In this document: one piece after another, positions 1-64,000 of the stretch
Layout of the letters: every line of letters starts with the position of its first letter
How positions within the stretch are numbered: position 1 is the stretch's first letter
Assembly: GCA_045807725.1 (NCBI GenBank)
Contig: JBJMGV010000132.1
Location: forward strand, 7,151-71,150
Direction: 5' to 3'
Length of the DNA: 64,000 nucleotides
From: Blastocatellia bacterium
GTDB taxonomy: Bacteria > Acidobacteriota > Blastocatellia > UBA7656
Notes under the pieces: generated by a model
The model's input: the letters and a program-made list of their open reading frames with translations, nothing else
What the model was told of the DNA's origin: nothing
Databases searched by the model: none
Translations under genes and position numbers: made by a program

Positions 1-15
1 AAATACGTTTACGGA

Positions 16-426
16 TTGCGCACGGCCAGCGCCATCTTCTGGGGACTGGCGCAGTTCGGCTACCTGAAATTCGCCGCCCTCACGCTGGCCAGTTGTGGCG
101 TCTGGGTCGGCTTGCTTGCCGGCCTGGGCTTCTCGTTTGCAACCGGAATTGAGAAGCTAATAGGCGACCTCCATCGCATACAGATCATCCTGCTGATCGC
201 GCTGATCGTCATCGCCACCGTCTACGTCATCAGCCGCTTCGAGCGCCAGGTTATCGAAGAAGAGAAGAAGTTCTTCGTCGAGACTGAAGAAGAGAAAGAG
301 ATGATCGAGAAGGGCCGCGAGATTCTGCAAAAAGCGATCACGCACGTTCACTTGCCAACGCCGCACAGTGAAGAGAGCGATGAACCGCGCCCGGTGGCGC
401 GCGAAAAGACGACCCGCGAGGATTGA
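16..426 (+). CDS. Hypothetical small membrane protein; the 5' end may lie upstream of the window
   Basis: ORF with two hydrophobic helices followed by an acidic/charged tail. TTG start at window edge; no recognisable family. Confidence 0.35.
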   Translation: MRTASAIFWGLAQFGYLKFAALTLASCGVWVGLLAGLGFSFATGIEKLIGDLHRIQIILLIALIVIATVYVISRFERQVIEEEKKFFVETEEEKEMIEKGREILQKAITHVHLPTPHSEESDEPRPVAREKTTRED

Positions 427-476
427 CCGAAAACCACGAGCCGCGCCCGCCGCGTAGTGCCAGAGTGATACGAGCG

Positions 477-2786
477 ATGGCCGAAACGATTTCGCATTAC
501 CGCATCGAAAGGAAGCTCGGCGCGGGCGGCATGGGCGAGGTCTACTTGGCCGAAGACCTGCGGCTGGGCCGGCGGGTCGCGCTCAAATTCCTGCCCGCTT
601 CTTATCAGTATGACGCCGACCGCCGCGCCCGCTTTCTCAAAGAAGCGCGCGCCGCTTCCGCCTTGCGCTCGCCGTACATCGCCGCCATCTATGACATCGG
701 CGAACAGGACGGCACGATGTTTCTGGTGCTGGAATACGTCGAAGGCGAATTGCTGTCGGCGCGCGTCGAGCGCGGCGCAATGGCTCCGCGTGAAGCCGTC
801 GAGGTCGGCGAGCAGATTGCCGACGCGCTTGATGAAGCGCACAGCCTCGGCATCATCCACCGCGATGTCAAGAGCGCCAACCTGATCTGGACGCCGCGCG
901 GGCTGGTGAAGATGCTCGACTTTGGATTGGCGAAACTCAGCCAGATTCCTACGGCTCAATCTGACAGCAGCGACTACACGACGCCGCTCGGCCAGCAGAC
1001 CGCCGCCGGCATCGTGCTCGGCACGGTCACGTATATGTCGCCCGAACAGGCGCTGGGCCGTCCGCTCGATGGGCGCACAGACCTCTTCAGCTTAGGCGTC
1101 GTGCTCTACGAGACGCTTACGGCGCGGCTGCCCTTCACGGGAACAAGCGCCACAGAGATCATCGACCACATCCTGCACAGCGAACCCGTTGCGGTGTCGC
1201 GCTTCAATGCCAACACGCCGGCGGAGCTTGAGCGCATCGTCCGCAAGTGCATGGAGAAAGACCGCGACCGTCGTTACCAGTCGGCCCGCGAGCTGGCCAT
1301 TGACCTGCGCAACCTGAAGCGCGATCTTGATTCGGGCGCGCTCTCGACATCGGGCCTGTTGACGCAGAGCTTCACGAATGCTTCAGTGCGCCGCACGCGA
1401 ACGCGCCGCGCTATTGATTCGCTGGCCATCCTGCCGCTTGCCAACGAGAGCCTTGATGCGGAAGCCGATTATCTCGCCGACGGCATCACCGAATCGATCA
1501 TCAATAACCTGTCGCAGCTACCGAAGCTGCGCGTGATGGCGCGTTCGACCGTCTTTCGTTATAAAGGCCGCGCCGTTGATCCCATCAGCACGGGCATTGA
1601 GCTTGGCGTGCGCGCCGTGCTGGTCGGGCGTATGCTCCATCGCGGCGACCAGTTGATTATCAAAGTCGAGCTGGTGGACACGGGCGACGGCTCGCACGTC
1701 TGGGGTGAAACTTACAATCGACCGATGGCCGACATCTTCGCCATCGAGTCCGACATTTCGAGCGTCATCTCTGAGAAGCTGCGCCTGAAGCTCAGCAGCG
1801 CGCAGAAGCAGAAGCTGACGAAGCGCCACACCGGCAATACGGAAGCCTATCAGCTTTATCTCAAGGGCCGCTTTTATTGGAACAAGCGCACGCCCGACAG
1901 CCTGCGGCGCGGCATCGATTATTTCACCCAGGCCATAGCGGCTGATCCGAGCTACGCGATGGCTTACGCCGGCCTGGCCGACTCCTACAACATCCTGGCG
2001 AGCTACAGCGCGTCGGCCCCCGACGAAGCGTTTCCGAAAGCGCAGGCAGCGGCGGTCAGGGCGTTGCAATTGGACGAGCGATTGCCCGAAGCGCACGCCT
2101 CGATGGCGTTTGTGACGTTCGGCTATTCGTGGGACTTTGCGCAGGCCGACCGCGAGTTCAAGCGCGCGCTCGAACTCAGCCCCGGCTACGCGGTGGCGCA
2201 TCAATGGTACGCGTTATACCTTGCGGCGATGCGGCGTATGGATGAAGCCATCATCGAAATCCGCCGCGCCGAACAACTCGACCCGCTGTCGCTGCCGATT
2301 CTAACGAACAAGGGTTGGATACTCTATCTGGCGCGCCGCTACGACGAAGCGCGAGATACATTACAGAAGGCGCTTGAGCTTGACCGCGACTTCGTGCTGG
2401 CGCACCGGCGGTTGGGTCAGGTCTACGAAGCGCGCGAGATGTTCGCCGAGGCGCGGCGCGAGTACGAGAAGTGTTTAGAGCTTGCGCCCGATGATGTCGA
2501 AACGCTGGCCGCGCTCGGCCACGCTTATGCCGCAGGCGGCGAGCCGGACCGCGCCCGCGAAATCATCGCTCGATTGATCGAATCGGCCAGGAGCCGCTAC
2601 GTGCCGTCTTACCTGATCGCCGTCATTGAGATCGGCTTGAATGACGCGGACGCGGCTTTCACGTGGCTCGAACGCGCCTTTGCGGAACGCTATGGCTTTC
2701 TCGCTTACCTGAACGTCAGCCCGGTCTTTGACCCTCTGCGGCAGGACGAACGCCTGCGCGACCTGGCCACGCGCGTCGGGATTTGA
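477..2786 (+). CDS. Serine/threonine protein kinase (Hanks type) with C-terminal TPR repeat region
   Basis: N-terminal kinase motifs GAGGMGEVY, VALK, HRDVKSANL and DFGLAK; C-terminal ~400 aa rich in TPR-like helical repeats. ATG at 477 is in frame and directly precedes the kinase domain; the ORF track starts at TTG 423. Confidence 0.9.
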   Translation: MAETISHYRIERKLGAGGMGEVYLAEDLRLGRRVALKFLPASYQYDADRRARFLKEARAASALRSPYIAAIYDIGEQDGTMFLVLEYVEGELLSARVERGAMAPREAVEVGEQIADALDEAHSLGIIHRDVKSANLIWTPRGLVKMLDFGLAKLSQIPTAQSDSSDYTTPLGQQTAAGIVLGTVTYMSPEQALGRPLDGRTDLFSLGVVLYETLTARLPFTGTSATEIIDHILHSEPVAVSRFNANTPAELERIVRKCMEKDRDRRYQSARELAIDLRNLKRDLDSGALSTSGLLTQSFTNASVRRTRTRRAIDSLAILPLANESLDAEADYLADGITESIINNLSQLPKLRVMARSTVFRYKGRAVDPISTGIELGVRAVLVGRMLHRGDQLIIKVELVDTGDGSHVWGETYNRPMADIFAIESDISSVISEKLRLKLSSAQKQKLTKRHTGNTEAYQLYLKGRFYWNKRTPDSLRRGIDYFTQAIAADPSYAMAYAGLADSYNILASYSASAPDEAFPKAQAAAVRALQLDERLPEAHASMAFVTFGYSWDFAQADREFKRALELSPGYAVAHQWYALYLAAMRRMDEAIIEIRRAEQLDPLSLPILTNKGWILYLARRYDEARDTLQKALELDRDFVLAHRRLGQVYEAREMFAEARREYEKCLELAPDDVETLAALGHAYAAGGEPDRAREIIARLIESARSRYVPSYLIAVIEIGLNDADAAFTWLERAFAERYGFLAYLNVSPVFDPLRQDERLRDLATRVGI

Positions 2787-2787
2787 A

Positions 2788-3192
2788 CAGGATTCAGGAT
2801 TCAGGATTCAGGATACAGGAAGCAGGAAGCAGGAGGCAGTGGTCAGTGATCAGTGGTCAGTGGTCAGTTGATAGTTCCCCAAGCTCCGTCAGGAGCGCGA
2901 TGTTTATAGTTACCGATGCAATAGATGAAGCAAGCTCCGTCAGGAGCGCAATGTTTATAGTCAACGAGACGATTAGATTCTCAAGCTCCGTCAGGAGCGC
3001 GATGTTTATAGAAATGGCTGAAGGATGTGACGAAGCCCCGTAGGGGCGCAATGTTGACATCACGCTCCTGACGGAGCTTGGATCATCAACAACATTGTTG
3101 ACTATAAACATCGCGCTCCTGACGGAGCTTGGTCGAACGAACGACTATCAACTGGCCACTGGCCATTGACCACTGACCACTGGCCACTGCCT
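2788..3192. repeat. Complex palindromic MITE-like repeat element, copy 1. Tandem heptamer arms (caggatt; cagtggt) flank a core of three direct 29-bp repeats (2881-2909, 2932-2960, 2983-3011) plus inverted copies (around 3047-3080 and 3102-3130)
   Basis: Read directly. AAGCTCCGTCAGGAGCGCGATGTTTATAG occurs three times directly and twice reverse-complemented. The outer arms (2837-2872 vs 3150-3192) are imperfect inverted repeats made of GTCAGTG-type heptamers. The central block ggctgaaggatgtgacgaagccccgtaggggcgcaatgttgacat is shared with the 11.8 kb copy. Confidence 0.8.
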
Positions 3193-3243
3193 TAGGGTAG
3201 CAACTCGACGGTGGCGCGTTGGGCTGCCCGCGTAAGGCATCGG

Positions 3244-3933
3244 TCACGCGAACAGCGACTGCTCGTAGCGGTAGCAGTGAATCTCCATTGCGCCGAGCGC
3301 GAAGCGGACGGGCTTCAAAACGTAGCGACCCGCCGGCAACGCGGTATAAGCGGCCTCGGTCAGCAGTATCTCATCCGTTTCGGCAATGTCTTCGCCGAGC
3401 TTGCACGCCACATTCATCTCAGAGCCGAACATGTCTTCGTCGCCGATGACCAGCGTGTCGCCGAAGCCTATGCCGATGCTGCCGTGCAAGTGGCGTTCGG
3501 ACGGCAGCACATTGTTGATGGCGGTGAAGGCGCGCAGGATGTCGAGCGCCGCTTCGAGCGCCTGCGCCGGCTCACTGAAAATAGCAAAGATGTCGTCGGC
3601 CTCCTGCTTGATGACGCGCCCGCCGTTGCCGTTGATGGCGGGCCGCGCCACCTCTTCCATCTGGCGGATCATCGCGAGGAAGTGGATGATGCCGTGCGCC
3701 ATCGTCAGTTGGGTGAAGCCGCACATATCCATCGCCAGAATCGCTACTCGTTGTCCGAAGGTTTGCGTGATCTGCCGATCAATGTCGGCGGCGCGGGCGG
3801 CGTGCTGGTTGCGCTCCGAGAGCAGTTGATTCAGGTAATCGCGCCCGCTTGCGAATGACGTGGCGTGTGCCGGCAACGTGCGCGTCTCCGGCTCGTCGTG
3901 TAACTGGTCGGATGATGGCGGCTGCTCGCTCAT
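3244..3933 (-). CDS. Class III adenylate/guanylate cyclase, catalytic domain only
   Basis: Cyclase-homology-domain-like motifs: VAILAMDMCGFTQL, RVIKQEADDIFAIF, IGIGFGDTLVIGD; 229 aa with no sensor domain. The antisense ORFs 3211..3858 and 3386..3829 are rejected as artefacts. Confidence 0.75.
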   Translation of the reverse strand: MSEQPPSSDQLHDEPETRTLPAHATSFASGRDYLNQLLSERNQHAARAADIDRQITQTFGQRVAILAMDMCGFTQLTMAHGIIHFLAMIRQMEEVARPAINGNGGRVIKQEADDIFAIFSEPAQALEAALDILRAFTAINNVLPSERHLHGSIGIGFGDTLVIGDEDMFGSEMNVACKLGEDIAETDEILLTEAAYTALPAGRYVLKPVRFALGAMEIHCYRYEQSLFA

Positions 3934-3972
3934 ACGTGATTCTGCGAATTGAGTGTGTGGCGTTGGCTCTGG

Positions 3973-4044
3973 TTTACCGCAGAGGACGCAAAGGAACGCA
4001 AAGGCTTATCCAACTCTGCGCCTTTTGCGTCCTCTGCGGTAAAT
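3973..4044. repeat. Inverted-repeat hairpin (ccgcagaggacgcaaagg...cctttgcgtcctctgcgg) between convergent gene ends; possible terminator
   Basis: Near-perfect ~25-bp stem seen directly. No strong T-run, so terminator function is uncertain. Confidence 0.45.
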
Positions 4045-4054
4045 GTTTATCTCG

Positions 4055-5053
4055 CTACTTGGCCGTGACGAACTCGCGGATGTAGCCGTTGACCAGCGCC
4101 GGCTTCTCGTGGATGACCCAGTGCGTGCCTTCGGGGATGCGCTTGATCGTGAGCTGAGGCACGTACTTGTCCAGCCCTTCGAGGTTGCCGGTCAGTAGCG
4201 CCGTGTCCTTCTCGCCCCAGATCACCAGCGTCGGCACTTTCACATCAAACGAAGGGAAGTTTGCAGCGATGCTCGTCCCTTCCTTGTCCGTTGCGGTTGG
4301 CGGGCCGACGCGCGCGGCGCGGTAGTAATTCAGCCCGCCCGTCAGCGCGCCCGGCTGCGACCACGCTTCGATGTACGCCTTCTTGTCCTCTTCAGTGAAC
4401 GTGCCGTTCTTCAACCCTTCGCTGAGCACGACCCCGACCAGCGTGGCGTAGTTGTTGGCCGAGAGCGTCGCTTCGGCCTGCGGGCTGCGGAACATCAGCA
4501 TATACTGCGACGCCTTCTGCTGCGCCGGGTTCTCTTTCAGCTCGCGCGCAAAGACGCCGGGGTGTGGCGCGTTGATGATGACGAGCTTCTCCAGGTACTC
4601 AGGATGAGCGATGGCAAACGCCCACGCAATCGCGCCGCCCCAGTCGTGCGCAACGAGAATGAACTTCTTGTGACCGAGCTTGTCGGCAAGCGCCCTCACG
4701 TCTTCGATCAGATACTTGACTTGATACTGATCCACTTCAGCAGGCTTGGATGACAAATTGTAGCCGCGCATATCGGGCGCAACCGCCGTGTAATCCTTGC
4801 CGAAGTCGAGGAGCTGATTCTTCCACTCGTACCAGAATTCCGGGAAGCCGTGCAGGAACATAACCAGCTTTTTGCCATTGCCCGCCGTCACGTAATGCAG
4901 GCGGACGCCGTTCACTTCGACGTAGTCGTGCTTAATCATCGGCTGGCCTTTCTTATCGTCGGCAGTGCGAGCGGCGGCGCACAAAGCGAGCAACATCACG
5001 ACGAAGCCGCTTACCACCAGTCGCCGCGTCCAGCTTTTTGTGTGAGCAATCAT
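4055..5053 (-). CDS. Secreted alpha/beta-hydrolase fold enzyme (epoxide hydrolase/haloalkane dehalogenase-like)
   Basis: N-terminal signal peptide; HGFPEFWYEW and nucleophile-elbow-like AHDWGG motifs typical of the abhydrolase_1 family. Confidence 0.85.
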   Translation of the reverse strand: MIAHTKSWTRRLVVSGFVVMLLALCAAARTADDKKGQPMIKHDYVEVNGVRLHYVTAGNGKKLVMFLHGFPEFWYEWKNQLLDFGKDYTAVAPDMRGYNLSSKPAEVDQYQVKYLIEDVRALADKLGHKKFILVAHDWGGAIAWAFAIAHPEYLEKLVIINAPHPGVFARELKENPAQQKASQYMLMFRSPQAEATLSANNYATLVGVVLSEGLKNGTFTEEDKKAYIEAWSQPGALTGGLNYYRAARVGPPTATDKEGTSIAANFPSFDVKVPTLVIWGEKDTALLTGNLEGLDKYVPQLTIKRIPEGTHWVIHEKPALVNGYIREFVTAK

Positions 5054-5086
5054 GCGATTTCACCTTTTTAAGATTTGTGGCCCGCG

Positions 5087-5410
5087 TTACTTTTTGTCAA
5101 TCGGGTAGAGGTACTGTTGCGGCGGGCCTTCGTAGACGGTGTAGCAGCGCTGGCAACGGTGTAGCGTGTTGCCGGGCGCGGCCTGCTTCAGCGCGTCGGG
5201 CGGCGCGGTCTGCCACTGTTTGACGTGGCCCTGACAGCGGTTGCCTTTTTCGTTCTTCATCGTGCAGACGGTCTGACCGGGCAGCAGCGCCGTATACGCG
5301 CCCCGTCGCTCGGCCCCCGGCTGCATCATTCGTGATTGGATGTTTGCGACTCCCGCTTGTCCCATTAGCTTACCCCCTGAGTGACCTTTCCCGGCGGCAT
5401 GATAAGCCAA
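5087..5410 (-). CDS. Hypothetical small Cys-containing protein
   Basis: ORF only. Four Cys arranged CxxxxxC...CxxC; no family recognised; may not be real. Confidence 0.25.
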   Translation of the reverse strand: MAYHAAGKGHSGGKLMGQAGVANIQSRMMQPGAERRGAYTALLPGQTVCTMKNEKGNRCQGHVKQWQTAPPDALKQAAPGNTLHRCQRCYTVYEGPPQQYLYPIDKK

Positions 5411-5495
5411 CGCGGCGCTTTACGGAAGGGCGACGCCGAGACAATTTTTTACAGAACGCGCCGACGCGCTGCGGAGATTTCCGTGTATACTCTCG

Positions 5496-7226
5496 GTGAT
5501 GCGCAAGTGGCCAAAAGTCAACCTGTCTTCAAAAACACGGCTGATCGCCATCGCCGTCGTTGCCCTGCTGCTGCCGACCGTGGTGCTATCGGTCGTGCAG
5601 TTCCGCTCGCTGGTTGACCTCGAAGACAAAACCAAAGTCGCCGTGCAAGAGAATATGCGGCAGACCTTGCAGACCTTCTCGCGCAAGGTCGAAGAGAACC
5701 TGAAAGGCTTGGCGCGCAAGAACCTCGGCGATATTCCAATGGCGGACATCGAGCCGAAGAACACCCAGTCGCTCGAACGCCGCTTTGCCGCCGTCAAGCG
5801 CGAGCACCCGGAGATCGAAACGCTTTTCGCCTTCTCGCTCTGCCAGGATACCGATCAGTATTCCTGCCTCTTCTACACGGATGCGGGGCTGCGGCATCTG
5901 GACTGGCCGGCCATTATGATGACGCCGGAGGCGCTGACCGCTTACAAAGCGTTCAACCGTGCCTTCGCTTCGCGCACGCCCGACTCGAAGGCCGATTATC
6001 TGTTCTGGCAGACTTCGTGCTGCAAGGACTCGGCGAACAAAGACGGCAGCAAGTTTCAGGAGTTCATCTTCCGCCCGCTGCTGTGCTGCGAGACGAAAGA
6101 CTGCATCGCCTTTTCGGGCTTCTCGCTGAACGCCGGTTACATCGCCGACACCTACCTGCCGCAGATGATGCCGGCCTTGCTACGCAGTTGTGATATTGAT
6201 GACAAAGATTCGGCGCTTGCGCTCGGCATCTTCGACGAGACCAGCGACGAAGTCTTCACCAACCGCACCGGCCAGGGCGATTACGAAGTGAAGATGAGCT
6301 TCGCGCCCGCCTTCCCGCAGTGGAAGCTGGCGCTCGGTTACAAGAACACGACCATCGAGCAACTGGCGCGCGACAACTTCACCAAGAACCTGTTGCTGAC
6401 GTTGCTGTTGTTATCCATCTTGATTCTCGGCATCATCCTGACCTTGCGCGCCACCTCGCGCGAGATGAAGCTTGCGGAAGCGAAATCCACCTTCGTCTCC
6501 AACGTCTCGCACGAGCTGAAGACGCCGCTCGCCTTGATTCGTCTGTTCGCCGAGACGCTTGAACTGGGCCGCGTCAAGAATGCCGAGAAGGCGCACGAGT
6601 ATCACCGCATCATCAACAGCGAGAGCCGGCGGCTGACGCAGCTCATCAACAACATCCTCGACTTCTCGAAGATCGAAGCGGGCCGCAAAGAATACCAGTT
6701 CGTCGAATCGGATGTTGCCGAAGTCGTCGAAGAGGTGCTGAAGAGTTACGAATACCAGATCACCAGCGACGGCTTTGAACTGACCTCGGACATCGCCGCC
6801 GACCTGCCGCCGGTTGCCATTGACCGCGACGCGATTTCGCAAGCGGTCTTGAACCTCGTGAACAACGCGGTCAAGTATTGCGATGATGTGAAGAAGATCA
6901 ACGTGCGCGTGCGCCACCGCGACGGCTTCGTCGCCATCGAAGTAGCCGATCACGGCATCGGCATTCCGCGCTCAGAGCAAGAAAAGATATTCGAGAAGTT
7001 CTACCGCGTCAGCACAGGCCTCGTGCATGACACGAAGGGGAGCGGCCTCGGCCTTGCGCTCGTCAAGCACATCGTCGAAGCGCACAAAGGCAAGATTCAG
7101 CTTGAGAGCGCGCCCGGTCGCGGCAGCCGCTTCACGATATTGATTCCGGCGGGCAACGTCGAGACGGCGGCCAGGCCAGTGAAGTTTGATGGAGGGTATC
7201 CGATTGCAGAAGGTGCTAATCATTGA
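5496..7226 (+). CDS. Sensor histidine kinase with Cys-rich periplasmic sensing domain
   Basis: TM1 near N-terminus, ~260-aa extracytoplasmic region containing 8 Cys ([19 protein letters not shown]), second TM, HisKA motif [13 protein letters not shown], HATPase_c G-boxes ([15 protein letters not shown]). Confidence 0.9.
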
Positions 7227-7884
7227 AGACGAGCCGGACATGGTGCTCGGCCTCAAGGACAATTTCGAGTACGAAGGCTATGACGTGGTGGTGGCGCGCG
7301 ATGGCCGCGAAGGCTTGACCCGTGCCGTCAGTGAGCGGCCTGACGTGATCCTGCTCGACATCATGCTGCCGAAGATGAGCGGCCTCGATGTGTGCCGCGA
7401 ACTGCGTAACCAAGGGCTGGATACGCCGGTCATTATGCTGACGGCGCGTGGCCAGGAGATTGATAAAGTCATCGGCCTTGAGATGGGCGCTGACGATTAC
7501 GTCACCAAGCCGTTCAGCATTAAAGAACTGCTCGCGCGCGTCCGCGCACAGTTGCGCCGCGCCACGCGCCAGGTCGCCGAAGTCGAATCTTATAGCTTCG
7601 GCGACGTGGCTTTGAACTTCAAACGATACGAGGCGACCCGTAACGGCGAAGGGCTTGAGCTGTCGCCGCGCGAGTTCGAGCTGCTGAAGTATTTCATCCA
7701 GCATCGCGGCGAGACGATCACGCGCGATCAATTGCTGGACGATGTCTGGGGCTATGACAACTACCCGTTCACGCGCACGGTGGACAATCACATCGCCAAG
7801 CTGCGGCAGAAGGTCGAAGCCGTGCCCGCCGACCCGAAATACATCATCACCGTCCACCGCGTCGGTTATAAATTCCTCGGCTAA
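7189..7884 (+). CDS. OmpR/PhoB-family response regulator (REC + winged-helix)
   Basis: [10 protein letters not shown]...D-box, LTARG, C-terminal trans_reg_C motifs ([22 protein letters not shown]). Start overlaps the kinase stop (translational coupling). The ORF track start is TTG 7186; ATG at 7189. Confidence 0.9.
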
Positions 7885-7886
7885 AA

Positions 7887-7969
7887 TCCACGAAGGGCAC
7901 GAAGCACACAAAAGGCAAGAAAGGTTTTATCCTTTCCCATCCTTTGTGTGCTTTGTGCCCTTCGTGGAT
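7887..7969. terminator. Long perfect hairpin (ccacgaagggcacgaagcacacaaa...tttgtgtgctttgtgcccttcgtgg) between convergent response regulator and methyltransferase genes; probable bidirectional terminator
   Basis: ~26-bp stem seen directly. A weak T tract follows on the minus strand (tggattttag). Confidence 0.45.
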
Positions 7970-7973
7970 GATC

Positions 7974-8759
7974 TTATTTGACAGCGGCGACGCGCAGGCG
8001 GCAGTAGTCGGCGTGCCACGTGCCGTCGCGGAACAACACGGGGCGCAACGCATCTTCGATGGCTTGGATAATTGCCGGACGTTGAGCAACATCAACTTGC
8101 TTCATAAAATGATCGGTGAAGACCGCGAGCCAATCGCGCAAACCGGCTTCACCGCCTTCAAGCGGCGTTGGGCGCTCGAACCACGCGGCAAACGTCACCG
8201 TAAAGCCGATGCGTTCAAGCAGCGAAGCATACTCGCCAATGGTCGGAAAGTAATAGTAAGGTTCGTTACTAATTTCGTAACCGGCTTGTCGCAAGGCGCG
8301 GCGCAGCGCTGTCTCGATGTGATGGATGTTGCCACGGCCTCCGAACTCGGCGACGAAGCGGCCACCGGGTTTCAACGCCTGCCAGATCGAAGACGCCACC
8401 GCTTGCTGGTCTTTCATCCAGTGAATCGCCGCGTTTGAAAAGATTGCGTCGAATGGCTCATCGAAACGAAAGCTCTCGGCATCGGCCAACTCGAATCGCA
8501 ACTGCGGATAGTTGCGCCGCGCCGTAGCGATCATTTCGTCCGAGCGGTCGATGCCAACAACATCAGCGCCGCTGGCGGCAATCTGCGCGGTCAGGTGTCC
8601 GGTGCCGCATCCCACGTCGAGAATGCGCTCGCTTGCCTGCGGCGCGAGCCATTCAATGACGCCCGCGCCGTGCTTCCAGACGAACGAATAGCCCGCGTCA
8701 TAACGCGACGCATCCCACCGCTTTTCCGCCGAGCGCGAATGGTCTTCTGGCATAAGCAC
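7974..8759 (-). CDS. Class I SAM-dependent methyltransferase
   Basis: Motif I ILDVGCGTGHLT, post-I acidic DVVGIDRS, Methyltransf_11-like layout. Confidence 0.85.
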   Translation of the reverse strand: MLMPEDHSRSAEKRWDASRYDAGYSFVWKHGAGVIEWLAPQASERILDVGCGTGHLTAQIAASGADVVGIDRSDEMIATARRNYPQLRFELADAESFRFDEPFDAIFSNAAIHWMKDQQAVASSIWQALKPGGRFVAEFGGRGNIHHIETALRRALRQAGYEISNEPYYYFPTIGEYASLLERIGFTVTFAAWFERPTPLEGGEAGLRDWLAVFTDHFMKQVDVAQRPAIIQAIEDALRPVLFRDGTWHADYCRLRVAAVK

Positions 8760-9584
8760 TCACAACCCGCCGGCGACTTCGAGCACCTGGCCCGACACAT
8801 AATCGGAAAACGGCGAAGCGAAAAAGAAGATTGCGCCTGCCGCCTCGCGGGCTGTGCCGGCGCGGCCCATCGGGATCATCGGCGTCGTGCGCTCCAGCCG
8901 CTCGCCCGGTATGCCGATGGCGATCTCTGCCTCGCCGCGAAGGATCGATTCGCCTTTCTCTTTCGCTTGCGTCAACCGCGTGTCGATGCGACCGAAGGCG
9001 ACGGCGTTCACCTGTATGTTGAACTGGCCCCATTCTTTGGCGAGCGTTCTGGTCAGGCCGATGACGCCGGCTTTGCCCGATGCGTAGTTCGCCTGCCCCG
9101 GATTGCCGCGCGTGCCCGAAGTCGAGCTGATGTTGATGATCTTGCGGGCGCGCGCGTCGCCGTGCTCGGCCTTTTCGAGCTTGGCGGTTTCGCGCAGGTA
9201 AGCCGACGCTGCGCGAATGATGCGGAATGGCGCGGTCAGGTGGACGGCGAGAATGGCATCCCACTGCTCGTCGCTCATCTTGTGAATCACCGCGTCCCAC
9301 GTATAGCCGGCGTTGTTGACGATGATATCGAGACCGCCGAACCGAACAATCGCGTCGTTGACGATCAGGTCGGGGAAGGCCGGGTCGGTCACGTCGCCGA
9401 CCAGGCTCATCGCTTCGCCGCCAGCCGCGCGAATGGCTCCCACAGCCTCTTCGGCGGGCGCGGGGTCGATGTCGCTGAGCACGATACGCGCGCCGTGAGT
9501 GGCGAAGAGTTCCGCCGTTGCGCGCCCGATGCCGCGCCCCGCGCCGGTGATGATGGCAACTTTTCCTTCAAGCAATCGCTCCAC
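8760..9584 (-). CDS. Short-chain dehydrogenase/reductase (SDR) family oxidoreductase
   Basis: TGAGRGIGRA Rossmann motif, NNAG, catalytic YxxxK (YASGKAG). Confidence 0.9.
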   Translation of the reverse strand: MERLLEGKVAIITGAGRGIGRATAELFATHGARIVLSDIDPAPAEEAVGAIRAAGGEAMSLVGDVTDPAFPDLIVNDAIVRFGGLDIIVNNAGYTWDAVIHKMSDEQWDAILAVHLTAPFRIIRAASAYLRETAKLEKAEHGDARARKIINISSTSGTRGNPGQANYASGKAGVIGLTRTLAKEWGQFNIQVNAVAFGRIDTRLTQAKEKGESILRGEAEIAIGIPGERLERTTPMIPMGRAGTAREAAGAIFFFASPFSDYVSGQVLEVAGGL

Positions 9585-9701
9585 GTTTCGGCCTCCTGAT
9601 AAGTGATGAATGATCGCGCCGAGTCTATCACAGCATTTGCCCGCAGGTCATCGCTCGAATATCATTGGTCTTCGCTGAAATTTACTATCAGAGGCTAAGA
9701 T

Positions 9702-10451
9702 ATGAAAGGCATCGTACTGGCAGGCGGACTCGGCACACGGCTCTCGCCCTTGACCCGCATCACAAACAAGCATTTGCTCCCGGTCTTCGATCAACCGATG
9801 ATCTATTACCCGATACGCTATCTGGTCGAGGCGGGCATTAAAGACATTCTCGTCGTCACGGGCGGCAACAGCGCCGGCGATTTTCTGAAGCTGCTGCGCA
9901 ACGGCGCGGAGTTCGGCCTGAGCCGCATCCATTACGCTTACCAGGAGGGCGAAGGCGGCATCGCGGCGGCGCTCAGCCTGGCCGAATCGTTCGCCGACAG
10001 CGAGCCGGTCTGCGTCGTGCTCGGCGATAACATCCTCGAAAACAGCATCGCCACCTTCGTCAAGAAGTTCCGCCATCAAGGCTCAGGCGCGAAGATCCTG
10101 TTGAGCGAAGTGCCCGACCCGCATCGCTTCGGCGTGCCGATCATCGAAGACGACCGCATCACGCGCATTGAGGAGAAGCCCGCCGAACCGAAGTCGCCTT
10201 ACGCGGTAATCGGCGTTTATATGTACGACAACCGCGTCTTCGACATCATCAAGACGCTGAAGCCGAGCGGGCGCGGCGAGCTTGAGATCACCGATGTGAA
10301 CAACCAGTACATCGAGTGGGGCGACCTGACGTGGGACGTGATCGACGGCTGGTGGACGGACGCCGGCACCTTTGATAGCCTGCTGCACGCTTCCAATCTT
10401 GTCGCCAGACAGCGCGGCGCGAAAACCAGCAAGAGCGCGAGCGGCGATTAA
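9702..10451 (+). CDS. Sugar-1-phosphate nucleotidyltransferase (glucose-1-phosphate thymidylyl/uridylyltransferase-like)
   Basis: N-terminal GIVLAGGLGTRLSPLT signature of the NTP_transferase family; size ~250 aa. Confidence 0.85.
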   Translation: MKGIVLAGGLGTRLSPLTRITNKHLLPVFDQPMIYYPIRYLVEAGIKDILVVTGGNSAGDFLKLLRNGAEFGLSRIHYAYQEGEGGIAAALSLAESFADSEPVCVVLGDNILENSIATFVKKFRHQGSGAKILLSEVPDPHRFGVPIIEDDRITRIEEKPAEPKSPYAVIGVYMYDNRVFDIIKTLKPSGRGELEITDVNNQYIEWGDLTWDVIDGWWTDAGTFDSLLHASNLVARQRGAKTSKSASGD

Positions 10452-10492
10452 CGCACGCCCAATCGATTGCTCATTCTTTCGCCTTTGTGGTT

Positions 10493-11761
10493 TCATTCGT
10501 GTCTCAACGCTGTGATGGGATCGAGGCGCGCGGCTTTTATCGCCGGCCATAACCCGAAGATCATACCGACCGCCACCGAACCGAAGAAGCCGAAGGCCGC
10601 CGCCCATAGCGGGATCACCATATAAAGCGCCGGAACCAGCGTTGAGACCAGCTTGGCTAATCCCCATCCGATCAATAGGCCCGCGACGCCGCCCGCGCCC
10701 GTCAGCGTCACGGCTTCGGTCAAAAATTGCCAGATGATGTCCGAGCGTTTTGCGCCAACGGCTTTGCGTATGCCGATCTCTTTGGTGCGCTCGGTCACAG
10801 CGACCAGCATAATGTTCATTACACCAACACCGCCGACGATGAAGGCCACCATCGACATAATGATCATCACCACGAAGACCAGCCGCACGATGTCATCAAA
10901 CGTCGAGATGAAAGATTCCGGTGTGCCGATCTCGAAATTATTATCTTGCCCGAGCGACAGGTTGCGGCGGCGGCGCAAGACCTGCTCGATGCCACGTATG
11001 CCTTCCTGCATGCGGCCTTCACGCATACGGATGATGATGAAGTGATCGTCCACGTTCGGGTACATCTTGTGGAAGGTGTAATAGGGCACGAAGACATCAT
11101 TGTCTTCCTGGTTTTCAGAACCGAACGGCCCGCTTTTCTGCTTCTTGACCGTGCCGACGACAGTGAACTCCTGGCCGCCGACGTTGATCGTCTTGCCGAG
11201 GGGGTCTTCGCCGGGAAAGAGCGCCTCGACGATGTTGAAGGCCAGCACGCAGACATAAGCGCGGTGCTGGTTTTCCGAATCGGTGAAGTAGCGCCCTTGA
11301 TCGACCGGCACGTTCATCACCAGCTCGGCGACGGGGAAGTTGCCGACGAAGCGCGTGCGTCGCGTAACGTGATCTTTGTAGCGCGCTTCAGGCGGCAGCG
11401 GCGGCGCTTCGCCCGGCAGCGGAATGCCGTAGATCAATCCGGCGTAGACGTGCTCGACCGCCGCCACTTCATCGTGTATGGCCTGCGCGTCTTCGAGCGT
11501 GAGCGGCTTGCGGTTAAGGACTTCGGCGGGCGGGCGGCTCGTCATAATGAACGGGTAGCGCCAGACATAAACGTTACGCGTGCCGAAGCTCTCGGCTTGG
11601 TCGAGCACCGTCTGGCGAAAGCCGTTCAACACCGCCGCCATCGCTACGATCACCAGCACGCCGATGAAGACGCCGAGGATGGTCAGCGCGGCGCGGAACT
11701 TGTGCGCCACAAGCGTCGCCATCGCCAACTGCGTGTTCTCTTTGATGCTCGATAAATTCAT
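10493..11761 (-). CDS. ABC transporter permease, MacB/FtsX type; no ATPase adjacent
   Basis: N-terminal TM, large periplasmic MacB_PCD-like domain, C-terminal FtsX 3-TM bundle (GVMNIMLVAVTERTKEIGIRKAVGA). Confidence 0.85.
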   Translation of the reverse strand: MNLSSIKENTQLAMATLVAHKFRAALTILGVFIGVLVIVAMAAVLNGFRQTVLDQAESFGTRNVYVWRYPFIMTSRPPAEVLNRKPLTLEDAQAIHDEVAAVEHVYAGLIYGIPLPGEAPPLPPEARYKDHVTRRTRFVGNFPVAELVMNVPVDQGRYFTDSENQHRAYVCVLAFNIVEALFPGEDPLGKTINVGGQEFTVVGTVKKQKSGPFGSENQEDNDVFVPYYTFHKMYPNVDDHFIIIRMREGRMQEGIRGIEQVLRRRRNLSLGQDNNFEIGTPESFISTFDDIVRLVFVVMIIMSMVAFIVGGVGVMNIMLVAVTERTKEIGIRKAVGAKRSDIIWQFLTEAVTLTGAGGVAGLLIGWGLAKLVSTLVPALYMVIPLWAAAFGFFGSVAVGMIFGLWPAIKAARLDPITALRHE

Positions 11762-11763
11762 AA

Positions 11764-12092
11764 GTCAGGGGTCAGGGGCCGGGGGCCGGTTGTCCGTTGT
11801 CGGTTGTCAGTTGCCGGTTGTCAGTTGCCGGTTGTTGGTTAGTCCCGTAGGGACGCGATGTTTATAGTTATGGCTGAAGGATGCGACGAAGCCCCGTAGG
11901 GGCGCAATGTTGACATCTCGCTCCTGACGGAGCTTGCTTCATCTATCGCATTGTTGTCTATAAACATCGCGCTCCTACGGAGCTTCGTCACATCCTTCAG
12001 CTATATCTATACACATTGCGCTCCTGACGGAGCTTTGGGAATTATCAACTTTCAACTATCGACTGACCCCTGGCCCCGACACCCGGCCCCTG
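11764..12092. repeat. Complex palindromic MITE-like repeat element, copy 2. GTCAGGG/ttgtcag heptamer tandem arms plus a core homologous to the 2.8-3.2 kb element
   Basis: Shares ggctgaaggatgcgacgaagccccgtaggggcgcaatgttgacatctcgctcctgacggagctt and tataaacatcgcgctcct(g)acggagctt blocks with copy 1. The segment between the blocks (gcttcatctatcgcattg) is the reverse complement of the copy-1 'spacer' ttaccgatgcaatagatgaagc. The element is itself a long imperfect palindrome. Confidence 0.8.
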
Positions 12093-12095
12093 CGC

Positions 12096-13409
12096 TCACT
12101 CTGAGCGCAACGCTTCAATCGGGTCGAGGCGACCGGCGCGGCGGGCCGGATAGATGCCGAAGAAGACGCCGATGATCGTGCAGAGCGCGAACGCGACCAG
12201 CGGCGCCCACAGCGGGAACGAACTGGGCATCGGTGTGTAGGTCGCCATCAGCCACGAGAGGGCCGCCGCGATCAGCACGCCGGCCAGTCCTCCGGCGCAG
12301 CACAATACGACCGACTCGACCAGGAACTGATTGACCACGTCCTGCTGCCGCGCGCCGACCGCTTTGCGTATGCCGATCTCTTTTGTACGCTCGACTACAG
12401 AGACGAGCATGATGTTCATAATGACAATGCCGCCGACGACCAGCGAAATGCCGACGACAAACAGCGACACCGAAAAGATGGTGTTCGTCAGCATGGCGAA
12501 CAACTGGTTGACGCCTTCTGACGTGATGATGCCGAAGTCGTCCTCTTCGTGATAGTCGAGCTTGTGCTGCGTACGCATAGCGAGCCGCACTTGATCTTCG
12601 GCCTGCTGCATCTCGCCTTCGCGCGCCTTGACCGAGATGTTCACCGAGCGGCGCGAGCCATAGTTCTTCTCGTAAGTCGAGAGCGGCACCTTGACGTAGT
12701 TGTCCTGCGAAAAGCCGAAGACCGCGCCGCGCCGCTCGCCGATGCCGATCACCTGATACCACTTGTCGTCGATCTGTATCTCTTTGCCGATGGGGTCGGA
12801 GCCGGGGAAGAGCTTGTCGGCGATGTCCGCGCCGATCACCGTGACGTAGCGTGAATGGTCATCTTCCCATTCGAGAAAGCCGCGCCCTTCGTCAATCTTC
12901 TTGCCTTCGATGTCGAAGATGTTCGCCGTCATGCCGCCCATATCGATAGTGTCGAGTGAGGTTTTGCCGTAATGCACGCGAACATTGCGGTGCGTTTCGA
13001 CGCCGATGCCTTCGCAGGACGAGCAGAAGCGGCGCAAGACTTCGGCGTCCGTGGCGTGAACGTCGGGGTTGCGGCGGAGGGCTTCGAGGAACTTATCGAA
13101 GTTAGTGATAATGGGAAACTGGCTGACGACGAACGTGTTCGGCCCGAAGTTCGACACCTTCGTCTTCCAGTAGCGATCCATCCCTTGAATGAGCGAGATG
13201 ACGGCGATGATTGAGCTGATGCCGATGGTGATGCCGAGCAGCGTCAGAAACGAGCGCAGCTTGTTGGCGCGCAACGAGTCGAGCGCCACGCCGACGTAAT
13301 CGAAGAATCGGGCGTGCCCCTGACGGTCTTCGCTCGCGGTACGGCGGTCTTCATTCGCGTGTGGGATGGAGGTCGTTGCCATAACACTCAATGCCGTTAT
13401 AACCGGCAA
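12096..13409 (-). CDS. ABC transporter permease, MacB/FtsX type (paralog of 10493..11761)
   Basis: Same architecture; conserved C-terminal motif ERTKEIGIRKAVGARQQDVVNQFLVE. Confidence 0.85.
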   Translation of the reverse strand: MPVITALSVMATTSIPHANEDRRTASEDRQGHARFFDYVGVALDSLRANKLRSFLTLLGITIGISSIIAVISLIQGMDRYWKTKVSNFGPNTFVVSQFPIITNFDKFLEALRRNPDVHATDAEVLRRFCSSCEGIGVETHRNVRVHYGKTSLDTIDMGGMTANIFDIEGKKIDEGRGFLEWEDDHSRYVTVIGADIADKLFPGSDPIGKEIQIDDKWYQVIGIGERRGAVFGFSQDNYVKVPLSTYEKNYGSRRSVNISVKAREGEMQQAEDQVRLAMRTQHKLDYHEEDDFGIITSEGVNQLFAMLTNTIFSVSLFVVGISLVVGGIVIMNIMLVSVVERTKEIGIRKAVGARQQDVVNQFLVESVVLCCAGGLAGVLIAAALSWLMATYTPMPSSFPLWAPLVAFALCTIIGVFFGIYPARRAGRLDPIEALRSE

Positions 13410-13650
13410 TTATTTCCGGGTCAATCGCGCGTGAGCCATAGGGGCTTACGAGGCGCGGCGCGAAAAAGTTAGAGCCACTTGCAAAAACTTGTCTCTCGCC
13501 GCTCCGCGTGCGCGGCCCGCCTTTACAACGCCGCGCGGGTTGTGCGATTGTACCCGCACATTGACCGAGACGTTCAGCGATTCGTTATCGCCGACAGCAT
13601 AAATCAAGTCTTACGGCTCGGACAAACGCCGACCGTCAGAGAGTGCGGAG

Positions 13651-15210
13651 ATGAGCATCGTCAAAGGACTGCGCGAGGCGGCGGCCTCGTACACGAAAAA
13701 GACCGCCGCCGTCTGCGGCGACACGCGGCTGACGTTTAGGCAAACCGTCGAGCGCGTCAACCGCTTGTCGAGTGCGCTCGCCCAACTCGGCCTCGGTGCG
13801 GGCGACCGCGTTGCGGTGCTGGCGCTCAACTGCCACCGCTTCTTTGAACTCTATTATGCGGTGCCGCAGATGGGCGCTTGCCTCGTGCCCATCAACTTTC
13901 GCATCCCGCCCGCCGAAGTCAACTACATTCTCGATCATTCGGGCACGCGGGCGCTCTTCGTAGACGCCGCGCTCGCGCCGCTGGTCGATCAGATACGGCC
14001 ACAGCTTGAAACCGTCGAGCATTTCATCTCGATCAGCGACGCGCCGGCGGATGGTTATTTAAGTTATGAAACGTTGCTGGCCGACGCCGCGCCTGAATAC
14101 GCCGCGCCGGCGATTGATGATGACGAATTGCTCGGCTTGTTCTACACGTCGGGGACTACGGGAGAGCCGAAGGGCGTGATGCTGACGCACAACAACATCA
14201 TCGCCAACGTTCGCCACGTCGAAGCGTCTTATCATTATTCGCCTGACGAAATCTACCTGCACAGCGCGCCGATGTTTCATCTTGCCGACGGCGCGGCGGT
14301 CTTCACTAACGCGGCGCGCGGCTCGACGCAGGTCTTCATTCCGCGCTTCGAGCCGCAGGCGACACTCGCGGCCATCGAGCGCGAACGCGTCACGCACGCG
14401 CTGCTCGTGCCGACGATGATTAACTTCGTGCTGCAAGCGCCGAATCTCGCGGATTACGATCTATCGTCGCTGGCTCACGTCACCTATGGCGCGTCGCCGA
14501 TTGCGCCCGACGTGTTGCGGCGCGCGATGCAAGCATTCGGCTGCAACTTCGGGCAAGGGTACGGGCTGACCGAAGCCGCGCCGCTGTTGACAGGGTTGAA
14601 CGCCGACGATCATCGCCGCGCAATCAACGGCGACGAACACCTGCTGGCGTCGTGCGGCAAGGCCGTGCCCGGCGTCGAGGTGCGCGTGGTCGATATTGAC
14701 GGCAACGACGTGAAGCCTGGCGAAGTCGGCGAGATCATCGCGCGCGGGCCGAACATTATGCGCGGCTACTGGCGGCGCGACGATGACACGGCCAATACTG
14801 TTATTGATGGTTGGCTGCACACCGGCGACCTGGCCACGGTTGACGAGGAAGGCTACCTCTACCTCGTAGACCGCAAGAAAGATATGATCGTGACCGGCGG
14901 CGAAAACGTCTTCTCAACCGAAGTCGAAGCCGTGTTGTACGCGCACCCGGCGGTGAAAGAAGCGGCGGTCATTCCTGTGCCTGATGACCAGTGGGGCGAA
15001 GCCGTGCACGCCTGCGTTGCATTGAAAGATAACACCCCGGCAAGCGATGACGAGTTGATCGAATTCTGTCGCCCGCGACTGGCCAGTTACAAAGTGCCGC
15101 GCTCGATTGAAATCATCGCCGGCGAGTTGCCGAAAGGCGGAACCGGCAAGATACTGAAGAAACAATTGCGCGAACGTTACTGGCAAGGGCGCGAGCGGCG
15201 CGTCGGCTGA
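13651..15210 (+). CDS. AMP-dependent synthetase/ligase (fatty-acyl-CoA synthetase family)
   Basis: AMP-binding signature YTSGTTGEPKGV; C-terminal GELPKGGTGKILK. Confidence 0.9.
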   Translation: MSIVKGLREAAASYTKKTAAVCGDTRLTFRQTVERVNRLSSALAQLGLGAGDRVAVLALNCHRFFELYYAVPQMGACLVPINFRIPPAEVNYILDHSGTRALFVDAALAPLVDQIRPQLETVEHFISISDAPADGYLSYETLLADAAPEYAAPAIDDDELLGLFYTSGTTGEPKGVMLTHNNIIANVRHVEASYHYSPDEIYLHSAPMFHLADGAAVFTNAARGSTQVFIPRFEPQATLAAIERERVTHALLVPTMINFVLQAPNLADYDLSSLAHVTYGASPIAPDVLRRAMQAFGCNFGQGYGLTEAAPLLTGLNADDHRRAINGDEHLLASCGKAVPGVEVRVVDIDGNDVKPGEVGEIIARGPNIMRGYWRRDDDTANTVIDGWLHTGDLATVDEEGYLYLVDRKKDMIVTGGENVFSTEVEAVLYAHPAVKEAAVIPVPDDQWGEAVHACVALKDNTPASDDELIEFCRPRLASYKVPRSIEIIAGELPKGGTGKILKKQLRERYWQGRERRVG

Positions 15211-15251
15211 CGCGAGCAATGCTTACTTAATCCAGACGGGAGATTGACGAG

Positions 15252-16829
15252 ATGAATCTGACGCTAAGTCCAACCCGCTTTCTCGAACGTGCGAAAGCGC
15301 TGTATGGCAAGAAGGTCGGCATCGTTGACGGCGACGTGCGATTGACCTACGACGAATACGCTAATCGCTGCGATCAGCTATCGAACGCGCTCGGCGCGCT
15401 CGGCATCCATCGCGGTCAGTGTGTGGCGTGGCTCGGTTACAACAGCCACCAGTTGCTCGAAGCTTATTATGGCGTCGTGCAGATCGGCGCGGTGTTGTTG
15501 CCTCTCAACATACGACTGACGCCGCACGAGCTGGCTTACATCCTGAACGACTCGGAGACGGTGGCGCTGTTTTACAACCGCGACTTCGCGCCGCTGGTCG
15601 AAGACCTGCGTCCGCAGGTTCCGGGCGTCAAGCATTACGTCGCGCTCGAATCAGGCGCGAGTGACGTTTATTACGAAGACTTGCTTTCGGCTGCCGGAGC
15701 CGTTTTCACGCCGCCCGTTGACATCAAAGATGATGACCTGGCCGAGCTGTTCTACACGTCGGGGACGACGGCTAATCCCAAAGGCGTGATGATGACGCAT
15801 CGCAATCTTTACCTGCACGCCTTGCAAGTGATGGCCGGCAACGCGATCAAAGATACCATCGTGCAGCTTCACACCATCCCGCTCTTTCACGTCAACGGCT
15901 GGGGCACGCCGCACACGGTCACCGGCAGCGGCGCGCGTCACATCATCGTGCGCAAGTTCGATCCGACCGAAGTGTTCGACATCATTCAGCGTGAACGCGT
16001 CACCCACTTCTCGATGGTTCCGACGATGGCCGTGGCGCTGCTCAATCATCCGAAGGCGTCCGAGTACGACCTGTCGAGCGTCGAATACGTTGGCATCGGC
16101 GGCGCGGCCTCGCACGCCGGATTGATGCGCGCCATCGAAGAGAAGCTGGGCTTCCGCGCTTACGGCGGCTACGGCCTGACGGAGACGACGCCGGTGCTGA
16201 CGTTCTCGCATATCAAAGAGCACCTGAGCGATGCGCCCGACGACGAACGCTACCGCCGACAGGCGATGGCCGGCTACCCGATGCCCGGCGTCACGCTGGA
16301 TATTTTTGACGCGAACGACAAGCCCGTGCCGCACGACGGCAAGAGCGTCGGCGAAGTCGTCGTCCGCGCAGACAATGTGATGGCCGGTTACTGGAAGCAG
16401 CCCGAAGACACGGCCAACGTGATGCGCGGCGGCTGGTTCCACACCGGCGATATGGCGGTGATTGACGACGAAGGCTACGTGCTGATCGTTGACCGCAAGA
16501 AAGACATTATTATTTCGGGCGGCGAGAACATCGCTTCGATTGAGATTGAGACGGCGGTCTACGCGCACCCAGCGGTGCTCGAATGCGCGGTGATTGCGAT
16601 ACCGGATGAGAAGTGGGGCGAAGTGCCGAAGGCGCTCGTCGTGTTGAAGCCCGGCCAGTCGCTCACCGAAGAAGAGTTGATCGCGCATTGCCGCACGCAA
16701 CTGCCGGGCTTCAAGGTTCCGAAGTCCATCGAGTTCTTCGACGCACTGCCTAAGGGCGGCACCGGCAAAATCCTTAAGAAAGAGCTGCGCGAGAAGTACT
16801 GGGAAGGCTACGAAAAGCGCGTGCATTGA
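15252..16829 (+). CDS. AMP-dependent synthetase/ligase (paralog, tandem)
   Basis: YTSGTTANPKGVMMTH, PKGGTGKILKKELRE; same fold as upstream gene. Confidence 0.9.
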   Translation: MNLTLSPTRFLERAKALYGKKVGIVDGDVRLTYDEYANRCDQLSNALGALGIHRGQCVAWLGYNSHQLLEAYYGVVQIGAVLLPLNIRLTPHELAYILNDSETVALFYNRDFAPLVEDLRPQVPGVKHYVALESGASDVYYEDLLSAAGAVFTPPVDIKDDDLAELFYTSGTTANPKGVMMTHRNLYLHALQVMAGNAIKDTIVQLHTIPLFHVNGWGTPHTVTGSGARHIIVRKFDPTEVFDIIQRERVTHFSMVPTMAVALLNHPKASEYDLSSVEYVGIGGAASHAGLMRAIEEKLGFRAYGGYGLTETTPVLTFSHIKEHLSDAPDDERYRRQAMAGYPMPGVTLDIFDANDKPVPHDGKSVGEVVVRADNVMAGYWKQPEDTANVMRGGWFHTGDMAVIDDEGYVLIVDRKKDIIISGGENIASIEIETAVYAHPAVLECAVIAIPDEKWGEVPKALVVLKPGQSLTEEELIAHCRTQLPGFKVPKSIEFFDALPKGGTGKILKKELREKYWEGYEKRVH

Positions 16830-16911
16830 AGCGCATGTTGTCTCACGCGAGCCGCAAAGGGTATGACGCCACGTCGCGCCTTTTGCGGCAAATCTGGTTT
16901 GTGAGGAAGCT

Positions 16912-18468
16912 ATGTCAACTCATCCTGCTCGTCGCATCACCTGTTGCTTGCTGATGTTTTCGCTGCTTACCTGCTCGCTCATCACATCCACATTCGCGCA
17001 GGCGACGAAATCGCCCGCGAGCGGCAAGCGTTATAACCGCATCGTCATACGCAACGCGATGGTCGTTGATGGCAACGGCACGCCGGCGTCGGGGCCGAAA
17101 GACATCGTCATCGAAGGCAACCGGATTACTGACATCATTGGCTTCGATCCCATCTCGGCCCTGCAAGGCACGGCGCGACGGCCCGCAGCGGGCGATGTTG
17201 AGATTGATGCCACCGGCAAATACGTCCTGCCCGGACTCATCAACCTGCACGGCCACATTCAAGACGAGCGCGGCGGCGTGCCGATGCCCGTCGAGTATTG
17301 CTGGAAGCTATGGCTTGCCAATGGCATCACCACTGTGCGCGAAGTCGGCGGCGATACGAAGAAGTCGCTCGCCTGGCGCGAGCAGAGCCGCAAAGGCGAA
17401 ATCACCGCGCCGCGCTTTTTCATCTATGGCGTCTACAACTACCCGCCGCTGCCGACGACCAGAGAAGCCGCCCGTGATCGTGTCCGCGAGTTGAAAGCGA
17501 TGGGCGTTGACGGCATCAAGTTCTTTGCCATAGACCGCGACTTGATGCAGGCGATGCTCGACGAAGCGCACATTCAAGGCTTACGCACGGCGCATCACGC
17601 GGCAGTAGCCGAGACCAACGCGTGGGACGATATCAAGTTCGGCACAACCAGCATCGAGCACTGGTACGGCATCCCCGATGCCGCAGTCGTGAGCGGCAGG
17701 CAGGACTTCCCGCCGAGCTACAACTACGACAACGAAGTGGACCGCTTCCGCTACGCCGGTCACCTCTGGCGCGAGGCCGACTGGGAACGGCTGATGAAAC
17801 TGTTTGACGCGATGATTGCCGCTAACGTCGCGTGGGACCCGACCCTCGACATTTACGAAGCCAGCCGTGACCTGATGCGGGCGCAGAATCAGCCCTGGTT
17901 TCAAGACTACCTGCACCCTGTGCTTGAAGAGTTCTTTCGGCCCAACCCGAAAAATCACGGCTCATACTTTCTCGGCTGGACTTCGACTGATGAAACGTTT
18001 TGGAAGGAAAACTACCGATTGTGGATGCGCGCCGTGCGCGAGTTCGCCGAGCGCGGCGGCACGGTGGGCGCGGGCGAAGACGCCGGCTTCATCTATCAGA
18101 TGTATGGCTTCGGCCTGATCCGCGAGCTTGAGTTGCACCAGGAAGCCGGCTTTCACCCGCTGAAGGTGATCGAGCACGCGACCGGCAATAACGCTCGCAT
18201 ACTCGGCGAACAGGAGCGGCTGGGCCGCGTGCGCGTCGGGTACTTAGCCGACCTGATTGTCGTCAACGGCAACCCGCTTGAGAACTTGAAAGTGCTCTAC
18301 GCGACCGGCGTTGACGAAGTGCGCGACGGCAAGACCGCGCACACGGGCGGCGTCGAATGGACGATCAAGGATGGTATCCCTTATCACGGGCCGACGCTGC
18401 TGAGAGAGATTAAAGAGATGGTCGCCAAAGCCCGCGCCGAACGGTCGAGCAAATCGGCGCGGCAGTGA
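16912..18468 (+). CDS. Secreted amidohydrolase-family metal-dependent hydrolase
   Basis: Signal peptide; NLHGHIQ metal-binding His cluster; C-terminal DLIVVNGNPLENL typical of the amidohydrolase superfamily. Confidence 0.8.
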   Translation: MSTHPARRITCCLLMFSLLTCSLITSTFAQATKSPASGKRYNRIVIRNAMVVDGNGTPASGPKDIVIEGNRITDIIGFDPISALQGTARRPAAGDVEIDATGKYVLPGLINLHGHIQDERGGVPMPVEYCWKLWLANGITTVREVGGDTKKSLAWREQSRKGEITAPRFFIYGVYNYPPLPTTREAARDRVRELKAMGVDGIKFFAIDRDLMQAMLDEAHIQGLRTAHHAAVAETNAWDDIKFGTTSIEHWYGIPDAAVVSGRQDFPPSYNYDNEVDRFRYAGHLWREADWERLMKLFDAMIAANVAWDPTLDIYEASRDLMRAQNQPWFQDYLHPVLEEFFRPNPKNHGSYFLGWTSTDETFWKENYRLWMRAVREFAERGGTVGAGEDAGFIYQMYGFGLIRELELHQEAGFHPLKVIEHATGNNARILGEQERLGRVRVGYLADLIVVNGNPLENLKVLYATGVDEVRDGKTAHTGGVEWTIKDGIPYHGPTLLREIKEMVAKARAERSSKSARQ

Positions 18469-18473
18469 TTGGC

Positions 18474-19265
18474 TTATTGGCTCGCACCTTCGAGGTTAAA
18501 GAGCCGTTTGAAATTTGCGGAAGTAGCGCGGCCTATCTCTTCGGCTGCAAGTCCGCGCAGGTCGGCAATCGAGCGCGCCGTCTCGATGACGTAAGCCGGC
18601 TCGTTGCGCCGTCCGCGAAAGGGAACAGGCGCGAGAAACGGCGCGTCGGTTTCGATCAGAATCTTATCCACCGGCAGCGCGCGGGCGGTCTCGCGCAGGT
18701 CGTCGGCCTTCTTAAATGTGACGACGCCCGAAAACGAAATCAGAAAGCCCATCTCGACCGCCGCTTCGGCAAATGCTCGCGTGCCGGTGAAGCAGTGAAT
18801 GATGCCCGGCAAGCCCGCGCTCTGCCATTCCTCCCGCAAAATCTGCAAGGTGTCTTCTTCGGCTTCGCGTGTGTGAATGACTGCCGGCAAGCGGCGCTCG
18901 CGGGCCATCTGCAATTGTCTTCTGAACGCCGCGCGCTGCACGTCGCGCGGCGAGTTGTCGTAATGATAATCCAAACCGATCTCGCCCCACGCAATCACCT
19001 TCGGGTGCGCGGCCAGTTCGGCCAGCCGATCATACATCTGGTCATCAAGCAGGCGCGCTTCGTGCGGGTGAACGCCGACGGTGGTGTAGATGAAGTCGTA
19101 TTTATCGGCGATGCGCTGTGCGGCAGTGTGCGAATCTTTGGATAAGTCGCCATTGCCGACCGCGACGATGATCTCGACGCCAGCCTCTCGCGCCCGCTCG
19201 ATCATCGCCGTGCGGTCGCCGTCAAAGTCTTCGCTCTCGATGTGCGCGTGCGAATCAATATACAT
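18474..19265 (-). CDS. TatD-family metal-dependent hydrolase (DNase)
   Basis: MYIDSHAHI start, GVHPHEA, ETDAPFLAP motifs characteristic of TatD. Confidence 0.9.
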   Translation of the reverse strand: MYIDSHAHIESEDFDGDRTAMIERAREAGVEIIVAVGNGDLSKDSHTAAQRIADKYDFIYTTVGVHPHEARLLDDQMYDRLAELAAHPKVIAWGEIGLDYHYDNSPRDVQRAAFRRQLQMARERRLPAVIHTREAEEDTLQILREEWQSAGLPGIIHCFTGTRAFAEAAVEMGFLISFSGVVTFKKADDLRETARALPVDKILIETDAPFLAPVPFRGRRNEPAYVIETARSIADLRGLAAEEIGRATSANFKRLFNLEGASQ

Positions 19266-19284
19266 AATTCACCAGATGCGGGGG

Positions 19285-19470
19285 AGTCAGAAGTCAGAAG
19301 AAAGTATTCAGAAGTCAGAAGTCAGAAGTCAGAAGTCAGAATGAAAGCGGAAAGAATCGGGAGTTAGAATAAGAGCGGAGGCGCAGCAAGCGCCGAGTTC
19401 CTTTTCCATTCTGACTTCTGACTTCTGACTTCTTCCTCCTGACTTCTGACTTCTGACTTCTTCCTCCTGA
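19285..19470. repeat. Long hairpin whose arms are tandem GTCAGAA heptamers ((gtcagaa)n ... (ttctgac)n), intergenic between AIM24-like and TatD genes
   Basis: Read directly: at least 6 forward heptamers then at least 6 reverse-complement heptamers around a ~70-bp loop. Confidence 0.8.
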
Positions 19471-19480
19471 CCTCTCCTTC

Positions 19481-20545
19481 CTAGCTTGAGCCGAAGCTGA
19501 AGCCGCCGCCGCCGCCGCTCGATTGATTCGGGAAGAACGGCTTCATCAGCCCGGCAAAGGCGGCGAGGTTGCGAGTTTGAATCAGCAACTCGCCCGGTCC
19601 TATGAAGTCGGCGACGATGCCTTCGCCGCTCACCATACTGCGGAACCAACCCGACGCGGCTTTGCGCAGGCTGTATTGCGTTGTGCCTTCCCACGCCACC
19701 AGATGGCCGGTGTCAACGATGTAGCGTTCGCCGGGCGCAAGCGTCTTGCGATGGATCGCGCCGAACGACGAGACCAGCAGCAAGCCCGTGCCGCGCACCT
19801 GAAGGACAAATAGTCCTTCGCCGCCGAAGAAAGATTTCGCGCCGCCCCACTTCGTATCGACAATCAGGCTGCCGTCGCCCGCGAGGTATGAGCTGGACTG
19901 CACGTAGAACATCTGGTTGCTCATCTCAAGGGCGGCGATGTCGCCGGGCGAGCCGGGCGCAAAGGTCACTTCGCCGGGGCCGCCGCGCGCCGTGAAGGTC
20001 GAGACAAAGGCCGATTCGCCGCCCACCGCGCGTTTGAACGCGCCCATCAATCCGCCTTTCATCTGCGATTGCAATTCAACATTGGCCGACATCGAAACCA
20101 TCGCGCCGGCTTCGGCTTGTATGGACTGTTCGGGCTGCAACTGCACAACCGCCAGCGAGAAGGCCGGCTGATGCAGTATCTCGTAATTGTAACCGCGCCC
20201 CGACCCGCGCCCGTCGGCGTCGATGTGAATGCCTTGACCGGGCGGGTAGCCGGGTTGGCCGCCGCCATAATTCGGCTGGCCTTGATTATAATTCGGTGCG
20301 CCCTGGCCGTAGCCGGGCGGCGGACCTTGCGGATAAACGGGTGGCGGTGATGGTGGCGGAGGATAACCGGGCGGCCCCTGTTGATAACCGGGTGGGGGTC
20401 CCTGTTGATAGCCCGGCGGCGGACCTTGTTGATAACCCGGCGGCGGATAATTCGTCGGCGCGTCGGGCGCTCCCACGGGGTTGCCGCAGGTGGTACAGAA
20501 TCTGGTGTCGGGCGTAACGTCCGCGCCACATCGTTGACATTTCAT
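19481..20545 (-). CDS. AIM24/TIGR00266-family protein with N-terminal zinc-ribbon and Pro-rich PPGYQQGP repeat linker
   Basis: N-terminal CxxC...CxxC (KCQRCGA...CTTCGN); five PPGYQQGPP-like repeats; C-terminal ~230 aa matches the AIM24/DUF124 beta-rich domain (tryptophan RNA-binding attenuator-like fold family). Confidence 0.75.
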   Translation of the reverse strand: MKCQRCGADVTPDTRFCTTCGNPVGAPDAPTNYPPPGYQQGPPPGYQQGPPPGYQQGPPGYPPPPSPPPVYPQGPPPGYGQGAPNYNQGQPNYGGGQPGYPPGQGIHIDADGRGSGRGYNYEILHQPAFSLAVVQLQPEQSIQAEAGAMVSMSANVELQSQMKGGLMGAFKRAVGGESAFVSTFTARGGPGEVTFAPGSPGDIAALEMSNQMFYVQSSSYLAGDGSLIVDTKWGGAKSFFGGEGLFVLQVRGTGLLLVSSFGAIHRKTLAPGERYIVDTGHLVAWEGTTQYSLRKAASGWFRSMVSGEGIVADFIGPGELLIQTRNLAAFAGLMKPFFPNQSSGGGGGFSFGSS

Positions 20546-20595
20546 AGCGGGTCTCCTTGTTGATTAATCGTCAACCATTGCATCAAGGAAAAAGA

Positions 20596-20689
20596 AACCA
20601 CAGATGAACACGGATGAACACGGATAAAAGGACAAACGTGAATCTCTACATTCTTTCCATCTGTGTTGATCTGTGTTCATCTGTGGTTC
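20596..20689. repeat. Inverted repeat hairpin (ccacagatgaacacggatgaacacgg ... ctgtgttgatctgtgttcatctgtgg) downstream of priA; possible terminator
   Basis: Each arm itself contains a tandem 11-mer duplication (gatgaacacgg x2). Confidence 0.55.
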
Positions 20690-20695
20690 CATCTT

Positions 20696-23152
20696 TCACA
20701 TCAGACTGATCGGGTCAACTTCGATTGAAATCGAGCGCGGGTTCGCGCCGCGCGCAAGCAGTCGCGTCATCGCTGCGTCCAGGGCTTCGCGGGCGCGAGC
20801 GCGGCTGCGCGCCTTGATCAATATCTGAAAGCGATGCTCGCCCTTGATGCGCGAGATGGGCGCGGGCGCAGGCCCCAGCACGCGCAAGCCGGAATCGCGC
20901 ACGGCGCTGCGCAACTCTTTGGCGAGGTCGGTCGCTGTGTTGTTGGCCCGGTCGAATTCTTTGTCGTGCACACAGATGTTGATCAGCGCATTGAACGGCG
21001 GGTAATGCATCGAGCGGCGGAACTCAATCTCGCGCCGGTAGAACTCGTCGTAATCCTGCGCCTTCGCGCAGACCAGCGAATAATGTTCGGGATGATAGGT
21101 TTGAATCACGACGCGTCCCGGTCGGTCGCCGCGCCCGGCGCGACCCGCTACCTGGGTTAAGAGTTGAAAGGTGCGCTCGGCAGCGCGAAAGTCGGGCAGG
21201 CACAGCCCCGCGTCTACCGAGATGACGCCGACCAGCGTGACGTTGTGAAAGTCGTGGCCTTTGGCGATCATCTGCGTGCCGACGATCAGATCAATCGAGC
21301 CGGCGGCGAACTCCATCAATAGGTGTTCGAGGCTGCCGCGCCTGCGGGTCGTGTCACGGTCGATGCGAGCGATGGATTTGTCGGGGAACAGCTCGCGCAG
21401 CTTGGCTTCGAGCTGCTCGGTGCCTTCGCCGACGTACTGAATGTATTGCCCATCACAGGCCGGGCAGACGCGCGGCGTGGGCCTGATGTAGTTGCAGTAG
21501 TGACATTGCAGGCTCTGGTTATAGCGGTGATAGGTCAACGTCACGTCGCAGTTCGGGCAATGAATCGCGTCGCCGCACGAGCGGCACATCGCAAACGACG
21601 AATAGCCGCGCCGGTTCAACAGGACCATCACCTGCTCGCCGCGCTCGAAGGTTTCGGTCATCGCCGCCTTGATCTCATCTGAAAACGTCACCTGCTTGCC
21701 GTGCCGCTTGAAGACTTCGCGCATATCGACGGTTTCGACTGCCGCCAGCGCGCGGTTGCCGTAACGCGCGTCGAGCCGCATGTATTCGTACTTACCCGTC
21801 GTCGCGTTGTGGACGGATTCGAGTGAAGGCGTCGCCGAGCCGAGGACGACGATGGCCTTCGCGTGCAGGGCGCGCACGATGGCCGTGTCGCGCCCGTGAT
21901 AGCGCGGCGTCTCGTCCTGCTTGTACGAGGTCTCGTGCTCTTCGTCAACAACGATGATTCCCAGGTTTTCAATCGGCGCGAAGACCGCCGAGCGCGTGCC
22001 GATGACGACGCGCGCTTCGCCGTCCTTGATGCGCCGCCATTCGTCTGTGCGCTCACCTTCGCTCAAGCTCGAATGCAGGATCGCCACGGCGTCGCCGAAG
22101 ATGGCGCGCAGACGGCGCGAGAAGACCGGCGTCAGCGCAATCTCTGGAACCAGCATCAACGCGCCCTGGCCCCGCCTCGTCGCTTCACGCATTGCGCGGA
22201 TGTAGATTTCGGTCTTGCCGCTCCCGGTCACGCCGTGCAGTAAGAATGTTGCGTAGCGATGCTCGTCCAACCGCGCCGTGATGCGGTCGAGGGCCGTCTG
22301 CTGATCGTCATTGAGCGTGACGAGATTCAACTCTTGCTGCTCGATGTGCGAGAGCGGATCGCGGCGGACTTCGCGGGCAAAGACTTCGACGAGGCCGCGT
22401 TTTTCGAGCGTCCGCACGACCGACGCCGACACGTCCGCCGCGTCAAGCAAATCGCTGAAGGCGAGCGGCTCGTCGCTCTCTTCAAGCGTTTCCAGCACGC
22501 GCTGCTGAGCGGGCGTTGGCGTGGCGTCGCCGTTGCCGCCGTTGAAGGCGCGCTCGGTGAGCCGCACGGCGTTTTGTAATTTAGGCTTCAGACGACTTTC
22601 GCCGATGCGTTCGGCGACGCGCACGAAGCCGGCGCGCTCAAGCTGGCGAATCAGCGCCGAGGTGTGCGATTTGGACAGATGCCGCTCAAGCTCGCGCGAG
22701 CCGATGTGGCCGCTGGTGGCGACCAGTTCGAGGGCTTGCAGCTTTGACGACGACCAACTGAATCCTGCCGAGACTTGCGCGAGCGCCGCGCGCCCGGCTT
22801 CGGTGATCGTCAGTATCTGTTCGGTGGCGACGGTTGCGCCGGCGGGCAATGCCGTGCGCAGGCATTCGCCCCACGGCGCGTGATAATAATCGCTCATCCA
22901 GCGGGTCAGGTCGAGAATGTCGGGCGCAACGATGGGCGATTCGTCTACGAGTTCTTCAATCTCTTTGATGTCGCTTTCGGCCAACTCGCCGGCGAGGGCT
23001 GAGTGCAGCGCGACGATGAAGCCGGTGAGCAACTTTTTGCCGAACGGCACGACGACGCGGCAGCCGGCCTGCGCGCGCTCGGCCATATCGCCCGGCAGCC
23101 GATAGGTGAAGGTTTGCCTGATGTGAACCGGAACTGCGACCTCTGCGAACAT
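20696..23152 (-). CDS. priA: Primosomal protein N' (replication restart helicase PriA)
   Basis: Walker [14 protein letters not shown] box, Cys-rich zinc-binding insertion (CxxC x4), length ~818 aa, overall PriA layout. Confidence 0.9.
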
Positions 23153-23172
23153 CGCGGGGATTGTACACGCCG

Positions 23173-23213
23173 CAGTGGTCAGTTGTCAGTGGCCAGCGGT
23201 CAGTTTTCAGTGG
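23173..23213. repeat. Tandem cagtggtcagt-type heptamer repeats (same family as the arms of the 2.8 kb element)
   Basis: cagtggtcagttgtcagtggccagcggtcagttttcagtgg read directly. Confidence 0.5.
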
Positions 23214-23240
23214 CGACGAGTGAGAAGAGTTGATCAGTAG

Positions 23241-23894
23241 TCAGCGCGCGGAGCGCAGCCACTCACGAAAGGCGCGCAAGGTGGCGCTTTGCCCCTCGCG
23301 TTTGGTCTGCTCAAGAAAGCGGGTCAGGACTTCGCCGTTGAGCAACGGAAAGGCGCGGCTCGCTGCCGCTTCGACGAAGCCTTGCTCAGACAAGTGATAG
23401 ATGTAAAGCCGCCCCTTGCGATAGCGCCAATATTCGGGCACGCCGATGGCAGCGTAAAATTCCATCTTGCCGACCGACTCGCTCCAGATATCAATCTCAA
23501 CGACAACGTCGGGTGGCGGGTCGGTCATCAGGTCAATCTCATCCCTGCCGATAATCGCCGCCGCGTTCTGCACATAAAAACAGGTGTCCGGCTCTGCGCC
23601 CATCGCCAGTTGCTCGTCTTTGAAGGTCGTCGAGCCGGCGGTCTCAAGCGTTATGTCCATCTCTTGCGCAAACAGGCTGACCAGTTGCAACAGCATGTCC
23701 TTTGGCCGCTCGTGCGGTAATGACGGACTCATAATCTCCAACCTCCCGCGAATGTAGCTGACGCGCAGAGCGCTGTCGCCCAGTTCATCAAGAAGCTGCT
23801 CGTAGTCTTCCCACGATATGTCGTACAGGATCAGCCTGCCGCCCGCCGGCAGATGCGCAATGGCATCGAGAAGACTTGTGGCATGTGTCGTCAT
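23241..23894 (-). CDS. Uma2-family (DUF820) putative restriction-endonuclease-like protein
   Basis: Conserved PDVVVEI...SE catalytic-like motif and overall Uma2 length and pattern. Confidence 0.8.
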   Translation of the reverse strand: MTTHATSLLDAIAHLPAGGRLILYDISWEDYEQLLDELGDSALRVSYIRGRLEIMSPSLPHERPKDMLLQLVSLFAQEMDITLETAGSTTFKDEQLAMGAEPDTCFYVQNAAAIIGRDEIDLMTDPPPDVVVEIDIWSESVGKMEFYAAIGVPEYWRYRKGRLYIYHLSEQGFVEAAASRAFPLLNGEVLTRFLEQTKREGQSATLRAFREWLRSAR

Positions 23895-23986
23895 AGAGCC
23901 GCTCCGAACGACCGAGAATGTGCCACCATCATACTAAAGCGTGATGTGCTTGTCACCCGCCGCCGCTTTTGACATAGTTCAGACGG

Positions 23987-24925
23987 GTGAACCCGACTAT
24001 GCATTTATCAAGACCACTCAGCGAAGTCATCCGACCGACGACGATTATCGAAGCGCCGCGCTTGTCTGCACGGCTCGGCGTGCAATTGACGATTGCCAGC
24101 GAGACGTTTCAATTTACTGGCAGCTTCAAATTCCGCGCCGCTTATAACCTGGCTTCAAAGGTCGGCCAGCAGAAGATCATCACCGCCTCGTCGGGCAACT
24201 TCGGACAGGCGATGGCCTACGCCTGCCGGCTGCTCGGCAAATCCTGCACGGTCGTGATGCCGGCCACATCGGCTCGCGTGAAGGTAGACGCTGTGCGCGA
24301 GTTCGGCGGCACGGTTGATCTGATTGACGTGCGCGAGATCAGCCGCGCCGCGCGCGTTGCCGAATTGGCAAAAGAGCATTCGGATGCTTATGTCGCCAGC
24401 GCCTACGACGACCCGCTGGTCATCGAAGGCAACGCCAGTCTCGGCGCGGAGCTTGCCGCCAGGCGTGATCGGTTCGACGAAGTGATCGCGCCGGTCGGCG
24501 GCGGCGGTTTGACTTCGGGACTCATCACAGGCTTGCGCGAAGCGGGAAGCAATGTGCGTGTCGTCGGCGCGGAGCCGTTGATGGGCAACGACGCGGCGCG
24601 TTCGTTGCGCGCCGGTCACATTGTCGCCAACGAAGCCGAGCCGCAGACTATCGCCGACGGAGCACGCACGGTCAGCGTCGGCCAGCACAACTGGGCGATT
24701 CTCGAAAGCGGGCTGGCCCGCATTGTCGAAGTGCCCGAAGAGAATATCCGCGAAGGCGTGCGGCTGCTGTACGGGCTTGCGAACCTGAAGGCCGAGCCGA
24801 CCGGGGCGCTCTCAATCGGCGCATTGCTCACCGAGCCGGAGCGGTTCCGCGACCACCGCGTCTGCTGCGTCATCAGCGGCGGCAATGTGGACGCGGCGGT
24901 CTACCGCGAGATACTTGCCGAATAA
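23987..24925 (+). CDS. PLP-dependent threonine/serine dehydratase-family enzyme (fold type II)
   Basis: Lys-containing PLP motif FQFTGSFKFRAAYN, Gly-rich GGGGLTSG loop. Confidence 0.8.
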   Translation: MNPTMHLSRPLSEVIRPTTIIEAPRLSARLGVQLTIASETFQFTGSFKFRAAYNLASKVGQQKIITASSGNFGQAMAYACRLLGKSCTVVMPATSARVKVDAVREFGGTVDLIDVREISRAARVAELAKEHSDAYVASAYDDPLVIEGNASLGAELAARRDRFDEVIAPVGGGGLTSGLITGLREAGSNVRVVGAEPLMGNDAARSLRAGHIVANEAEPQTIADGARTVSVGQHNWAILESGLARIVEVPEENIREGVRLLYGLANLKAEPTGALSIGALLTEPERFRDHRVCCVISGGNVDAAVYREILAE

Positions 24926-24996
24926 CGAAACGACACCGGCTCGCTTGTGTGCCGAGCCGGTGTCGTTTGCCAATTCCAACCTGATGTGAATCCGCT

Positions 24997-25230
24997 TTAG
25001 TGCCGTCCGCGACGCATACAGTCGTTGTGCTCGCGGCGCGCTTCGTTCATACGGATGCGGCGTTGACGATAGGGGAGGCCGCGCGCCGAGCGAACGGCGT
25101 CTCTGTATGTGGCTTCACAAGCTCTCGTGTCGTCGCGGTATCTGCGTCCGCGTTGAGCCAGGGCCGACGATGCGAAGATGCTGCCGACCAGTAGAAACAA
25201 AACCATCAAGTGAATCAGCGTTCGTTTCAT
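24997..25230 (-). CDS. Small secreted basic protein (hypothetical)
   Basis: Signal peptide MKRTLIHLMVLFLLVGSIFASSALA followed by an Arg/Cys-containing 50-aa tail. Confidence 0.4.
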   Translation of the reverse strand: MKRTLIHLMVLFLLVGSIFASSALAQRGRRYRDDTRACEATYRDAVRSARGLPYRQRRIRMNEARREHNDCMRRGRH

Positions 25231-25407
25231 TTATCCTCCTGTGAAGTTGAAAAAAGAATCAACGTTCAATGGTTGTCGGTTCGTGCGTCCGTTTACTTGG
25301 ATTAGGAGAGCAACAGGCGGGCCAAAGCGACAGCGCGCGCGCGGCAGATTTGATCTGCTGCAATAATTCGTGATGCGCTGCCTGAGCCAGCATCGACCGA
25401 TAAAAAG

Positions 25408-25450
25408 GCCGGCGCTGACCTGTGACATTCTGGTCAGCGCCGGCCTTTCA
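25408..25450 (-). terminator. Rho-independent terminator for gene 25527..25895
   Basis: GC-rich perfect stem ggccggcgctgacc...ggtcagcgccggcc, followed on the minus strand by TTTTT. Confidence 0.6.
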
Positions 25451-25526
25451 GCCACACGAATAAAGGCGTGTGGTATTCAGGCACAACAAACTTTGCTCGC
25501 TAGCAAAGCGATGATGGCTTGATCGG

Positions 25527-25895
25527 TTAAAAGATGCGCCGACGCTCGCGCCGGTTCTTGTAAAGCCACAGCGCGGTCGCTGCGCCGCCGCCAACCGCCG
25601 CGCCAATCGCCGCGCCCTTCTTGCCTTTGGTGACGCCGCCGACCACCGCGCCGGCTCCCGCGCCAGTGCCGATGACCAGAGCCGCGCCGCCAGGGCCGGG
25701 CATCCAGCGATGGCGGTACTCGTAATTGACAATGCCCGGACCATCAAAGAAGGTGATCCGGCTGTCGCCTACCCGATAGCCATTCTTGTCGCGCCTGATG
25801 ATATTGCCGTATCGCTCCTGCGCCGATGCCGCGACGGGAAGCAGCAAGGCGAGGAACGACAGCGTCAGAAAGAAACTCGTCAGTTTCTTCTTCAT
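25527..25895 (-). CDS. Secreted glycine-zipper domain protein
   Basis: Signal peptide; Gly/Ala zipper GAGAGAVVGGVTKGKKGAAIGAAVGGGAATALW. Confidence 0.6.
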   Translation of the reverse strand: MKKKLTSFFLTLSFLALLLPVAASAQERYGNIIRRDKNGYRVGDSRITFFDGPGIVNYEYRHRWMPGPGGAALVIGTGAGAGAVVGGVTKGKKGAAIGAAVGGGAATALWLYKNRRERRRIF

Positions 25896-26089
25896 TATTG
25901 TCCTCCGGAGTTTGAATGAGCGGTTCGTGAGTGGTGAGTCTGAACAGCGGACTCAGCCATCAGCCGGATGCGCAAGACATCCCTTGGCGTTGTCCGCCGA
26001 ATGAGTTTCTTTTGACTGCCTGCCGCCGAAACGGCAGGGCTGATGACGCGCCCGGCAATGTGTGAATCGCCGGGCACATCCCCATCGCG

Positions 26090-26593
26090 CTAGAAGCCGG
26101 CGCTGTCGTCAGCCGACGGGCCATAGATGGACGGCACAGGAATATCCAGAAGCCGCAGGTAGACGGAAAGCTGGCCGCGATGATGGACCAGATGATTCAG
26201 GCCGATTGAACGCAGCGCGACCGCGCGCGGCAGTTCGAGGAGCACGCGCTCGCCGTTGCGCATCTGCCACGCCTTAGCGAACGCCTCGCCCGGCTGATTG
26301 CTCAACGCATCGAGCGCGCCGGCGACGCGCTGATCGAAGACCGTCACCAGCTCAGCCGCGTTTTCAGGATTGAACGGTTGATACTTGCCTGAGCCGAAGT
26401 CCAGCGCGTCTTCGGTCAGTACCATTGCAAACAGGCCGGGCAGTTCGGCGACGTGCCCGGCCAGGCGGCCCAGCGTCATGGATTTGTCATGCGGCTTCCA
26501 GGTCAGCGAATCCTGCGGCACGCGCTCCAACAGCTTTCGCGTCGTCGCCGCTTCGGCCTTCAATTCTGCGGCCAGTGCTTCATTAATTGTCAT
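26090..26593 (-). CDS. DinB/YfiT-family metal-dependent protein
   Basis: DinB_2-like four-helix pattern; His triad context including HHRGQLSVYLRL. Confidence 0.75.
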   Translation of the reverse strand: MTINEALAAELKAEAATTRKLLERVPQDSLTWKPHDKSMTLGRLAGHVAELPGLFAMVLTEDALDFGSGKYQPFNPENAAELVTVFDQRVAGALDALSNQPGEAFAKAWQMRNGERVLLELPRAVALRSIGLNHLVHHRGQLSVYLRLLDIPVPSIYGPSADDSAGF

Positions 26594-26624
26594 TGATCTC
26601 TCCTATAATTAAACATCGAATAGT

Positions 26625-26876
26625 TCAAGGCTCTTTAACTTTCGTTTTGCTCTCGCGGAGCGAAACGTCGTGGTCATCGAGCGGCGTGCGGTCGGCCTGC
26701 TGCTTGTCTGAAGCCGGGTCGGGCGCAAAGCGATTCGGGTTGTCGCGCTCGCCCTGCTCGTCGGTCTGCAACTCGGCGGGCTGCTGATCGAAGCCGTCCG
26801 CGTTGGCCTCCCATGGATTGTCGGTCGCTTCGTCTAAAGACTTCTTGGCGTCACGGTCGTCTTTACGTTCACTCAT
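26625..26876 (-). CDS. Hypothetical small acidic protein
   Basis: ORF only; highly charged (D/E/K-rich), no family. Confidence 0.3.
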   Translation of the reverse strand: MSERKDDRDAKKSLDEATDNPWEANADGFDQQPAELQTDEQGERDNPNRFAPDPASDKQQADRTPLDDHDVSLRESKTKVKEP

Positions 26877-26913
26877 ATGAATACCCTACCTTGCTCGGCT
26901 CGACTCGCGCCAA

Positions 26914-27663
26914 TTATTCTTTGGCGCGCAGAAAGGCGCGCAGATATTCGCGGTTCAACTGCGAAATGAAGTCGAGCGATATTTCTTTCGGGCAGACCGC
27001 CTCGCACGAGCCGATCACCGTGCAGTTGCCGAAGCCTTCGGCATCCATCGCCTTGACCATGTTGACGACGCGGCGGTCTTTCTCGACTTTGCCTTGCGGC
27101 AGCGTGTTCAGATGCGCCACCTTGGCGGAGACGAATAACATCGCCGAGGCGTTCTTACAAGCGGCGACGCACGCGCCACAAGCGATGCAGGCCGCCGCGT
27201 CCATCGCGCGGTCAGCATCCGGCTTGGGCACAGGGATAGCGTTGCCGTCGGGCGTGCCGCCGGTCGCTACCGAAATATAACCGCCTGCCTGGATGATGCG
27301 ATCAAAAGCCGAGCGGTCAACAACGAGGTCTTTGATTACGGGGAACGACCGCGCCCGCCACGGCTCGATGGTCAGCGTGTCGCCGTCTTTGAAGTGGCGC
27401 ATATGCAACTGGCAAGTCGTCGTCGCCGCCAGCGGCCCGTGCGCCACACCATTGATGACCAGGCCGCACATGCCGCAGATGCCTTCGCGGCAGTCGTGGT
27501 CAAAAGCGATTGGCTCCTTGCCTTCTTTAATCAACCCTTCGTTGACCACGTCGAGCATCTCCAGAAACGACATATGCTCAGAGATATTATTCGCTTTATA
27601 TTCGACGAACTGGCCGGCATCCGACGCGTTCTTCTGCCGCCACACTCGTAAGGTTAGATTCAT
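26914..27663 (-). CDS. sdhB: Succinate dehydrogenase/fumarate reductase iron-sulfur subunit
   Basis: N-terminal [10 protein letters not shown], 2Fe-2S Cys cluster ([10 protein letters not shown]), 4Fe-4S motifs ([11 protein letters not shown]; [12 protein letters not shown]). Confidence 0.9.
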
Positions 27664-27683
27664 GTTGGCTCGCAACTCCTTCT

Positions 27684-27752
27684 GACAGTCTATCGAGTCT
27701 ATCGAGTCGGGAAACGTTCTCCTGACTCGGCTGACTCGGCAGACTCGATAGA
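27684..27752. repeat. Intercistronic hairpin between sdhA and sdhB built from tandem 9-mers (gtctatcga x2 / ctgactcgg x2)
   Basis: Read directly; lies inside a probable operon. Confidence 0.6.
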
Positions 27753-29705
<1,953 letters not shown>

Positions 29706-29711
29706 AACGGT

Positions 29712-30398
29712 TCACTTAACCCATCCGGCGAGAATCGAGATGGGAATCGAGATGTTGCCGAGAAAAATAATCAGCGCGGCAATGCGCGCCGTGCGGTGAA
29801 TGGCCGTGACATTACTCTTGTTGCGTAGGCCGAGCGATTGCAGCGAACTCGACACGCCGTGACTCAGGTGCAAACAGAGCAGCGCCATTGCCAGTATGTA
29901 AAAGCCCGACACCGCCCAGTTGGAAAAGCCGCGCACCATCATTCCGTACACGTCGTGATGGAGCGGGTCGGCGGGGTCTTTCAAATTCATGAACTCCGGG
30001 TTGGTGACGCCGAGCGTGAAGTGCATCAGGTGGTAAATGATGAAGGCGAAGATGACCAGACCGCTGATGAAGATTGTGCGCGAGGCGTAGCTCGCAGCGG
30101 TCGGTTTACCCATCGCATATTTCGCAGGCCGCGCGTCGCTGTTGGCCGAGACCAGTTGCAGCGCCGCGACGATGTGCATAATGACGAGGGCCAGCAGACT
30201 GACGCGCGCCGTCCACAACAGGCCGGGCTTGGATTGGAGCAAGGCGGCATAGTTGTTGATGGCGTCGCGGCCCGCATAGATTTGCAGGTTGCCGGCCATA
30301 TGGACGATCACGAAGACAAACAGCGCGATGCCGGTGATGGCCATAACATACTTTTTGCCGAGCGAAGAACTGTAAGCGCGTACCAGGATATTCATCAA
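29712..30398 (-). CDS. sdhC: Succinate dehydrogenase cytochrome b subunit (b558-type membrane anchor)
   Basis: Five predicted TM helices with conserved His residues; position immediately upstream of sdhA. Confidence 0.75.
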   Translation of the reverse strand: MMNILVRAYSSSLGKKYVMAITGIALFVFVIVHMAGNLQIYAGRDAINNYAALLQSKPGLLWTARVSLLALVIMHIVAALQLVSANSDARPAKYAMGKPTAASYASRTIFISGLVIFAFIIYHLMHFTLGVTNPEFMNLKDPADPLHHDVYGMMVRGFSNWAVSGFYILAMALLCLHLSHGVSSSLQSLGLRNKSNVTAIHRTARIAALIIFLGNISIPISILAGWVK

Positions 30399-30557
30399 AG
30401 ACCCTTCTCGTCAGCGTTCGGGTATCGGGTGCTGATCTACCCTCGCGCGGGAATCATGACTGCTCAGGTGATACTGAGAAAATACCAACCCGCGCCCGCG
30501 ATGTAAAATTCAAAAGAATAATCTTGAAAATAAGCGCGGATTGCCTGCGCCTGAATC

Positions 30558-33203
30558 TTACCTGACCGAGGGTTTCAAGGAATCAGGCGTCCGCAACCGT
30601 TGCATCGCCTCGTTGCACTGCTTGACCTTGCCGGCTAATTCCGCCGCCCTGTTGCTGTCGGTCGGTCGTAAGGCATTGCGTTTTTGCAGGTCGGAGAATA
30701 CCTCAAGCGCCTTCTGGTAAAGGTCGCGGGCCTCGGCCCATTGCTGCGAGCGAACACCGCCAGCGGCCTTTGAATCCGCAGCCAGCGTCGCATGGGCGAG
30801 CGCGACAATACTTTGACACAGCCCGAAGTTGCGGAGGAAAACCATGTTGCTGGGGTCTAGCGAAACCAGGCTCTGAAATTCGGCGAGCGCTTTCTCTCCG
30901 ATCTCCTTGCCGCGCTCAGCTTGCCCGGACTTCGACAGCGCTTCGGAGAGGTCGGCCTGCACCCCGGCCAGATCAAAAAGTGCCTGCTTGTTCGTTGGGT
31001 CTTTTGCCGACAGGTCAACGCGAATCGCCAGCGCCTTGTTCAGCGCGTCAAGGGCGCTATTGTAGTCGCCCGTCGCCGTCAAGGCTTCGCCGTAGTAGAA
31101 CTGCGCCATCGCCAGCGTGCGCCAGGCGCGGGCGTTGGTCGGGTCGGCGGTCGTCATCGCCTCTAGCAGGGCGATGGACCGGCGATAGCTGTTCAGCCCT
31201 TCCGTTCGATCCAAGACCCAGCCTCCGCCGAGTTTCATCGAGCAGGTGGCGACGCTTAAGCGCATGCGGATGTTGGCAGGGTCTCGATTGAGCATGTCTT
31301 CGCGGATGGCGAGCGCTTTGCGATAGCAGTTCATCGTGCTGTTGAGATCGGTTGTCCGGGTCAGGCCATCGCCGAGACACTCGTATGCTCTGGCGTATTC
31401 GTCACGAACTCCCACATCATCGGGATTGGCGTCGGCCAACTGCTCAAAGGTCTCCAGCGACCGGCGATAGTTTTCGATGCAGCCGGCGAGGTCGCCTTTC
31501 TGTTCGAGGATGTCGGCAATCGCGCGATAACTGAGGCCGAAACCGAGTTGTAATTCCTTGCCGGGAGCAGAGTGACTGAGCGATTCACGAATCGCCAGCG
31601 CTTTATGGTAGCTCGACATCGCTCCTTCCGTATCGCCGAGGTTTTGTGTGTAAGGGTTCCCCTGGATGTCGCCGACCCGATCATAAGCTGTTGCCAGTTC
31701 CGTTTGCAGAGTCGGGTCATCGCCCGATTCGCGCGCGAGACTATCCAGATATTCGAGCGCCCGCGTGACGAGCAACTGCCGTGTGGGCGTTGAGCCGGCA
31801 AGGTTCTGCACCGAGTCGTGAATCTCGAAGAGGAAAGAGTTGGCCAGCCGGCGGACATCATTGAAGCGTTGCTCGGCTTTCATCCGCTGGACGTGCGCAA
31901 TGTGCGCCTCCCACAACGTCGCAATGACGCCGGCCATAAGGGTGAGCAACACAAGCAGAGCCGCCGCTGCCCCGGCTTTGTGGCGGTGGACGAACTTTGA
32001 GGTGCGATAGGCGAAGGTGTCTTTGCGGGCGATGACCGGCAAGCCTTCGAGGTGGCGGCGTGTGTCTTCGCTGAATTGTTCGACCGACGAATAACGCCGC
32101 ACAGGTTCCTTGCGCATGGCCATGAGGATAATGTTGTCGAGATCGCCGCTCAGCACACGCCGCAGCTTCGCCGGTTGACTGTTGCGCGCGATGCTCACGG
32201 TTTCCGGGCGGATGATGGCCGAAGTGCCATCGGCCATCTCGACCTCCTCGATGCGGCTGATCGCATCTGACGGTCGCTGGGGTTCAGTCTCACAGATGAT
32301 TCGTTCGACTTCGCTCGGCAGCGGCGTCCTGAACTGGTAAGGGTGATGGCCGGTCAGTAATTTGTACAACAGAACGCCGAGCGAATAAACGTCCGAGGCG
32401 GTCGTGATGGGAAAGCCACGTACTTGCTCCGGGCTGGCGTAATCTCTCGTCATCAGCCGCATCGCCGTCATGGTCGGCGCAATCGTCTGCGGCGACATCT
32501 CCGGGTTGAGGAATTTGGCGATGCCGAAATCGAGCAGCTTCGGCTCGCCGTCTGAAGTCACCAGTATGTTCGAGGGCTTGAGGTCGCGGTGAACGATCAG
32601 GTTCTGATGGGCGTGCTGCACCGCCGCGCAGATCTTGCGGAACAAGTGCAAACGCTCGACCGTTGACAGCCGCGCGCCATCGCAGTAATCCAGCAGCGAC
32701 AGCCCTTCGATGTACTCCATCACGAAGTAGGGCAGGCCGTCTTCGGTGGTGCCGCCATCTACAAGTCGTGCGATGTTAGGATGGTTCAGCGAGGCCAGTA
32801 TCTGGCGCTCGTTGCGAAAGCGGCGCAGGATGTCTTCGGTGTCCATGCCGCGCTTGATCAGCTTGATGGCGACGCGCTTCTTGAACGTGTCATCGGCGCG
32901 CGTAGCCAGGTAGACCGCGCCCATGCCGCCACGCCCGATCTCGCGGATGATTTTGTAAGGGCCGATATGCTGGCCCGCAAGCGACGGACTCCGGTTTCCT
33001 TGCAGCGCCTTTAACACCGCTTCGACCGCAGGCGATTCAATGAAGCTGGCCGCTTCGTTATGGTGCGCGATCAATTGCTCGACCTCTTGTTGCAGCTCCG
33101 CGTCACCCGCGCAGGCGTCGGCCAGAAACGTCATGCGCTCGCCCTGATCGTGGTCGAGCGCCGCTTGAAACAGCTCTTTTGCGCGATGATAGCGATTCAT
33201 CAA
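30558..33203 (-). CDS. Ser/Thr protein kinase with C-terminal TPR array, partner of the adjacent ECF sigma factor
   Basis: N-terminal ~70-aa sigma-interaction-like helix (MMNRYHRAKELFQAALDHDQ...), kinase motifs (GRGGMGAVYLA, HRDLKPSNIL, DFGIAK), TM segment, more than 400 aa of TPR repeats. Confidence 0.9.
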   Translation of the reverse strand: MMNRYHRAKELFQAALDHDQGERMTFLADACAGDAELQQEVEQLIAHHNEAASFIESPAVEAVLKALQGNRSPSLAGQHIGPYKIIREIGRGGMGAVYLATRADDTFKKRVAIKLIKRGMDTEDILRRFRNERQILASLNHPNIARLVDGGTTEDGLPYFVMEYIEGLSLLDYCDGARLSTVERLHLFRKICAAVQHAHQNLIVHRDLKPSNILVTSDGEPKLLDFGIAKFLNPEMSPQTIAPTMTAMRLMTRDYASPEQVRGFPITTASDVYSLGVLLYKLLTGHHPYQFRTPLPSEVERIICETEPQRPSDAISRIEEVEMADGTSAIIRPETVSIARNSQPAKLRRVLSGDLDNIILMAMRKEPVRRYSSVEQFSEDTRRHLEGLPVIARKDTFAYRTSKFVHRHKAGAAAALLVLLTLMAGVIATLWEAHIAHVQRMKAEQRFNDVRRLANSFLFEIHDSVQNLAGSTPTRQLLVTRALEYLDSLARESGDDPTLQTELATAYDRVGDIQGNPYTQNLGDTEGAMSSYHKALAIRESLSHSAPGKELQLGFGLSYRAIADILEQKGDLAGCIENYRRSLETFEQLADANPDDVGVRDEYARAYECLGDGLTRTTDLNSTMNCYRKALAIREDMLNRDPANIRMRLSVATCSMKLGGGWVLDRTEGLNSYRRSIALLEAMTTADPTNARAWRTLAMAQFYYGEALTATGDYNSALDALNKALAIRVDLSAKDPTNKQALFDLAGVQADLSEALSKSGQAERGKEIGEKALAEFQSLVSLDPSNMVFLRNFGLCQSIVALAHATLAADSKAAGGVRSQQWAEARDLYQKALEVFSDLQKRNALRPTDSNRAAELAGKVKQCNEAMQRLRTPDSLKPSVR

Positions 33204-33298
33204 TCATGCCTCTGTCAGCGGCCAAAGACGGAGTCATCGAATCAAACGATGACTGCCTGATGTTGGGATTGCCACCCTGACTGCTCTCGGTAGCTTCG

Positions 33299-33913
33299 TT
33301 AGCCCCGCTTGATCTCCCGATAGAGCCATGCCTTTGCCCAGTTCCAGTCGCGCTTGACGGTCGCCGGTGAGATGTCGAGGACTTCCGCCGTCTCCTCAAT
33401 CGTTAGACCACCGAAGAATCGCAACTCGACAATGCGGCCTTGCTGCGGATCCATTTCGGTCAGGCTGGCCAGCGCGTCGTCCAGCGCCAGGAGGTCAAGG
33501 TCACGTTCCACCGGCACGGCCATCGCGTCGTCAAAGGATAACTTCTGCGCCCCGCCGCCACGCTTGGCGTAAAGGTGTGCGCGGGCATGGTCTACGAGGA
33601 TGCGCCGCATCATCTGGGCGGCGACGCCAAAGAACTGCGCGCGGTTCTGCCAGTTCACCTGCCGCTGATCAATGATCCTCAAATAGACCTCGTTGATCAG
33701 CGCCGTCGGTTGCAACGTGTGGCCCTGACGCTCGCGGCGCAGATAGCGCGCGGCGAGCCTGTGCAGCTCGTTGTAGACCAGCGGCATCAACTCGTCAAGC
33801 GCATACTCGTTGCCCTTGCACCAGTCCACCAGCAAGAGCGTGACATCACTTGGTGAAGATGACATTGATGCCTCTGATGTGAACGAATCAGCTCTGAAAG
33901 AGCCACTGAGCAT
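33299..33913 (-). CDS. ECF-type sigma-70 family sigma factor of the STK-associated group
   Basis: Region 2 motif LLVDWCKGNEYALDELMPLVYNELHRLA; region 4 HTH LTIEETAEVLDISPATVKRDW; gene order sigma then kinase. Confidence 0.9.
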   Translation of the reverse strand: MLSGSFRADSFTSEASMSSSPSDVTLLLVDWCKGNEYALDELMPLVYNELHRLAARYLRRERQGHTLQPTALINEVYLRIIDQRQVNWQNRAQFFGVAAQMMRRILVDHARAHLYAKRGGGAQKLSFDDAMAVPVERDLDLLALDDALASLTEMDPQQGRIVELRFFGGLTIEETAEVLDISPATVKRDWNWAKAWLYREIKRG

Positions 33914-34358
33914 ATACAGGGTACGGAAAGCCTGTCAATCACAATCTCCCTGCGCCTTGAGGAGCAGCCTGCCGGCGCAACGCGAGAGCCTGTGACCGCG
34001 TGAGCCGATTCAGAGTTTCTTCTCGCGTTATTGAAAGAGCAACATTGAAAGAGCAACAAAGAGGCCGGCTCACGGCGGCCAGAAGGAGAGCGTGAAGATG
34101 TCTGCGCAACCAGATGAAGAAGGATTAACCAATGGAAATCAACGAGCTATTTATCGTAACCGAAACCACATCGAACTCTGGCCAGGAGACGATTGAAATC
34201 ATTACTGCCTCGATTGAACCATCGCCACGCGCGCTGCCGAAAAATTGTGAGCCGGTCTGAGCTTTTCGGGATTCTTTTCTCGCGTTAGTTGGCTGAGGAC
34301 AAATGATGTCCTCAGGTTCAACGATCAAGCTCTTAACTATCATCAGAAGGAGATCACT

Positions 34359-36146
34359 ATGGAACGCATCGTCCTGAGGCATCTCAATGGCACGAAAGCA
34401 AATCAGGTTGAAGAATTTCCTCTCAACCACTTTCAGGAACTCACGATTGGTCGCGATCCGTCCTCGACCGTCAAGTATGACCCCGACCGCGATGATCTGG
34501 TCGGTCGCGCGCACGCCCGCATCGCTCAGGACGCAGCCGACCCGGCGCAGTTCTCGATCACCGACCTCGGCAGTCGCAACGGCACCTTCGTCAACAAGCA
34601 GCGCATCGTCGGCGGCGCGCGCATCAATCCCGGCGATGTGATTCAACTGGGGCCGGGCGGGCCAGAGTTTCAATTCGACCTTGAGCCGCGCCCCGAAAAT
34701 GCCATGCGCCAGACGCGCATTGCCGGTGGCGATGATGCCAGTTCGCTGCCGCCAACCCGCGAAGGAACGTTCAGCGCCATGGCTCCGTTGTCGCAATCGG
34801 CCAATGTCGCCACAGCGGCGGCGGGCGGCACGCGCGTCGGCAAAGCGACGGTCGAGCGCATGATCTCGCAGACCAAAGGCGAGTCGAACAAGGTCATGTT
34901 GATGGCCATCGGCGGCATCCTGATCGTCGTCGCTGTCGTCGCTGCCGCGCTCATCTACAAGTCGCGCGTTGATGCGCAGCGCACAGAGCAGCAGATCGCC
35001 AAGAGCGGACAGATGAACAGCGAGGAGATGGCGAAGTTAGGGTCGGGTCTCAGCTCTGTCAAAGAGCGCACGGCTGGTATGACGCCCGCCGAGATCGCTT
35101 CGAGCTTCACCGACGCGACGGTTTATATACAGGTTTCGTGGCAGCTCATCGAGAATAGCAGCGGCAACCCGCTCTTCCATCGTTACCTGCCCAACCAGTA
35201 CAAAGACAAAACCGGCAAGGTGCAACCCCTGGTCAATAATGGCAAGCCCTTTGTGGCGGCTTATCGGGCGGTGCAGACCGGCGACGGACAGGCGTTGGAG
35301 CCGGCCCTGACCACGGACTCAAACGCGCTCGGCCTGCCCATTGGCAAATCAATCACCGGCAGCGGTTTCTGCGTCACCAGTGACGGCTTCATCCTGACCA
35401 ACCTGCATGTGGCCGCGCCCTGGAGGATATTCTACCACTTTGACGACATAGCCTTTCCCGGCGTGCTGGTTGACGAGCGCGGCAACCCCGTCGCCGGGCA
35501 GGATGGGCAGCCTGTGGCGATCAGCCCGTTCCGCTGGATACCGGCAGACACCAAGCAATTCGGCGGCTCGCAACTCGGTCGTCCGTCTACCGAAGGGCGC
35601 AACGATTCGCTCTATGTCACCTTCCCGAAGACCGAGCTGCGTATCCCTGCCAAGCTGGCGCGCACCTCTGACCGCCACGACGCCGCGATGCTCAAGATAG
35701 ACATCCCGCAGCCGTTGAAGTACGTCGAGCTGAATGACAACTACGACACGATCAAGCCCGGCGACCCGGCCTTCGTGCTCGGCTATCCGGGCGGCTCGCC
35801 GCCGCAGGTCGCCGTCATCCGCTACAAGGCGAAGGGCGACTGGTATCAGCAGCCGCAGGTCGGCATTGTGCCGAATGCGACCTTGAGCGTCGGCTACATC
35901 TCGCGCACGCTGCGCGATCAAGAGGGCACGGGCGGCAAAGATGCGGTCTACAGCACCTTCGGCGACATCTACCAGTTGACCATCAACACGACCGGCGGCG
36001 GCAACAGCGGCGGCCCGGTCTTCGACGATCAAGGCCGCGTCATTGGCCTCTATTCCTATGGCCTGGGCAGCGACTTCCAGGCGTCGGGCGCAGTGCCGAT
36101 TCGCTTTGCCAAAGAACTGATGGGCATTACCCCTGTTGTAAAGTAG
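34359..36146 (+). CDS. FHA domain / TM / trypsin-like (S1) serine protease fusion protein
   Basis: N-terminal FHA (TIGRDPSSTVKYD...GSRNGTFVN), a central TM helix (LMAIGGILIVVAVVAAALIY), C-terminal chymotrypsin-fold motifs (GSGFCVTSDGFILTNLHVA; catalytic Ser in GGNSGGPVFD). The RBS aggag precedes the ATG. Confidence 0.8.
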   Translation: MERIVLRHLNGTKANQVEEFPLNHFQELTIGRDPSSTVKYDPDRDDLVGRAHARIAQDAADPAQFSITDLGSRNGTFVNKQRIVGGARINPGDVIQLGPGGPEFQFDLEPRPENAMRQTRIAGGDDASSLPPTREGTFSAMAPLSQSANVATAAAGGTRVGKATVERMISQTKGESNKVMLMAIGGILIVVAVVAAALIYKSRVDAQRTEQQIAKSGQMNSEEMAKLGSGLSSVKERTAGMTPAEIASSFTDATVYIQVSWQLIENSSGNPLFHRYLPNQYKDKTGKVQPLVNNGKPFVAAYRAVQTGDGQALEPALTTDSNALGLPIGKSITGSGFCVTSDGFILTNLHVAAPWRIFYHFDDIAFPGVLVDERGNPVAGQDGQPVAISPFRWIPADTKQFGGSQLGRPSTEGRNDSLYVTFPKTELRIPAKLARTSDRHDAAMLKIDIPQPLKYVELNDNYDTIKPGDPAFVLGYPGGSPPQVAVIRYKAKGDWYQQPQVGIVPNATLSVGYISRTLRDQEGTGGKDAVYSTFGDIYQLTINTTGGGNSGGPVFDDQGRVIGLYSYGLGSDFQASGAVPIRFAKELMGITPVVK

Positions 36147-36225
36147 ATAACAAAACTAACCGGGCGGCGTCCGCGCGGACGCTGCCACCTTTGCGCCCGG
36201 CTTCCTTATCGGTAAGAGAACGCTC

Positions 36226-37494
36226 ATGAAAAGCGCGGCGATGCTGAATTCCTCAATAGGCGAATACCGGCTGGTCGATTTTCTCGGCGCGGGCGGCATG
36301 GGCGAAGTCTACCGCGCCGTCCACGCCCGCACGGGCCGCGTCGTCGCCATCAAAACGCTCAGCCGTGTAAGCCGCAACCCGAACATGATCGAGCGGTTTC
36401 GCAACGAAGCGAGCATTCAGGCGCAACTGTGGCACCCGAGCATTGCCCGGCTCTACGACTTTGTCGAAAACGGCGAGCATCTCTGCATCATCATGGAGTA
36501 CCTGGATGGCGAGACGCTCGACCACCGCATACGCGCGGTCGGCCCTTTTCCTTTCGTCGAGACGCTCCTGATCTTTCGCGCCATCGTCGAGGCCATCAGC
36601 TACCTGCACGACAACGGCGTCGTGCATCGTGACATCAAGTCCAACAACGTCAAGCTGACCTCGAAGGGTGAAGTGAAGCTGCTGGACTTTGGCATCGCCA
36701 AGACCGGCACTTCGCCGCAATTGACCGCGCTCGGCGATGTCATCGGCACGTTTGAATACCTGTCGCCAGAGCAACTCACAGGCAGTTCTGCTGATGCCCG
36801 CTCGGACATCTGGGCGCTCGGCGTGCTGCTCTACGAAATGGTTTCAGGCCGCGTGCCATTCGATGCCACGACCATCGGGCGGCTCGTTGAACAGATATGT
36901 AAAGGCGACTACAAATCGCCATCACAACTCAACCCCGGCGTGCCGCGCGAAATCGAAGCGATCATCACCCGCTGCCTGAAGCGAAACCCAGCGGCGCGAT
37001 ACAGGTCGGCGCATGAGCTTTTAGACGATGTGCAACGAGCGATGACCGCGCTCGACCCGCAGGCCATCGAACCTGCGCCCGGCATCATTTCCTCGCCGGC
37101 CCCCTGGCTGAAAACCAACTGGCAGATGGCGACCATCGCCGCGATGGCGCTGATTATAGTCATCCTTATCGTCGCCCTGATGACGAGCGGCCCGGCGACA
37201 AGCGGCACGGCGACGATGCCGCAACCATCATCGCCCGCGCCCGCGCCGACACTAGCCGCCGCTCCGGCGACCGTTAGCAGTGAGATGCGCGTCGTGCGCG
37301 TCAATACCTTTGAAGGTCGCGCCGATGTTTACCGCGACGGCCAGCTTATCGGCTCGACGCCTTACGAAATCAGCGCGCCCCTCGGCGAGCGCGTGCGGCT
37401 GACGTTGAAGCGCGCCGGTTATCAGGATGAGCCGCTCGATTTCACGATCACCGAAAACAAGAAAGAGTACACCATCACGATGAAGCGGCTGTGA
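36226..37494 (+). CDS. Ser/Thr protein kinase with C-terminal PEGA domain
   Basis: GAGGMGEVYRA, HRDIKSNNV, DFGIAK; TM; C-terminal PEGA-like beta domain (VRVNTFEGRADVYRDGQLIGSTPYE). Confidence 0.9.
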   Translation: MKSAAMLNSSIGEYRLVDFLGAGGMGEVYRAVHARTGRVVAIKTLSRVSRNPNMIERFRNEASIQAQLWHPSIARLYDFVENGEHLCIIMEYLDGETLDHRIRAVGPFPFVETLLIFRAIVEAISYLHDNGVVHRDIKSNNVKLTSKGEVKLLDFGIAKTGTSPQLTALGDVIGTFEYLSPEQLTGSSADARSDIWALGVLLYEMVSGRVPFDATTIGRLVEQICKGDYKSPSQLNPGVPREIEAIITRCLKRNPAARYRSAHELLDDVQRAMTALDPQAIEPAPGIISSPAPWLKTNWQMATIAAMALIIVILIVALMTSGPATSGTATMPQPSSPAPAPTLAAAPATVSSEMRVVRVNTFEGRADVYRDGQLIGSTPYEISAPLGERVRLTLKRAGYQDEPLDFTITENKKEYTITMKRL

Positions 37495-37525
37495 CTGCAC
37501 CAGCCAGCCGCCAGAGAAAGGGCAT

Positions 37526-38503
37526 GTGATCATGGTTACGCTATGGAAAAAACTGATGAGCCGGTGGTCGGGCACAGATGAATCTTCAACGGTCGCGGCG
37601 GAGCCGAGCCGGCCTGAGGTCATCGCGCAGACGGGCGAGCTGTCTCTGCCGAGCGCTGTGGTCCGCGACGGGCACGACTCCATCGCCCGCTACGAAGTCA
37701 TCGCGAGTCTGCTCACAGACATCGGCTGCCGCCGCAAAGTCAACGAAGACTCCGGGCGCTACGTCTATCCGCGCGATGAGCGGGTGCTGGCCGACAAGGG
37801 CTTGCTTGCCATTGTCGCTGATGGCATGGGCGGTCACTCTGCCGGCGACGTGGCGAGTCGCATCGCAACCGAAGTGATCAACCGCGTCTACTATGATGAC
37901 GACGCAGAGGCGGGTGAGGCGCTCAAACGCGCCTTCCGCGAGGCCAACCGGCAGATTTTCGAGGCCGCGCGAAACGACCGTGCGCTCGAAGGCATGGGTA
38001 CGACCTGCACGACGCTGGTGCTGCGCCAGGGCAAGGCCATCTGCGCGCACGTCGGCGACAGCCGCCTTTATCTGGTGCGCGACCGCAATATCTATGTGCT
38101 CACCGAAGACCATTCGGCGGTGATGGAGATGGTCAAGCGCGGCATGTTGACGCAAGGCGAAGCGCGCCACCACGCCGATAAGAATGTCATTCTGCGCGCG
38201 CTCGGCAGCCACGCCGACGTGCAGGTGACGGTCTGGAATGAAGCGCTACCGATCAGGGAAGGCGACCGTTTTCTGCTCTGCTCGGACGGTCTTTATGATC
38301 TCGTCGAGGATGAAGAGATCAAGCAAGCGGTGATCAGTCAAAGCCCGCACGCGGCCTGCGAGAGCTTGATCGAACTGGCCAAAGCGCGCGGCGGTTATGA
38401 CAACATCACGGTCGGCGTGCTCAGCGTGACGGCGGCGAGCAGCAGTGAAGCGCCGACGGCGCGCGCAACCCGCGAAGTGCAAGCGGCAAGCGGACTGGAG
38501 TAG
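37526..38503 (+). CDS. PP2C-family Ser/Thr protein phosphatase
   Basis: ADGMGGHSAGDVAS, GTTCTTL, LLCSDGL, GGYDNITV metal-binding/PP2C motifs. Confidence 0.9.
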   Translation: MIMVTLWKKLMSRWSGTDESSTVAAEPSRPEVIAQTGELSLPSAVVRDGHDSIARYEVIASLLTDIGCRRKVNEDSGRYVYPRDERVLADKGLLAIVADGMGGHSAGDVASRIATEVINRVYYDDDAEAGEALKRAFREANRQIFEAARNDRALEGMGTTCTTLVLRQGKAICAHVGDSRLYLVRDRNIYVLTEDHSAVMEMVKRGMLTQGEARHHADKNVILRALGSHADVQVTVWNEALPIREGDRFLLCSDGLYDLVEDEEIKQAVISQSPHAACESLIELAKARGGYDNITVGVLSVTAASSSEAPTARATREVQAASGLE

Positions 38504-38508
38504 CAGAA

Positions 38509-40158
38509 ATGATCGGGCGGCTGATCGGCAATTACAAAGTCCTCGAAAAGATCGGCGAAGGCGGCATGGGATCGGTCTGGCGCGGCGTTGACATCATGCT
38601 CGACCGCGAAGTCGCAATTAAAATGCTGCGGCCCGAACTGGCCAATGACCCGCAGATCGTCGAGCGATTCCGCGCCGAAGCCGTAACGCTGGCGCGGCTG
38701 AATCATCCGAACATCGCTATGCTCTACGCCTTCATTCGGCAAGCCAATGACTACTTCATGGTGATGGAATATGTGCGCGGTGAAACGTTGAGCCACGCCA
38801 TTTCGAGACTCGGGGCGATGCCCTGTGCGCAAGCCCTTGGGTTATTCTGCCAGGCATTGGAAGGCGTCCATCACGCGCATGAGATGGGCATCATTCACCG
38901 CGACCTCAAGCCGGCCAACGTCATGCTGACGCCCAACGGTTCGATCAAGGTGATGGACTTCGGCATCGCGCGGGCGCTGAGCGCCAGCCGTATGACGCGC
39001 ACGGGCCATCTGATCGGCACGCTTGAATACATGGCGCCGGAGTTGATTCAAGGGGCCGGCGGCGATGTGCGCTCGGACATCTACGCGCTGGGGTTATTGC
39101 TATACGAAATGCTGACGGGCCGCCTGCCGTTTGAAAGCGACAGCGATTACGAATTGATGCGCGCACAGGTCGAGGCCGCGCCGCCGCCGCCACGTCACTT
39201 CGCGCCGCACATTCCGCTCGACATCGAACAGGCATTGATGCGCGCGCTTGCGAAGCGGCCCGACGCGAGATTCCAAAGCGCCGCCGAGTTCCGCGCCGCG
39301 CTGCTCACATCCATTCCCGCGACTGGCCAGTTGCAGAGTCAGGCTCTCGCTAACGGCCCCCGGTTGAATGCCGCAAGCGCATCACTGGCAAGCGCGCCGT
39401 TGCCGGACAACCTGAAAGAGACACGGCTGGCAAACGATGGCGTGGCATCCTCGCTTGTTGCACCCGTCGCCCCACAGGCGACCGCAAGTCAAACGGGCCA
39501 GATGCCGACATCCGCCGAGCCTGTAATCAAAACCACACGATTGGGAGCCGAGGATGCGCCGCTACCCGCAGGCCAACAACACTGGCAAGCTCACCACGCC
39601 CAGGCCATTGGCTCGCCGCGCTCATCCGGCGGCGTCGTTCAAGTGGCGGGTGCAGCCGAGCCGGGGCGGAAATCGGGGAACGCCTTTGCGGAGATTTTAG
39701 GGAAGCTCGACTGGCGTCATTACGCGGGGTTTGGCGCACTATTGCTGGCGATTTTTAGCGTTCCCTTCTTGCTGGTGAGCAAGCCCGATCAGCGGCCTGC
39801 TTCGCAACCAGCCACGACGACGCGCCCGCAACCGACGACGGAATCGAATGCGACGACAGCGCCAACGTCGAAACCTGAGTCAGCGCCGCCATCAAAGCCG
39901 AGCAACGATCAACCCTTGCCACCGGTCTCTGGCAGCACGATATCTCCCGACACGTCGCCATCGCTGCCGCGACCCGGTCGCGTTCGTCGCTCAAGCTCTC
40001 AGCCCGATCATGGCGCGAAGCCGCCGGCGACCGACAGGGGAAACAACGACGGGAAGAAGGAAGAACAGGGCGGGCGGAAAGAAGAAAAGAAAGGCGGCAT
40101 CTTTCGCAAGCTGAAGAAGCTGAACCCGTTCAGTCACGGCGACAAAGACAAAGACTGA
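38509..40158 (+). CDS. Ser/Thr protein kinase with Pro/Ser/Thr-rich low-complexity C-terminus
   Basis: GEGGMGSVWRG, HRDLKPANVM, DFGIAR; TM segment; basic KKEEQGGRKEEKK tail. Confidence 0.9.
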   Translation: MIGRLIGNYKVLEKIGEGGMGSVWRGVDIMLDREVAIKMLRPELANDPQIVERFRAEAVTLARLNHPNIAMLYAFIRQANDYFMVMEYVRGETLSHAISRLGAMPCAQALGLFCQALEGVHHAHEMGIIHRDLKPANVMLTPNGSIKVMDFGIARALSASRMTRTGHLIGTLEYMAPELIQGAGGDVRSDIYALGLLLYEMLTGRLPFESDSDYELMRAQVEAAPPPPRHFAPHIPLDIEQALMRALAKRPDARFQSAAEFRAALLTSIPATGQLQSQALANGPRLNAASASLASAPLPDNLKETRLANDGVASSLVAPVAPQATASQTGQMPTSAEPVIKTTRLGAEDAPLPAGQQHWQAHHAQAIGSPRSSGGVVQVAGAAEPGRKSGNAFAEILGKLDWRHYAGFGALLLAIFSVPFLLVSKPDQRPASQPATTTRPQPTTESNATTAPTSKPESAPPSKPSNDQPLPPVSGSTISPDTSPSLPRPGRVRRSSSQPDHGAKPPATDRGNNDGKKEEQGGRKEEKKGGIFRKLKKLNPFSHGDKDKD

Positions 40159-40310
40159 TGCGGTGAGTCCGCTCACCATCTCGGCCTGCTGCGGTTCATC
40201 CGGTCATTCGTTCATCGCTGCTGATCGGATTGACCAATAACACAGCCTGCTTGCTGAAGCGTTTGGTGTGATCAAACGCTTCAGCCGAACAGGCATCAAG
40301 ACACAAGGCT

Positions 40311-43300
40311 ATGGACGAATACAGCGTAACTCAACCCACACTGCTGACATCGCGGCTGGCGTCGTTGAAACCCTTCGGCGGTTATGAGATTGAAGGGGAA
40401 CTCGGGCGCGGCGGCATGGGGGTCGTTTATCTGGCCCGCCAGGTTGAGCTGAACCGCCGGGTCGCGCTCAAGATGCTAACCGGCCACTACGGGGCGGACG
40501 AGCTGCGTCGGTTTCAGGAAGAAGCCGAGACAGCGGCGGGGCTGCATCACACCAACATCCTGCACATCTATGAAGTGGGCGAGTTTGAAGGCGCGCCGTT
40601 CTTCTCGATGGAATACATCGAGGGCGGCACGCTGGCAGATAGTCTGCGCAAAGCGTTGCCCTCGCCGCGTCAGGCTGCACAGTTGTTGATCCACATTGCT
40701 CGCGCGCTGCACTATGCTCATCAAAACGGCATCATCCATCGGGACATGAAACCGGCCAACGTGCTGCTCGACGCCGACGGCGTGCCGAAGGTTGCCGACT
40801 TCGGCATCGCGAAACGGCTGATGGATGACAGCCACCTGACACGTTCCGGCGCAGTGATTGGGACACCGACTTACATGGCTCCCGAACAGGCGAAAGGCAA
40901 TAGCCGGCACGTCGGGCCAACGGCGGATGTCTATTCACTGGGCGCGATTCTTTACGAGATGCTCGCGGGCCGCCCGCCTTTCCTGCCGGAAGACAGTGAG
41001 ACATCCATTACATTGCGTGTCTTGAACGAGGACCCGGTTTCGCCGGCATGGCACCGGCCAGAGATTCCACGCGACCTCGAAACGATCTGCCTGAAGTGCC
41101 TTGAGAAAGAGCCGCGCAACCGTTATGTGAGCGCAGCGGCATTGGCCGAAGACCTGCGCCGCTTTCTCGATGATGAATCGATTCTCGCGAGGCCGCCGAG
41201 CACCATCGGCAGCAGCATCAAGTGGGTGCGGCGGCACCCGTGGAAGTTTGTTGCGGTGGTGATGGTGCTGTTTCTGGTCGTCGCCGGCTCGGTGCGGCTC
41301 GCGCAGTGGGAGCTTTATCAGCGCCCGCATCTGGAATATGCATCGCTGGTTGATTGGACCAATGGCAGCCTTGAGCCTATCAAGAGGATTAGTTTGGAGA
41401 GCGGCTCACAGCGCGGCGGATACTTGCGGCTGACGCGGCGTGGCCGATACGGTCCCATCATCAAAGTCGAAGCCTTGAATGCGCGCGGCTACCCCGCCGT
41501 GCTGCGTCAAATAATGGTTGATGACATGCTGCCGGTCTACATCGAGCGTTTGATGGGCGCGCAGCCCTACTCCGAATCACGCCCGGAGACCAACATCGTC
41601 GAGCTGCTGTATGACGATAAAGATAACGCGGTGGAAGCGGTCGGGCGTGACCGCAACGCTCACATCAACTGGCGTATTCTCTACGACCATCGCAGCGACT
41701 CTGGCCCTTCAGGGCGCACGGCGCGGGCGCGCTTCGTTGACGCGCGCGGCTTTGATGCCGCCAGTCGCGGGGGCGCGTCGCAAATGGAATTCGAGCGCGA
41801 CGCTGCAGGCCACGATGTGAAGATTCGCTTCTTTAACAATTTCGGCAAGCCCGCCGCCAATGGTGAAGGCGTCTACGGCTGCACCCTCGAACGTGACGGC
41901 ACGGGCCACATCACCCGCCTGATCAACCTGGGGCCTGATGACCAGCCTGCGCCGAATCGTATAGGGCTGACCGAGTTCGCCATCCGTTGGGGGATAGAGA
42001 ACAATGGACGAAAAGAGAATTGGATAGAAATACGCGACGGCAATGGGCAGCCGACCTTGTGGAAGGGAATCGCCGCCTTCGTGTTTGAACTCGATGATAA
42101 GGGCAATGCGATGCGCTCGATCAATGTCGGCGCGGATGGGCAGCCGGTGCGCGATGCGGCAGCGCCCTGGTCGGCAATCGAACTGAAGCGCAACGAGCAT
42201 GACGAACTGACCCAGCGCATCTATCTCAAGGCCGACGCCGACGGCTCGCTCAAACAGATACTACAAAACGACATCAGCTACAACGACTTCGGCCACCCGT
42301 CAGAGATGAAAACGATAGGCGCGGGCGCAGGGTGGACGGCCTGGCAGCGCGACGAGAAGGGCAACATCACAGAGGAGAAGACGCTCGATGCCAACGGCCA
42401 GCCGGTCGCCAATGATAAAGGTTATGCGATCACCCGCTTCACCTACACGTCCGTGCCGCAGGGCTTTCGTGTCGAGCAGACCTACTTCGATGCGAACGGC
42501 GCGGAGACGTTTAACAGCGACGGCTATCATCGTTTGATTAACGAATACGATGTTGCCGGGGCGTTGCGGCAGATGGTTTATGCCGAATACGACCCGGCGC
42601 GGTTCAAGTACTATCGGTTTATCAGCGAGCCGGAATATGACCCGCAAAGCCGGCTTCGTCACATGATAAACCGCTACGAAGATGCTCAGGGACAGTTGGC
42701 CGCCAACGCCGGGCTGACCTTTATTGCCAGCGACGTTACTTACGATGATAACGGCAAAGTATTCGCCGAGTGGCGAACCTTCAGCGACCCGAAAGATTAT
42801 GGCGCGTCCTTCTTGCGCCTCGATACCGAGTGGCAAGCCAACGGCAAGATGAAGCGCCGTGTGCAGCAGTTCTGCGATGCCAATCGCCAGCCGCTATCTA
42901 CGCTTCCCAGTGGCTACGGCGCGCACAAAGAAGAAGAGTTCGATGCGAACGAACAGCGGCAGCGCGTCTATGAAACCGGGTTCGACGAGAACATGGTTGG
43001 GTTCAGCACGCGTGAAGCAAAGTTTTCCGGCGGCAATCTGCAAAGCGTCACGCACACGCGCAGCAATGGAACTGTTCTCAACTCTGTGCGCGTCATCATC
43101 ACCAGCATCACGCCGTCGCCGGAGCAACCGAAATCGGCGGCGCTGAAGCCCGGCGATCAACTGGTCGCCGCCAACGGCAAGCCGGTGACAAGCGCGCAGG
43201 CATGGGTCGCCGCAGGGAACTTCCCCGGCGGCTGGCTGGAAGTCTTGCGTGAAGGCCAGCGCCTTCGCATTGATGGTTTTGGCCCCGGCGATCTAGGGTT

Positions 43301-43334
43301 TCTACTACAAGACCGCGCCCCGGCAGCGCCCTAG
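40311..43334 (+). CDS. Ser/Thr protein kinase with large extracytoplasmic repeat region and C-terminal PDZ-like domain
   Basis: Kinase motifs (GRGGMGVVYLA, HRDMKPANVL, DFGIAK), a TM helix (VAVVMVLFLVVAGSV), ~650-aa region of degenerate DANGQP/DxNGxP beta-repeats, PDZ-like terminal segment (LKPGDQLVAANGKPV). Confidence 0.85.
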   Translation: MDEYSVTQPTLLTSRLASLKPFGGYEIEGELGRGGMGVVYLARQVELNRRVALKMLTGHYGADELRRFQEEAETAAGLHHTNILHIYEVGEFEGAPFFSMEYIEGGTLADSLRKALPSPRQAAQLLIHIARALHYAHQNGIIHRDMKPANVLLDADGVPKVADFGIAKRLMDDSHLTRSGAVIGTPTYMAPEQAKGNSRHVGPTADVYSLGAILYEMLAGRPPFLPEDSETSITLRVLNEDPVSPAWHRPEIPRDLETICLKCLEKEPRNRYVSAAALAEDLRRFLDDESILARPPSTIGSSIKWVRRHPWKFVAVVMVLFLVVAGSVRLAQWELYQRPHLEYASLVDWTNGSLEPIKRISLESGSQRGGYLRLTRRGRYGPIIKVEALNARGYPAVLRQIMVDDMLPVYIERLMGAQPYSESRPETNIVELLYDDKDNAVEAVGRDRNAHINWRILYDHRSDSGPSGRTARARFVDARGFDAASRGGASQMEFERDAAGHDVKIRFFNNFGKPAANGEGVYGCTLERDGTGHITRLINLGPDDQPAPNRIGLTEFAIRWGIENNGRKENWIEIRDGNGQPTLWKGIAAFVFELDDKGNAMRSINVGADGQPVRDAAAPWSAIELKRNEHDELTQRIYLKADADGSLKQILQNDISYNDFGHPSEMKTIGAGAGWTAWQRDEKGNITEEKTLDANGQPVANDKGYAITRFTYTSVPQGFRVEQTYFDANGAETFNSDGYHRLINEYDVAGALRQMVYAEYDPARFKYYRFISEPEYDPQSRLRHMINRYEDAQGQLAANAGLTFIASDVTYDDNGKVFAEWRTFSDPKDYGASFLRLDTEWQANGKMKRRVQQFCDANRQPLSTLPSGYGAHKEEEFDANEQRQRVYETGFDENMVGFSTREAKFSGGNLQSVTHTRSNGTVLNSVRVIITSITPSPEQPKSAALKPGDQLVAANGKPVTSAQAWVAAGNFPGGWLEVLREGQRLRIDGFGPGDLGFLLQDRAPAAP

Positions 43335-43420
43335 TTGTGCGCCAAACTGCCGACGCCTGGAAATCAGTACGGCTTAACGACCCGCATGCCTTTGAGCATC
43401 CTGCGGGCCAGGAGGAATCT

Positions 43421-44056
43421 ATGTCTGACTTATTAGTTAAATCGCCGGGAAGGCAGGCTTCGGCTAAAGACGAGATCGGCCTGCTCGAAGTCCTGAGCCT
43501 GTTAGTCGAAACCGGGAAGGTCAAGACCACTGCCGACCTGCTCAAGTACGCGACGCAGTATGGCGCTCCTGAAGCCGAAGAGCGACTGCGCGTTCTTGAA
43601 GCAGAGAACATTCCCCTGGACCTCTCGTTCGATGCGATCAGCGTGCACCTGCGCCTGCTCGCCTATAAACGGAACAGTCAACTGCTGGCGAGCTGTCGCG
43701 GTCAAAAGGTAGGACTCATTCTTCCCCTGCCACCGCACCTGCCGACCTTGTTTCTTCCTGTCACCGAAGCGACCTATCTGGAGCCGGGCCAGATGCCTGC
43801 GCACGGCGCGCTACACGAGTTTTCGGAACAGGCGGTGAAAGGTACGCGCGCTTGCCGCGCGAAAGCGCAGGAGATGCAGGTGCTCGTCTTTGAAGCCTTC
43901 CGCGACGGCGGCGAGCTGTTCGCAGAGATGGCGGTAGCCGACGTGCTGGAGCCGAAGATGCTGCCGGGTGACATCCGCCTGATCGCTCATCTGCGGCCAC
44001 ACCGCAATCCCGGCGATGTTCAGATTCAACCGACAACGGAGGTTTCGTTCATATGA
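43421..44056 (+). CDS. Hypothetical protein
   Basis: ORF with a GGAGGA RBS 7 bp upstream of ATG 43421 (the ORF track starts at TTG 43337); no recognisable domain. Confidence 0.5.
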   Translation: MSDLLVKSPGRQASAKDEIGLLEVLSLLVETGKVKTTADLLKYATQYGAPEAEERLRVLEAENIPLDLSFDAISVHLRLLAYKRNSQLLASCRGQKVGLILPLPPHLPTLFLPVTEATYLEPGQMPAHGALHEFSEQAVKGTRACRAKAQEMQVLVFEAFRDGGELFAEMAVADVLEPKMLPGDIRLIAHLRPHRNPGDVQIQPTTEVSFI

Positions 44057-45510
44057 GACTCCCTCTGCGCTTTGCTGCCTCACTCGGCGTGATGGCCCTG
44101 CTGGTTATTTTCTGCGCACCCGCATACGCCTCAGACGTGATGCCGCAGGCTATTCCTCCGCCAATCATTGATTCATGGGAGATGACCTGGCCGGCTGGTG
44201 TGCTGATGCTCGTGCTGTTGTTCAGCGCCTTCTTCGCTATGACGAAGTACGAGGTTCCGCTGCCCCTGGCGATGAGTCTCGTCAGCCTGGCGTTCCTGGT
44301 CATCCAGTGGGAAAGCGCGCCGCACATCCTTCGCATAGGCTTCGAGCATTACGCGCCCATCACGGTGTTGTTCACTGCCGTCGCCGTCCCCGCGCACATG
44401 ATTGAGCGCTCGCAAGGGTTCAAGTGGATCGCGGCATGGCTCGGCCACCAGTTGGGCAAAATCCGCCTGCGCCGCCCGCGCCTGACGACGCCGCTGCTGG
44501 TCGGCATCCTGCTCATTGCCACGTATGTCACGGCAGGGCTGATGCACAACGTCACTTCGATTCTGATTATGACGCCGGTCATCATTCGGCTGTGCGCGTC
44601 TTATCAGGTGCCGTCGCGCTGGATACTCAGCGCCGCGCTGATTGCCAGCAACCTTGGCGGCTTCTCGACGCGCTGGGGCGACACGCCCAACATCATCGAG
44701 TCGGCGACGTGGGGCTTGGGCGCGGGCGACTTCATGCGTGAAGTCCTGCCCGCGAATCTGATCGTGCTGGCGATGTTGATCGGCGTCTCTACGCTCCTCA
44801 CCCAGCGCGGAATCACGAAACGGAGCCGAGCGGCTGGCGCGGGCGCGTCTGAGGTGCCGTTCTACACGTTGGGAGTCGCGCAGACCGCCGCCGATTGGAA
44901 GCAGGCGAAAGCCGACCTCGCCATTGATTACCGATTGCTCACGGTCGGCCTCGTGATGCTGCTGTTGTTCATCGTGCTGCATGTCATCTTCACCAAGCTT
45001 GCCATCGCCATCGGTGCGATCACGATTGTCACTGCGGTCCTGCTCGACCGAAAAAAGGAGCGTTATCACACGCTCACTGCGCTCGGCTTCGATGTCTATC
45101 TTGCCTTCGCCGCCATCTTCGTTCTCGCCGGCTGCGTCTCGCATTCGTGGATCGGCAAGACGCTTCACGAGCAACTGATGGCCGTGAAAGGCGCGCCGTG
45201 GGGCATCGCCGTGACCGGCTATTTTGGCACGACCTTTACCGAAGCCGCTTCGTGGGCGACCGCCGTGTCCGGTTCTATTTTTCAACTCGCCCCTTCGCAT
45301 GCGGCGGCCTGGGCGCTCGGCGGTGGAATCTGCGCCGGCAGCAGTTCGCTGGTCACTGCCGCGTCTGCCGGCATCATTCTGGCCGAAGAGAGCCAGCGCT
45401 TTAACGACCCCGAACACGCCATCACCTTCAGCCGCTACCTTGCGTTCGGTCTGCCGTTCTCGCTGCTGATGCTCGTTTTCTACAGCCTCTACTTCACGCT
45501 CGTGCATTAG
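44053..45510 (+). CDS. Polytopic membrane transporter (ArsB/NhaD/CitMHS-superfamily-like permease)
   Basis: At least 10 predicted TM helices with an internal repeat organisation. Family assignment is by general resemblance only. Confidence 0.6.
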   Translation: MRLPLRFAASLGVMALLVIFCAPAYASDVMPQAIPPPIIDSWEMTWPAGVLMLVLLFSAFFAMTKYEVPLPLAMSLVSLAFLVIQWESAPHILRIGFEHYAPITVLFTAVAVPAHMIERSQGFKWIAAWLGHQLGKIRLRRPRLTTPLLVGILLIATYVTAGLMHNVTSILIMTPVIIRLCASYQVPSRWILSAALIASNLGGFSTRWGDTPNIIESATWGLGAGDFMREVLPANLIVLAMLIGVSTLLTQRGITKRSRAAGAGASEVPFYTLGVAQTAADWKQAKADLAIDYRLLTVGLVMLLLFIVLHVIFTKLAIAIGAITIVTAVLLDRKKERYHTLTALGFDVYLAFAAIFVLAGCVSHSWIGKTLHEQLMAVKGAPWGIAVTGYFGTTFTEAASWATAVSGSIFQLAPSHAAAWALGGGICAGSSSLVTAASAGIILAEESQRFNDPEHAITFSRYLAFGLPFSLLMLVFYSLYFTLVH

Positions 45511-45520
45511 CCGGTTAGCC

Positions 45521-47341
45521 ATGACGAAACAACCTCGCAAAGCCAAAGCCTCACCACTGCTCGGCGACCTCGCGGTCGTCTGGGCGCGGCGCAAACAGAT
45601 ATGGCGGCTTCTTGGTCGCGCCGACAAGCTCAGCTTTCTATCGAGCCTGCTCATCATGGCGACCATCGCCTTCGTTGAAAATCAAATCCCATTGCTGCTC
45701 GGAACGTTCTTCGACGACGTGACGAACATCGCGGCGCGGCCACAGGAGATGCGGTCGTTCGTGTTCCGTGCGCTGTTGATTCTCACGGCCCTCTACCTCG
45801 GCAAAGAGTCCTTGCAACTCATAAGGCGCTGGCTTGTCACTCGCACCAACACGCGCATCGAATCCGGCATGACCGTACGGCTCGTCGCTCACCTGCTCAA
45901 GATTGATCTCGGCGCGCTCGCTCGTGAGCGCGTCGGGTCATTACACGGACGCATCTCGCGCAGCGTCGAAGGCTTCGGCAAATTCCTGCGCGTTGTCTTA
46001 ACTGATTTTCTGCCGGCGATTCTGACTGCCGGAGTCGCCATCTATTACGGCCTCAAGACGAACTGGAAGATTGGCCTCGTTATGGTCAGCGTGGTGCCGG
46101 TTTCGTTGATCATTACGATCTGGCAGGTCAGTTCGCAGAAGGGCATTCGCCAGAAACTCCTGCGCGCCAAAGAAGGATTGGACGGCACAGTGGTCGAGCA
46201 ACTGGGCGGACTCGAATACATCCGCGCGGCCAACACCTATCCAGCGGAAGTGGCGCGCATCAAGACGGCTGCCGAAGCGCGCCGAGAGCGTGAGACTAAA
46301 CACGGCTTCGCGATGGCGCGATTTGATTGGGCCAAATCCGTCAACGAGGGACTTTTTCACGTCGCCATCATCGGCTACGCCATCGTGCTCGCTTCACGCG
46401 GCGAGATCGACTACGGCAAGGTGATTACCTTCTCGCTTCTCTATCTCAACATCGCGCGCCCGCTGAAAGAAGTCCACCGCATACTCGACGAAACTTACGA
46501 CAGCAGCCAGCAGGTCAGCGTGCTGCTCGACATGCTGAATCAGCCGTTGGATAAATCCTTCGATGTGGTCACTGTCCGACCGCCGCGTCTCGATGGCAGC
46601 ATTCCGTTGCTGGAATGCCGAGAGCTGGTTGCCGCTTACACGGCGCACGACGGCCAGTCGCGGCGCATACTCGACGGGCTGACGCTGAAGATTCATCAGG
46701 GGCAGACCATCGGCATTGCGGGGCGCTCTGGCTCAGGCAAATCCACATGGCTGCGCTGCGTGCTGCGCTTGATTCATCCGGCGGCGGGCGAAGTCCTGGT
46801 TGGCGGCGTGCCCATCAACGTTCTCTCCCGCGAAGACATCGGCAAATCCATCGGCTATGTCAGCCAGGTGCCCTTTGTCTTTTCGGGATCGGTCGCGGAA
46901 AACATCGGCTATGGCTGCGGCGCTGTCAGCTTGGATCACATTCAAGAGGCCGCCCGACGCGCCCACATCCACGAAGAGATTCTGCAAATGCCGCAAGGCT
47001 ATGACACGCAGCTCACAGAGCGCGGCGGCAATCTCTCCGGCGGCCAGCGCCAGCGCATCGCCCTGGCGCGGATGTTTCTGAAGAATCCGCCCGTCCTCAT
47101 CCTTGACGAAGGAACGTCGGCGCTCGACAACATCAGCGAGCGCCGCGTCCGCGCCGCCATTGATCACGCGCGGCAGACGCACACCGTCATCATGGTCGCC
47201 CATCGCTTGACCACGCTGAATCAGACCGACTGTATTTTCGTCTTCGACCAGGGGCGCATTGTTGAACAAGGCGCTTTTGACGATCTTGTCGCAAGCCGTG
47301 GCGTCTTCGCCGAACTCGTGCGCAGCGCCGAAGCCACTTAG
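45521..47341 (+). CDS. ABC transporter, fused permease/ATP-binding exporter (type I exporter fold)
   Basis: Six N-terminal TM helices; Walker A GRSGSGKST, ABC signature LSGGQRQRIALAR, Walker B ILILDEGTSALD. Confidence 0.9.
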   Translation: MTKQPRKAKASPLLGDLAVVWARRKQIWRLLGRADKLSFLSSLLIMATIAFVENQIPLLLGTFFDDVTNIAARPQEMRSFVFRALLILTALYLGKESLQLIRRWLVTRTNTRIESGMTVRLVAHLLKIDLGALARERVGSLHGRISRSVEGFGKFLRVVLTDFLPAILTAGVAIYYGLKTNWKIGLVMVSVVPVSLIITIWQVSSQKGIRQKLLRAKEGLDGTVVEQLGGLEYIRAANTYPAEVARIKTAAEARRERETKHGFAMARFDWAKSVNEGLFHVAIIGYAIVLASRGEIDYGKVITFSLLYLNIARPLKEVHRILDETYDSSQQVSVLLDMLNQPLDKSFDVVTVRPPRLDGSIPLLECRELVAAYTAHDGQSRRILDGLTLKIHQGQTIGIAGRSGSGKSTWLRCVLRLIHPAAGEVLVGGVPINVLSREDIGKSIGYVSQVPFVFSGSVAENIGYGCGAVSLDHIQEAARRAHIHEEILQMPQGYDTQLTERGGNLSGGQRQRIALARMFLKNPPVLILDEGTSALDNISERRVRAAIDHARQTHTVIMVAHRLTTLNQTDCIFVFDQGRIVEQGAFDDLVASRGVFAELVRSAEAT

Positions 47342-47356
47342 AGAGGAAGCCGGATA

Positions 47357-48415
47357 ATGATGAGCACAAAACCAGTCGTCTTCGTATGGCCGGGTGATCT
47401 CCACCTGGAGTTTACCGACCGGCCAAATTACCAGACCGCATTGTGGATGGTGGATGAAGTGAATGAGCTGGTCCAACCGGACTTCGTTCAGTTCGCCGGA
47501 GACAATGTGCAGCACGCCCGCGAGAACGAATGGAGCCTCTTCAAGAACGTGACCGACAAATTGAAGATGCCCTTTCACGCGCTGGTCGGCGACCACGACG
47601 CGCACCATGATCCCGGCTGTTATTCGTACCAGTCGCATGTCGGCGCGACCTACCACGCCTTCACCGTCGGCGGCTATCGCTTCATCTGTTTGAACACGAA
47701 TCAGTATAAGCCGCTCGGTATGAGCGAGGAGCAGGTCATCTGGTTTCGTTACGAAGTAGACGCGGCCCTCGCGCGCAACGAGCGCGCCATTGTCTTCCAG
47801 CACAACTATCCTTTTCAGGTCTGGGAAGACTTCGCCGGGCCGGGCATGGAGGCGTGGCGCGAGGTGATGCAGACGCGCCCGATTACGGCGCTCTTTTCCG
47901 GTCATACGCACTACGATCAGGTGGCAAATGATGGCCGCAATGTTTATGTGGCGACGCGATCTATTGGCGACCCCGAAGGCGGTGCCGCCGGCTACGCCAT
48001 CATTCATCTCGATGGCGACGATCTGGCTATGACCTATCGCACCATTGAAGACAGCGGGCCTGTCGTGCTAATTACACATCCGCGACGCATCATCCTTGCA
48101 ACCAGGGCCGCGCATATTGTCACGGGGCCGACAGATTGCCAGGTGCGTGGATGGTCTGCTGTGCCCATCACTTCGGCGCGTGCGCGCATTGATGAAGGCG
48201 CTTGGAGCGAGATGCGCAAGATCGGCGGGATGACGTGGAATTTTCCTATCCCCGGTGACACGCTGGCCAAAGGCGAGCACACATTGGAAGTCCGCCTGAC
48301 CGATCAGAACGAAGCCGAAGGAACAGATCGCATCACGTTCGCCTGCGACCTGTCTGGCCGCTATAACCCTTATCCGATGGTCGAGCCTGTGGTGAAGGGA
48401 ACGAAGTTCTGCTGA
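47357..48415 (+). CDS. Calcineurin-like metallophosphoesterase
   Basis: GDLH, GDNV, GDHD, GHTH metal-binding motifs in canonical order. Confidence 0.85.
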   Translation: MMSTKPVVFVWPGDLHLEFTDRPNYQTALWMVDEVNELVQPDFVQFAGDNVQHARENEWSLFKNVTDKLKMPFHALVGDHDAHHDPGCYSYQSHVGATYHAFTVGGYRFICLNTNQYKPLGMSEEQVIWFRYEVDAALARNERAIVFQHNYPFQVWEDFAGPGMEAWREVMQTRPITALFSGHTHYDQVANDGRNVYVATRSIGDPEGGAAGYAIIHLDGDDLAMTYRTIEDSGPVVLITHPRRIILATRAAHIVTGPTDCQVRGWSAVPITSARARIDEGAWSEMRKIGGMTWNFPIPGDTLAKGEHTLEVRLTDQNEAEGTDRITFACDLSGRYNPYPMVEPVVKGTKFC

Positions 48416-48467
48416 ACGAAAGCCTTGCCGTTTGCATAGCAGCGGGCCGAAATCGGGCGGCGCTTGC

Positions 48468-48568
48468 TCTAAATCGAAGCACATGAGATGGGGATAGGGA
48501 AGATTGGCCACAGAGGCACAGAGACACCGAGCGGGAATAAAACATGTTGAGAAGATCAGGACTTCTTC
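48468..48568. repeat. ~100-bp dispersed repeat, copy A; reverse-complement homolog at 57498..57595
   Basis: About 93% identity by eye to the inverted 57.5 kb copy (ttggccacagaggcacagagacaccgagcgggaataaaacatgttgagaagatcaggacttc). Confidence 0.7.
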
Positions 48569-48704
48569 AATTCCGCCCTCTATGGTGATCAAGCCGAACG
48601 ATTCCGGGTCCTGCATCAGGCTTCAATCTATAACGCGAGAACGGTTGGCGAATCGGCTCATCCTTCAGTGATGATGAATGACTATGACCTTCCATTCGTC
48701 CGCG

Positions 48705-50000
48705 TCACTGCGCACGATGAGACCTCCATGAATCGCGGAGCGCATTCCACATCCGACCGGCCAGCGGGTTCCGAGATCGAGAGAAACGCCCGCTGGCAAA
48801 TCGGTCGCGAGCTTGAATGTCTGCCGGCAGTTCGAGCAGAAGACGATAAGCCGTCACATCGTCGGTCGAGAAGGCGTGGACACAGCCCCACAGATACAGA
48901 TGGAAGCGGCGGTATAATCGCTCGCCCCAACGGGCGACGATTTCGTCGCGGTGACGGTCCAGGTTCTCGGCCCAGTGCCTGGTCGTGAGCAAGTAATTGT
49001 GGCGGTCATTACGCACCTCAATCAACTCGAAGGGCGTCTTCACAACCGCGTCAAGGTAATCCGTCAGTTGTAGCGGCGTCGTGTTCCCCGGCCAGATGTG
49101 TGAGAGCACAAATGAGGAGAAGGCGTACTTTTGCCGCGCGGCGCATGCGTCAAGAAATACGCGCCCGCCCGGCTTCAATAATTTCTCATACTGCGCCAGG
49201 GTGGCGGCATAGTCCGGCAGATGCTCGGTGACGCCGAGATTCACAATCGCGTCAAAGCGCTCCTCGGATGCGTATTCGAGGAAGTGCTCGCGGACGACCT
49301 GGCACGGCAGATTCTCGTGAGCGATCAGATCGTTGACGTAACGCTCCGACTCGGCTGAGATCGTCAGCGAGGTCACGCGCACGCCGCGCTTGCCGGCGTA
49401 CTCCGTAAACGCGCCCCAGCCCGCGCCGATGTCGAGGACGCGCCAGCCGGGCCGTATGCCGCAAGCGGCGATGGCCGTGTCCAGTTTGCGCCGGATGGCG
49501 CTGTGCAGCGGCTCCGCGTCATCCTCGAAATAGCCGTGCGAATAGCAGCGGTGTTGTTGATCGAGAAAGAGCAAATAGAAATCCGACTCGCTGTCGTAAT
49601 GCTCACTGATCCACTGCTTGTCGCGCTCCACCTGGCCGAAGAGCAAGCGTTGCCCATAAGTTGACCAGAGGTAAAGCAGCGGGTGGCGGTCGGTGAGCCG
49701 TGTGCGAAGATCCAGCGCCGCCACCAGATCGCCTTCGATGCCGATGTCGCTATCCAGGTAGGCTTCGCCGATTCGCTTCTCGTCCATAGAAGTGATGGCT
49801 GCTAAGCCGCGCTGGTTATGGATGGCGACTCGGAATTTGACCGCCCCATTGCCGATGCGGCGCAACGCTCCATCAAGTTCCAGCTCGAATGCCGTGTCGG
49901 GCAGCAGGCTAGAGGCCAGGGAATCTATGATCTGTTTCAATCGTGCGGGCGGCTCAACTCTCTCGACACTCGCCGTTACAGGTAGCTTGATACTTTGCAC
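48705..50000 (-). CDS. Cyclopropane-fatty-acyl-phospholipid synthase-family SAM-dependent methyltransferase
   Basis: CMAS-family layout: RVLDIGAGWGAFTEYAG SAM motif, GVRVTSLTIS, C-terminal lipid-binding region. Confidence 0.85.
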   Translation of the reverse strand: MQSIKLPVTASVERVEPPARLKQIIDSLASSLLPDTAFELELDGALRRIGNGAVKFRVAIHNQRGLAAITSMDEKRIGEAYLDSDIGIEGDLVAALDLRTRLTDRHPLLYLWSTYGQRLLFGQVERDKQWISEHYDSESDFYLLFLDQQHRCYSHGYFEDDAEPLHSAIRRKLDTAIAACGIRPGWRVLDIGAGWGAFTEYAGKRGVRVTSLTISAESERYVNDLIAHENLPCQVVREHFLEYASEERFDAIVNLGVTEHLPDYAATLAQYEKLLKPGGRVFLDACAARQKYAFSSFVLSHIWPGNTTPLQLTDYLDAVVKTPFELIEVRNDRHNYLLTTRHWAENLDRHRDEIVARWGERLYRRFHLYLWGCVHAFSTDDVTAYRLLLELPADIQARDRFASGRFSRSRNPLAGRMWNALRDSWRSHRAQ

Positions 50001-50121
50001 TTTAATAATCTCCTTCTCTGTATGTCGTGCGCGGCGCAGGGTCGCTCCAGCAGACCGGCTCTGGCCAGCGGATCACTTTAACTATTCGTTCCTGAGAATT
50101 GCTCCTACTGATTGACGGCAG

Positions 50122-51147
50122 CTAAATCTGTTGCTTGAGCCAACCGATCACCTGATTTTCCAGACCAGGCGGGCTGAGCTGGCCAAGATCGAGGCGCTTC
50201 GGGAAATAGATATGGCCGCCCGGCTCGACCCATATAGTGGAAAGCGCGTGGGAAGCCCCGGCGATGGCCGGTATTACGGTTTCGGGTGGCACAAGCGGAT
50301 CATGTCGGCTCTGCACGACCAGCGACGGGATACGCAGCCGGTGTAGCCTTGCTGCCACGCTTTCGCGTTCGTAATAGTCTCCGGCGCTGCGAAAGCTGAA
50401 GCGAGCCACGACGGTCAGCGAGTCTCGCTCTCGGCAAGAGCGGGCGCGGGCGACCACTGCCGTAGGTATCTGCACACGACCGCGCCCGGCGGCGGCGGCA
50501 TAGGCTTTATTCAAACTGCTGAAGATGTGAAGCCGGTAGGGCCTGCGCGTGGGATGGTCGAAGGCTCTCGTCGCGTGATGCAGGTCCAGCGGCGGACAGA
50601 TGGCCGCGACCGCGCGCAGCCGCGAGTCCGCCTGCTCGACGGCGGCGCGTAAAGCGATGTGGCCGCCGACTGAATAGCCGAGCAGCAAAACATGCTTGTA
50701 GCGCGCGACCTCAGGGGCGGCCAGCGCCGCCCACAGGTCTTGAGTGATGCCGCCGTGGAGGATGTCTTCGCCGGAGAAGTCCGCGCCGCGCAGCGACAGA
50801 CGCAAGCAAGAGAATCCAGCTTGCGTAGCGGCCTGCGCGGCGCTCGCACAGTAAGGACTCATGGCGTTGCCGGACAGGCCATGCACGATCAGGACAATCG
50901 TATCGGCCCCTTCGACCTCGGAGAGCAGCCCGGTCAGGCGCACAGGCCCCATCACCGGGTCAGCAACGTCGGTCTGAAAGGCGCGAGATTCGCAGTTTGT
51001 CGGTGGATGGAGCAGGGAGAGCAGCGCCGGGACTATTGTCCAGAGGTGCCCTGCCGCGTGTCCCAACAACCGCCGCGCTGGAGACGCTTTCGACTGGCGT
51101 GGCCGAAGGCTTGGTGTTGTTCTGTTAATCAGCAATCCATTCGTCAT
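50122..51147 (-). CDS. Alpha/beta hydrolase
   Basis: Nucleophile elbow GYSVGGHIAL, abhydrolase fold length. Confidence 0.8.
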   Translation of the reverse strand: MTNGLLINRTTPSLRPRQSKASPARRLLGHAAGHLWTIVPALLSLLHPPTNCESRAFQTDVADPVMGPVRLTGLLSEVEGADTIVLIVHGLSGNAMSPYCASAAQAATQAGFSCLRLSLRGADFSGEDILHGGITQDLWAALAAPEVARYKHVLLLGYSVGGHIALRAAVEQADSRLRAVAAICPPLDLHHATRAFDHPTRRPYRLHIFSSLNKAYAAAAGRGRVQIPTAVVARARSCRERDSLTVVARFSFRSAGDYYERESVAARLHRLRIPSLVVQSRHDPLVPPETVIPAIAGASHALSTIWVEPGGHIYFPKRLDLGQLSPPGLENQVIGWLKQQI

Positions 51148-51249
51148 TTTCGTTACCGTCTCCGTCTGTAATTAATCAGGGGCGGCTACAGCAAGCCGCC
51201 CCTGACTGTCGCGTTCGTGCGCGGTTAGCGATATGCCTTGCGGCTCGCG

Positions 51250-51738
51250 CTAGTAATCAATCGTGCCGACGAGGGTCAACTCGAAACCGCCAGTGAGCGG
51301 GTTAACGGTCACCACGAAGTCGGCGCTGCCGCTCGCCTCCGCAAACCGGCCCGTGCCCCCGACAAAGTGGAATATCCCGTGATCAATACCTATGGTTGGA
51401 TCGAATGATCCTTGAACTACCATGTTCAGCTTATCGCCATTGGCGGCAACGACTGTCGCTGTGCCGCTGGACGGTATCTTGCCGTTGGCGTCGGGCGGGC
51501 CATAATTGACGGTCCCGGTGGTGGTCCACAAACCAAGATGGGTAGCCGTGCCGGAAGCGGTGACGTTAGCGCCGATTATGTGGCCCGCTTCATCTGTGAT
51601 AAAGGACGCGACTCCGTTGCCGTTAAGGGCAAAGGGGCGTTCGGTGGCTGCGGCGGGGATCGCTCCCAGCAGCAAGAGGGTGATTACCGTGATAATTCGC
51701 ATCGTTGAAAATCGTCTCATCTGTTTTCTCCTTTTCAT
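51250..51738 (-). CDS. Small secreted beta-rich protein (hypothetical)
   Basis: Signal peptide (ITVITLLLLGAIPAAA), Gly/Thr-rich ~130-aa mature part. Confidence 0.55.
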   Translation of the reverse strand: MKRRKQMRRFSTMRIITVITLLLLGAIPAAATERPFALNGNGVASFITDEAGHIIGANVTASGTATHLGLWTTTGTVNYGPPDANGKIPSSGTATVVAANGDKLNMVVQGSFDPTIGIDHGIFHFVGGTGRFAEASGSADFVVTVNPLTGGFELTLVGTIDY

Positions 51739-52100
51739 TAGCTACGTACTGACTATCGAGTGACGCATAGAGTAATTAACCATACTTGTGGCTCCTCTAT
51801 ACTTCCGCCCTGGCGCTGAGCCGGTCATCAAGACCTGCTCAAGCCTGTTGTCACTCTAGAGTGGTCAACAATCGAAAAACATCACACCCTGTTTTTTGCT
51901 GAAGCTCACAGGCCATCGGCGAGGAGGATGCAGAGGCGCGGCGGCGCGGCGGGTGAGATGGACACGGCAAGGCGCGCCGGCCAACCTTTTCAGGCTGCCT
52001 AAGCGCTTGAGGTCAAGGTGGATTATCGAAGGCGAGGAATGTGTACCGGCTACGAGCAGGATGTGGCTTTGGCGGGCGCTCTCCGGCAGACTCGCGAAGA

Positions 52101-53105
52101 CTATTTTCTCAGCACTTCAAAATAGTGGTAGGCAATCTCTTCAGTTGTTCCTTGACTGGTCATTCCCTTGAGGAGCAACTCGTAATCGCCGGCCTTGAGC
52201 AGGCGTGCCGGCAGATTCAAGATGACGGCTCGCCCGGCGCGCACACGGTGCGCCGCTAAATCGCCTTGCGACCAGACCTGCGCCCCACCCGGCGCGCGAA
52301 GCTCAGCGCCGAAGCTTCGGTATTCATCTTCCGGCTCGATGCCGACTTCGACTTTCACCCTTTGCGCCGATTGAGGCAGTATCAGCTTCGGGCGGGCGCT
52401 GTCGTTGCGTGAGAGGCCCGGCCATAAGGCCAGCGAGACGATGGCAGCAGGCGGGGGGCGGGTTGTGGATTCTTCCAACTGGCGCTGGAGTTCACCGATC
52501 ACTTGCTGGCTGCGCTCGCGCTCGTCGCGCTCGCGCTCAAGCTCGGTGGACATCTCTTCGCGGCGCGCCCGCTCGTCGGCGACCTGCTGTTGGAGAGCGT
52601 GCTCGTCGCGCTCGCGCGCCTGTTGCTCTGCGCGAAGCCCCGCAAGCTGCGCGCGCAGGCGAACGCTATCTGTAATCAGCCATGCGCCACCGATCATGAC
52701 CAGCACAGCGGCGGCGGCTAGCGCGTATCTGGCCACCGGGTTGAGTCCCGCCAGAAAGGCTCTGACAACGCCCGGCCATGTGATGGAGGCTTTAACGCCC
52801 GACTGTCGCGCCCCTTTCTCTACTACCGCGAACTCAGGCGCGACGCGGGCTAAAGCTCTGGCGAATTCCACCTTTCGGCGTCGCTCTGCCGAGGCAAAAA
52901 AGCGGCCCTCGAACTGCCCGCGCTCGCGCTCAGAGAGTTCCCTTCGCACATAAGCATCGATCAAATCGCTCTCTGCCGCCTCTATGCTTCGCAGGCATAG
53001 CGGGTCTTGAAAGGCGCGCTCTTCGACCTCTACCTGCTCTTCTTCCGTGAGATCGCCAAGCAGGTAGCGAACGAGCAACTCTTCGCTGAACGAATCCACT
53101 CTCAT
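52101..53105 (-). CDS. Single-pass membrane anti-sigma-factor-like protein (paralog of 63170..63937)
   Basis: Acidic N-terminal cytoplasmic domain (LLGDLTEEEQVEVEERAF...DLIDAYVRRELSERERGQFEGRF), one TM helix, coiled-coil ER-rich segment, C-terminal extracytoplasmic domain; sits directly downstream of an ECF sigma gene. Confidence 0.6.
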   Translation of the reverse strand: MRVDSFSEELLVRYLLGDLTEEEQVEVEERAFQDPLCLRSIEAAESDLIDAYVRRELSERERGQFEGRFFASAERRRKVEFARALARVAPEFAVVEKGARQSGVKASITWPGVVRAFLAGLNPVARYALAAAAVLVMIGGAWLITDSVRLRAQLAGLRAEQQARERDEHALQQQVADERARREEMSTELERERDERERSQQVIGELQRQLEESTTRPPPAAIVSLALWPGLSRNDSARPKLILPQSAQRVKVEVGIEPEDEYRSFGAELRAPGGAQVWSQGDLAAHRVRAGRAVILNLPARLLKAGDYELLLKGMTSQGTTEEIAYHYFEVLRK

Positions 53106-53164
53106 GCTTAAAATGTCCCTTTATAGAATAAGTGGCAAAAACCGCCTATTCATCACAAGGCGCG

Positions 53165-53791
53165 TCATTTTTCCAGACACTGCTCGACGCATGCCTGGAG
53201 CTTTTCTCTGAGACGTAGCGCACGCATCCTTAGCGTGTTGACCGGGACCTTGAAGCGGTCGGTCAGCCGCTTGCGGTTTTCTATCTTGGTTCCTTTCTCT
53301 CCCTGATAATAGGCGATGATCAACTCGCGGTTATCGGCAGGCAGATTTTCCAGACATTGGCGCAGGCATTCAATTGGCGCTTCCGACTCTGAAGCATCGT
53401 CGGCGAGGGGTTGCGAGTTGGCCATCTCACTCATCGCCTGTTGCTCCCTGGCCCGTTCTTTGCCGATCTCCAGCAGGAGCAAGCGCGCCACGCCCATACA
53501 ATAAGCGGATGGGGTGCGAACCTCTTCGCCTGCGGCCAGCTTTCTGGCCACACGGTTCATGGTTTCGTCGGCGTGGTCTTCAGGAAACGGACAGCCGCGC
53601 CATTCAAAAAATCGTATCAGGTTGCCGCGAACCTCAAGGTATTTCTCGCCGGCGCTGTCGCGGTCTTCCCCGAAAGCGGCCAGCAACCTATCGAACGCGT
53701 CTTGCGTTAAGGCCCACCTGAGGCGCGGCACGGAAGCCGCCGGCGTAGCTGCCGATTCGCTTTCGATGTCTCCCCTGCTCAGCCCTTCCAT
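53165..53791 (-). CDS. ECF-type sigma-70 family sigma factor
   Basis: Region 2-like core (NRVARKL...AYCMGVARLLLLE) and region 4 HTH (LPADNRELIIAYYQGEKGTKIENRKRLTDRFKVPVNTLRMRALRLREKL). 18 bp downstream of the TPR-CHAT gene. Confidence 0.75.
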   Translation of the reverse strand: MEGLSRGDIESESAATPAASVPRLRWALTQDAFDRLLAAFGEDRDSAGEKYLEVRGNLIRFFEWRGCPFPEDHADETMNRVARKLAAGEEVRTPSAYCMGVARLLLLEIGKERAREQQAMSEMANSQPLADDASESEAPIECLRQCLENLPADNRELIIAYYQGEKGTKIENRKRLTDRFKVPVNTLRMRALRLREKLQACVEQCLEK

Positions 53792-53809
53792 CGCTGCCTC
53801 CGCGTCCGA

Positions 53810-56800
53810 TCATTTCCACTCGCCCTGAAGCGTGAAGGCGGCCCAGTAGTGAGGGGCCATCCAGCGTTTGTCTTTCCACATCGAGACCTGAGCCGCGCGC
53901 AAGGCGGCGGCGGGCCTGAGTCCCTGCTTCAACATCGCTTCATAGAAACGCCCCATGAACTCAGACGTAGCCCGGTCGTCAACCTGCCACAGGCTCGCCA
54001 CGACGCGCGGCGTGCCGGCGTACATAAAGCCGCGCGTCAGCCCCACCAGCCCTTCGCCTTTGATCTCTTTGCCGAGCGCCGTCTGACATGCGCTGAGCAC
54101 CACGAGGTCGGCTTGCAGTTTCAAGTTATAGATGTCGTAAAGCCGCAGAAAGCCATTCTGTGCGTGGCCCTGCTCGTCTACGAGCGACAAGACTACCCCG
54201 GACAACTCCGGGTGATGGTTGTTGATCAAGCCGTGCGTGGCGAAATGAACGATGGCATAGCGGGCCAGTTCGGGGCTGGTCGCTGCCGCGCGGTTGGCGG
54301 CGAAGTCTACCGCTTCGAGCTTCTTGCTTTCGGGCACGAGGCGCATGATCTGGTCGGCTTCCTGTCGGCTGAAGCGCAGCCTGACGAAACCGCGCAGCCC
54401 CAATTCGGTGGCCGACCTGTTGACATCGCCCGTCGTCTCTGAGGCCGCCGTCGCCCGGCTCTTGCTCGCGCGTCCGATTCTCGGATCATCGCTATCAAAG
54501 ACGGGGTCGGCGAAAACGGCGACAGCCTTGTCAGCCGGTTTGCGCCCGCCGATCTCTCGCCGCAGAGCCGCCAGCACGGACGCCGAAGGGAGAGTGATGA
54601 TCTCGTGATCCGCGATCAGCGGCGACGAGACAGCGCCGGGACGCGGGGTGGGCAGAGCCGCGAAGGCTGTGTATTGCAGCATTCCTTCACCAACGATGAC
54701 CAGCCGTTTGTTCTGTAGTTCGGCAGCCACAGGGCCTAACAGCATACGGCTCAACAGGGCGGCGGCTTGCGGGTAATCGGTAGCGGCTTGCTCTATTCGT
54801 TTGCGCCTTTGTTCCGGGGTTTCGCCGATGGGCGACTGGTTGCGCGCCGTCAGCAGTTCGTAGACGCGCCGCGCCGCCTCTTCGATCTCCGCCCGTTTGG
54901 GCAGTTCAAAACTTTGTATCGAAGCCGGCGTCACCGCCCAGAGGAAGCTCTTCTCTTCGCCAAGCGCGTATTCCAGCAGCAGCGTCTGCTCGTCGAGCAG
55001 ATCGTGCTGAAGCGCTTCGAGGGTCAGCGGGGCCGGCTCAGTCAGCGCGGCGTATCGCGGGCTGATCTGCCGTATCTGCGCCTGGGTCTGCTCGTAGTCT
55101 GTCGTGAGCGTGTTGATCTCTTTAGCCGCCGTCGCCGCCTGTTCTTCGGTGTGCTTGCTGCTGAGCAGGCGCATCTGGCCGTCCGCCTTGTCGGAGATGG
55201 CTTGTCTTAGCAGCCGCTCGCGTTCAAGCAAGGACGGATCAACCCCTTCACGAATTTCACTGCTGGCTTCGGCGAGCATTTCGAGCAGGGATCGCGCACG
55301 GCCCCGCTCGCTCGCCTGTAAGGCGGCGGCGTCGAAGCCTGCCGAGGGCTGCTGTTTGTGCATGCGCATCAAGAGGTCAACATAAAACTCGTGCGACTTG
55401 CGAACCGACGCGAAGAAGGCGGCGCGCAGTTGATAGCTCTTGACGTTGACGCGCAATGACTCGACCGCCGCCAGCGCCGCCTCGATGCGACGGCGGGCCT
55501 CAATGAGGTTGCCGCGATCACGTTCGAGCCGCGCCATATGCGCCAGCACTCCCGCTTCATTGTTCGGATCGCCGATGGCGCGCGATATTTCCAATGCCTC
55601 GTTAAAGCAATCGAGCGCCTTCTGCGGCTCGCCCAGTTCCCGGTAGAGCGCGCCGACGTTTTTGAGCGCGCTTGCCATCTGACGCCGATTGCCGACGGCG
55701 CGATGCAAGGCAACCGACTGATTGAAATAATCAAGCGCCTGCTGCTTCTCTCCGAGGTTCGTGTAACAGCTAGCGATGTTGTTGAGCGAGACCGCTTCGC
55801 CGTCGCGGTTATTCATAGCGCGGCGTAGCGCGAGCGCGCGCTGGTTGATCTCAAGCGCCTTGCGAAAATCTTTCAGGTCGGCGTAGTTGACGGCGATGTT
55901 GTTGAGGACGTTCCCCTCGCGATACTGGTCGCCGGCGGCGCGAAAGATCTCTAGCGCCTGATTGTAGAAGTCAATCGCTTTCTGATACTCGCCCAACGTG
56001 CCGTAGACCCAGCCGATGTTATTGAGCGCGATGGCGTCGCTCTGGGCGGGGCCTAGCTGCTTGTGAATCACCTGCGCCTGGGTGTAGAGGTCGAGCGCCT
56101 TCTGATAATCGCCCAGGCCCGAATAGGCCGTGCCCATGTTGTTGAGGACGGTCGCCTCGCTCGAACGGTCATTCAACTGTCGCCTGATTGAAAGCGACTG
56201 CTGACAGAGGTCTATCGCCTTCTTATACTCGCCGAGGTCGCTGTGGATCACGCACTGGTTATTGAGCAGCGAGGCCTCTTTTCGCACGTCGCCCAGCGCG
56301 GCCAGCACCTTGCGCGACTGGTCAAAGAAGTCGAGCGCCTTCGGCCAGTCGCCCATGTACCCATAAGCCATGCCTATATTATTAAGCGTGCCGACCTCGC
56401 CGACGCGGTCGCCACTCGCTCGCCTGAGCGGCAACGCCTGATTGAATAGCTCAAGCGCTTTCTTCTTATCCCCGAATTCGATGTAGACCTGGCCGGTGAT
56501 GTCGAGCGTAATGGCTTCGACCTTCTGCCCCAGGCGACGCGCTTCTTCGCCGGGCTGACGGGCCGCGTCATGCGCAACGGGCAGGGCGCGCTCCGAGAAG
56601 TCGAGCGCCTTCTGCTTGTCGCCGGCACCAATGTAAGCGGAGCTGATCAGGTAGAGCGCGGTGGCTTCCCATGCCGGGTTTTTAGCCGACTGGCAGAGCG
56701 GGAGAGCCTGCTGGTATTTCTCTATAGCCTTCAGCCGCAACTCGGTGGTCGCTTGCCTGCCAAGCAGTATGCCTTCAGCGATCAACCCCTGAGCGGCGAC

Positions 56801-57328
56801 CAGGCTCTTGTCCTGCGCGGTCGCGGCTCGCAACTCCTGAACCTTAATCTCGTAGCGGCCCGCCGGGGCGGCTGGGTCGGGCGACCGCACCTCCAGCCGA
56901 TAGCTCCCGCCCGCCTCGGTTACGAACGTCACCAGTTCCAACTCGCCTATGCTGAAGCCGTCTGACTCGACGACCTTCTTGCCATCTGGAGCGAAGGCCG
57001 CCAGCGCGACGTTGATGCCGCGCTGATCGACGACCACCTGAACATATTGGTCGGTGGCGAGTCTAAGCTGATACGAATGTGTCTCTCCGCCGTTAAGCCC
57101 TCGTTCGATGGGCTTAGCGGCTTCGAGCACGCCGGCATTACTTTGATCCTGTGGCGCGGCACCATTCGCCTCGCCGGATCGTTGCAGCCGAGATGCCTCT
57201 GTGCGCGGATAAGCGGCGGGAGCCGAGAGCGCCAGGATCATCAGGCTCAGACCTAGAATGACGCCCTCTCTTAGTGAATGGCGAGCCGCCTGGGCTGCTC
57301 TTATCGCTACTATTGCCTGCTGTAGCAT
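53810..57328 (-). CDS. Membrane-anchored TPR repeat / CHAT domain (caspase-like clan CD peptidase) protein
   Basis: N-terminal signal anchor; more than 500 aa of TPR repeats (repeating ALxxxQxAL, NNIGxxY); C-terminal CHAT domain with His (HFATHG) and Cys (VVLSACQTALG) dyad context and the terminal HYWAAFTLQGEW motif. Confidence 0.85.
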   Translation of the reverse strand: MLQQAIVAIRAAQAARHSLREGVILGLSLMILALSAPAAYPRTEASRLQRSGEANGAAPQDQSNAGVLEAAKPIERGLNGGETHSYQLRLATDQYVQVVVDQRGINVALAAFAPDGKKVVESDGFSIGELELVTFVTEAGGSYRLEVRSPDPAAPAGRYEIKVQELRAATAQDKSLVAAQGLIAEGILLGRQATTELRLKAIEKYQQALPLCQSAKNPAWEATALYLISSAYIGAGDKQKALDFSERALPVAHDAARQPGEEARRLGQKVEAITLDITGQVYIEFGDKKKALELFNQALPLRRASGDRVGEVGTLNNIGMAYGYMGDWPKALDFFDQSRKVLAALGDVRKEASLLNNQCVIHSDLGEYKKAIDLCQQSLSIRRQLNDRSSEATVLNNMGTAYSGLGDYQKALDLYTQAQVIHKQLGPAQSDAIALNNIGWVYGTLGEYQKAIDFYNQALEIFRAAGDQYREGNVLNNIAVNYADLKDFRKALEINQRALALRRAMNNRDGEAVSLNNIASCYTNLGEKQQALDYFNQSVALHRAVGNRRQMASALKNVGALYRELGEPQKALDCFNEALEISRAIGDPNNEAGVLAHMARLERDRGNLIEARRRIEAALAAVESLRVNVKSYQLRAAFFASVRKSHEFYVDLLMRMHKQQPSAGFDAAALQASERGRARSLLEMLAEASSEIREGVDPSLLERERLLRQAISDKADGQMRLLSSKHTEEQAATAAKEINTLTTDYEQTQAQIRQISPRYAALTEPAPLTLEALQHDLLDEQTLLLEYALGEEKSFLWAVTPASIQSFELPKRAEIEEAARRVYELLTARNQSPIGETPEQRRKRIEQAATDYPQAAALLSRMLLGPVAAELQNKRLVIVGEGMLQYTAFAALPTPRPGAVSSPLIADHEIITLPSASVLAALRREIGGRKPADKAVAVFADPVFDSDDPRIGRASKSRATAASETTGDVNRSATELGLRGFVRLRFSRQEADQIMRLVPESKKLEAVDFAANRAAATSPELARYAIVHFATHGLINNHHPELSGVVLSLVDEQGHAQNGFLRLYDIYNLKLQADLVVLSACQTALGKEIKGEGLVGLTRGFMYAGTPRVVASLWQVDDRATSEFMGRFYEAMLKQGLRPAAALRAAQVSMWKDKRWMAPHYWAAFTLQGEWK

Positions 57329-57457
57329 GGGCCTCCAATCGGTGTGCTACGGATCAGCAAACGACTCTGCGAGGCACCTACTATACCTCCACTCAGCAGA
57401 TGAATTCAAAACTAAGAGCGCTTCTAAATCAGACCGCATGAGAAAGGCCCAAACGCA

Positions 57458-57595
57458 TTGGCCACAGAGGCGCAAAGGCAGAGAGAAGATCACTAAAGAA
57501 GTCCTGATATTCTCAACATGTGTTATTCCCGCTCGGTGTCTCTGTGCCTCTGTGGCCAATCTTCCCTGTCCCCATCTCATCTGCTTCGATTTAGA
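57458..57595. repeat. ~100-bp dispersed repeat, copy B (inverted relative to 48468..48568), preceded by a short direct partial copy that makes it a local hairpin
   Basis: gaagtcctgatattctcaacatgtgttattcccgctcggtgtctctgtgcctctgtggccaatcttccctgtccccatctcatctgcttcgatttaga matches the reverse complement of copy A. Confidence 0.7.
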
Positions 57596-58161
57596 CACTC
57601 AGGAATCCAGCCGGTCCATTGTCCAATACGGAGGACCGTGGTTTAAGATCGAGGTTGACATAACGAGAAGACCATCGTAGAGTAGCCGCGCTTCATCGTC
57701 CGTGCGGAATGAATAACGCGGGCCGGCCTCAATCAAAGGCAATTGCAAAGTTCGATTAAATCATCCGGGGATGATCCTGTCAGGCAGCGGAGCGAGGTCT
57801 GCCGCTCGTAACCCCGGGCTGTCACGCTAACAACGAAGCGGTTGCGAGGTAACGGAGCGCATCGCGCATCGGCTTTCGCGTCTCTCTGTGTCAGGCCCAA
57901 ATCGCAGCGCCATAGGTGAGCACGAAACGCGCCCGGATGGCGTGCCGTTGTGAGGTCACTTTCACGGCGTTTCGCCGCCGCGACGGTGAATGGCGGGTCG
58001 AGACTTTCAACGCCAGGCGAGTTTACTCGAAATGATTTCTCGTATTTGAGCATTCAAGAATGGTTGGCAGTTTTACCGGCAGGGCGCGCCGCCTCCCCGG
58101 ACACGCTGTCGGAGCCAGCTCGTTCAAAGCCCCAGTCTGACAAAAAGGAGAGTAAGCACCG

Positions 58162-59946
58162 ATGAGCGAACCGAAAGAATGGACTCTGATGTTCTATTTC
58201 GCAGGCGATAACAATCTAGCCCCCCTTGTCGTCTCCCTGCTCAAAGAGATCAAAGACGCCGGCTCCCAGCCGGATACCGATGTCCTGGTCTATTTCGACC
58301 CTAACGAGTTGGGCGTACCGACGCGCATATTCAATGTGAACCATGGCAGCAAGAAAAGGAAGAAAGCGCAAATCGGTCAAGGCACAGACCCCTTCGTGCA
58401 TAACATGAGGAGTGACTCTGTTGACCTGGATAAGATGAAGGTCGTTCCCGGCACGTTCACGGAGAAAATGTCCCGGATGCTCAAATTTCCAGATGAGGTG
58501 ATGGCGGAAGAGTCGTTAGAAACTTTTCTCGGCTTCTGCCGCGAGAAGTATCCGGCTAAACGCTACATGCTTTTTCTTCTCGGGCACGGCCTGGTGGTCG
58601 GCAATGATGCCTTTTTGCCGGATGACCATCCGATGAGCGCCATCACTCTGTGCAGACTCGGAGGGATTGTGAGAGGCTTCACCAAGGCATTAGGAAAGGA
58701 CAGCTCTTTGGAACTGCTGGCTCTACATAGCTGCTCGATGAGCGCTATCGAAGTGGCCTACGAGCTGAAAGGCACAGCGAAGTCTATGATGGCCTCAGAA
58801 GGCCCGGCCTTCGTCGGCAGTTGGCCCTATCGCCACCTGTTGATCAAGACCTTCAACGTTTCTGAAAAAGCGGTGGAAGACGCGCAGCAGAAGGCCGCGC
58901 AGATGAAGGCGGGTCAGGCTAAGGCGGTGATCCTCCCGATCATCAAGGCCCCGGCCCTGGTCAAGAAGCTCTATTACCTGACCGTGTATAACGCGGTTGA
59001 TTTTCTGTTTGCCGGCTACTCTCACGATCTGGCGTTTTGTAGTCTTAACCCCGGAAAAATAAATCGGCTCATGACCGCGCTCCACCAGTTGATCGTTCTG
59101 CTCAACAAGGGACTGAAGCAGACGAACGATAAGGTCAAGGCGCGCGCCGAACGCGGCAAGCGCGTCAAAGAGATGGTGCTGCTGGCCCACTGGGAGGCAC
59201 AAAGCTACTGGGGCGAGAGCTACACCGACCTTTACGACTTTTGCCGCTGCCTGCGCGAACACTGCAAGCCGGAGGATGAGCTGGCGCAGGCGTGTTGCGA
59301 TGTGATGAGTGCGCTCAAAGCGGTCGTCCTTTCACACAATTTCGGCTCGAAGGTGCAGTACTCGCATGGCCTCTCGATCTTCTTCCCTTGGTCAAAGCCG
59401 GCTACGGCGGCAGAGACGGAGAGTGATGAGACTAAGAAGCAATATGAAAGTGGCGACAATAACCAGTCCACCGCCCCCGAACGGCCTAAAGAGAGATATG
59501 AAAAACAAGGCATGGGAATTTGGGAACGGTATGAGCAGTATGCCTTCACGCAAGACTTAAAGAAGGTGGACAAGGAAAATTCCTGGTTCGACTTCCTCGA
59601 CATCTACTTCGAGGTGACCAAGCGCAAGTTCCGCCAGGAAGAAGATGGCACGCCGCTCCTACCGAAGTTTGTAAGCAGTAGGGGAAGCAGTCCACCGCTC
59701 GGCGCGTTGGCCGGCCTCTTATCCAGGGATAAGCCGGATCCGTCACTCGACAAACCGGACCCGTCAGTCGGAGTTGATTACGCCTGTTTGGCAATTAAGA
59801 ACTACCCCGACGAGAGGGATCTGAGAAAACGGTGGGAGGAAGCCAGAAAAAAGGCAGGCGTTACCCAACTGAAGAGCGCCCTCCAAAACCAGATCGATCA
59901 GCAAATCACCGCCGCAGCTCAAGAAGTATTGGCCTCGGCGGACTGA
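58162..59946 (+). CDS. Clostripain-like (C11 family, clan CD) cysteine peptidase, cytoplasmic
   Basis: N-terminal WTLMFYFAGDNNL (C11 signature), His-Gly (LLGHGL) and SC(S)M Cys motif (LALHSCSMSAI) in clan-CD order; AAGGAG RBS upstream; no signal peptide. Confidence 0.7.
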   Translation: MSEPKEWTLMFYFAGDNNLAPLVVSLLKEIKDAGSQPDTDVLVYFDPNELGVPTRIFNVNHGSKKRKKAQIGQGTDPFVHNMRSDSVDLDKMKVVPGTFTEKMSRMLKFPDEVMAEESLETFLGFCREKYPAKRYMLFLLGHGLVVGNDAFLPDDHPMSAITLCRLGGIVRGFTKALGKDSSLELLALHSCSMSAIEVAYELKGTAKSMMASEGPAFVGSWPYRHLLIKTFNVSEKAVEDAQQKAAQMKAGQAKAVILPIIKAPALVKKLYYLTVYNAVDFLFAGYSHDLAFCSLNPGKINRLMTALHQLIVLLNKGLKQTNDKVKARAERGKRVKEMVLLAHWEAQSYWGESYTDLYDFCRCLREHCKPEDELAQACCDVMSALKAVVLSHNFGSKVQYSHGLSIFFPWSKPATAAETESDETKKQYESGDNNQSTAPERPKERYEKQGMGIWERYEQYAFTQDLKKVDKENSWFDFLDIYFEVTKRKFRQEEDGTPLLPKFVSSRGSSPPLGALAGLLSRDKPDPSLDKPDPSVGVDYACLAIKNYPDERDLRKRWEEARKKAGVTQLKSALQNQIDQQITAAAQEVLASAD

Positions 59947-60026
59947 TTCCGCCCGGCTGGCTTTGCCTACTGCGGCTGTCCTGTTGCCGGCGAGCGCGTG
60001 GCTCGCGCTCGCCGGCGGTGCAAGCG

Positions 60027-63000
60027 ATGATTAAACGACGTCTACTCCTGCTGTTGATGCTTATCCTGTTGCTGCCCGCCGCTGCTTTGCGGTCGCAGGA
60101 CGAGGACGTGCTGACCCGCGAGAGCGATGAGAGCGCAACGACAATCGCAGAGCGACAGCGCGCGTTGACGGCGCTTTTGGCCGCCTCACAGCAGATGCGT
60201 GAAGCCGGGCAGGCGGCGCAGGCGGCGCGCTTTCTCAATCGCGCCGGTCGCTTGCATCTCCAACTCAGCTCGCCGCACGACGCCGTAGCCGCTTACCAGG
60301 AAGCGCTGTCGCTTGCCGAACAGTCGCTCGTCCCGGCTATCAAGGCCGATAGCCTTAACGGCCTGGGCGCAGCGCACAAGCATCTGGGCGACTGCGATCA
60401 GGCGCAAGCCTTTCTCCAACAGGCTATCGTCGTGAGCGAGCAGAGCGATTACGTCGCGGGCAAAGCCGAAGCGTTGCTCATACTAAGTGATTGTCAGACC
60501 TACAGCGATCACGCGCTGGCGCTGCGAACGGCGCAGCAGGCGCTCGCGCTCTTCCAGTCTATAGACCATAAATGGGGCATCGCTAAATCCTATGCCGCTG
60601 TCGGCGAGTATCAGTTCGATCAGAACAACTTGCCTGAGGCTACCGCCAGCTATGAAGCGGCGTTGAATCTTTGGCGCGAACTCAAGCTGTCAGACCAGCA
60701 GGCCGAGGCGCTCATCAGCCTCGGCTACATTGAATATCGCCGAGGGGCTTGGCAAAACGTCTTCGCGTTTTTCACGCAAGCGCAAGCGTTGCTCGACGAA
60801 CAGGCCGAGCCTTACAAAATGGGCCAGATTCATGCCGGCCTCGCCAATGCTTTTATCGAAAGCGGCATGCCAGAGACCGGGCTGGCCAAGTACATGCAAG
60901 CTCTTGATGACTATAACCAGACACATAACCGGCGCGCTGTGACGGCGATGATCTGGGGCATCGGTAGGGCTAATTACATTTTGGGCAACTATGAGGAAGC
61001 GCGTCGCCATTTAGAGAACGCGCTCGCAGAGGCTGAATCCATCAAAGAAAACAAGATCGCTGCCCTGTGCAATGACTTTTTGGGACAGACCGCGAGGGCA
61101 ACGAATGACCAGACCGCCGCCCTGCACTATTACGAGGTCGCGCTCAACTTGTATACGCAGGCGGCTAGCCCTATGGAGGCCGCGCGCGTGCTCGCTTTGA
61201 TAGGACAGGTCTACGAGCAGCAAGGGAAAGTTGAACAGGCACGGGCGTTTTACCAAAGCGCGTTGAAAACATTCCGCGCCCTCTCGCATCAGATTAACCA
61301 GTCGGCTACTCTTTATGCGCTGGGGAGCCTGGAGTTGAAGCAGCGCCGCTTAAATCTGGCGGAAGACTACTTGCGCCAGTCCATCGAAGTGACTGAGAAC
61401 ATCCGCCGCGTCTCCACGAGCCGGGACCTGACGGCTGCCTTTTCTGCCACCGTCTACGACCGCTACGAAAAGTATATTGACTGTCTGATGCAAGAGTATG
61501 AAGCGCGGCCAGCGCCTGACCTGCTCGTGCGCGCGTTCGAGACTAGCGATGTCGCGCGCGGGCGTTCGTTGTCCGAGCTGCTGCGGGCGACCGAAACCAA
61601 CCTTGTGCCCGGCCTTGACCCGCAACTGGCCGAGCGCGAAAAGTCGCTCCGTCTGCTGCTGCGGGTCAAAGAAGACGACAAAGTTACTCTGCTCAGCAAA
61701 ACCTATAAAACGAAAGAACTGGTTGCCTTAGACGCTGACCTGACGCGCTTGCAGGCTGAGTATAAAGAGGTCGGCGAAGCGATACAGGCGCGCTATCCTG
61801 CTTACGGGCCGGTGACTCGCCCGGTGGCCTGGAGTCTACAGCAAATTCAGGAGCAGGTCGTTGCCGACGACGAGACGGTGCTGTTGGAATATAGTTTCGG
61901 CTCAGACCAGAGCTACGCCTGGGCCGTCACGCGCGAGGGCATCAAGAGTTATCGCTTGCCCGCCGGGGCGCTCATCAATGAAACGGCGCAAAGAGTCTAT
62001 AAGCTGCTGGCCGTGCCGCCTGACCCGAATCAGACGAATGATCTCAACAACGCGCTTCAGGAATTGAGCGCGATGGTTCTGTCGCCGGTCGCCGCTGAGC
62101 TAAACAAGCGCCGGATTCTGATTGTCGCCGATAGTGCGCTACATTACATTCCTTTTCAGGCGTTGCCTACGCCTCAGCCGGGCGGCGAATCGCTTGTCGC
62201 CGATTACGAAATCATCAACATCCCTTCGGCCTCCATTCTCGGAGAGCTGCGCCAGGAGGCAACGCGGCGGCAGCCGACGAAAATGCTGGCCGCGTTCGGC
62301 GACCCGGTCTTCGCGTCGAACTATGCGCAGGCCAGCGGCGTGAGCAGCGGGCCTGTGGTCGCTATGCAATCGCTTGAGATGGCGCGCTGGCAAAACGCTC
62401 TGCGCGACGTTGCGCTCAACGCCGGACCCAACGGCGACACGCTCGACCCCGCAGCGATCAAGCCGCTCTTTTATGCCAAGCGCGAGCTGGCTACGTTGCG
62501 CGATGCGGCGGCGGGCGGCGAGACGGCCATCTCGTCGGGCTTCGCTGCCAGCCGCGAACAACTGCTGCACACCGACCTGTCGCAATACGCCATTCTTTAT
62601 TTCGCCACACACGGGCTGCTCGATCCGAAGCGGCCCGAAAACTCCGGCTTGTTGCTATCAACGGTGAATCGTGACGGGCAAGCGCAGAACGGCTTTGTCG
62701 GGTTGCAAGACATCTATGGCCTGCGCGCGCCGGTTGATCTGGTCGTCCTGAGCGCCTGTCAGACGGCGCTCGGCAAAGACGCGCGCGGCGAAGGCTTGCT
62801 CGGCCTCACGCGTGGGTTTATGTACGCCGGCGCATCCAGTGTAATGGCCAGTCTGTGGAAGGTAGACGACGAAGCGACCGCCGAGCTGATGCGCCAGACT
62901 TACGTCAATATGCTGCAAGAGGGAATGCCCCCGGCGGCGGCTTTGCGCGCGGCGCAGAATAGCATTCGTCAAAGGCCAGAGTGGCGCTCGCCTTATTACT

Positions 63001-63191
63001 GGGCCGGGTTCACGTTGCAGGGGGAATATCTTCACGTCATCCGCCCCGCTTCTGCCACAGGCGCTGCCGGTTTATATGGAAGGGGAATAGTAATCGGGGG
63101 GTTGATGCTGCTGGCCTTGATGGCCGTGTGGTTTTATCGCCGCCGCCAGCGGTCGCAAGCGATCATTAGCTATTCGATGACGAAAAAGTAA
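60027..63191 (+). CDS. TPR repeat / CHAT domain protein with N-terminal signal peptide and C-terminal TM anchor
   Basis: ATG at 60027 gives signal peptide MIKRRLLLLLMLILLLPAAALRSQ (the ORF track start 59832 overlaps the upstream gene); TPR array; CHAT motifs (YFATHG, VVLSACQTALG, YYWAGFTLQGEY); C-terminal hydrophobic helix plus basic tail. Confidence 0.85.
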   Translation: MIKRRLLLLLMLILLLPAAALRSQDEDVLTRESDESATTIAERQRALTALLAASQQMREAGQAAQAARFLNRAGRLHLQLSSPHDAVAAYQEALSLAEQSLVPAIKADSLNGLGAAHKHLGDCDQAQAFLQQAIVVSEQSDYVAGKAEALLILSDCQTYSDHALALRTAQQALALFQSIDHKWGIAKSYAAVGEYQFDQNNLPEATASYEAALNLWRELKLSDQQAEALISLGYIEYRRGAWQNVFAFFTQAQALLDEQAEPYKMGQIHAGLANAFIESGMPETGLAKYMQALDDYNQTHNRRAVTAMIWGIGRANYILGNYEEARRHLENALAEAESIKENKIAALCNDFLGQTARATNDQTAALHYYEVALNLYTQAASPMEAARVLALIGQVYEQQGKVEQARAFYQSALKTFRALSHQINQSATLYALGSLELKQRRLNLAEDYLRQSIEVTENIRRVSTSRDLTAAFSATVYDRYEKYIDCLMQEYEARPAPDLLVRAFETSDVARGRSLSELLRATETNLVPGLDPQLAEREKSLRLLLRVKEDDKVTLLSKTYKTKELVALDADLTRLQAEYKEVGEAIQARYPAYGPVTRPVAWSLQQIQEQVVADDETVLLEYSFGSDQSYAWAVTREGIKSYRLPAGALINETAQRVYKLLAVPPDPNQTNDLNNALQELSAMVLSPVAAELNKRRILIVADSALHYIPFQALPTPQPGGESLVADYEIINIPSASILGELRQEATRRQPTKMLAAFGDPVFASNYAQASGVSSGPVVAMQSLEMARWQNALRDVALNAGPNGDTLDPAAIKPLFYAKRELATLRDAAAGGETAISSGFAASREQLLHTDLSQYAILYFATHGLLDPKRPENSGLLLSTVNRDGQAQNGFVGLQDIYGLRAPVDLVVLSACQTALGKDARGEGLLGLTRGFMYAGASSVMASLWKVDDEATAELMRQTYVNMLQEGMPPAAALRAAQNSIRQRPEWRSPYYWAGFTLQGEYLHVIRPASATGAAGLYGRGIVIGGLMLLALMAVWFYRRRQRSQAIISYSMTKK

Positions 63192-63937
63192 CTGCCGCTG
63201 ATGCGTTGCTCGCTGCCATCGGCTCGGATGGCGAAAAGCTTCAACGCGTACTGCTCGCGCGCGAGATGCGCTGCCGGAATGACGACCCGCACCGACTGAG
63301 CGTCTTCTTCGACGATCTCCACAACTCGCTTCTCGCCATTGGTATTCTCTAACTCGACCCGATAACGCGCGGCCTGCGGCGGCGGTTGCGGCAAGATCAT
63401 GGTGACGCGCAGGGCGTCGGTATTCGACGCCAGCTTGATCGTATCTGTCGGCGCTCCTTCGGCGCGATTGCTCTGGCTGAGCGTCAGGGTCAGCGTGGCG
63501 AATGTGCGCGGCGGTTGCGGCGGGAAGAACCACAAAGCGCCGCTGATGAGAATGACGACGGCCACGGCGGCAGCCGCGCGCGCCGCCCACGACGTGCGGC
63601 CCCAAAACGCGCCGAAGCGCTCGGACCAGCTTGGCTCCGGCGCAGCGTCACTGCCACCTGACTGAAGCGCGGCGTCGCGTTCGTCAAGACAGCGCAAAAG
63701 CGCCGCCGCCACCGCGACACGTTCTTGTCTGGCTTCCGTCACCATATAATTTAGCTCGAAGCCCTGCCGCCGTTCGGGCGTGAGCTGATCGCGCAAATAC
63801 GCTTCGATCAAATCGTCTTCGACCAGGGCGATCTGATCGGGCCACTCCTCTTCGGCGAAGCAGTCGTCTTCAAACCGCTCCATCTCTTCTTTGGGCAGTT
63901 CTTCTAACAAATAAGCGATGATTCGTTCGTCAGTCAT
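63170..63937 (-). CDS. Single-pass membrane anti-sigma-factor-like protein (paralog of 52101..53105)
   Basis: N-terminus LLEELPKEEMERFEDDCFAEEE...DLIEAYLRDQLTPERRQGFELNY is similar to the 52.1 kb paralog; one TM helix; C-terminal extracytoplasmic domain. Convergent with the CHAT gene (22-bp overlap). Confidence 0.6.
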   Translation of the reverse strand: MTDERIIAYLLEELPKEEMERFEDDCFAEEEWPDQIALVEDDLIEAYLRDQLTPERRQGFELNYMVTEARQERVAVAAALLRCLDERDAALQSGGSDAAPEPSWSERFGAFWGRTSWAARAAAAVAVVILISGALWFFPPQPPRTFATLTLTLSQSNRAEGAPTDTIKLASNTDALRVTMILPQPPPQAARYRVELENTNGEKRVVEIVEEDAQSVRVVIPAAHLAREQYALKLFAIRADGSEQRISGSYFFVIE

Positions 63938-64000
63938 TCTCTAACGCCAGCCAAATCTGATAGGCGGTATTGCCCACTGCATCGCGCCACTGCTCATGAG

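Follow-up and report, generated by a model that had tools for sequence, protein, structure and literature searches.

REPs, BIMEs and REPINs, which go together with RAYT transposases, consist of short, extragenic, high-copy hairpin units arranged in regularly spaced clusters and in opposed orientations. A canonical REP combines a 5' GT[AG]G foot with a stem of 7–20 bp, and REPs are normally species-specific. The units alternate strictly in BIMEs and in the REPtrons of E. coli and Pseudomonas, in which a small Y1 HUH gene of class 2 (Y---NP) lies between inverted units at a conserved chromosomal position; REPINs are gene-less doublets that form larger hairpins. IS608 TnpA and the E. coli TnpA-REP enzyme are both single-strand-specific and hairpin-recognising, and their guide/cleavage sequences lie beside the hairpin.

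Insertion sequences of the IS200/IS605 type also encode a Y1 HUH transposase and carry subterminal hairpins, whose recognition probably takes place on single-stranded DNA; their left and right ends are unlike and lie on one strand, and the PATEs are non-autonomous copies that keep only the ends. The BOX element of Streptococcus pneumoniae (boxA-boxB(n)-boxC) is a modular intergenic repeat with variable modules of ~45–51 nt and outer parts that pair; no transposase partner of its own is known. In the survey of Quentin et al. 2018, TnpA-Y1 subclass 1.2 is defined by the signature DH[IV]H, WQ and YIKNQKEHH and a median length of 148 aa, is described as low-copy, not IS-like and mainly found in Cyanobacteria and Bacteroidetes, and is entered in the summary table as "REP: no" (PMC6006769). 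In the literature after that survey, we found nothing on REPs of this subclass. Tandem heptamers are known from Xanthomonas, where (GGGAATC)n arrays occur in convergent pairs by a mechanism that was not given (Rehm et al. 2015, PMC4692102). Both these arrays and the cyanobacterial STRR are intergenic 7-nt tandem repeats, often convergent and able to form stem-loops, with a fast turnover of length and sequence between relatives.

Here, we analysed a 64,000-nt stretch of DNA from a Blastocatellia bacterium, referred to below as the window. We read the core of an element at its positions 2881–3130 as a BIME-like cluster of REP-type units, a REP/BIME-REPIN classification to which we assign a probability of roughly 0.8. 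A preceding sequence-only reading had considered the family undescribed. We indeed found no published description, and a literature search for the conserved tail sequence of its units returned nothing in a relevant context; its kind, however, is a known one (REP/BIME, REPIN-like), and its full-length relatives carry a Y1 HUH gene.

Anatomy of two copies in the window

Copy 1 (2788–3192) was said to lie between convergent genes, and it does: a Ser/Thr kinase-TPR gene ends at 2786 and a cyclase-like gene ends at 3244. An array of unpaired tandem heptamers detected with TRF at 2788–2839, (CAGGATT)x4.7 followed by (CAGGAAG/CAGGAGG)x3.4, begins 1 nt past the kinase stop codon, and a partner for this (CAGGATT)n/(CAGGAAG)n array is absent from the right side of copy 1. 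Two foldback arms, located by inverted-repeat search and TRF, enclose the core. The left arm (2829–2877) consists of (CAGTGGT)n and CAGTTGATAGTT, and the right arm (3144–3192) of ACTATCAACTG and (ACTGGCC/ACTGACC)n. Positions 2829–2875 and 3144–3190 form a 47-nt inverted repeat with a complementarity of 85%, within which (CAGTGGT)n at 2837–2868 pairs with (ACTGGCC)n at 3151–3189. The inverted heptamer arms and the left (caggatt)n that the earlier reading placed around the core are thus both present.

The core itself opens with three REP-like units on the forward strand, found by both the 29-mer search and the unit scan: A1 (2881–2909), a hairpin GCTCC-GTCA-GGAGC followed by the tail GCGATGTTTATAG; A2 (2932–2960), with one mismatch and the tail GCAATGTTTATAG; and A3 (2983–3011). 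These direct 29-mers recur with a period of 51, and the 22-nt segments between them are in part complementary to each other. The unit scan then identified an inner unit b on the forward strand (3035–3056; AGCCCCGTAGGGGCGCAATGTT), a hairpin GCCCC-GTA-GGGGC with the short tail GCAATGT(T), which makes up the left half of the copy 1 b|b junction and recurs as a block in copy 2 at 11890–11911. It is followed on the reverse strand by the inner unit b' (3057–3081; ACATCACGCTCCTGACGGAGCTTGG; unit scan), a partial reverse copy of the 29-mer, and by the unit A' (3102–3130; 29-mer search), the exact reverse complement of A1 and A3. The description of 29-mers, 22-nt segments and two reverse copies therefore stood, with one mismatch in the second direct copy and one reverse copy only partial. 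Unit b had not been named, so that the copy 1 core comprises six units in the order + + + + − −. Five matches to the 29-mer were observed against 0.00 expected from 100 shuffles.

The supposed spacers and the central block had also been noted to recur at 11.8 kb, and this was confirmed: a second copy at 11764–12092 has in common with copy 1 both the spacer ATGGCTGAAGGATGYGACGA and the b|b block at the centre. Copy 2 lies between two MacB/FtsX permease genes of the same direction and takes up the entire gap from the stop codon of one to the ATG of the other. Its core (11841–12035) contains five units by unit scan, in the order + + − − −: A (11841–11867, +), b (11890–11911, +), b' (11913–11935, −), A' (11958–11985, −) and A'' (12007–12035, −). 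The arm at the ATG of the MacB-like gene (11764–11840; TRF) reads (GTCAGGG/GCCGGGG) and then (CGGTTGT/CAGTTGC)n, and the arm at the stop codon of the upstream MacB-like gene (12036–12092) reads (WTCAACT)n and then C-rich heptamers. A hairpin-plus-tail scan of all 64 kb revealed no real unit outside copies 1 and 2. Three unit-free foldbacks are also present in the window (19285–19475, 20599–20685 and 27687–27747), with folding z-scores of −7.6 to −11.7.

The intergenic region of copy 1 folds into a long hairpin on both strands, with −253.6 kcal/mol on the plus strand (z = −17) and −230.7 kcal/mol on the minus strand (z = −18), and copy 2 reaches −173 kcal/mol (z = −15). The prediction of an extensive cruciform or RNA hairpin was correct in that a very long hairpin forms, but not in presenting it as the only relevant structure, as compensatory changes occur within the single units (see below).

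With its 29-nt hairpin-forming repeats and regular 51-nt spacing, copy 1 resembles a CRISPR array, true or degenerate, whose repeats would be processed to guide RNAs. The sequence-only reading had already denied that the array is adaptive, and the anatomy bears this out, since the units face each other and the spacers, only 22 nt long where those of arrays are ~26–72 nt and unique, are found again in copy 2 and in further genomes. Furthermore, no Cas protein appears among the families listed for the window ORFs (best 25 per search; Pfam, PADLOC), each genome carries the repeat at dozens of intergenic sites, and repeats flank a transposase gene. The opposed units and the recurring 22-nt spacers refute the array, and we regard the probability of this explanation as negligible. 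As a CRISPR look-alike, the element will mislead programs that search for repeats, and in this major group of soil bacteria it will also cause assemblies to break.

Structure, selection and dispersal of the unit

Each unit consists of a G+C hairpin of 5 (to 7) bp, NNNCC and GGNNN in the 5-bp form, closed by a GTA, GTCA or GTTA loop, and of a 3' tail NNN-AT(G/A)T-TTATAG, so that the conserved flank is the 3' sequence ATRTTTATAG. Examples are GCTCC-GTCA-GGAGC, GCCCC-GTA-GGGGC and GTCCC-GTA-GGGAC, with the tail GCRATGT(TTATAG). The canonical element has the form A→ b→ | ←b ←A, measures ~145 nt, and places A and b ~51 nt apart with their tails directed inward. Canonical REPs differ in stem length and in the position of the conserved flank, and their 5' GT[AG]G foot is absent from the Blastocatellia units, in which GTA(G) or GTCA forms part of the loop.

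A MAFFT alignment of the units was ungapped and left 3-nt and 4-nt loops out of register; covariation was therefore tested after anchoring on the tail alone, with no hairpin required. Because the units were located by the tail only, the test is not circular. In 72 distinct units, the 3' stem half deviates from the majority, and in 45 of them it is matched by an exactly compensating 5' half; over 1000 trials of random re-pairing, such cases averaged 0.49 and never exceeded 4. The opposite arms of one composite often differ in their stem (e.g., GCTCC vs GTCCC), which identifies the local hairpin, and not only the long foldback, as the conserved structure. The local hairpin of each unit is thus under selection, as seen from its compensatory changes; as single-stranded DNA, a single unit folds with −5.2 kcal/mol.

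We scanned the 21-nt core of the unit (GCTCCGTCAGGAGCGCRATGT) against one genome per species. It was found at no fewer than 57 stretches (at least 57) in at least 29 assemblies, at least 25 of which belong to Blastocatellia, Pyrinomonadaceae or other Acidobacteriota, and at least 17 of the loci lie in one MAG. Among the matches listed, two (L040 and L052) are chance matches in coding DNA, and two others are real units, one in a MAG labelled Gammaproteobacteria (L002) and one in a MAG labelled Verrucomicrobiae (L015); viral contigs gave one match only. The element had been proposed to be a structured, dispersed, MITE-like repeat, and this was correct for what is a non-autonomous repeat.

The listed 21-mer loci and the window together contain 205 units in 480 kb. 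Their order is + + − − almost throughout, with a direct spacing of 48–53 nt, and divergent (head-to-head) pairs are almost absent. This blockwise → → ← ← arrangement with 51-nt phasing contrasts with the strict alternation of BIMEs and REPtrons. Several 8-kb loci carry two composites, the density being ~1 per 30 kb, as in the window. At the listed 21-mer loci, all composites and clusters are extragenic and lie between long ORFs. A MITE derived from a DDE transposon has terminal inverted repeats, a target-site duplication and a parent IS that encodes a DDE transposase; here, the outer A units behave as the inverted ends of the element, and aligned copies showed no evident direct duplication on either side. 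BOX offers a further likeness in its variable intergenic modules of similar length and its pairing outer parts, although its sequence is unrelated and its modules are not opposed hairpin-plus-tail units.

The strong folding on both strands (z = −15 to −18) could also mean that the element is mainly a host RNA element (a terminator, mRNA 3' stabiliser or RNase III site), its link to a transposase being secondary. Elements that occupy intergenic regions up to stop and start codons, a TTTTC after the outer hairpins in one MAG, and a unit sequence conserved between species, an unusual trait in a selfish repeat, would fit this explanation. However, Rfam gave no match at gathering thresholds across the window and nothing above chance level at E up to 10 in 2700–3300, and a promoter/terminator consensus scan of the same interval was negative. 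Genes around composites are arranged in tandem in 30 cases, convergently in 9 and divergently in 8, without a clear terminator-like bias, so that a dedicated terminator role is not supported by these settings. The element is missing from these sites in close relatives, and its symmetry makes strand-specificity impossible. We therefore consider a primary RNA function very unlikely. Within the REP/BIME reading, a hairpin of ~−250 kcal/mol in a transcript or in single-stranded DNA may act as a barrier to exonucleases or as a substrate of RNase III, and RNA hairpins of such strength must have some effect.

A Y1 transposase gene at the b|b junction of full-length relatives

The only gene found between the ends of the element encodes a Y1 HUH enzyme. 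At one locus in a Pyrinomonadaceae MAG (L026), the two halves of a composite are ~560 nt apart and enclose this gene in the order A→ b→ [Y1_Tnp gene] ←b ←A. The gene is broken by an 8-bp duplication, and the repaired protein of 156 aa matches Pfam PF01797 (Y1_Tnp) with E = 3.4e-27. It passes the NCBIfam IS200/IS605 model NF033573 (75.9 bits, cut-off 55) and fails the RayT model NF047646 (35.8 bits, cut-off 80), and its nearest solved structures are the IS200-family transposases 2fyx, 2xm3 and 2a6m. The 64-kb window contains no transposase gene. A phmmer search with E. coli RayT gave no match in the six-frame ORFs of the window and the 57 loci, missing even the L026 gene, because this gene is too divergent and frameshifted.

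Scanning metagenome contigs with the L026 protein yielded 80 loci encoding homologues of 80–56% identity. In nearly all 51 homologues of at least 68% identity, the Y1 gene lies at the b|b junction; the typical bracket is again A→ b→ [gene] ←b ←A, with upstream offsets of −84 and −33 and downstream offsets of +4 and +57 in one example. The gene thus sits exactly where a gene-less composite has its b|b junction, and this position in its relatives makes the window element a gene-less counterpart of a REPtron, comparable to REPINs, BIMEs and PATEs. Among high-GC homologues, the tail motif occurs within 300 nt downstream of the gene at 50 of 52 loci and upstream at 43 of 49, and a structure-blind count gave a tail density of 5.68 per kb up to 300 nt from the gene vs 0.66 per kb farther off. 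Further composites often adjoin these loci. Many of the transposase-bearing contigs are only 0.7–3 kb long.

Homologues on contigs of 34–43% GC are likewise flanked by a short hairpin and NNNAT(G/A)TTTATAG, so the 3' tail AT(G/A)TTTATAG is kept even there. The unit is common to many species and extends to these low-GC contigs, which sets it apart from the normally species-specific REPs. Such conservation of the tail across phyla is unusual for REP-type repeats and points to a likely recognition or cleavage site.

The 80 homologues share the motifs Y---Q--HH (77), WQ (76) and DH[IVL]H (74); they are 153–156 aa long, with an intact ORF in 74, and the Y motif of the L026 protein is YIQNQKAHH. Judged by these motifs, the Blastocatellia enzyme bears the signature of TnpA-Y1 subclass 1.2 and shares with it DH[IV]H, WQ and YI.NQ..HH, the length of ~150 aa and probably also the low-copy, non-IS-like occurrence described in the survey (PMC6006769). 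It differs from the class 2 REPtron enzymes (Y---NP) in belonging, by the same motifs, to class 1, subclass 1.2 (Y---Q--HH), and in failing the RayT model. Like a REPtron gene, it is small, lies between inverted units and occupies a conserved position: an amidohydrolase gene lies downstream at 23 of 51 loci and a peptidase S9 gene upstream at 13 of 51, and these conserved housekeeping neighbours give it the look of a resident, vertically inherited gene. The survey entry "REP: no" contrasts with the Acidobacteriota genes, which are regularly flanked by dispersed REP-like units. The transposase gene is not itself new, as homologues carry automatic database names such as "REP element-mobilizing transposase RayT", "IS200/IS605 family transposase" and [quoted passage not shown]; the repeat partner of these transposases appears undescribed. 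A transposase subgroup with an open role thereby gains a concrete DNA partner.

The result with the IS200/IS605 and RayT models, together with a Y motif of the class 1 type (Y---Q), raises the alternative that the units are ends or remnants of an active, multi-copy IS200-type insertion sequence, i.e., PATE-like debris. As in IS200/IS605 elements and PATEs, a Y1 HUH transposase is accompanied by hairpins and by non-autonomous copies that retain only ends. However, the two Blastocatellia ends are inverted copies of each other, whereas IS200/IS605 ends are unlike and lie on one strand; each Blastocatellia end has at least two phased hairpin units, and the gene is kept in synteny across diverged contigs, not scattered. 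In addition, the 57 repeat-fetched loci listed contain 72 unit clusters vs two gene-bearing loci, and subclass 1.2 is, according to the survey, low in copy number and unlike an IS (PMC6006769). An origin as insertion sequence debris thus seems highly improbable to us.

Under the preferred reading as a REP/BIME-type cluster, the Y1 enzyme probably moves the units. By analogy with IS608 TnpA and E. coli TnpA-REP, the subclass 1.2 transposase would bind the small hairpins in single-stranded DNA, e.g., on the lagging-strand template, and the conserved tail could serve it as a guide and/or cleavage site. The enzyme would then cut and rejoin DNA, and gene-less copies would spread to other intergenic sites, which would make passengers, non-autonomous ones, of the gene-less A b | b A elements. 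Older foldbacks may offer easy targets in their single-stranded loops, and clusters would later gain or lose 51-nt modules. The window cluster sits at the apex of a longer foldback with tandem-heptamer arms.

Heptamer arms and turnover at orthologous sites

The 480 kb of Blastocatellia loci contain 165 short-period arrays of highly diverse sequence, 81 of them of period 7. Of these arrays, 68 make up 34 inverted pairs. Most of the resulting foldbacks (25 of 34) have loops of 3–89 nt without units, and the remaining nine have loops of 150–282 nt that hold a composite; conversely, arms are present in 16 of 63 composites. The heptamer arms are thus a separate, widespread intergenic foldback feature of Blastocatellia. 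This does not agree with the earlier view that arms and (CAGGATT)n simply form one element with the core, as 25 of the 34 inverted pairs lack the 29-mer and the left array is an older remnant (see below). An origin of the arms from the REP loop motif was also rejected: GTCAG is contained in only 12 and GTAGG in only 3 of the 165 array units.

The Xanthomonas heptamers and the cyanobacterial STRR resemble these arms in their intergenic position, convergent pairing and rapid turnover; the likeness applies to the arms only and excludes the 29-mer core. Unlike the Xanthomonas arrays, the Blastocatellia heptamers are highly diverse, have no single dominant motif, and abut stop and start codons. Foldbacks of this kind, which occupy whole intergenic regions as far as the adjoining start and stop codons, are an abundant feature in their own right and merit their own study.

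In genome OY970256, four copies are homologous through arms and linkers up to the outer arm edge and occur in both orientations, and since the homology ends at that edge, the arms were copied there together with the core. An enzyme that cuts at REP hairpins should leave the arms behind, and this observation speaks against the REP reading, as do the lack of a transposase gene in the window, the missing 5' GT[AG]G foot and the failure to pass the RayT model. The arms are an obligatory part of the element in OY970256, but this was rejected in general, with 47 of the 63 composites being arm-free and 25 of the 34 foldbacks unit-free.

Such copies suggest another explanation, in which the whole foldback, arms and core, is mobile without the Y1 enzyme, through hairpin-mediated template switching or an unknown transposase, as in eukaryotic Foldback elements. 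Besides the OY970256 homology, three composites of the MAG Holy_42 have (GAGAGTCTG)n arms in common, and the core of copy 2 carries its own inner arms inside older outer arms. The prevalence of arm-free composites and unit-free foldbacks stands against it, as do the extreme diversity of arm sequences and the lack of arms on the transposase-bearing units examined in detail. We consider mobility of the whole foldback unlikely. Returning to the REP/BIME reading, we tentatively propose, at slightly less than even odds, that subclass 1.2 Y1 transposases are the resident enzymes of a second REP-like system, built on a short hairpin and AT(G/A)TTTATAG and ranging from Acidobacteriota to low-GC bacteria, whose Blastocatellia units would preferentially settle in or move with heptamer foldbacks and so make up a bacterial counterpart of Foldback-type elements.

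Comparison of orthologous sites in relatives revealed that elements were gained, lost and remodelled. Where the window has copy 2, a 93% relative (L061) shows a heptamer foldback that is empty of units and whose ATG-side arm is homologous to the outer part of the window arm at 11764–11840. An 85% relative (L062) lacks the intergenic DNA altogether (TGAgATG), and an 83% relative (L063/L064) has other heptamers, (TAGGCAG)n; no units occur in 12–21 kb of syntenic DNA of L062 and L063. None of the sites compared provided a clean filled-vs-empty pair giving the exact element ends or target sequence.

At the copy 1 site, 95% relatives (L149/L150) share the (CAGTGGC)n arm and carry a composite of the canonical four units, so that two 51-nt A modules were either gained in the window or lost in the relatives. 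In an 89% relative (L146), the site is occupied by a unit-free foldback of (AGGAGGC/AGGAAGC)n, a ~60-nt loop and (CTGCCTC/CTGCTTC)n. Its kinase-side arm, (CTGCTTC/CTGCCTC)n, is homologous to the unpaired (CAGGAAG/CAGGATT)n array of the window, so that the left array at 2788–2839 is what remains of an earlier foldback arm; a reading of (CAGGATT)n as a CsrA sponge was set aside for this reason.

Turnover and apparent copying of heptamer foldbacks

The intergenic junction between two MacB genes, which is the orthologous site of copy 2 (window 11764-12092), is occupied differently in related genomes. The arms consist of (GGGGCTA)n in the relative L061 and of (TAGGCAG)n in L063/L064, and in L062 the two genes meet with zero spacer (TGAgATG). 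Since this orthologous junction differs among three relatives, with either distinct arms or none, heptamer foldbacks turn over quickly. Four further foldbacks were recovered in both orientations from a single genome, OY970256 (L016 2181-2452, L019 4274-4553, L027 and L031 3676-3957), and share (AGAGGTC)n arms, GTAAAAAG, two different linkers and the composite cluster of inwardly facing A and b units. Homology among the four copies extends no farther than the outer arm edges, and the copied unit thus appears to be the whole foldback.

Tandem-repeat hairpins and lone arrays in the window

Foldbacks of this kind also occur in the window without the 29-mer repeat unit of copy 1. Four intergenic hairpins (19285-19475, 20599-20685, 27687-27747 and 3970-4040) have arms composed of tandem 7-, 9- or 10-nt repeats, such as (AGTCAGA)n/(TCTGACT)n, (CACGGATGAA)n and (AGTCTATCG)n, abut the start and stop codons of neighbouring genes and have folding z-scores between -7.6 and -11.7.

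A single (CAGTGGT/CAGTTGT)n array at 23173-23214 resembles the arm of copy 1; it has neither an inverted partner nor a strong fold (z = -0.2). CsrB-type RNAs carry CAGGA(U/A)G repeats and sequester CsrA. The (CAGGATT/CAGGAAG)n array at window 2788-2839 resembles these repeats.

Units and transposase genes in other genomes

Units were additionally found repeating head to tail every ~28 nt with no spacers between them (L084 1750-1910, L017 7120-7250 and L054 1540-1880), L054 also containing 17-nt partial units in tandem (GGATTCTGACGGAGCGA). Outside Acidobacteriota, units with the 21-mer core were detected in a Verrucomicrobiae MAG (L015 6-900, on a 581-kb contig), where they adjoin a transposase gene (50% identical), and in a Gammaproteobacteria MAG (L002 4960-5030). 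Both occurrences could reflect horizontal transfer, or an error of binning or taxonomy.

In the full-length relative L026, the subclass-1.2 transposase gene (3408-3886) carries a disruptive 8-bp duplication (caattggt caattgg), making it either a pseudogene or a product of long-read assembly error. Distant subclass-1.2 transposase genes are present on contigs of 34-43% GC (L118-L144), lying between arrays of AT(G/A)TTTATAG-ending hairpins whose period is often ~49 nt.

Gene content of the window and gene loss next to copy 1

The whole window encodes at least five Ser/Thr protein kinases (the gene at 423-2786 and four others), as well as two proteins with CHAT domains and several TPR proteins. 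The PADLOC kinase models PD-T4-6 and mad6 gave generic matches to four kinases other than that at 423-2786. L147 still has an intact convergent gene (739-1865), whose 3' end is homologous to ~50-100 nt beyond the stop codon of the cyclase-like gene in the window (3193-3243) and in the relative L146 (4691-4930). This stretch is a remnant left by deletion.

Follow-up and report, generated by a model that had tools for sequence, protein, structure and literature searches.

Bacterial proteases of the HtrA type and operons encoding Hanks-type kinases together with a phosphatase and a phospho-reader are the described systems closest to the gene considered here. DegS of Escherichia coli and AlgW of Pseudomonas aeruginosa consist of an N-terminal transmembrane (TM) anchor, a periplasmic chymotrypsin-fold protease with a His/Asp/Ser triad and a PDZ sensor, and are tied, genomically or functionally, to ECF sigma signaling. 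HtrA proteases are allosterically activated by the binding of substrates or peptides and by oligomerization. Operons in which an FHA reader is encoded together with one or more Hanks kinases and a PP2C phosphatase are found in actinobacteria (fhaA-fhaB(fipA)-pstP-...-pknA-pknB) and in the T6SS of P. aeruginosa (Fha1-PpkA-PppA). In Rv1747 of Mycobacterium tuberculosis, the kinase PknF phosphorylates the linker residues T152 and T210, providing a precedent for an FHA domain that binds phosphorylated Thr residues in the disordered linker of the same protein (PMC8339232). Sigma factors of the ECF43 type are characterized by an adjacent kinase, by the lack of an anti-sigma factor and by a Thr-containing motif in region sigma2.2 (PMC8999054, PMC13147305). 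An FHA-FHA-Trypsin protein of Bacteroides thetaiotaomicron, NP_811686.1, appeared in a domain-architecture survey from 2008 (PMC2605481), and this catalogue entry was all that our literature searches for a characterized FHA-protease fusion, or for a link between FHA domains and HtrA proteases, brought to light.

The window, i.e., the whole stretch of 64,000 nucleotides analyzed here, encodes a protein in which an FHA domain is joined through the membrane to a trypsin-like protease (Table 1). A first-pass annotation of the sequence had proposed this succession of FHA domain, single TM helix and protease, and both Pfam, where FHA (PF00498) and Trypsin_2 lie above their gathering cut-offs, and hydropathy agree with it. 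Residues 179-200 form the sole hydrophobic segment (Kyte-Doolittle score 2.96), which in the AF2 model is spanned by a helix at residues 176-215. The protein carries no signal peptide, one TM segment is found in 80 of its 82 wider relatives, and the N-side flank of this segment is the more positively charged one in 70/82, a positive-inside bias that supports the proposed cytoplasmic location of the FHA domain. The protease accordingly lies outside the cytoplasm as claimed, although it is to be considered periplasmic rather than extracellular, the phyla concerned being diderm. The gene product is thus bitopic, crossing the inner membrane once: the FHA domain and a disordered linker of ~65 residues lie in the cytoplasm, and the single TM helix leads to a periplasmic protease that has an HtrA fold and no PDZ domain.

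Table 1. Coordinates of the genes, domains, motifs and promoter-like elements discussed in the text (positions in the window).
Feature	Position	Strand	Basis or remark
STK-TPR kinase, 881 aa, paired with ECF sigma	30558..33203	-	Pfam
ECF sigma (PF07638 / TIGR02999), HTLQPTAL in sigma2.2, divergently transcribed	33299..33913	-	both models above cut-offs
Promoter-like element P1, GAGCC-N17-CGCGTTA, ECF-type -35/-10 spacing	34002..34030	+	exact match
Promoter-like element P2, GAGCT-N17-CGCGTTA, one mismatch	34259..34287	+	ends 72 nt 5' of start codon
Ribosome-binding site AAGGAG	34347..34352	+	6 nt 5' of ATG, read in sequence
FHA-TM-protease gene, whole ORF, 595 aa, ATG start, stop codon included	34359..36146	+	FHA, disordered linker, TM helix, trypsin-fold protease in order
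Cytoplasmic FHA domain, residues 1-110	34359..34688	+	Pfam, GarA alignment, conservation, AF2
Linker T-R motif 1, RQ-T119-R120-IA	34707..34724	+	family consensus [KR][AP]-T-R-[VILM][AG]
Linker T-R motif 2, PP-T133-R134-EG	34749..34766	+	family consensus P[PA]-T-R-[VEM][GA]
Juxtamembrane box VGKATVERMI, residues 160-169	34836..34865	+	T164 and R167 in 82/82
Single TM helix, residues 179-200	34893..34958	+	hydropathy, AF2, relatives
Periplasmic HtrA-like (S1C-fold) protease domain, residues 243-595, no PDZ	35085..36143	+	Pfam, AF2, Foldseek
Triad codon H350	35406-35408	+	motif reading and alignment
Triad codon D441	35679-35681	+	motif reading and alignment
Triad codon S550	36006-36008	+	motif reading and alignment
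STK1, Hanks kinase, TM (residues 301-319), periplasmic PEGA	36226..37494	+	Pfam, topology
PP2C phosphatase, cytoplasmic	37526..38503	+	Pfam
PP2C C-terminal tail T-R motif, RA-T315-R316-EV	38462-38479	+	T 63/63, R 62/63 orthologs
STK2, Hanks kinase, long disordered cytoplasmic linker, TM (residues 406-424), disordered periplasmic tail	38509..40158	+	Pfam, topology
STK2 linker T-R motif KETRLA	39415-39432	+	cytoplasmic linker
STK2 linker T-R motif KTTRLG	39529-39546	+	cytoplasmic linker
Third STK	40311-43334		downstream of STK2; Pfam

The protease domain is matched by Pfam Trypsin_2 at residues 334-564 (E 8.4e-20). The GGNSGGPV motif noticed earlier does contain the catalytic Ser, S550, which together with H350 (in TNLHV) and D441 (in DAAMLK) aligns with the Ser, His and Asp of MucD. 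The triad is intact, not only here but also among 114 close relatives (H 114/114, D 114/114, S 113/114), and is invariant or nearly so in the 82 wider relatives. In the AF2 model, pLDDT is mostly above 85-90 throughout this domain, with ~65-80 around residues 480-510, and the best Foldseek matches are AlgW, HtrA1, DegP and DegS, with target-normalized TM-scores of 0.7-0.77 obtained against chains consisting of the protease domain only. The chymotrypsin fold and His-Asp-Ser triad of HtrA and DegP-DegQ-DegS (MEROPS S1C) are therefore both recognizable, whereas the C-terminal PDZ domain, of which HtrA family members have at least one, does not appear in a Pfam scan at E<=1, and the chain of the model ends ~30 residues past the last protease strand. 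The curated HtrA model TIGR02037 gives 46.9 bits against a cut-off of 416, the HhoA/HtrA models give 32-34 bits against cut-offs of 450-470, and no NCBIfam model passes its own cut-off with this protein. Judging from the model, the protease fold is HtrA-like, but without PDZ.

The fusion had been thought uncommon, which turns out not to be the case. An identical protein, from a Blastocatellia MAG, is already present in NCBI, and a search of 1.84 billion representatives at E<=1e-30 yields 605 clusters, formed at 50% identity, for the family. Its members are encoded by 421 stretches of species-representative genomes from five phyla (Acidobacteriota, Gemmatimonadota, Abditibacteriota, Armatimonadota, Rhodothermales). 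The FHA domain is also a constant companion of the protease: when the protease domain alone was used as query, every complete protein among the top 120 matches carried FHA, and other N-terminal partners, e.g., a fused kinase, were absent from the matches listed. The sole variation of architecture among these listed matches is the presence of one or two FHA domains (two in P0145, P0153 and P0185) or of a longer linker. The family is widespread, and the fusion is not rare.

The location of the gene between an ECF sigma/STK pair and three further STKs plus a PP2C had been read correctly, as Pfam analysis of the neighbors agrees, but only part of this kinase-rich neighborhood is conserved. The order FHA-protease, STK1 (PEGA), PP2C, STK2 is co-linear in 54/55 loci across phyla, and STK1 directly follows the FHA-protease gene in 70 of 72 loci. 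STK1 is absent in L040 and apparently also in L042, where the protease is retained. The conserved partners are STK1, PP2C and STK2; the third STK lies outside the conserved core, and the ECF/STK-TPR pair accompanies a subset only. The four core genes are on the same strand with intergenic gaps of 79, 31 and 5 nt, and the FHA-protease is the operon's only FHA protein according to Pfam on the neighbors, so that Hanks kinases, PP2C and FHA occur here as an operonic module with conserved synteny. Between the protease gene and STK1, the spacer contains a GC-rich hairpin (36163-36186) that we do not regard as a terminator, because its stability is unexceptional compared with shuffled sequences (z = -0.9) and a T-tract is lacking. 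Note also that a known anti-phage defense system was considered and rejected: PADLOC gave only generic kinase-domain matches (PD-T4-6, mad6) and weak trypsin-domain matches, and the chromosomal synteny is kept across phyla.

The FHA domain itself is clearly recognized by Pfam (residues 29-98, E 1.1e-14, 55.1 bits against a cut-off of 20.7), has GarA as its best FHA sequence match in the PDB, and is modeled by AF2 as a beta-sandwich over residues 3-109 (pLDDT ~85-90), FHA domains being beta-sandwiches of 11 strands. Its peptide-binding loops are the most conserved region of the whole protein. Of the residues that form a phospho-Thr pocket, Gly-Arg of the b3-b4 loop (G31-R32) and Asn-Gly of the b6-b7 loop (within S72-R73-N74-G75-T76) are invariant, His (H52) is nearly so, and R50 is retained in 79 of the 82 wider relatives, whereas the phosphate-contacting Ser of the Ser-x-x-His motif in the b4-b5 loop is replaced by Gly49, both here and in 113/114 close relatives. 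The canonical Ser is found at this position in 11/82 wider relatives. Mutation of the phosphate-contacting Ser abolishes phospho-Thr binding in model FHA domains. From its sequence, the domain thus appears not fully canonical, and because Gly49 replaces this Ser, its binding to phosphopeptides may be weak or unusual.

A short motif consisting of Thr followed by Arg recurs in the disordered parts of the module. In the linker of the FHA-protease, where AF2 pLDDT falls below 50, two such motifs stand out from an otherwise variable sequence, T and R each being kept in 80/82 sequences in motif 1, and T in 81/82 and R in 79/82 in motif 2. At the juxtamembrane box, AF2 predicts a short helix (residues 165-171). 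The motif of the STK2 linker keeps T in 49/52 and R in 45/52 sequences, and the tail of PP2C carries a further example. The strict T-R pattern can be recognized in most protease linkers (94%), in a similar share of the cytoplasmic linkers of STK2 (92%) and in 63% of the tails of PP2C. In the control regions, namely the juxtamembrane and periplasmic parts of STK1 and the periplasmic tails of STK2, its frequency is only 7-8% (8% for the latter), and in motif-bearing segments that had been shuffled it is about 3-5%. Window-wide, five of the six matches to the pattern fall within the protease, STK2 and PP2C, against an expectation of ~1.2 in total; this count is to some degree circular, the same proteins being the source of the pattern. 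Scanning of the STK1 juxtamembrane part and of the periplasmic parts of STK1 and STK2 for conserved cleavage or docking motifs revealed nothing apart from the PEGA core. Rather than serving FHA docking, the T-R motif could be a recognition site for the kinases or the phosphatase, or be unrelated to phosphorylation.

The neighboring ECF sigma factor shares the published features of the ECF43 group: an STK gene is adjacent, an anti-sigma-like gene was not found by Pfam among the scanned neighbors, and the acidic sigma2.2 motif is replaced by a Thr motif, HTLQPTAL, which is conserved in 12 linked sigma orthologs. By these features, its sequence is typical of a kinase-activated, ECF43-like sigma factor. 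An ECF gene falls inside the retrieved stretch in 13 of 81 non-redundant loci, in four arrangements, and co-occurs with the STK-TPR gene in L001, L005, L007, L009, L033, L074, L077, L079 and L082. The promoter-like P1 pattern matches the window twice, against an expectation of 0.08, and elements of this type precede the FHA-protease gene in 14/75 loci, where ~2.6 are expected; P2 aligns with a conserved CGCGTTA block upstream of orthologous genes. In L001 and L005, a P1-type element is present in front of the ECF gene as well as of the FHA-protease gene. Within the window, none faces the ECF gene at up to 2 mismatches, a sigma70-like promoter being found there instead. Because the element upstream of the operon also precedes the sigma gene in relatives, the module probably belongs to the regulon of the ECF43-like sigma in this genome and its close relatives.

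Taken together, we propose that the FHA-protease is the phospho-threonine reader and effector of the four-gene module FHA-TM-protease, STK1-PEGA, PP2C and STK2, a reading to which we give an even chance. Because the FHA-protease keeps its operon with two kinases and a phosphatase, cytoplasmic kinase signaling and periplasmic proteolysis are probably coupled. Such a coupling had been suggested at the outset; while it continues to be inferred, it is strengthened by the near-obligate synteny with STK1, PP2C and STK2, and by the T-R motif common to protease, STK2 and PP2C. In the proposed mechanism, the co-operonic Hanks kinases would phosphorylate the Thr of the T-R motifs, i.e., T119 and T133 of the protease linker and those of the STK2 linker and PP2C tail, and the FHA domain would dock on the resulting pT-R sites. 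The invariant acidic loop (D41...D45-D46) beside the phosphate pocket (R32, R50, S72-N74) is a candidate reader of the Arg at +1, a preference that, to our knowledge, is not among the described FHA specificities. Each protease molecule combines a single reader with two or more sites and would, on phosphorylation, cluster with further copies of itself, with STK2 and with the phosphatase, much as proposed for Rv1747 of M. tuberculosis with its FHA domains and linker. The oligomeric state of the periplasmic HtrA-like domain would depend on this clustering, and with it the domain's activity or location; such inside-out control would replace the periplasmic PDZ sensor of DegS/AlgW, with PP2C resetting the system. 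How clustering in the cytoplasm would be transmitted by a single TM helix to the protease in the periplasm is a matter of conjecture. Among possible substrates, the nearest candidates are the periplasmic portions of the two kinases, namely the PEGA domain of STK1 and the tail of STK2.

Other readings of the locus have to be weighed against this proposal. An artefact, be it a gene pair fused by a frameshift or a dead protease, has a negligible probability: the two domains are encoded by a single ORF without frameshift, full-length and with its N-terminus (MERIVLRHL) and C-terminus kept across hundreds of genomes, and the triad is essentially invariant in the alignments of relatives, so both objections fail. 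The topology, an N-terminal TM anchor followed by a periplasmic HtrA-fold domain with AlgW as best structural match, together with the adjacent ECF sigma gene, might suggest a DegS/AlgW-like site-1 protease that cuts a membrane anti-sigma factor and frees the neighboring sigma by regulated intramembrane proteolysis. However, a PDZ domain is missing, no anti-sigma-like gene occurs among the scanned neighbors, the sigma factor belongs to a type that phosphorylation activates directly, no anti-sigma factor being involved, and an ECF gene is absent from the vicinity of most family members, which makes this reading highly improbable. We also consider it rather unlikely that the FHA domain is a phospho-independent scaffold like that of T3SS YscD/PrgH, with the protease performing housekeeping quality control of the envelope and sharing the operon incidentally. 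Gly49 at the phosphate-contacting position and a sub-threshold match to Pfam Yop-YscD_cpl (29 bits against a cut-off of 33.2) would fit, but R32, S72, N74 and T76 are invariant, R50 and H52 are likewise retained, and members of the same orthologous family have the canonical Ser. In addition, the near-obligate synteny with two kinases and a PP2C across phyla, and the confinement of conserved Thr motifs to cytoplasmic disordered regions, argue against it.

Two further alternatives keep the link to the kinases and differ in the direction or target of signaling. The protein could be an outside-in sensor, whose HtrA-like domain binds or cleaves unfolded or damaged envelope proteins, oligomerizes and gathers FHA-docked kinases for trans-autophosphorylation, with the ECF43-like sigma as output and a logic like that of IRE1/PERK. 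Within the core module, no other periplasmic domain comes near the protease part (~390 residues) in size, STK1 having a PEGA domain of ~70 residues and STK2 a disordered tail. The protease fold matches HtrA proteases with their allosteric activation, and the module is linked to the kinase-activated sigma in several arrangements. Against this sensor role, catalysis would be needless for a pure sensor, yet the triad is invariant (DegS, however, is both sensor and protease), and an ECF gene accompanies only the minority of loci given above; we regard it as doubtful. Alternatively, the FHA domain might tether the protease to the pT-R sites of STK2 so that the ectodomain of STK1 (PEGA) or STK2 is clipped and signaling is reset by ectodomain shedding. 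STK1 with its PEGA ectodomain adjoins the protease gene almost everywhere, and STK2 combines conserved cytoplasmic T-R motifs with a long, protease-accessible, disordered periplasmic tail. However, this feedback scheme leaves unexplained the two T-R sites in the protease's own linker and the one in the PP2C tail, no conserved cleavage site shows up on the periplasmic side of either kinase, and the protease persists where STK1 is missing; we judge it unlikely. The reader-effector proposal can be extended to a trans-envelope device, in which a pT-R docking code would assemble STK2, PP2C and the HtrA-like protease into a phosphorylation-dependent signalosome, such that cytoplasmic phosphorylation gates periplasmic proteolysis and, in reverse, the protease senses unfolded proteins and drives kinase clustering and the ECF43-type sigma. 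We put this extension forward tentatively, as a possibility only.

Bacterial Hanks-type kinase signaling counts many kinases and few known outputs, above all in soil phyla rich in kinases such as Acidobacteriota and Gemmatimonadota. The present family offers a defined and conserved output, an enzyme across the membrane that is hard-wired to a phospho-reader and encoded with the writers and the eraser. If the coupling is true, periplasmic proteolysis would be controlled from the cytoplasm, or periplasmic damage reported to cytoplasmic kinases, without the PDZ sensors or anti-sigma cleavage cascades of DegS/AlgW. Relatives are labeled FHA / S1-C protease in the source databases, and the FHA plus trypsin architecture has been catalogued since 2008, so these are already known; the conservation of the T-R motif, the ECF-type promoter-like element, the Thr-type neighboring sigma and Gly49 of the FHA domain are new findings. 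The analysis yields three candidate phosphosites in the protease, a T-R motif common to kinase and phosphatase, and a candidate promoter element linking the operon to a kinase-activated sigma. With hundreds of clusters in five phyla, a curated family model and a name would improve annotation, the current labels being 'serine protease Do' or 'trypsin-like peptidase domain-containing protein'.

The comparison with known systems can now be made more precise. Like DegS and AlgW, the FHA-protease has an N-terminal TM anchor, a periplasmic protease with the same fold and triad, and a genomic or functional tie to ECF sigma signaling, but in place of their PDZ sensor it has ~175 cytoplasmic residues of FHA domain and linker, its sequence identity to them is only 14-17%, extensive insertions specific to the family separate His from Asp (91 residues) and Asp from Ser (109 residues), and the scanned neighbors encode no anti-sigma substrate. 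With the actinobacterial and T6SS modules it shares the operonic association of Hanks kinases, PP2C and FHA reader, and FhaB/FipA, a small membrane-anchored FHA protein, is the top NCBIfam match to its FHA part (49 bits against a cut-off of 125). Differently from these modules, the reader is here covalently joined across the membrane to a protease, RodA/PBP or T6SS genes are lacking, and the phyla are others (Acidobacteriota, Gemmatimonadota, Abditibacteriota and more). Rv1747, an ABC transporter with FHA domains, and GarA/OdhI likewise carry an FHA domain and disordered Thr phospho-acceptor sites in one polypeptide; the output here is a periplasmic protease instead of a transporter or an inhibitor of a metabolic enzyme, the site motif is T-R, and the phosphate-contacting Ser is Gly in this lineage. 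EcfP-PknT of Vibrio parahaemolyticus and EcfK-PknS of Xanthomonas citri resemble the neighboring sigma in their sigma2.2 Thr motif (STTA/QTTA versus HTLQPTAL), in the adjacent Hanks kinase and in the lack of an anti-sigma factor, a comparison that concerns the sigma neighbor and not the protease, the studied ECF43 regulons having no reported FHA-protease. Finally, NP_811686.1 of B. thetaiotaomicron, a catalogue entry without function and compared by architecture only, likewise unites FHA and trypsin-like domains in one protein.

The FHA-protease is read from a single uninterrupted ORF that starts with ATG, 6 nt downstream of an AAGGAG ribosome-binding site, and both of its domains score well above the Pfam gathering thresholds, so the fusion of an FHA and a trypsin-like domain in one gene, proposed in the first-pass annotation, is borne out. 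The GGNSGGPV motif cited there is present, with S550 as its catalytic serine, and alignment to the HtrA-type protease MucD matches H350, D441 and S550 with the complete His/Asp/Ser triad. In the two alignments used for conservation counts (one of 114 close, the other of 82 wider relatives), His is kept in 114/114 and 81/82 sequences, Asp in 114/114 and 82/82, and Ser in 113/114 and 82/82; judged from these counts, catalysis is clearly under selection in the family.

Coordinates of the features discussed (window nucleotides, unless marked as FHA-protease residues or as a relative's locus)
Feature	Position	Strand	Remarks
STK with TPR repeats (STK-TPR)	30558-33203	opposite	881 aa; upstream of FHA-protease gene
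ECF sigma	33299-33913	opposite	upstream of FHA-protease gene
Sigma70-like promoter	33909-33938	-	TTGACA-18-TATGCT
Element P1	34002-34030		exact GAGCC-N17-CGCGTTA
Small ORF	34098-34196	+	32 aa
Element P2	34259-34287		one mismatch; 3' end 72 nt before FHA-protease ATG
FHA-protease ORF	34359-36146	+	595 aa
FHA (Pfam)	residues 29-98		55 bits
FHA beta-sandwich	residues 3-109		AlphaFold2
Disordered linker	residues 117-175		AlphaFold2, pLDDT <50
Linker T-R site 1	T119		[KR][AP]-T119-R-[VILM][AG]; T 80/82, R 80/82
Linker T-R site 2	T133		P[PA]-T133-R-[VEM][GA]; T 81/82, R 79/82
Long helix with TM segment inside	residues 176-215		AlphaFold2
Hydrophobic segment	residues 179-200		strong, only one
Protease domain	residues 243-595		AlphaFold2, mostly confident (pLDDT mainly >85-90, dip ~480-510)
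Trypsin_2 (Pfam)	residues 334-564		72 bits
Catalytic motifs	H350, D441, S550		TNLH350V, D441AAMLK, GGNS550GGPV
Hairpin	36163-36186	+	10 bp, GC-rich
STK1	36226-37494	+	C-terminal PEGA domain; downstream
PP2C	37526-38503	+	downstream
PP2C C-terminal tail T-R site			[RP][EA]-T-R-E-[VLA]-E; T 63/63, R 62/63
STK2	38509-40158	+	downstream
STK2 linker T-R site			[KR]E-T-R-[LIVM][GA]; T 49/52, R 45/52
Third STK	40311-43334	+	1007 aa; downstream
ORF without family match	43337-44056	+	239 aa
Metallophosphoesterase-like gene	47357-48415	+
Third exact element copy	48631-48659	-
Methyltransferase-like gene	48705-50000	-
Post-STK2 extension, locus L002	15487-18326
Post-STK2 extension, locus L003	15469-18249
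Exact element copies, locus L001	19166-19194; 21621-21649	+

An AlphaFold2 model built from the 114-sequence alignment (mean pLDDT 79.7) runs from the FHA beta-sandwich through the linker and the long helix to a short helical stalk and the protease domain. The best PDB matches of the latter are AlgW, HtrA1, DegP, DegQ and DegS (Foldseek; target-normalised TM-score 0.7-0.77 against protease-only chains, 14-17% identity), and its predicted fold places it with the HtrA-type enzymes. Neither Pfam nor the model contains a PDZ domain, and the C-terminus lies about 30 residues past the last protease strand. His-Asp and Asp-Ser are 91 and 109 residues apart; both spacings are much shorter in DegS, which points to family-specific insertions. 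The protein has no signal peptide, one TM segment is found in 80/82 wider relatives, and the N-side flank is the more positive one in 70/82 (mean +2.3 vs +0.85), so the FHA domain is assigned to the cytoplasm. Since the host phyla are diderm, the protease would be periplasmic; the cytoplasmic FHA domain, single TM helix and protease across the membrane of the first-pass annotation are retained, while its extracellular placement is not. Alignments and model together show a bitopic protein with FHA inside the cytoplasm and a periplasmic, PDZ-less HtrA-fold protease with an intact triad.

The identical protein is entered at NCBI as 'trypsin-like peptidase domain-containing protein [Blastocatellia bacterium]', and the best 120 database matches are essentially all full-length FHA+Trypsin_2 proteins (50-78% identity), several labelled 'FHA protein / S1-C subfamily serine protease' by JGI. 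Searched exhaustively with a profile, 1.84 billion representatives yielded 605 clusters at E<=1e-30, with end-to-end matches in nearly all of the best 150, and a one-genome-per-species scan returned 421 stretches encoding a relative, the best 80 of which match over their full length (42-62% identity). They belong to Acidobacteriota (Blastocatellia, Pyrinomonadaceae, Chloracidobacterium, Bryobacterales, Solibacteraceae), Gemmatimonadota, Abditibacteriota (a complete genome among them), Armatimonadota and Rhodothermales. When the query was cut down to the protease domain, the complete sequences among the best 120 matches were all FHA-fused; the only architecture variants seen had two FHA domains or an extended linker. 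On these counts the fusion, described as uncommon at first pass, is an old one that seems to be obligate and that soil phyla commonly carry. Only in the literature is it rare, where our search found nothing beyond a 2008 survey naming one FHA-FHA-Tryp protein with no function given (PMC2605481), and no curated NCBIfam model captures it. Note also that four loci (L011, L022, L025, L052) on MAG contigs titled 'uncultured Clostridia bacterium' carry typical members (~51-52% identity) in a Blastocatellia-like operon; their titles look like taxonomic mis-assignments of bins.

Pfam also recovers the neighbourhood as first described, with an ECF sigma/STK pair on one side and three STKs plus PP2C on the other. 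From the gene tables of three distant members and a tblastn survey of non-redundant loci, the gene order is FHA-protease, STK1 (kinase-TM-PEGA), PP2C, STK2: STK1 lies directly 3' in 70/72 loci with at least 1 kb downstream, and all three genes are co-linear in 54/55 loci with at least 3.5 kb, the exception being a Gemmatimonadaceae locus without STK1 only. The gaps in the window are 79, 31 and 5 nt. Its two domains are apparently always fused, and the FHA-protease gene near-obligately shares an operon with two Hanks kinases and PP2C. Each of STK1 and STK2 spans the membrane once, and PP2C is soluble; being the operon's only FHA protein, the FHA-protease is the only reader beside two writers and an eraser.

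This universal core does not include the third STK or the ECF/STK-TPR pair. The third STK has a single TM segment (residues 313-331), and its periplasmic region of ~675 residues matches nothing in Pfam or NCBIfam; the 239-aa ORF, also outside the core, begins 2 nt past its stop. In many Blastocatellia loci STK2 is followed by an unannotated 378-397-aa protein and an STK of ~540 aa; the window is without this extension, and the 1007-aa STK occupies its position. The FHA-protease/STK1 spacer holds a hairpin (GGCGGCGUCC...GGACGCUGCC) that could be an attenuator or processing site; it lacks a T-tract, and the 96-nt stretch around it is no more stable than shuffled sequence (z = -0.9).

Three operon proteins share sharply conserved Thr-Arg islands within otherwise unalignable disordered cytoplasmic segments, namely the FHA-protease linker, the STK2 linker (two copies in the window, KETRLA and KTTRLG) and the PP2C tail. 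In an alignment-free count, the share of segments with TR[LIVME][GAVLS] is 94% for protease linkers, 92% for STK2 cytoplasmic linkers and 63% for PP2C tails, vs 7-8% for STK1 juxtamembrane, STK1 periplasmic and STK2 periplasmic-tail segments and ~3-5% for shuffled motif-bearing segments. A slightly wider pattern gave 6 matches in the window's 47 ORFs (~1.2 expected), 5 of them in these three proteins, a count with some circularity, the pattern having been derived from the same proteins. Since the motif is confined to the cytoplasmic side and its Thr is invariant, this newly reported motif is read most simply as a phospho-acceptor and/or FHA-docking site common to the three proteins. Directly next to the TM helix of the FHA-protease lies another invariant box, VGKAT164VER167MI.

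Conservation along the protein peaks in the FHA domain, whose invariant residues (G31-R32, D41/D45-D46-L-V-G49-R50, S72-R73-N74-G75-T76, Q96-x-G-x-G-G-P-E) cluster in what we take, from known structures, to be the phosphopeptide-binding loops of canonical FHA domains. By alignment to GarA, Gly49 is the counterpart of the phosphate-contacting Ser of 'SxxH'. This position is Gly in 113/114 close relatives and the canonical Ser in 11/82 wider ones, including inspected Bryobacterales, Abditibacteriota and Rhodothermales examples, so some members have a fully canonical pocket. Gly49 has the look of a derived state that left the neighbouring Arg50 in place, and phospho-Thr binding by this FHA-protease is likely but not assured; that its FHA domain is a phospho-independent scaffold seems improbable to us.

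We give an even chance to a mechanism in which the operon's Hanks kinases would phosphorylate the T-R sites and the FHA domain would bind them, in cis or trans, recruiting the protease to STK2 and PP2C and cross-linking protease molecules; the resulting shift in oligomeric state or location would govern proteolysis in the periplasm, and PP2C would reverse this control. A precedent is Rv1747, whose linker threonines are phosphorylated by PknF and bound by its own FHA domains (PMC8339232). It is unlikely that the protease domain acts as an outside-in sensor, and we likewise doubt that the protease sheds a kinase ectodomain as feedback. A DegS-like site-1 cleavage of an anti-sigma factor is very improbable, because there is neither a PDZ domain nor, among the neighbours scanned, an anti-sigma gene, and the sigma is of an anti-sigma-independent type. 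A role of the module in defence found no support.

This sigma is of the PF07638/TIGR02999 type and carries HTLQPTAL at the sigma2.2 position, where ordinary ECF sigmas have an acidic DAED and kinase-activated ECF43 has STTA/QTTA with a phosphorylated Thr (PMC8999054, PMC13147305). All 12 linked orthologs amenable to alignment keep this Thr. An ECF gene, alone or accompanied by STK-TPR, lies inside 13/81 non-redundant loci in four arrangements: the divergent one seen in the window; a same-strand position immediately 5'; a same-strand 5' position shared with STK-TPR (Gemmatimonadota); or a downstream position. That the linkage survives rearrangement argues for a functional tie between the operon and a phospho-activated sigma, which is newly reported here.

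A conserved element, GAGCC-N17-CGCGTTA, lies 5' of FHA-protease genes. Two relatives' loci (L001, L005) carry two copies back to back, one toward the ECF gene and the other toward the protease operon; a copy facing its own gene is the usual autoregulation signature of ECF sigmas. In 14/75 loci (~2.6 expected) the 350 nt 5' of the protease gene contain the element; it is exact in 10 of those 14, and 8 of the 10 are Pyrinomonadaceae loci with no ECF gene inside the fetched locus. We infer that it is the promoter recognised by the neighbouring sigma, and the operon is probably transcribed by this adjacent kinase-activated sigma in this lineage. No copy facing the ECF gene was found in the window; a sigma70-like promoter there overlaps the first ATG of the ECF ORF. 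Met17 (ATG at 33865) is probably the true start, since the Pfam match begins at residue 22 and the L001 ortholog has 187 aa. The small ORF between P1 and P2 (MSAQPDEEGLTNGNQRAIYRNRNHIELWPGDD) has a good ribosome-binding site, AAGGAGAG. Because L001 and L005 have a single protease-facing copy and a shorter leader, the window leader seems to contain an insertion or duplication of ~260 nt. The third copy (GAGCCGATTC...TTCTCGCGTTA), nearly identical to P1, is intergenic between the methyltransferase-like gene and the convergent metallophosphoesterase-like gene, and would drive a small RNA, small ORF or antisense transcript. L001 has two more exact copies, one 5' of a DUF4190 gene and the other 5' of the gene that follows an M48 peptidase, which suggests that the element governs a small envelope-related regulon.

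The architecture is already visible in databases and one catalogue paper and is covered by no curated family; the fusion by itself is unsurprising to a domain-architecture specialist. Its broad conservation, together with the T-R code shared by three proteins and the link to a phospho-activated sigma, allows a concrete trans-envelope signalling hypothesis to be tested directly. Without a PDZ domain and with scores far below the family cut-offs, the FHA-protease falls outside the strict HtrA family; its likeness is a hybrid one, in one half to the membrane-anchored HtrA proteases DegS and AlgW, and in the other to the FHA readers of STK/PP2C operons (FhaB/FipA, Fha1, Rv1747, GarA).

Follow-up and report, generated by a model that had tools for sequence, protein, structure and literature searches.

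The region of interest in the 64-kb stretch of Blastocatellia DNA analysed here (the window) comprises a metallophosphoesterase gene, a block of six minus-strand genes and, beyond these, a second CHAT module, with one arm of an inverted repeat in each of the two intergenic regions that bound the block. The gene block, listed for context only, is as follows:

48705..57328, minus strand: six genes encoding a CMAS methyltransferase, an alpha/beta hydrolase, a 162-aa secreted protein, a 334-aa protein, an ECF-like sigma factor and a TPR-CHAT protein

A sequence-only reading of the window had labelled members of this block as a CFA-synthase-like methyltransferase, an alpha/beta hydrolase and a TPR-CHAT protein, and Pfam assignments (CMAS, alpha/beta hydrolase, TPR+CHAT) agree with it. 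They also bear out its placement of a second CHAT/C11 module just outside the right copy of the repeat (Peptidase_C11 and a second TPR+CHAT). The same reading proposed an anti-sigma-like/ECF sigma pair, of which the ECF member is weakly supported (208-aa protein, NCBIfam TIGR02989, E 1e-11, below cut-off) and the anti-sigma member has no family support.

A repeat search of the window returned positions 48468-48567 and 57496-57595 as a 100-nt inverted repeat, 96% complementary, with 8,928 nt between the arms. The left arm is identical to the right copy at 96 of 100 nt, i.e., the two differ at four positions, and the longest uninterrupted identical stretch common to both arms is 45 nt. BLASTN searches of both intergenic regions against the window gave E about 1e-42, and the 21-nt core occurs three times in the window compared with zero occurrences in 100 shuffles. 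An inverted repeat of ~100 bp at 48468 / 57595 had already been recognized by eye and is real; the right arm begins at 57496 and not at 57498 as given, and the visual estimate of ~93% identity was too low. The open reading frames 48068..48616 (minus strand) and 57258..57680 (plus strand), cited at the time for their matching peptides, are present and contain ...EEVLIFSTCFIPARCLCASVANLPYPHLMCFDLE... and ...KEVLIFSTCVIPARCLCASVANLPCPHLICFDLD..., respectively; the ORFs crossing the repeat are spurious. What had been overlooked is that the right arm belongs to a 173-nt palindrome, of which it makes up one half; the other arm occupies 57423-57495 and includes a diverged copy of the core at 57457-57485. 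The right site contains the following features:

57380..57409, minus strand: TTGAAT-18-TATAGT, a sigma-70-like pair of hexamers directed at the CHAT operon; it is external to the element and falls within the bracketed segment (consensus match only)
57423..57595, plus strand: full-length element, a 173-nt imperfect palindrome with termini TCTAAATC...GATTTAGA, i.e., C-TA-[AATC...GATT]-TA-G
57457..57485, plus strand: first CACAGAG core arm of the full copy, ATTGGCCACAGAGGCGCAAAGGCAGAGAG, pairing with 57532-57560 in the consensus structure (83% complementary)
57496..57595, plus strand: right arm of the reported repeat, element positions 74-173, made up of the apical loop's distal half, a single CACAGAG core arm and the terminal arm on the outer side
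57532..57560, minus strand: second CACAGAG core arm of the full copy, reading ATTGGCCACAGAGGCACAGAGACACCGAG on the minus strand and identical to 48503-48531
57655..57683, plus strand: sigma-70-like hexamer pair TTGACA-17-TAGAGT, facing the C11/CHAT operon, outside the element (consensus match only)

The CHAT operon (start 57328, minus strand) and the C11/CHAT operon (start 58162, plus strand) diverge from an 833-nt spacer in which the full copy is situated. This copy is predicted to fold as one long hairpin (RNA MFE of -66.6 kcal/mol, z of -3.6, equalled by 0 of 200 shuffles), displays self-complementarity in 118 of 181 aligned columns and is covered over its full length, 57423..57595, by the nhmmer profile of the element (E 4e-62). 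The 173 nt are crossed by spurious ORFs only and have no Pfam or Rfam content; at gathering thresholds the whole window has no Rfam match, and searches of both repeat regions at E up to 10 returned only noise (plant miRNA and snoRNA models). An orthologue search for this site gave a best C11 homologue of 54% identity, with no comparable intergenic DNA.

A third copy was found through the peptide that the repeat encodes in its spurious reading frames. Among 1.84 billion proteins searched with phmmer, the one true relative is a spurious 81-aa ORF on another soil metagenome contig (L123), in which a full-length copy of the element occupies positions 405-577 (151 of 173 nt identical, no indels, same length and termini). 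This copy lies between the complete 3' end of purD and an unrelated ORF, in flanks unrelated to the window, and the purD stop codon TAA is composed of the flanking TA and the first base of the element. Its hairpin is again more stable than shuffled sequences (z of -6.3), and the two full copies differ by one compensatory and four one-sided pair-preserving changes, a set that with two sequences is too small for covariation statistics. The copies seen number three, at three unrelated sites in two assemblies (two in the window, one elsewhere). About 80 kb of related Blastocatellia DNA contained none, and a 31-mer conserved in all three copies had no match in viral contigs. An exact 22-mer from the loop retrieved no true copy from JGI metagenomes; its single match, within an rfbA-like gene in a low-GC organism, is due to chance. 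As the loop is the most variable part of the element, this negative result carries little weight.

The left site was resolved by comparison with the two closest relatives (L120 and L117, about 90% nucleotide identity). Its features are:

48435..48467, plus strand: region with a short hairpin, downstream of the stop codon (48415) of the metallophosphoesterase gene, a weak positional counterpart of a hairpin in the relatives, folding no better than shuffles
48468..48567, minus strand: left arm, a truncated element copy comprising positions 74-173 only (nhmmer match spans model positions 58-173 only)
48503..48531, plus strand: CACAGAG core arm of the truncated left copy, from the repeat search
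48568..48613, no strand assigned: 46 orphan nt that separate the truncated element from the relic motif, without a match to the missing arm of the element or to the relatives
48614..48668, minus strand: relic promoter-like motif GAGCCGATTCGCC...TCGCGTTATAG, with no gene downstream of it in the window

The intact terminus of the left copy (C-TA, 48469-48471) points toward the metallophosphoesterase gene and its breakpoint is at positions 70-81, within the loop at the apex of the predicted inner hairpin; without the rest of the palindrome the region folds no better than shuffles (z of 0.13). The metallophosphoesterase is 93% identical to the window protein at the amino acid level in L120 and 90% in L117, and the genomes are collinear with the window to 48434 (L120) and 48426 (L117). 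Both then continue into a gene for a 185-aa protein, which was not found in the window, and from there into the promoter-like motif. The relic motif at 48614-48668 is 89% identical to L120 3585-3631, 86% to L120 4136-4184 and 83% to two sites in L117; it is a single copy in the window, and among 122 loci it was found only in L117 and L120, where it precedes the 185-aa, FGE-sulfatase and DMT_6 genes beside the metallophosphoesterase gene. The orphan 46 nt next to the motif may be what is left of the 5' region of the 185-aa gene that was lost. We also considered whether the left copy has a degenerate second terminus in GCTTCAATCTA at 48620 and rejected this, as the stretch is homologous to the relatives' promoter-like motif.

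Homology to the relatives at the left site ends directly after the TA that flanks the element (CTCTA/AATC in the window vs. CCCTA/CAG in the relatives, the slash marking the boundary). At the orthologous position L120 and L117 do not have the element and carry the 185-aa gene instead, i.e., the left copy is a presence/absence polymorphism, with an empty site that is blurred by an adjacent later deletion and poor alignment. A synteny comparison with related strains had been suggested by the earlier reading as a check; in the relatives the sequence outside the left arm runs on into the 185-aa gene, followed by the motif that the window has inside the segment. The relic motif at 48614-48668 and the gene just outside the left arm were ancestrally adjacent, so this arm does not form the border of a 9-kb insertion.

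The two arms probably represent two insertions of one small, non-coding, hairpin-forming element of ~170 nt that resembles bacterial MITEs, one of them complete and the other reduced to half. Two copies of a dispersed MITE had been among the options raised initially, and this option is supported by the full-length third copy at a non-homologous site and by the lack of the left copy in the closest relatives. At the left site the element would have entered a TA beside the end of the convergent 185-aa gene, and a later deletion, beginning at the tip of the element's hairpin, may have removed the other arm together with the 185-aa gene and left the promoter-like motif orphaned; this scenario is read from one breakpoint. 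The 9 kb between the copies would then be ordinary, rearrangement-prone chromosomal DNA between two insertions of opposite orientation, and would neither move nor switch as a unit. The element adds a documented MITE-like family to the Blastocatellia (Acidobacteriota), a phylum in which small mobile repeats have been little described, and the left site is a possible example of a palindromic element nucleating the deletion of a neighbouring gene.

TA-flanked MITEs of the IS630/Tc1-mariner type include Correia in Neisseria, RUP in Streptococcus pneumoniae and Nezha in cyanobacteria. Like these, the element belongs to the ~100-200 bp class, lacks coding capacity, has terminal inverted repeats that turn the whole element into a hairpin, is intergenic and near gene ends or promoters, and differs in presence between close relatives. 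In contrast to the named families, it has no sequence similarity to those that could be compared, no cognate transposase in the window and three copies seen, and its centre is a palindrome of CACAGAG repeats that also stands alone, without the outer arms, in many phyla. The five element ends that can be observed all show the context C-TA or TA-G; because TA is its own reverse complement, a TA duplication is not separable from a terminal inverted repeat two bases longer without a clean empty site. PMC2170065 describes TA insertion with TA duplication for IS630-family elements and, citing Tenzen & Ohtsubo 1991, a preference of IS630 for CTAG, which the C-TA...TA-G context of the element matches. 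The TA flanks are consistent with an IS630/Tc1-mariner-type MITE. As judged from these flanks, mobility would most likely be conferred in trans by a TA-targeting DDE transposase of this type encoded elsewhere in the genome. No transposase or recombinase domains were detected within the 64-kb window; a mobilizing IS630-family gene (DDE_3/HTH_Tnp_Tc3-type) would be expected to have ends beginning AATCAGACC.../AATCGAAGC...

The geometry of the locus, two highly similar inverted arms bracketing several kb of genes, is that of composite transposons and invertible segments, and synteny with the close relatives breaks at the left arm. A composite transposon or mobilized cassette using the 100-nt arms as terminal inverted repeats is nevertheless highly improbable, given that the initial ~55 nt on the inner side of the left arm (48614-48668) ancestrally adjoin the outside flank and place this arm within an old contiguous region. 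The two outer ends of such a cassette would not be equivalent because one arm is a truncated half element, there is no transposase or integrase in the segment or next to it, and the flat GC content of the window shows no compositional island. Moreover, the CMAS+hydrolase pair recurs alone in relatives, among other neighbours and without the ECF/CHAT genes, i.e., the cargo is not inherited as a unit. The proposal that the arms are terminal inverted repeats of a mobilized or inverted cassette is contradicted by this ancestral inner flank, the non-conserved unit, the missing transposase or recombinase and the uniform GC content, and annotation of the CMAS-to-CHAT block as a transposon, island or invertible segment is not warranted. 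Inversion of the whole segment by replicative transposition was rejected as well, as the ancestral order from metallophosphoesterase gene to relic motif is kept. The same order in the present orientation speaks against the arms having served as a substrate for RecA-type homologous inversion, with both orientations of the 9 kb in the population and a possible regulatory effect, a reading that is compatible with two MITE-like insertions and that we consider quite unlikely. Inverted arms of 100 nt at 96% identity with a 45-nt identical stretch, here 8.9 kb apart, are long enough for rare homologous recombination, but neither a site-specific invertase nearby nor a promoter or coding junction that a flip would change, as expected of a site-specific invertible switch, was found. 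The CHAT operon's promoter-like site (57409-57380) is itself part of the segment, and an inversion would turn it together with the operon, so that no switch logic is visible. Recombination specifically between the two CHAT modules, for which the repeat had been offered as a substrate, is unsupported: the CHAT proteins are only 33% identical to each other and an inversion would carry the first CHAT operon along with its own promoter-like site. A chimeric or misoriented join at a short repeat could in principle have arisen during assembly, as the source is a MAG contig and synteny breaks adjoin the left arm. Typical final assembly k-mers are longer than 45 nt, and the arms differ at four positions with at most 45 identical bases in a row; the left arm is embedded between two pieces that are neighbours in the relatives and the same element occurs in an independent assembly from another sample, leaving an artefact scarcely credible.

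More weight is due to an interpretation of the element not as a MITE of a DDE transposon but as a REP-like palindrome or a structured 3'-UTR RNA (stabilizer or terminator), spread by another route such as a RAYT/Y1 transposase or by recombination and kept for a function of its RNA or DNA structure, which we still regard as rather unlikely. Its CACAGAG core occurs in many phyla as an intergenic palindrome in several copies, enriched just downstream of long ORFs and with a strand bias of single arms, so that the core alone behaves in other genomes like REP/BIME sequences, which are intergenic multi-copy palindromes often found just after stop codons. Both the L123 copy and the left copy come after a stop codon, and the pair-preserving changes between the two full copies are in line with a conserved structure. 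However, no Rfam family matches, and the full copy in the window is placed between two divergent promoter-like sites and not in a 3' UTR. REPs are 20-40 nt long, most with a GTAG or CGTC head, the feature by which their superfamilies are defined, according to PMC3733652; the element, by contrast, is 173 nt long, has long TA-flanked terminal inverted repeats and ends in TCTAAATC and GATTTAGA, without either tetranucleotide.

Apart from the origin of the two copies, the 29-nt centre of the element, (TT)GGCCACAGAGGCACAGAG-N-CACAGAG, is itself a cross-phylum intergenic palindrome. Scanning a genome collection with a 20-mer of this core returned at least 116 loci in many phyla, and none of these listed loci has the outer arms of the element. 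Literature searches by string and keyword yielded no relevant paper on the core motif, and it has no Rfam match. It is a tentative and somewhat doubtful suggestion that the centre belongs to an undescribed superfamily of such palindromes, of which the TA-flanked 173-nt element of the window would be one mobile derivative. If true, the superfamily would reflect either a mobile element that has been transferred very widely or a conserved function, at the level of RNA or DNA, at the 3' ends of genes; if truly undescribed, the core would be a cheap, testable lead to unusually broad horizontal spread or a conserved 3'-end signal. Among the matches listed, near-identical 20-mers occur in Acidobacteriota, Chloroflexota, Verrucomicrobiota, Planctomycetota, Burkholderiales isolates, Gammaproteobacteria, Bacillota, Leptonemataceae and others, and the core is present in several copies within genomes. 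The retrieved loci contained only separate hairpins between genes and no autonomous elements bounded by cores. Again among the matches listed, the core lies just downstream of long ORFs in 42% of cases compared with 8% of random positions, i.e., five times more commonly, and single arms show a strand bias, with a same-strand gene end upstream in 20 of 42 vs. a convergent gene end on the other side in 4 of 42.

A repeat search of the window returned an inverted repeat with arms at 48468-48567 and 57496-57595, each 100 nt, 96% complementary and separated by 8,928 nt, and BLASTN of both intergenic regions against the window recovered this arm pair only (E about 1e-42). Three copies of a 21-nt core were found in the window, vs. 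none across 100 shuffles. The inverted repeat described in the sequence-only reading is therefore real, and the spurious ORFs that it named are present, with matching peptides in both. Its gene labels were largely borne out by Pfam, which places a CMAS-type methyltransferase, an alpha/beta hydrolase and a TPR+CHAT protein inside the arms, and a Peptidase_C11 protein and a second TPR+CHAT protein outside; the ECF sigma label holds in weakened form, as the 208-aa protein is weakly ECF-sigma-like. Rather than standing alone as a 100-nt unit, the right arm combines with 57423-57495 into a 173-nt imperfect palindrome with the termini TCTAAATC...GATTTAGA, which contains a small apical hairpin and the following feature:

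57457-57485 and 57532-57560, inner 29-nt "CACAGAG" arm pair of the palindrome

The palindrome folds at -66.6 kcal/mol (z -3.6), a value equalled by none of 200 shuffles. The left arm corresponds to element positions 74-173 only; the adjacent 48568-48613 has no relation to the element's missing arm, and the left region folds no better than chance. The breakpoint of the left copy, between element positions 73 and 74, falls in the apical loop (70-81) of the predicted inner hairpin.

Proteins of the window match those of a Blastocatellia (Acidobacteriota) MAG, its source, at 100%. A translation of the repeat in its only open frame, searched against 1.84 billion representative proteins, yielded one genuine relative, an 81-aa spurious ORF on a 983 bp contig (L123) from a different ENA metagenome assembly. 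This contig carries a full-length element of equal length with identical termini (151 of 173 positions identical, no indels). On one side of it lies a complete purD 3' end (GARS_C profile 1-91 of 92), on the other an unrelated ORF, and neither flank resembles the window. With nhmmer, a profile built from the three copies recovered only these three at full length among the window and all loci compared; in many other loci the match was confined to the CACAGAG hairpin at the centre (model positions about 29-145). Since the third copy has unrelated flanks and the profile matches three copies, the element is, on sequence comparison, present at three or more unrelated sites, with boundaries set by the end of similarity at C-TA-AATC...GATT-TA-G. 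Among the three readings proposed initially, two copies of a dispersed MITE is thus the one supported. What is new is this element; the kind of element is already known.

The remaining readings saw the enclosed 9 kb as a mobilised or inverted cassette, or the repeat as a substrate for recombination between the two CHAT modules. The CMAS and hydrolase genes are kept as a pair in two related loci (L121 and L122), but among entirely different neighbours; the element is absent beside the pair in both. None of the 162-aa, 334-aa, ECF-like, CHAT and C11 proteins is encoded in the five related loci compared, GC is uniform (0.54-0.63), and no transposase, integrase or invertase domain was found in the window ORFs scanned, the remaining large ORFs being counterparts of annotated kinase, PP2C and transporter genes in the related locus L117. 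Two close relatives, L120 and L117, are collinear with the window across kinase, CitMHS, ABC-transporter and metallophosphoesterase genes, the last being 93% identical in amino acids (about 90% in nucleotides) in L120 and 90% in L117, and collinearity ends at window 48434 and 48426, respectively. Beyond this stretch both relatives have a convergent 185-aa gene, of which the window retains no trace, preceded on its own strand by a motif that looks like a promoter (about 50 nt, GAGCCGATTCGCC...TCGCGTTATAG). This motif recurs in the relatives upstream of the adjacent FGE-sulfatase and DMT_6 genes and may serve a small regulon as a common regulatory site:

48614-48668, - strand, orphan copy of the motif, one in the window, oriented as in the relatives, no gene downstream
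L117 12755-12801 and 13334-13379, motif in this relative
L120 3585-3631 and 4136-4184, motif in this relative

Window 48435-48613 (179 nt, half element included) thus lies where L120 has a gene-bearing stretch of 650 nt. Because the motif at 48614-48668 follows the 185-aa gene in the relatives, the sequence directly inside the left arm is, from this alignment, the ancestral neighbour of that directly outside; the arm then cannot mark where an inserted 9-kb block ends, and such an inner flank also argues against net inversion of the segment. A sigma-70-like site inside the segment (57409-57380) faces the first CHAT operon; inversion would move the two together, leaving no switch logic. With only 33% identity between the two CHAT proteins, their genes offer no substrate for DNA recombination. 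Neither the cassette nor recombination between the CHAT modules is therefore supported.

Homology to the CMAS loci found in other relatives starts near 48695, which marks a second rearrangement joint. The DNA downstream of the metallophosphoesterase gene is, as judged from these comparisons, a rearrangement hot spot. Window 48415-48705 is occupied by different genes in every relative examined (L117, L118, L120, L121 and L122), and the two joints (about 48434 and about 48695) are <300 nt apart in the window.

TA borders each of the five observable ends among the three copies, in the context C-TA/TA-G. Where the left site is aligned with the two relatives, homology breaks off directly after TA (CTCTA/AATC vs. 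CCCTA/CAG). The purD stop codon of L123, TAA, consists of the flanking TA and the element's first A, as expected if TA had been duplicated at an original TAG or TAA stop. IS630/Tc1-mariner elements are described as inserting into TA with TA duplication (PMC2170065), and IS630 as preferring CTAG (PMC2170065, citing Tenzen & Ohtsubo 1991). Given the TA flanks and this insertion habit, the dispersed element could quite possibly be a MITE mobilised in trans by an IS630/Tc1-mariner-type transposase, although, with TA palindromic, no clean empty site in the relatives and no transposase among the ORFs scanned, this assignment is tentative. From the position of the one breakpoint, a deletion is the best explanation for the half copy; it would have started at the hairpin tip and taken one element arm and the adjacent 185-aa gene. 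Palindrome-tip cleavage and repair are established in general. The window copies differ from each other by 4% and from the L123 copy by 13%, and the window and L120 flanks differ by about 10%; these figures fit a lineage-specific and fairly recent spread.

The core, (TT)GGCCACAGAGGCACAGAG-N-CACAGAG, is not specific to the 173-nt element. The 29-nt CACAGAG-repeat core (window 48503-48531, 57457-57485, 57532-57560) is a cross-phylum intergenic palindrome: a census by exact 20-mer, with one genome per species, gave at least 116 loci in Acidobacteriota, Chloroflexota, Verrucomicrobiota, Planctomycetota, Bacteroidota and others (about ten phyla among the loci listed), including Burkholderiales isolates (Roseateles, Pelomonas), Gammaproteobacteria, Bacillota and Leptonemataceae. 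Among the matches listed, a complementary arm lies within 200 nt in 53 of 122 core hits, several genomes have many copies, and single core arms show a strand bias (20/42 vs. 4/42). The core is enriched directly behind stop codons: for 42% of the listed hits, vs. 8% of random positions, an open frame of at least 150 codons ends no more than 60 nt upstream. The core matched no Rfam family, and a literature search for the core string found no paper containing it. A Chloroflexi MAG (WTGF01000073.1, L042 35-380) carries tandem units that repeat every 115 nt, each combining a CACAGAG-type arm with a CACAAAG/CACGAAG variant oriented the same way; this array shares the core motif with the window element but differs in architecture. 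This cross-phylum core is the part that might reward more work.

Among the enclosed genes' products, the 208-aa ECF-like sigma (within 52101-57328, - strand) weakly matches NF041236, the NCBIfam model for type III-E CRISPR-associated RpoE-like sigma (E 1e-5, below cut-off), and its gene adjoins those of the anti-sigma-like 334-aa protein and the TPR-CHAT protease. The genes of 52101-57328 follow a logic similar to that of the Craspase accessory module (TPR-CHAT, its substrate, RpoE), although, unlike in the Craspase setting, no CRISPR locus accompanies these genes. A second module, Peptidase_C11 and TPR-CHAT, is divergent at 58162-63191. The leader/spacer of its operon (57596-58161) is unusually long, with about 480 nt from a promoter-like site at 57655-57683 to the C11 start codon, and the ORFs within it are all short and probably spurious. 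The first CHAT gene contains nine direct repeats of 120 nt, in register (55594-56656, 60-73% identical), which reflect its tandem TPR units at DNA level and are no separate feature.
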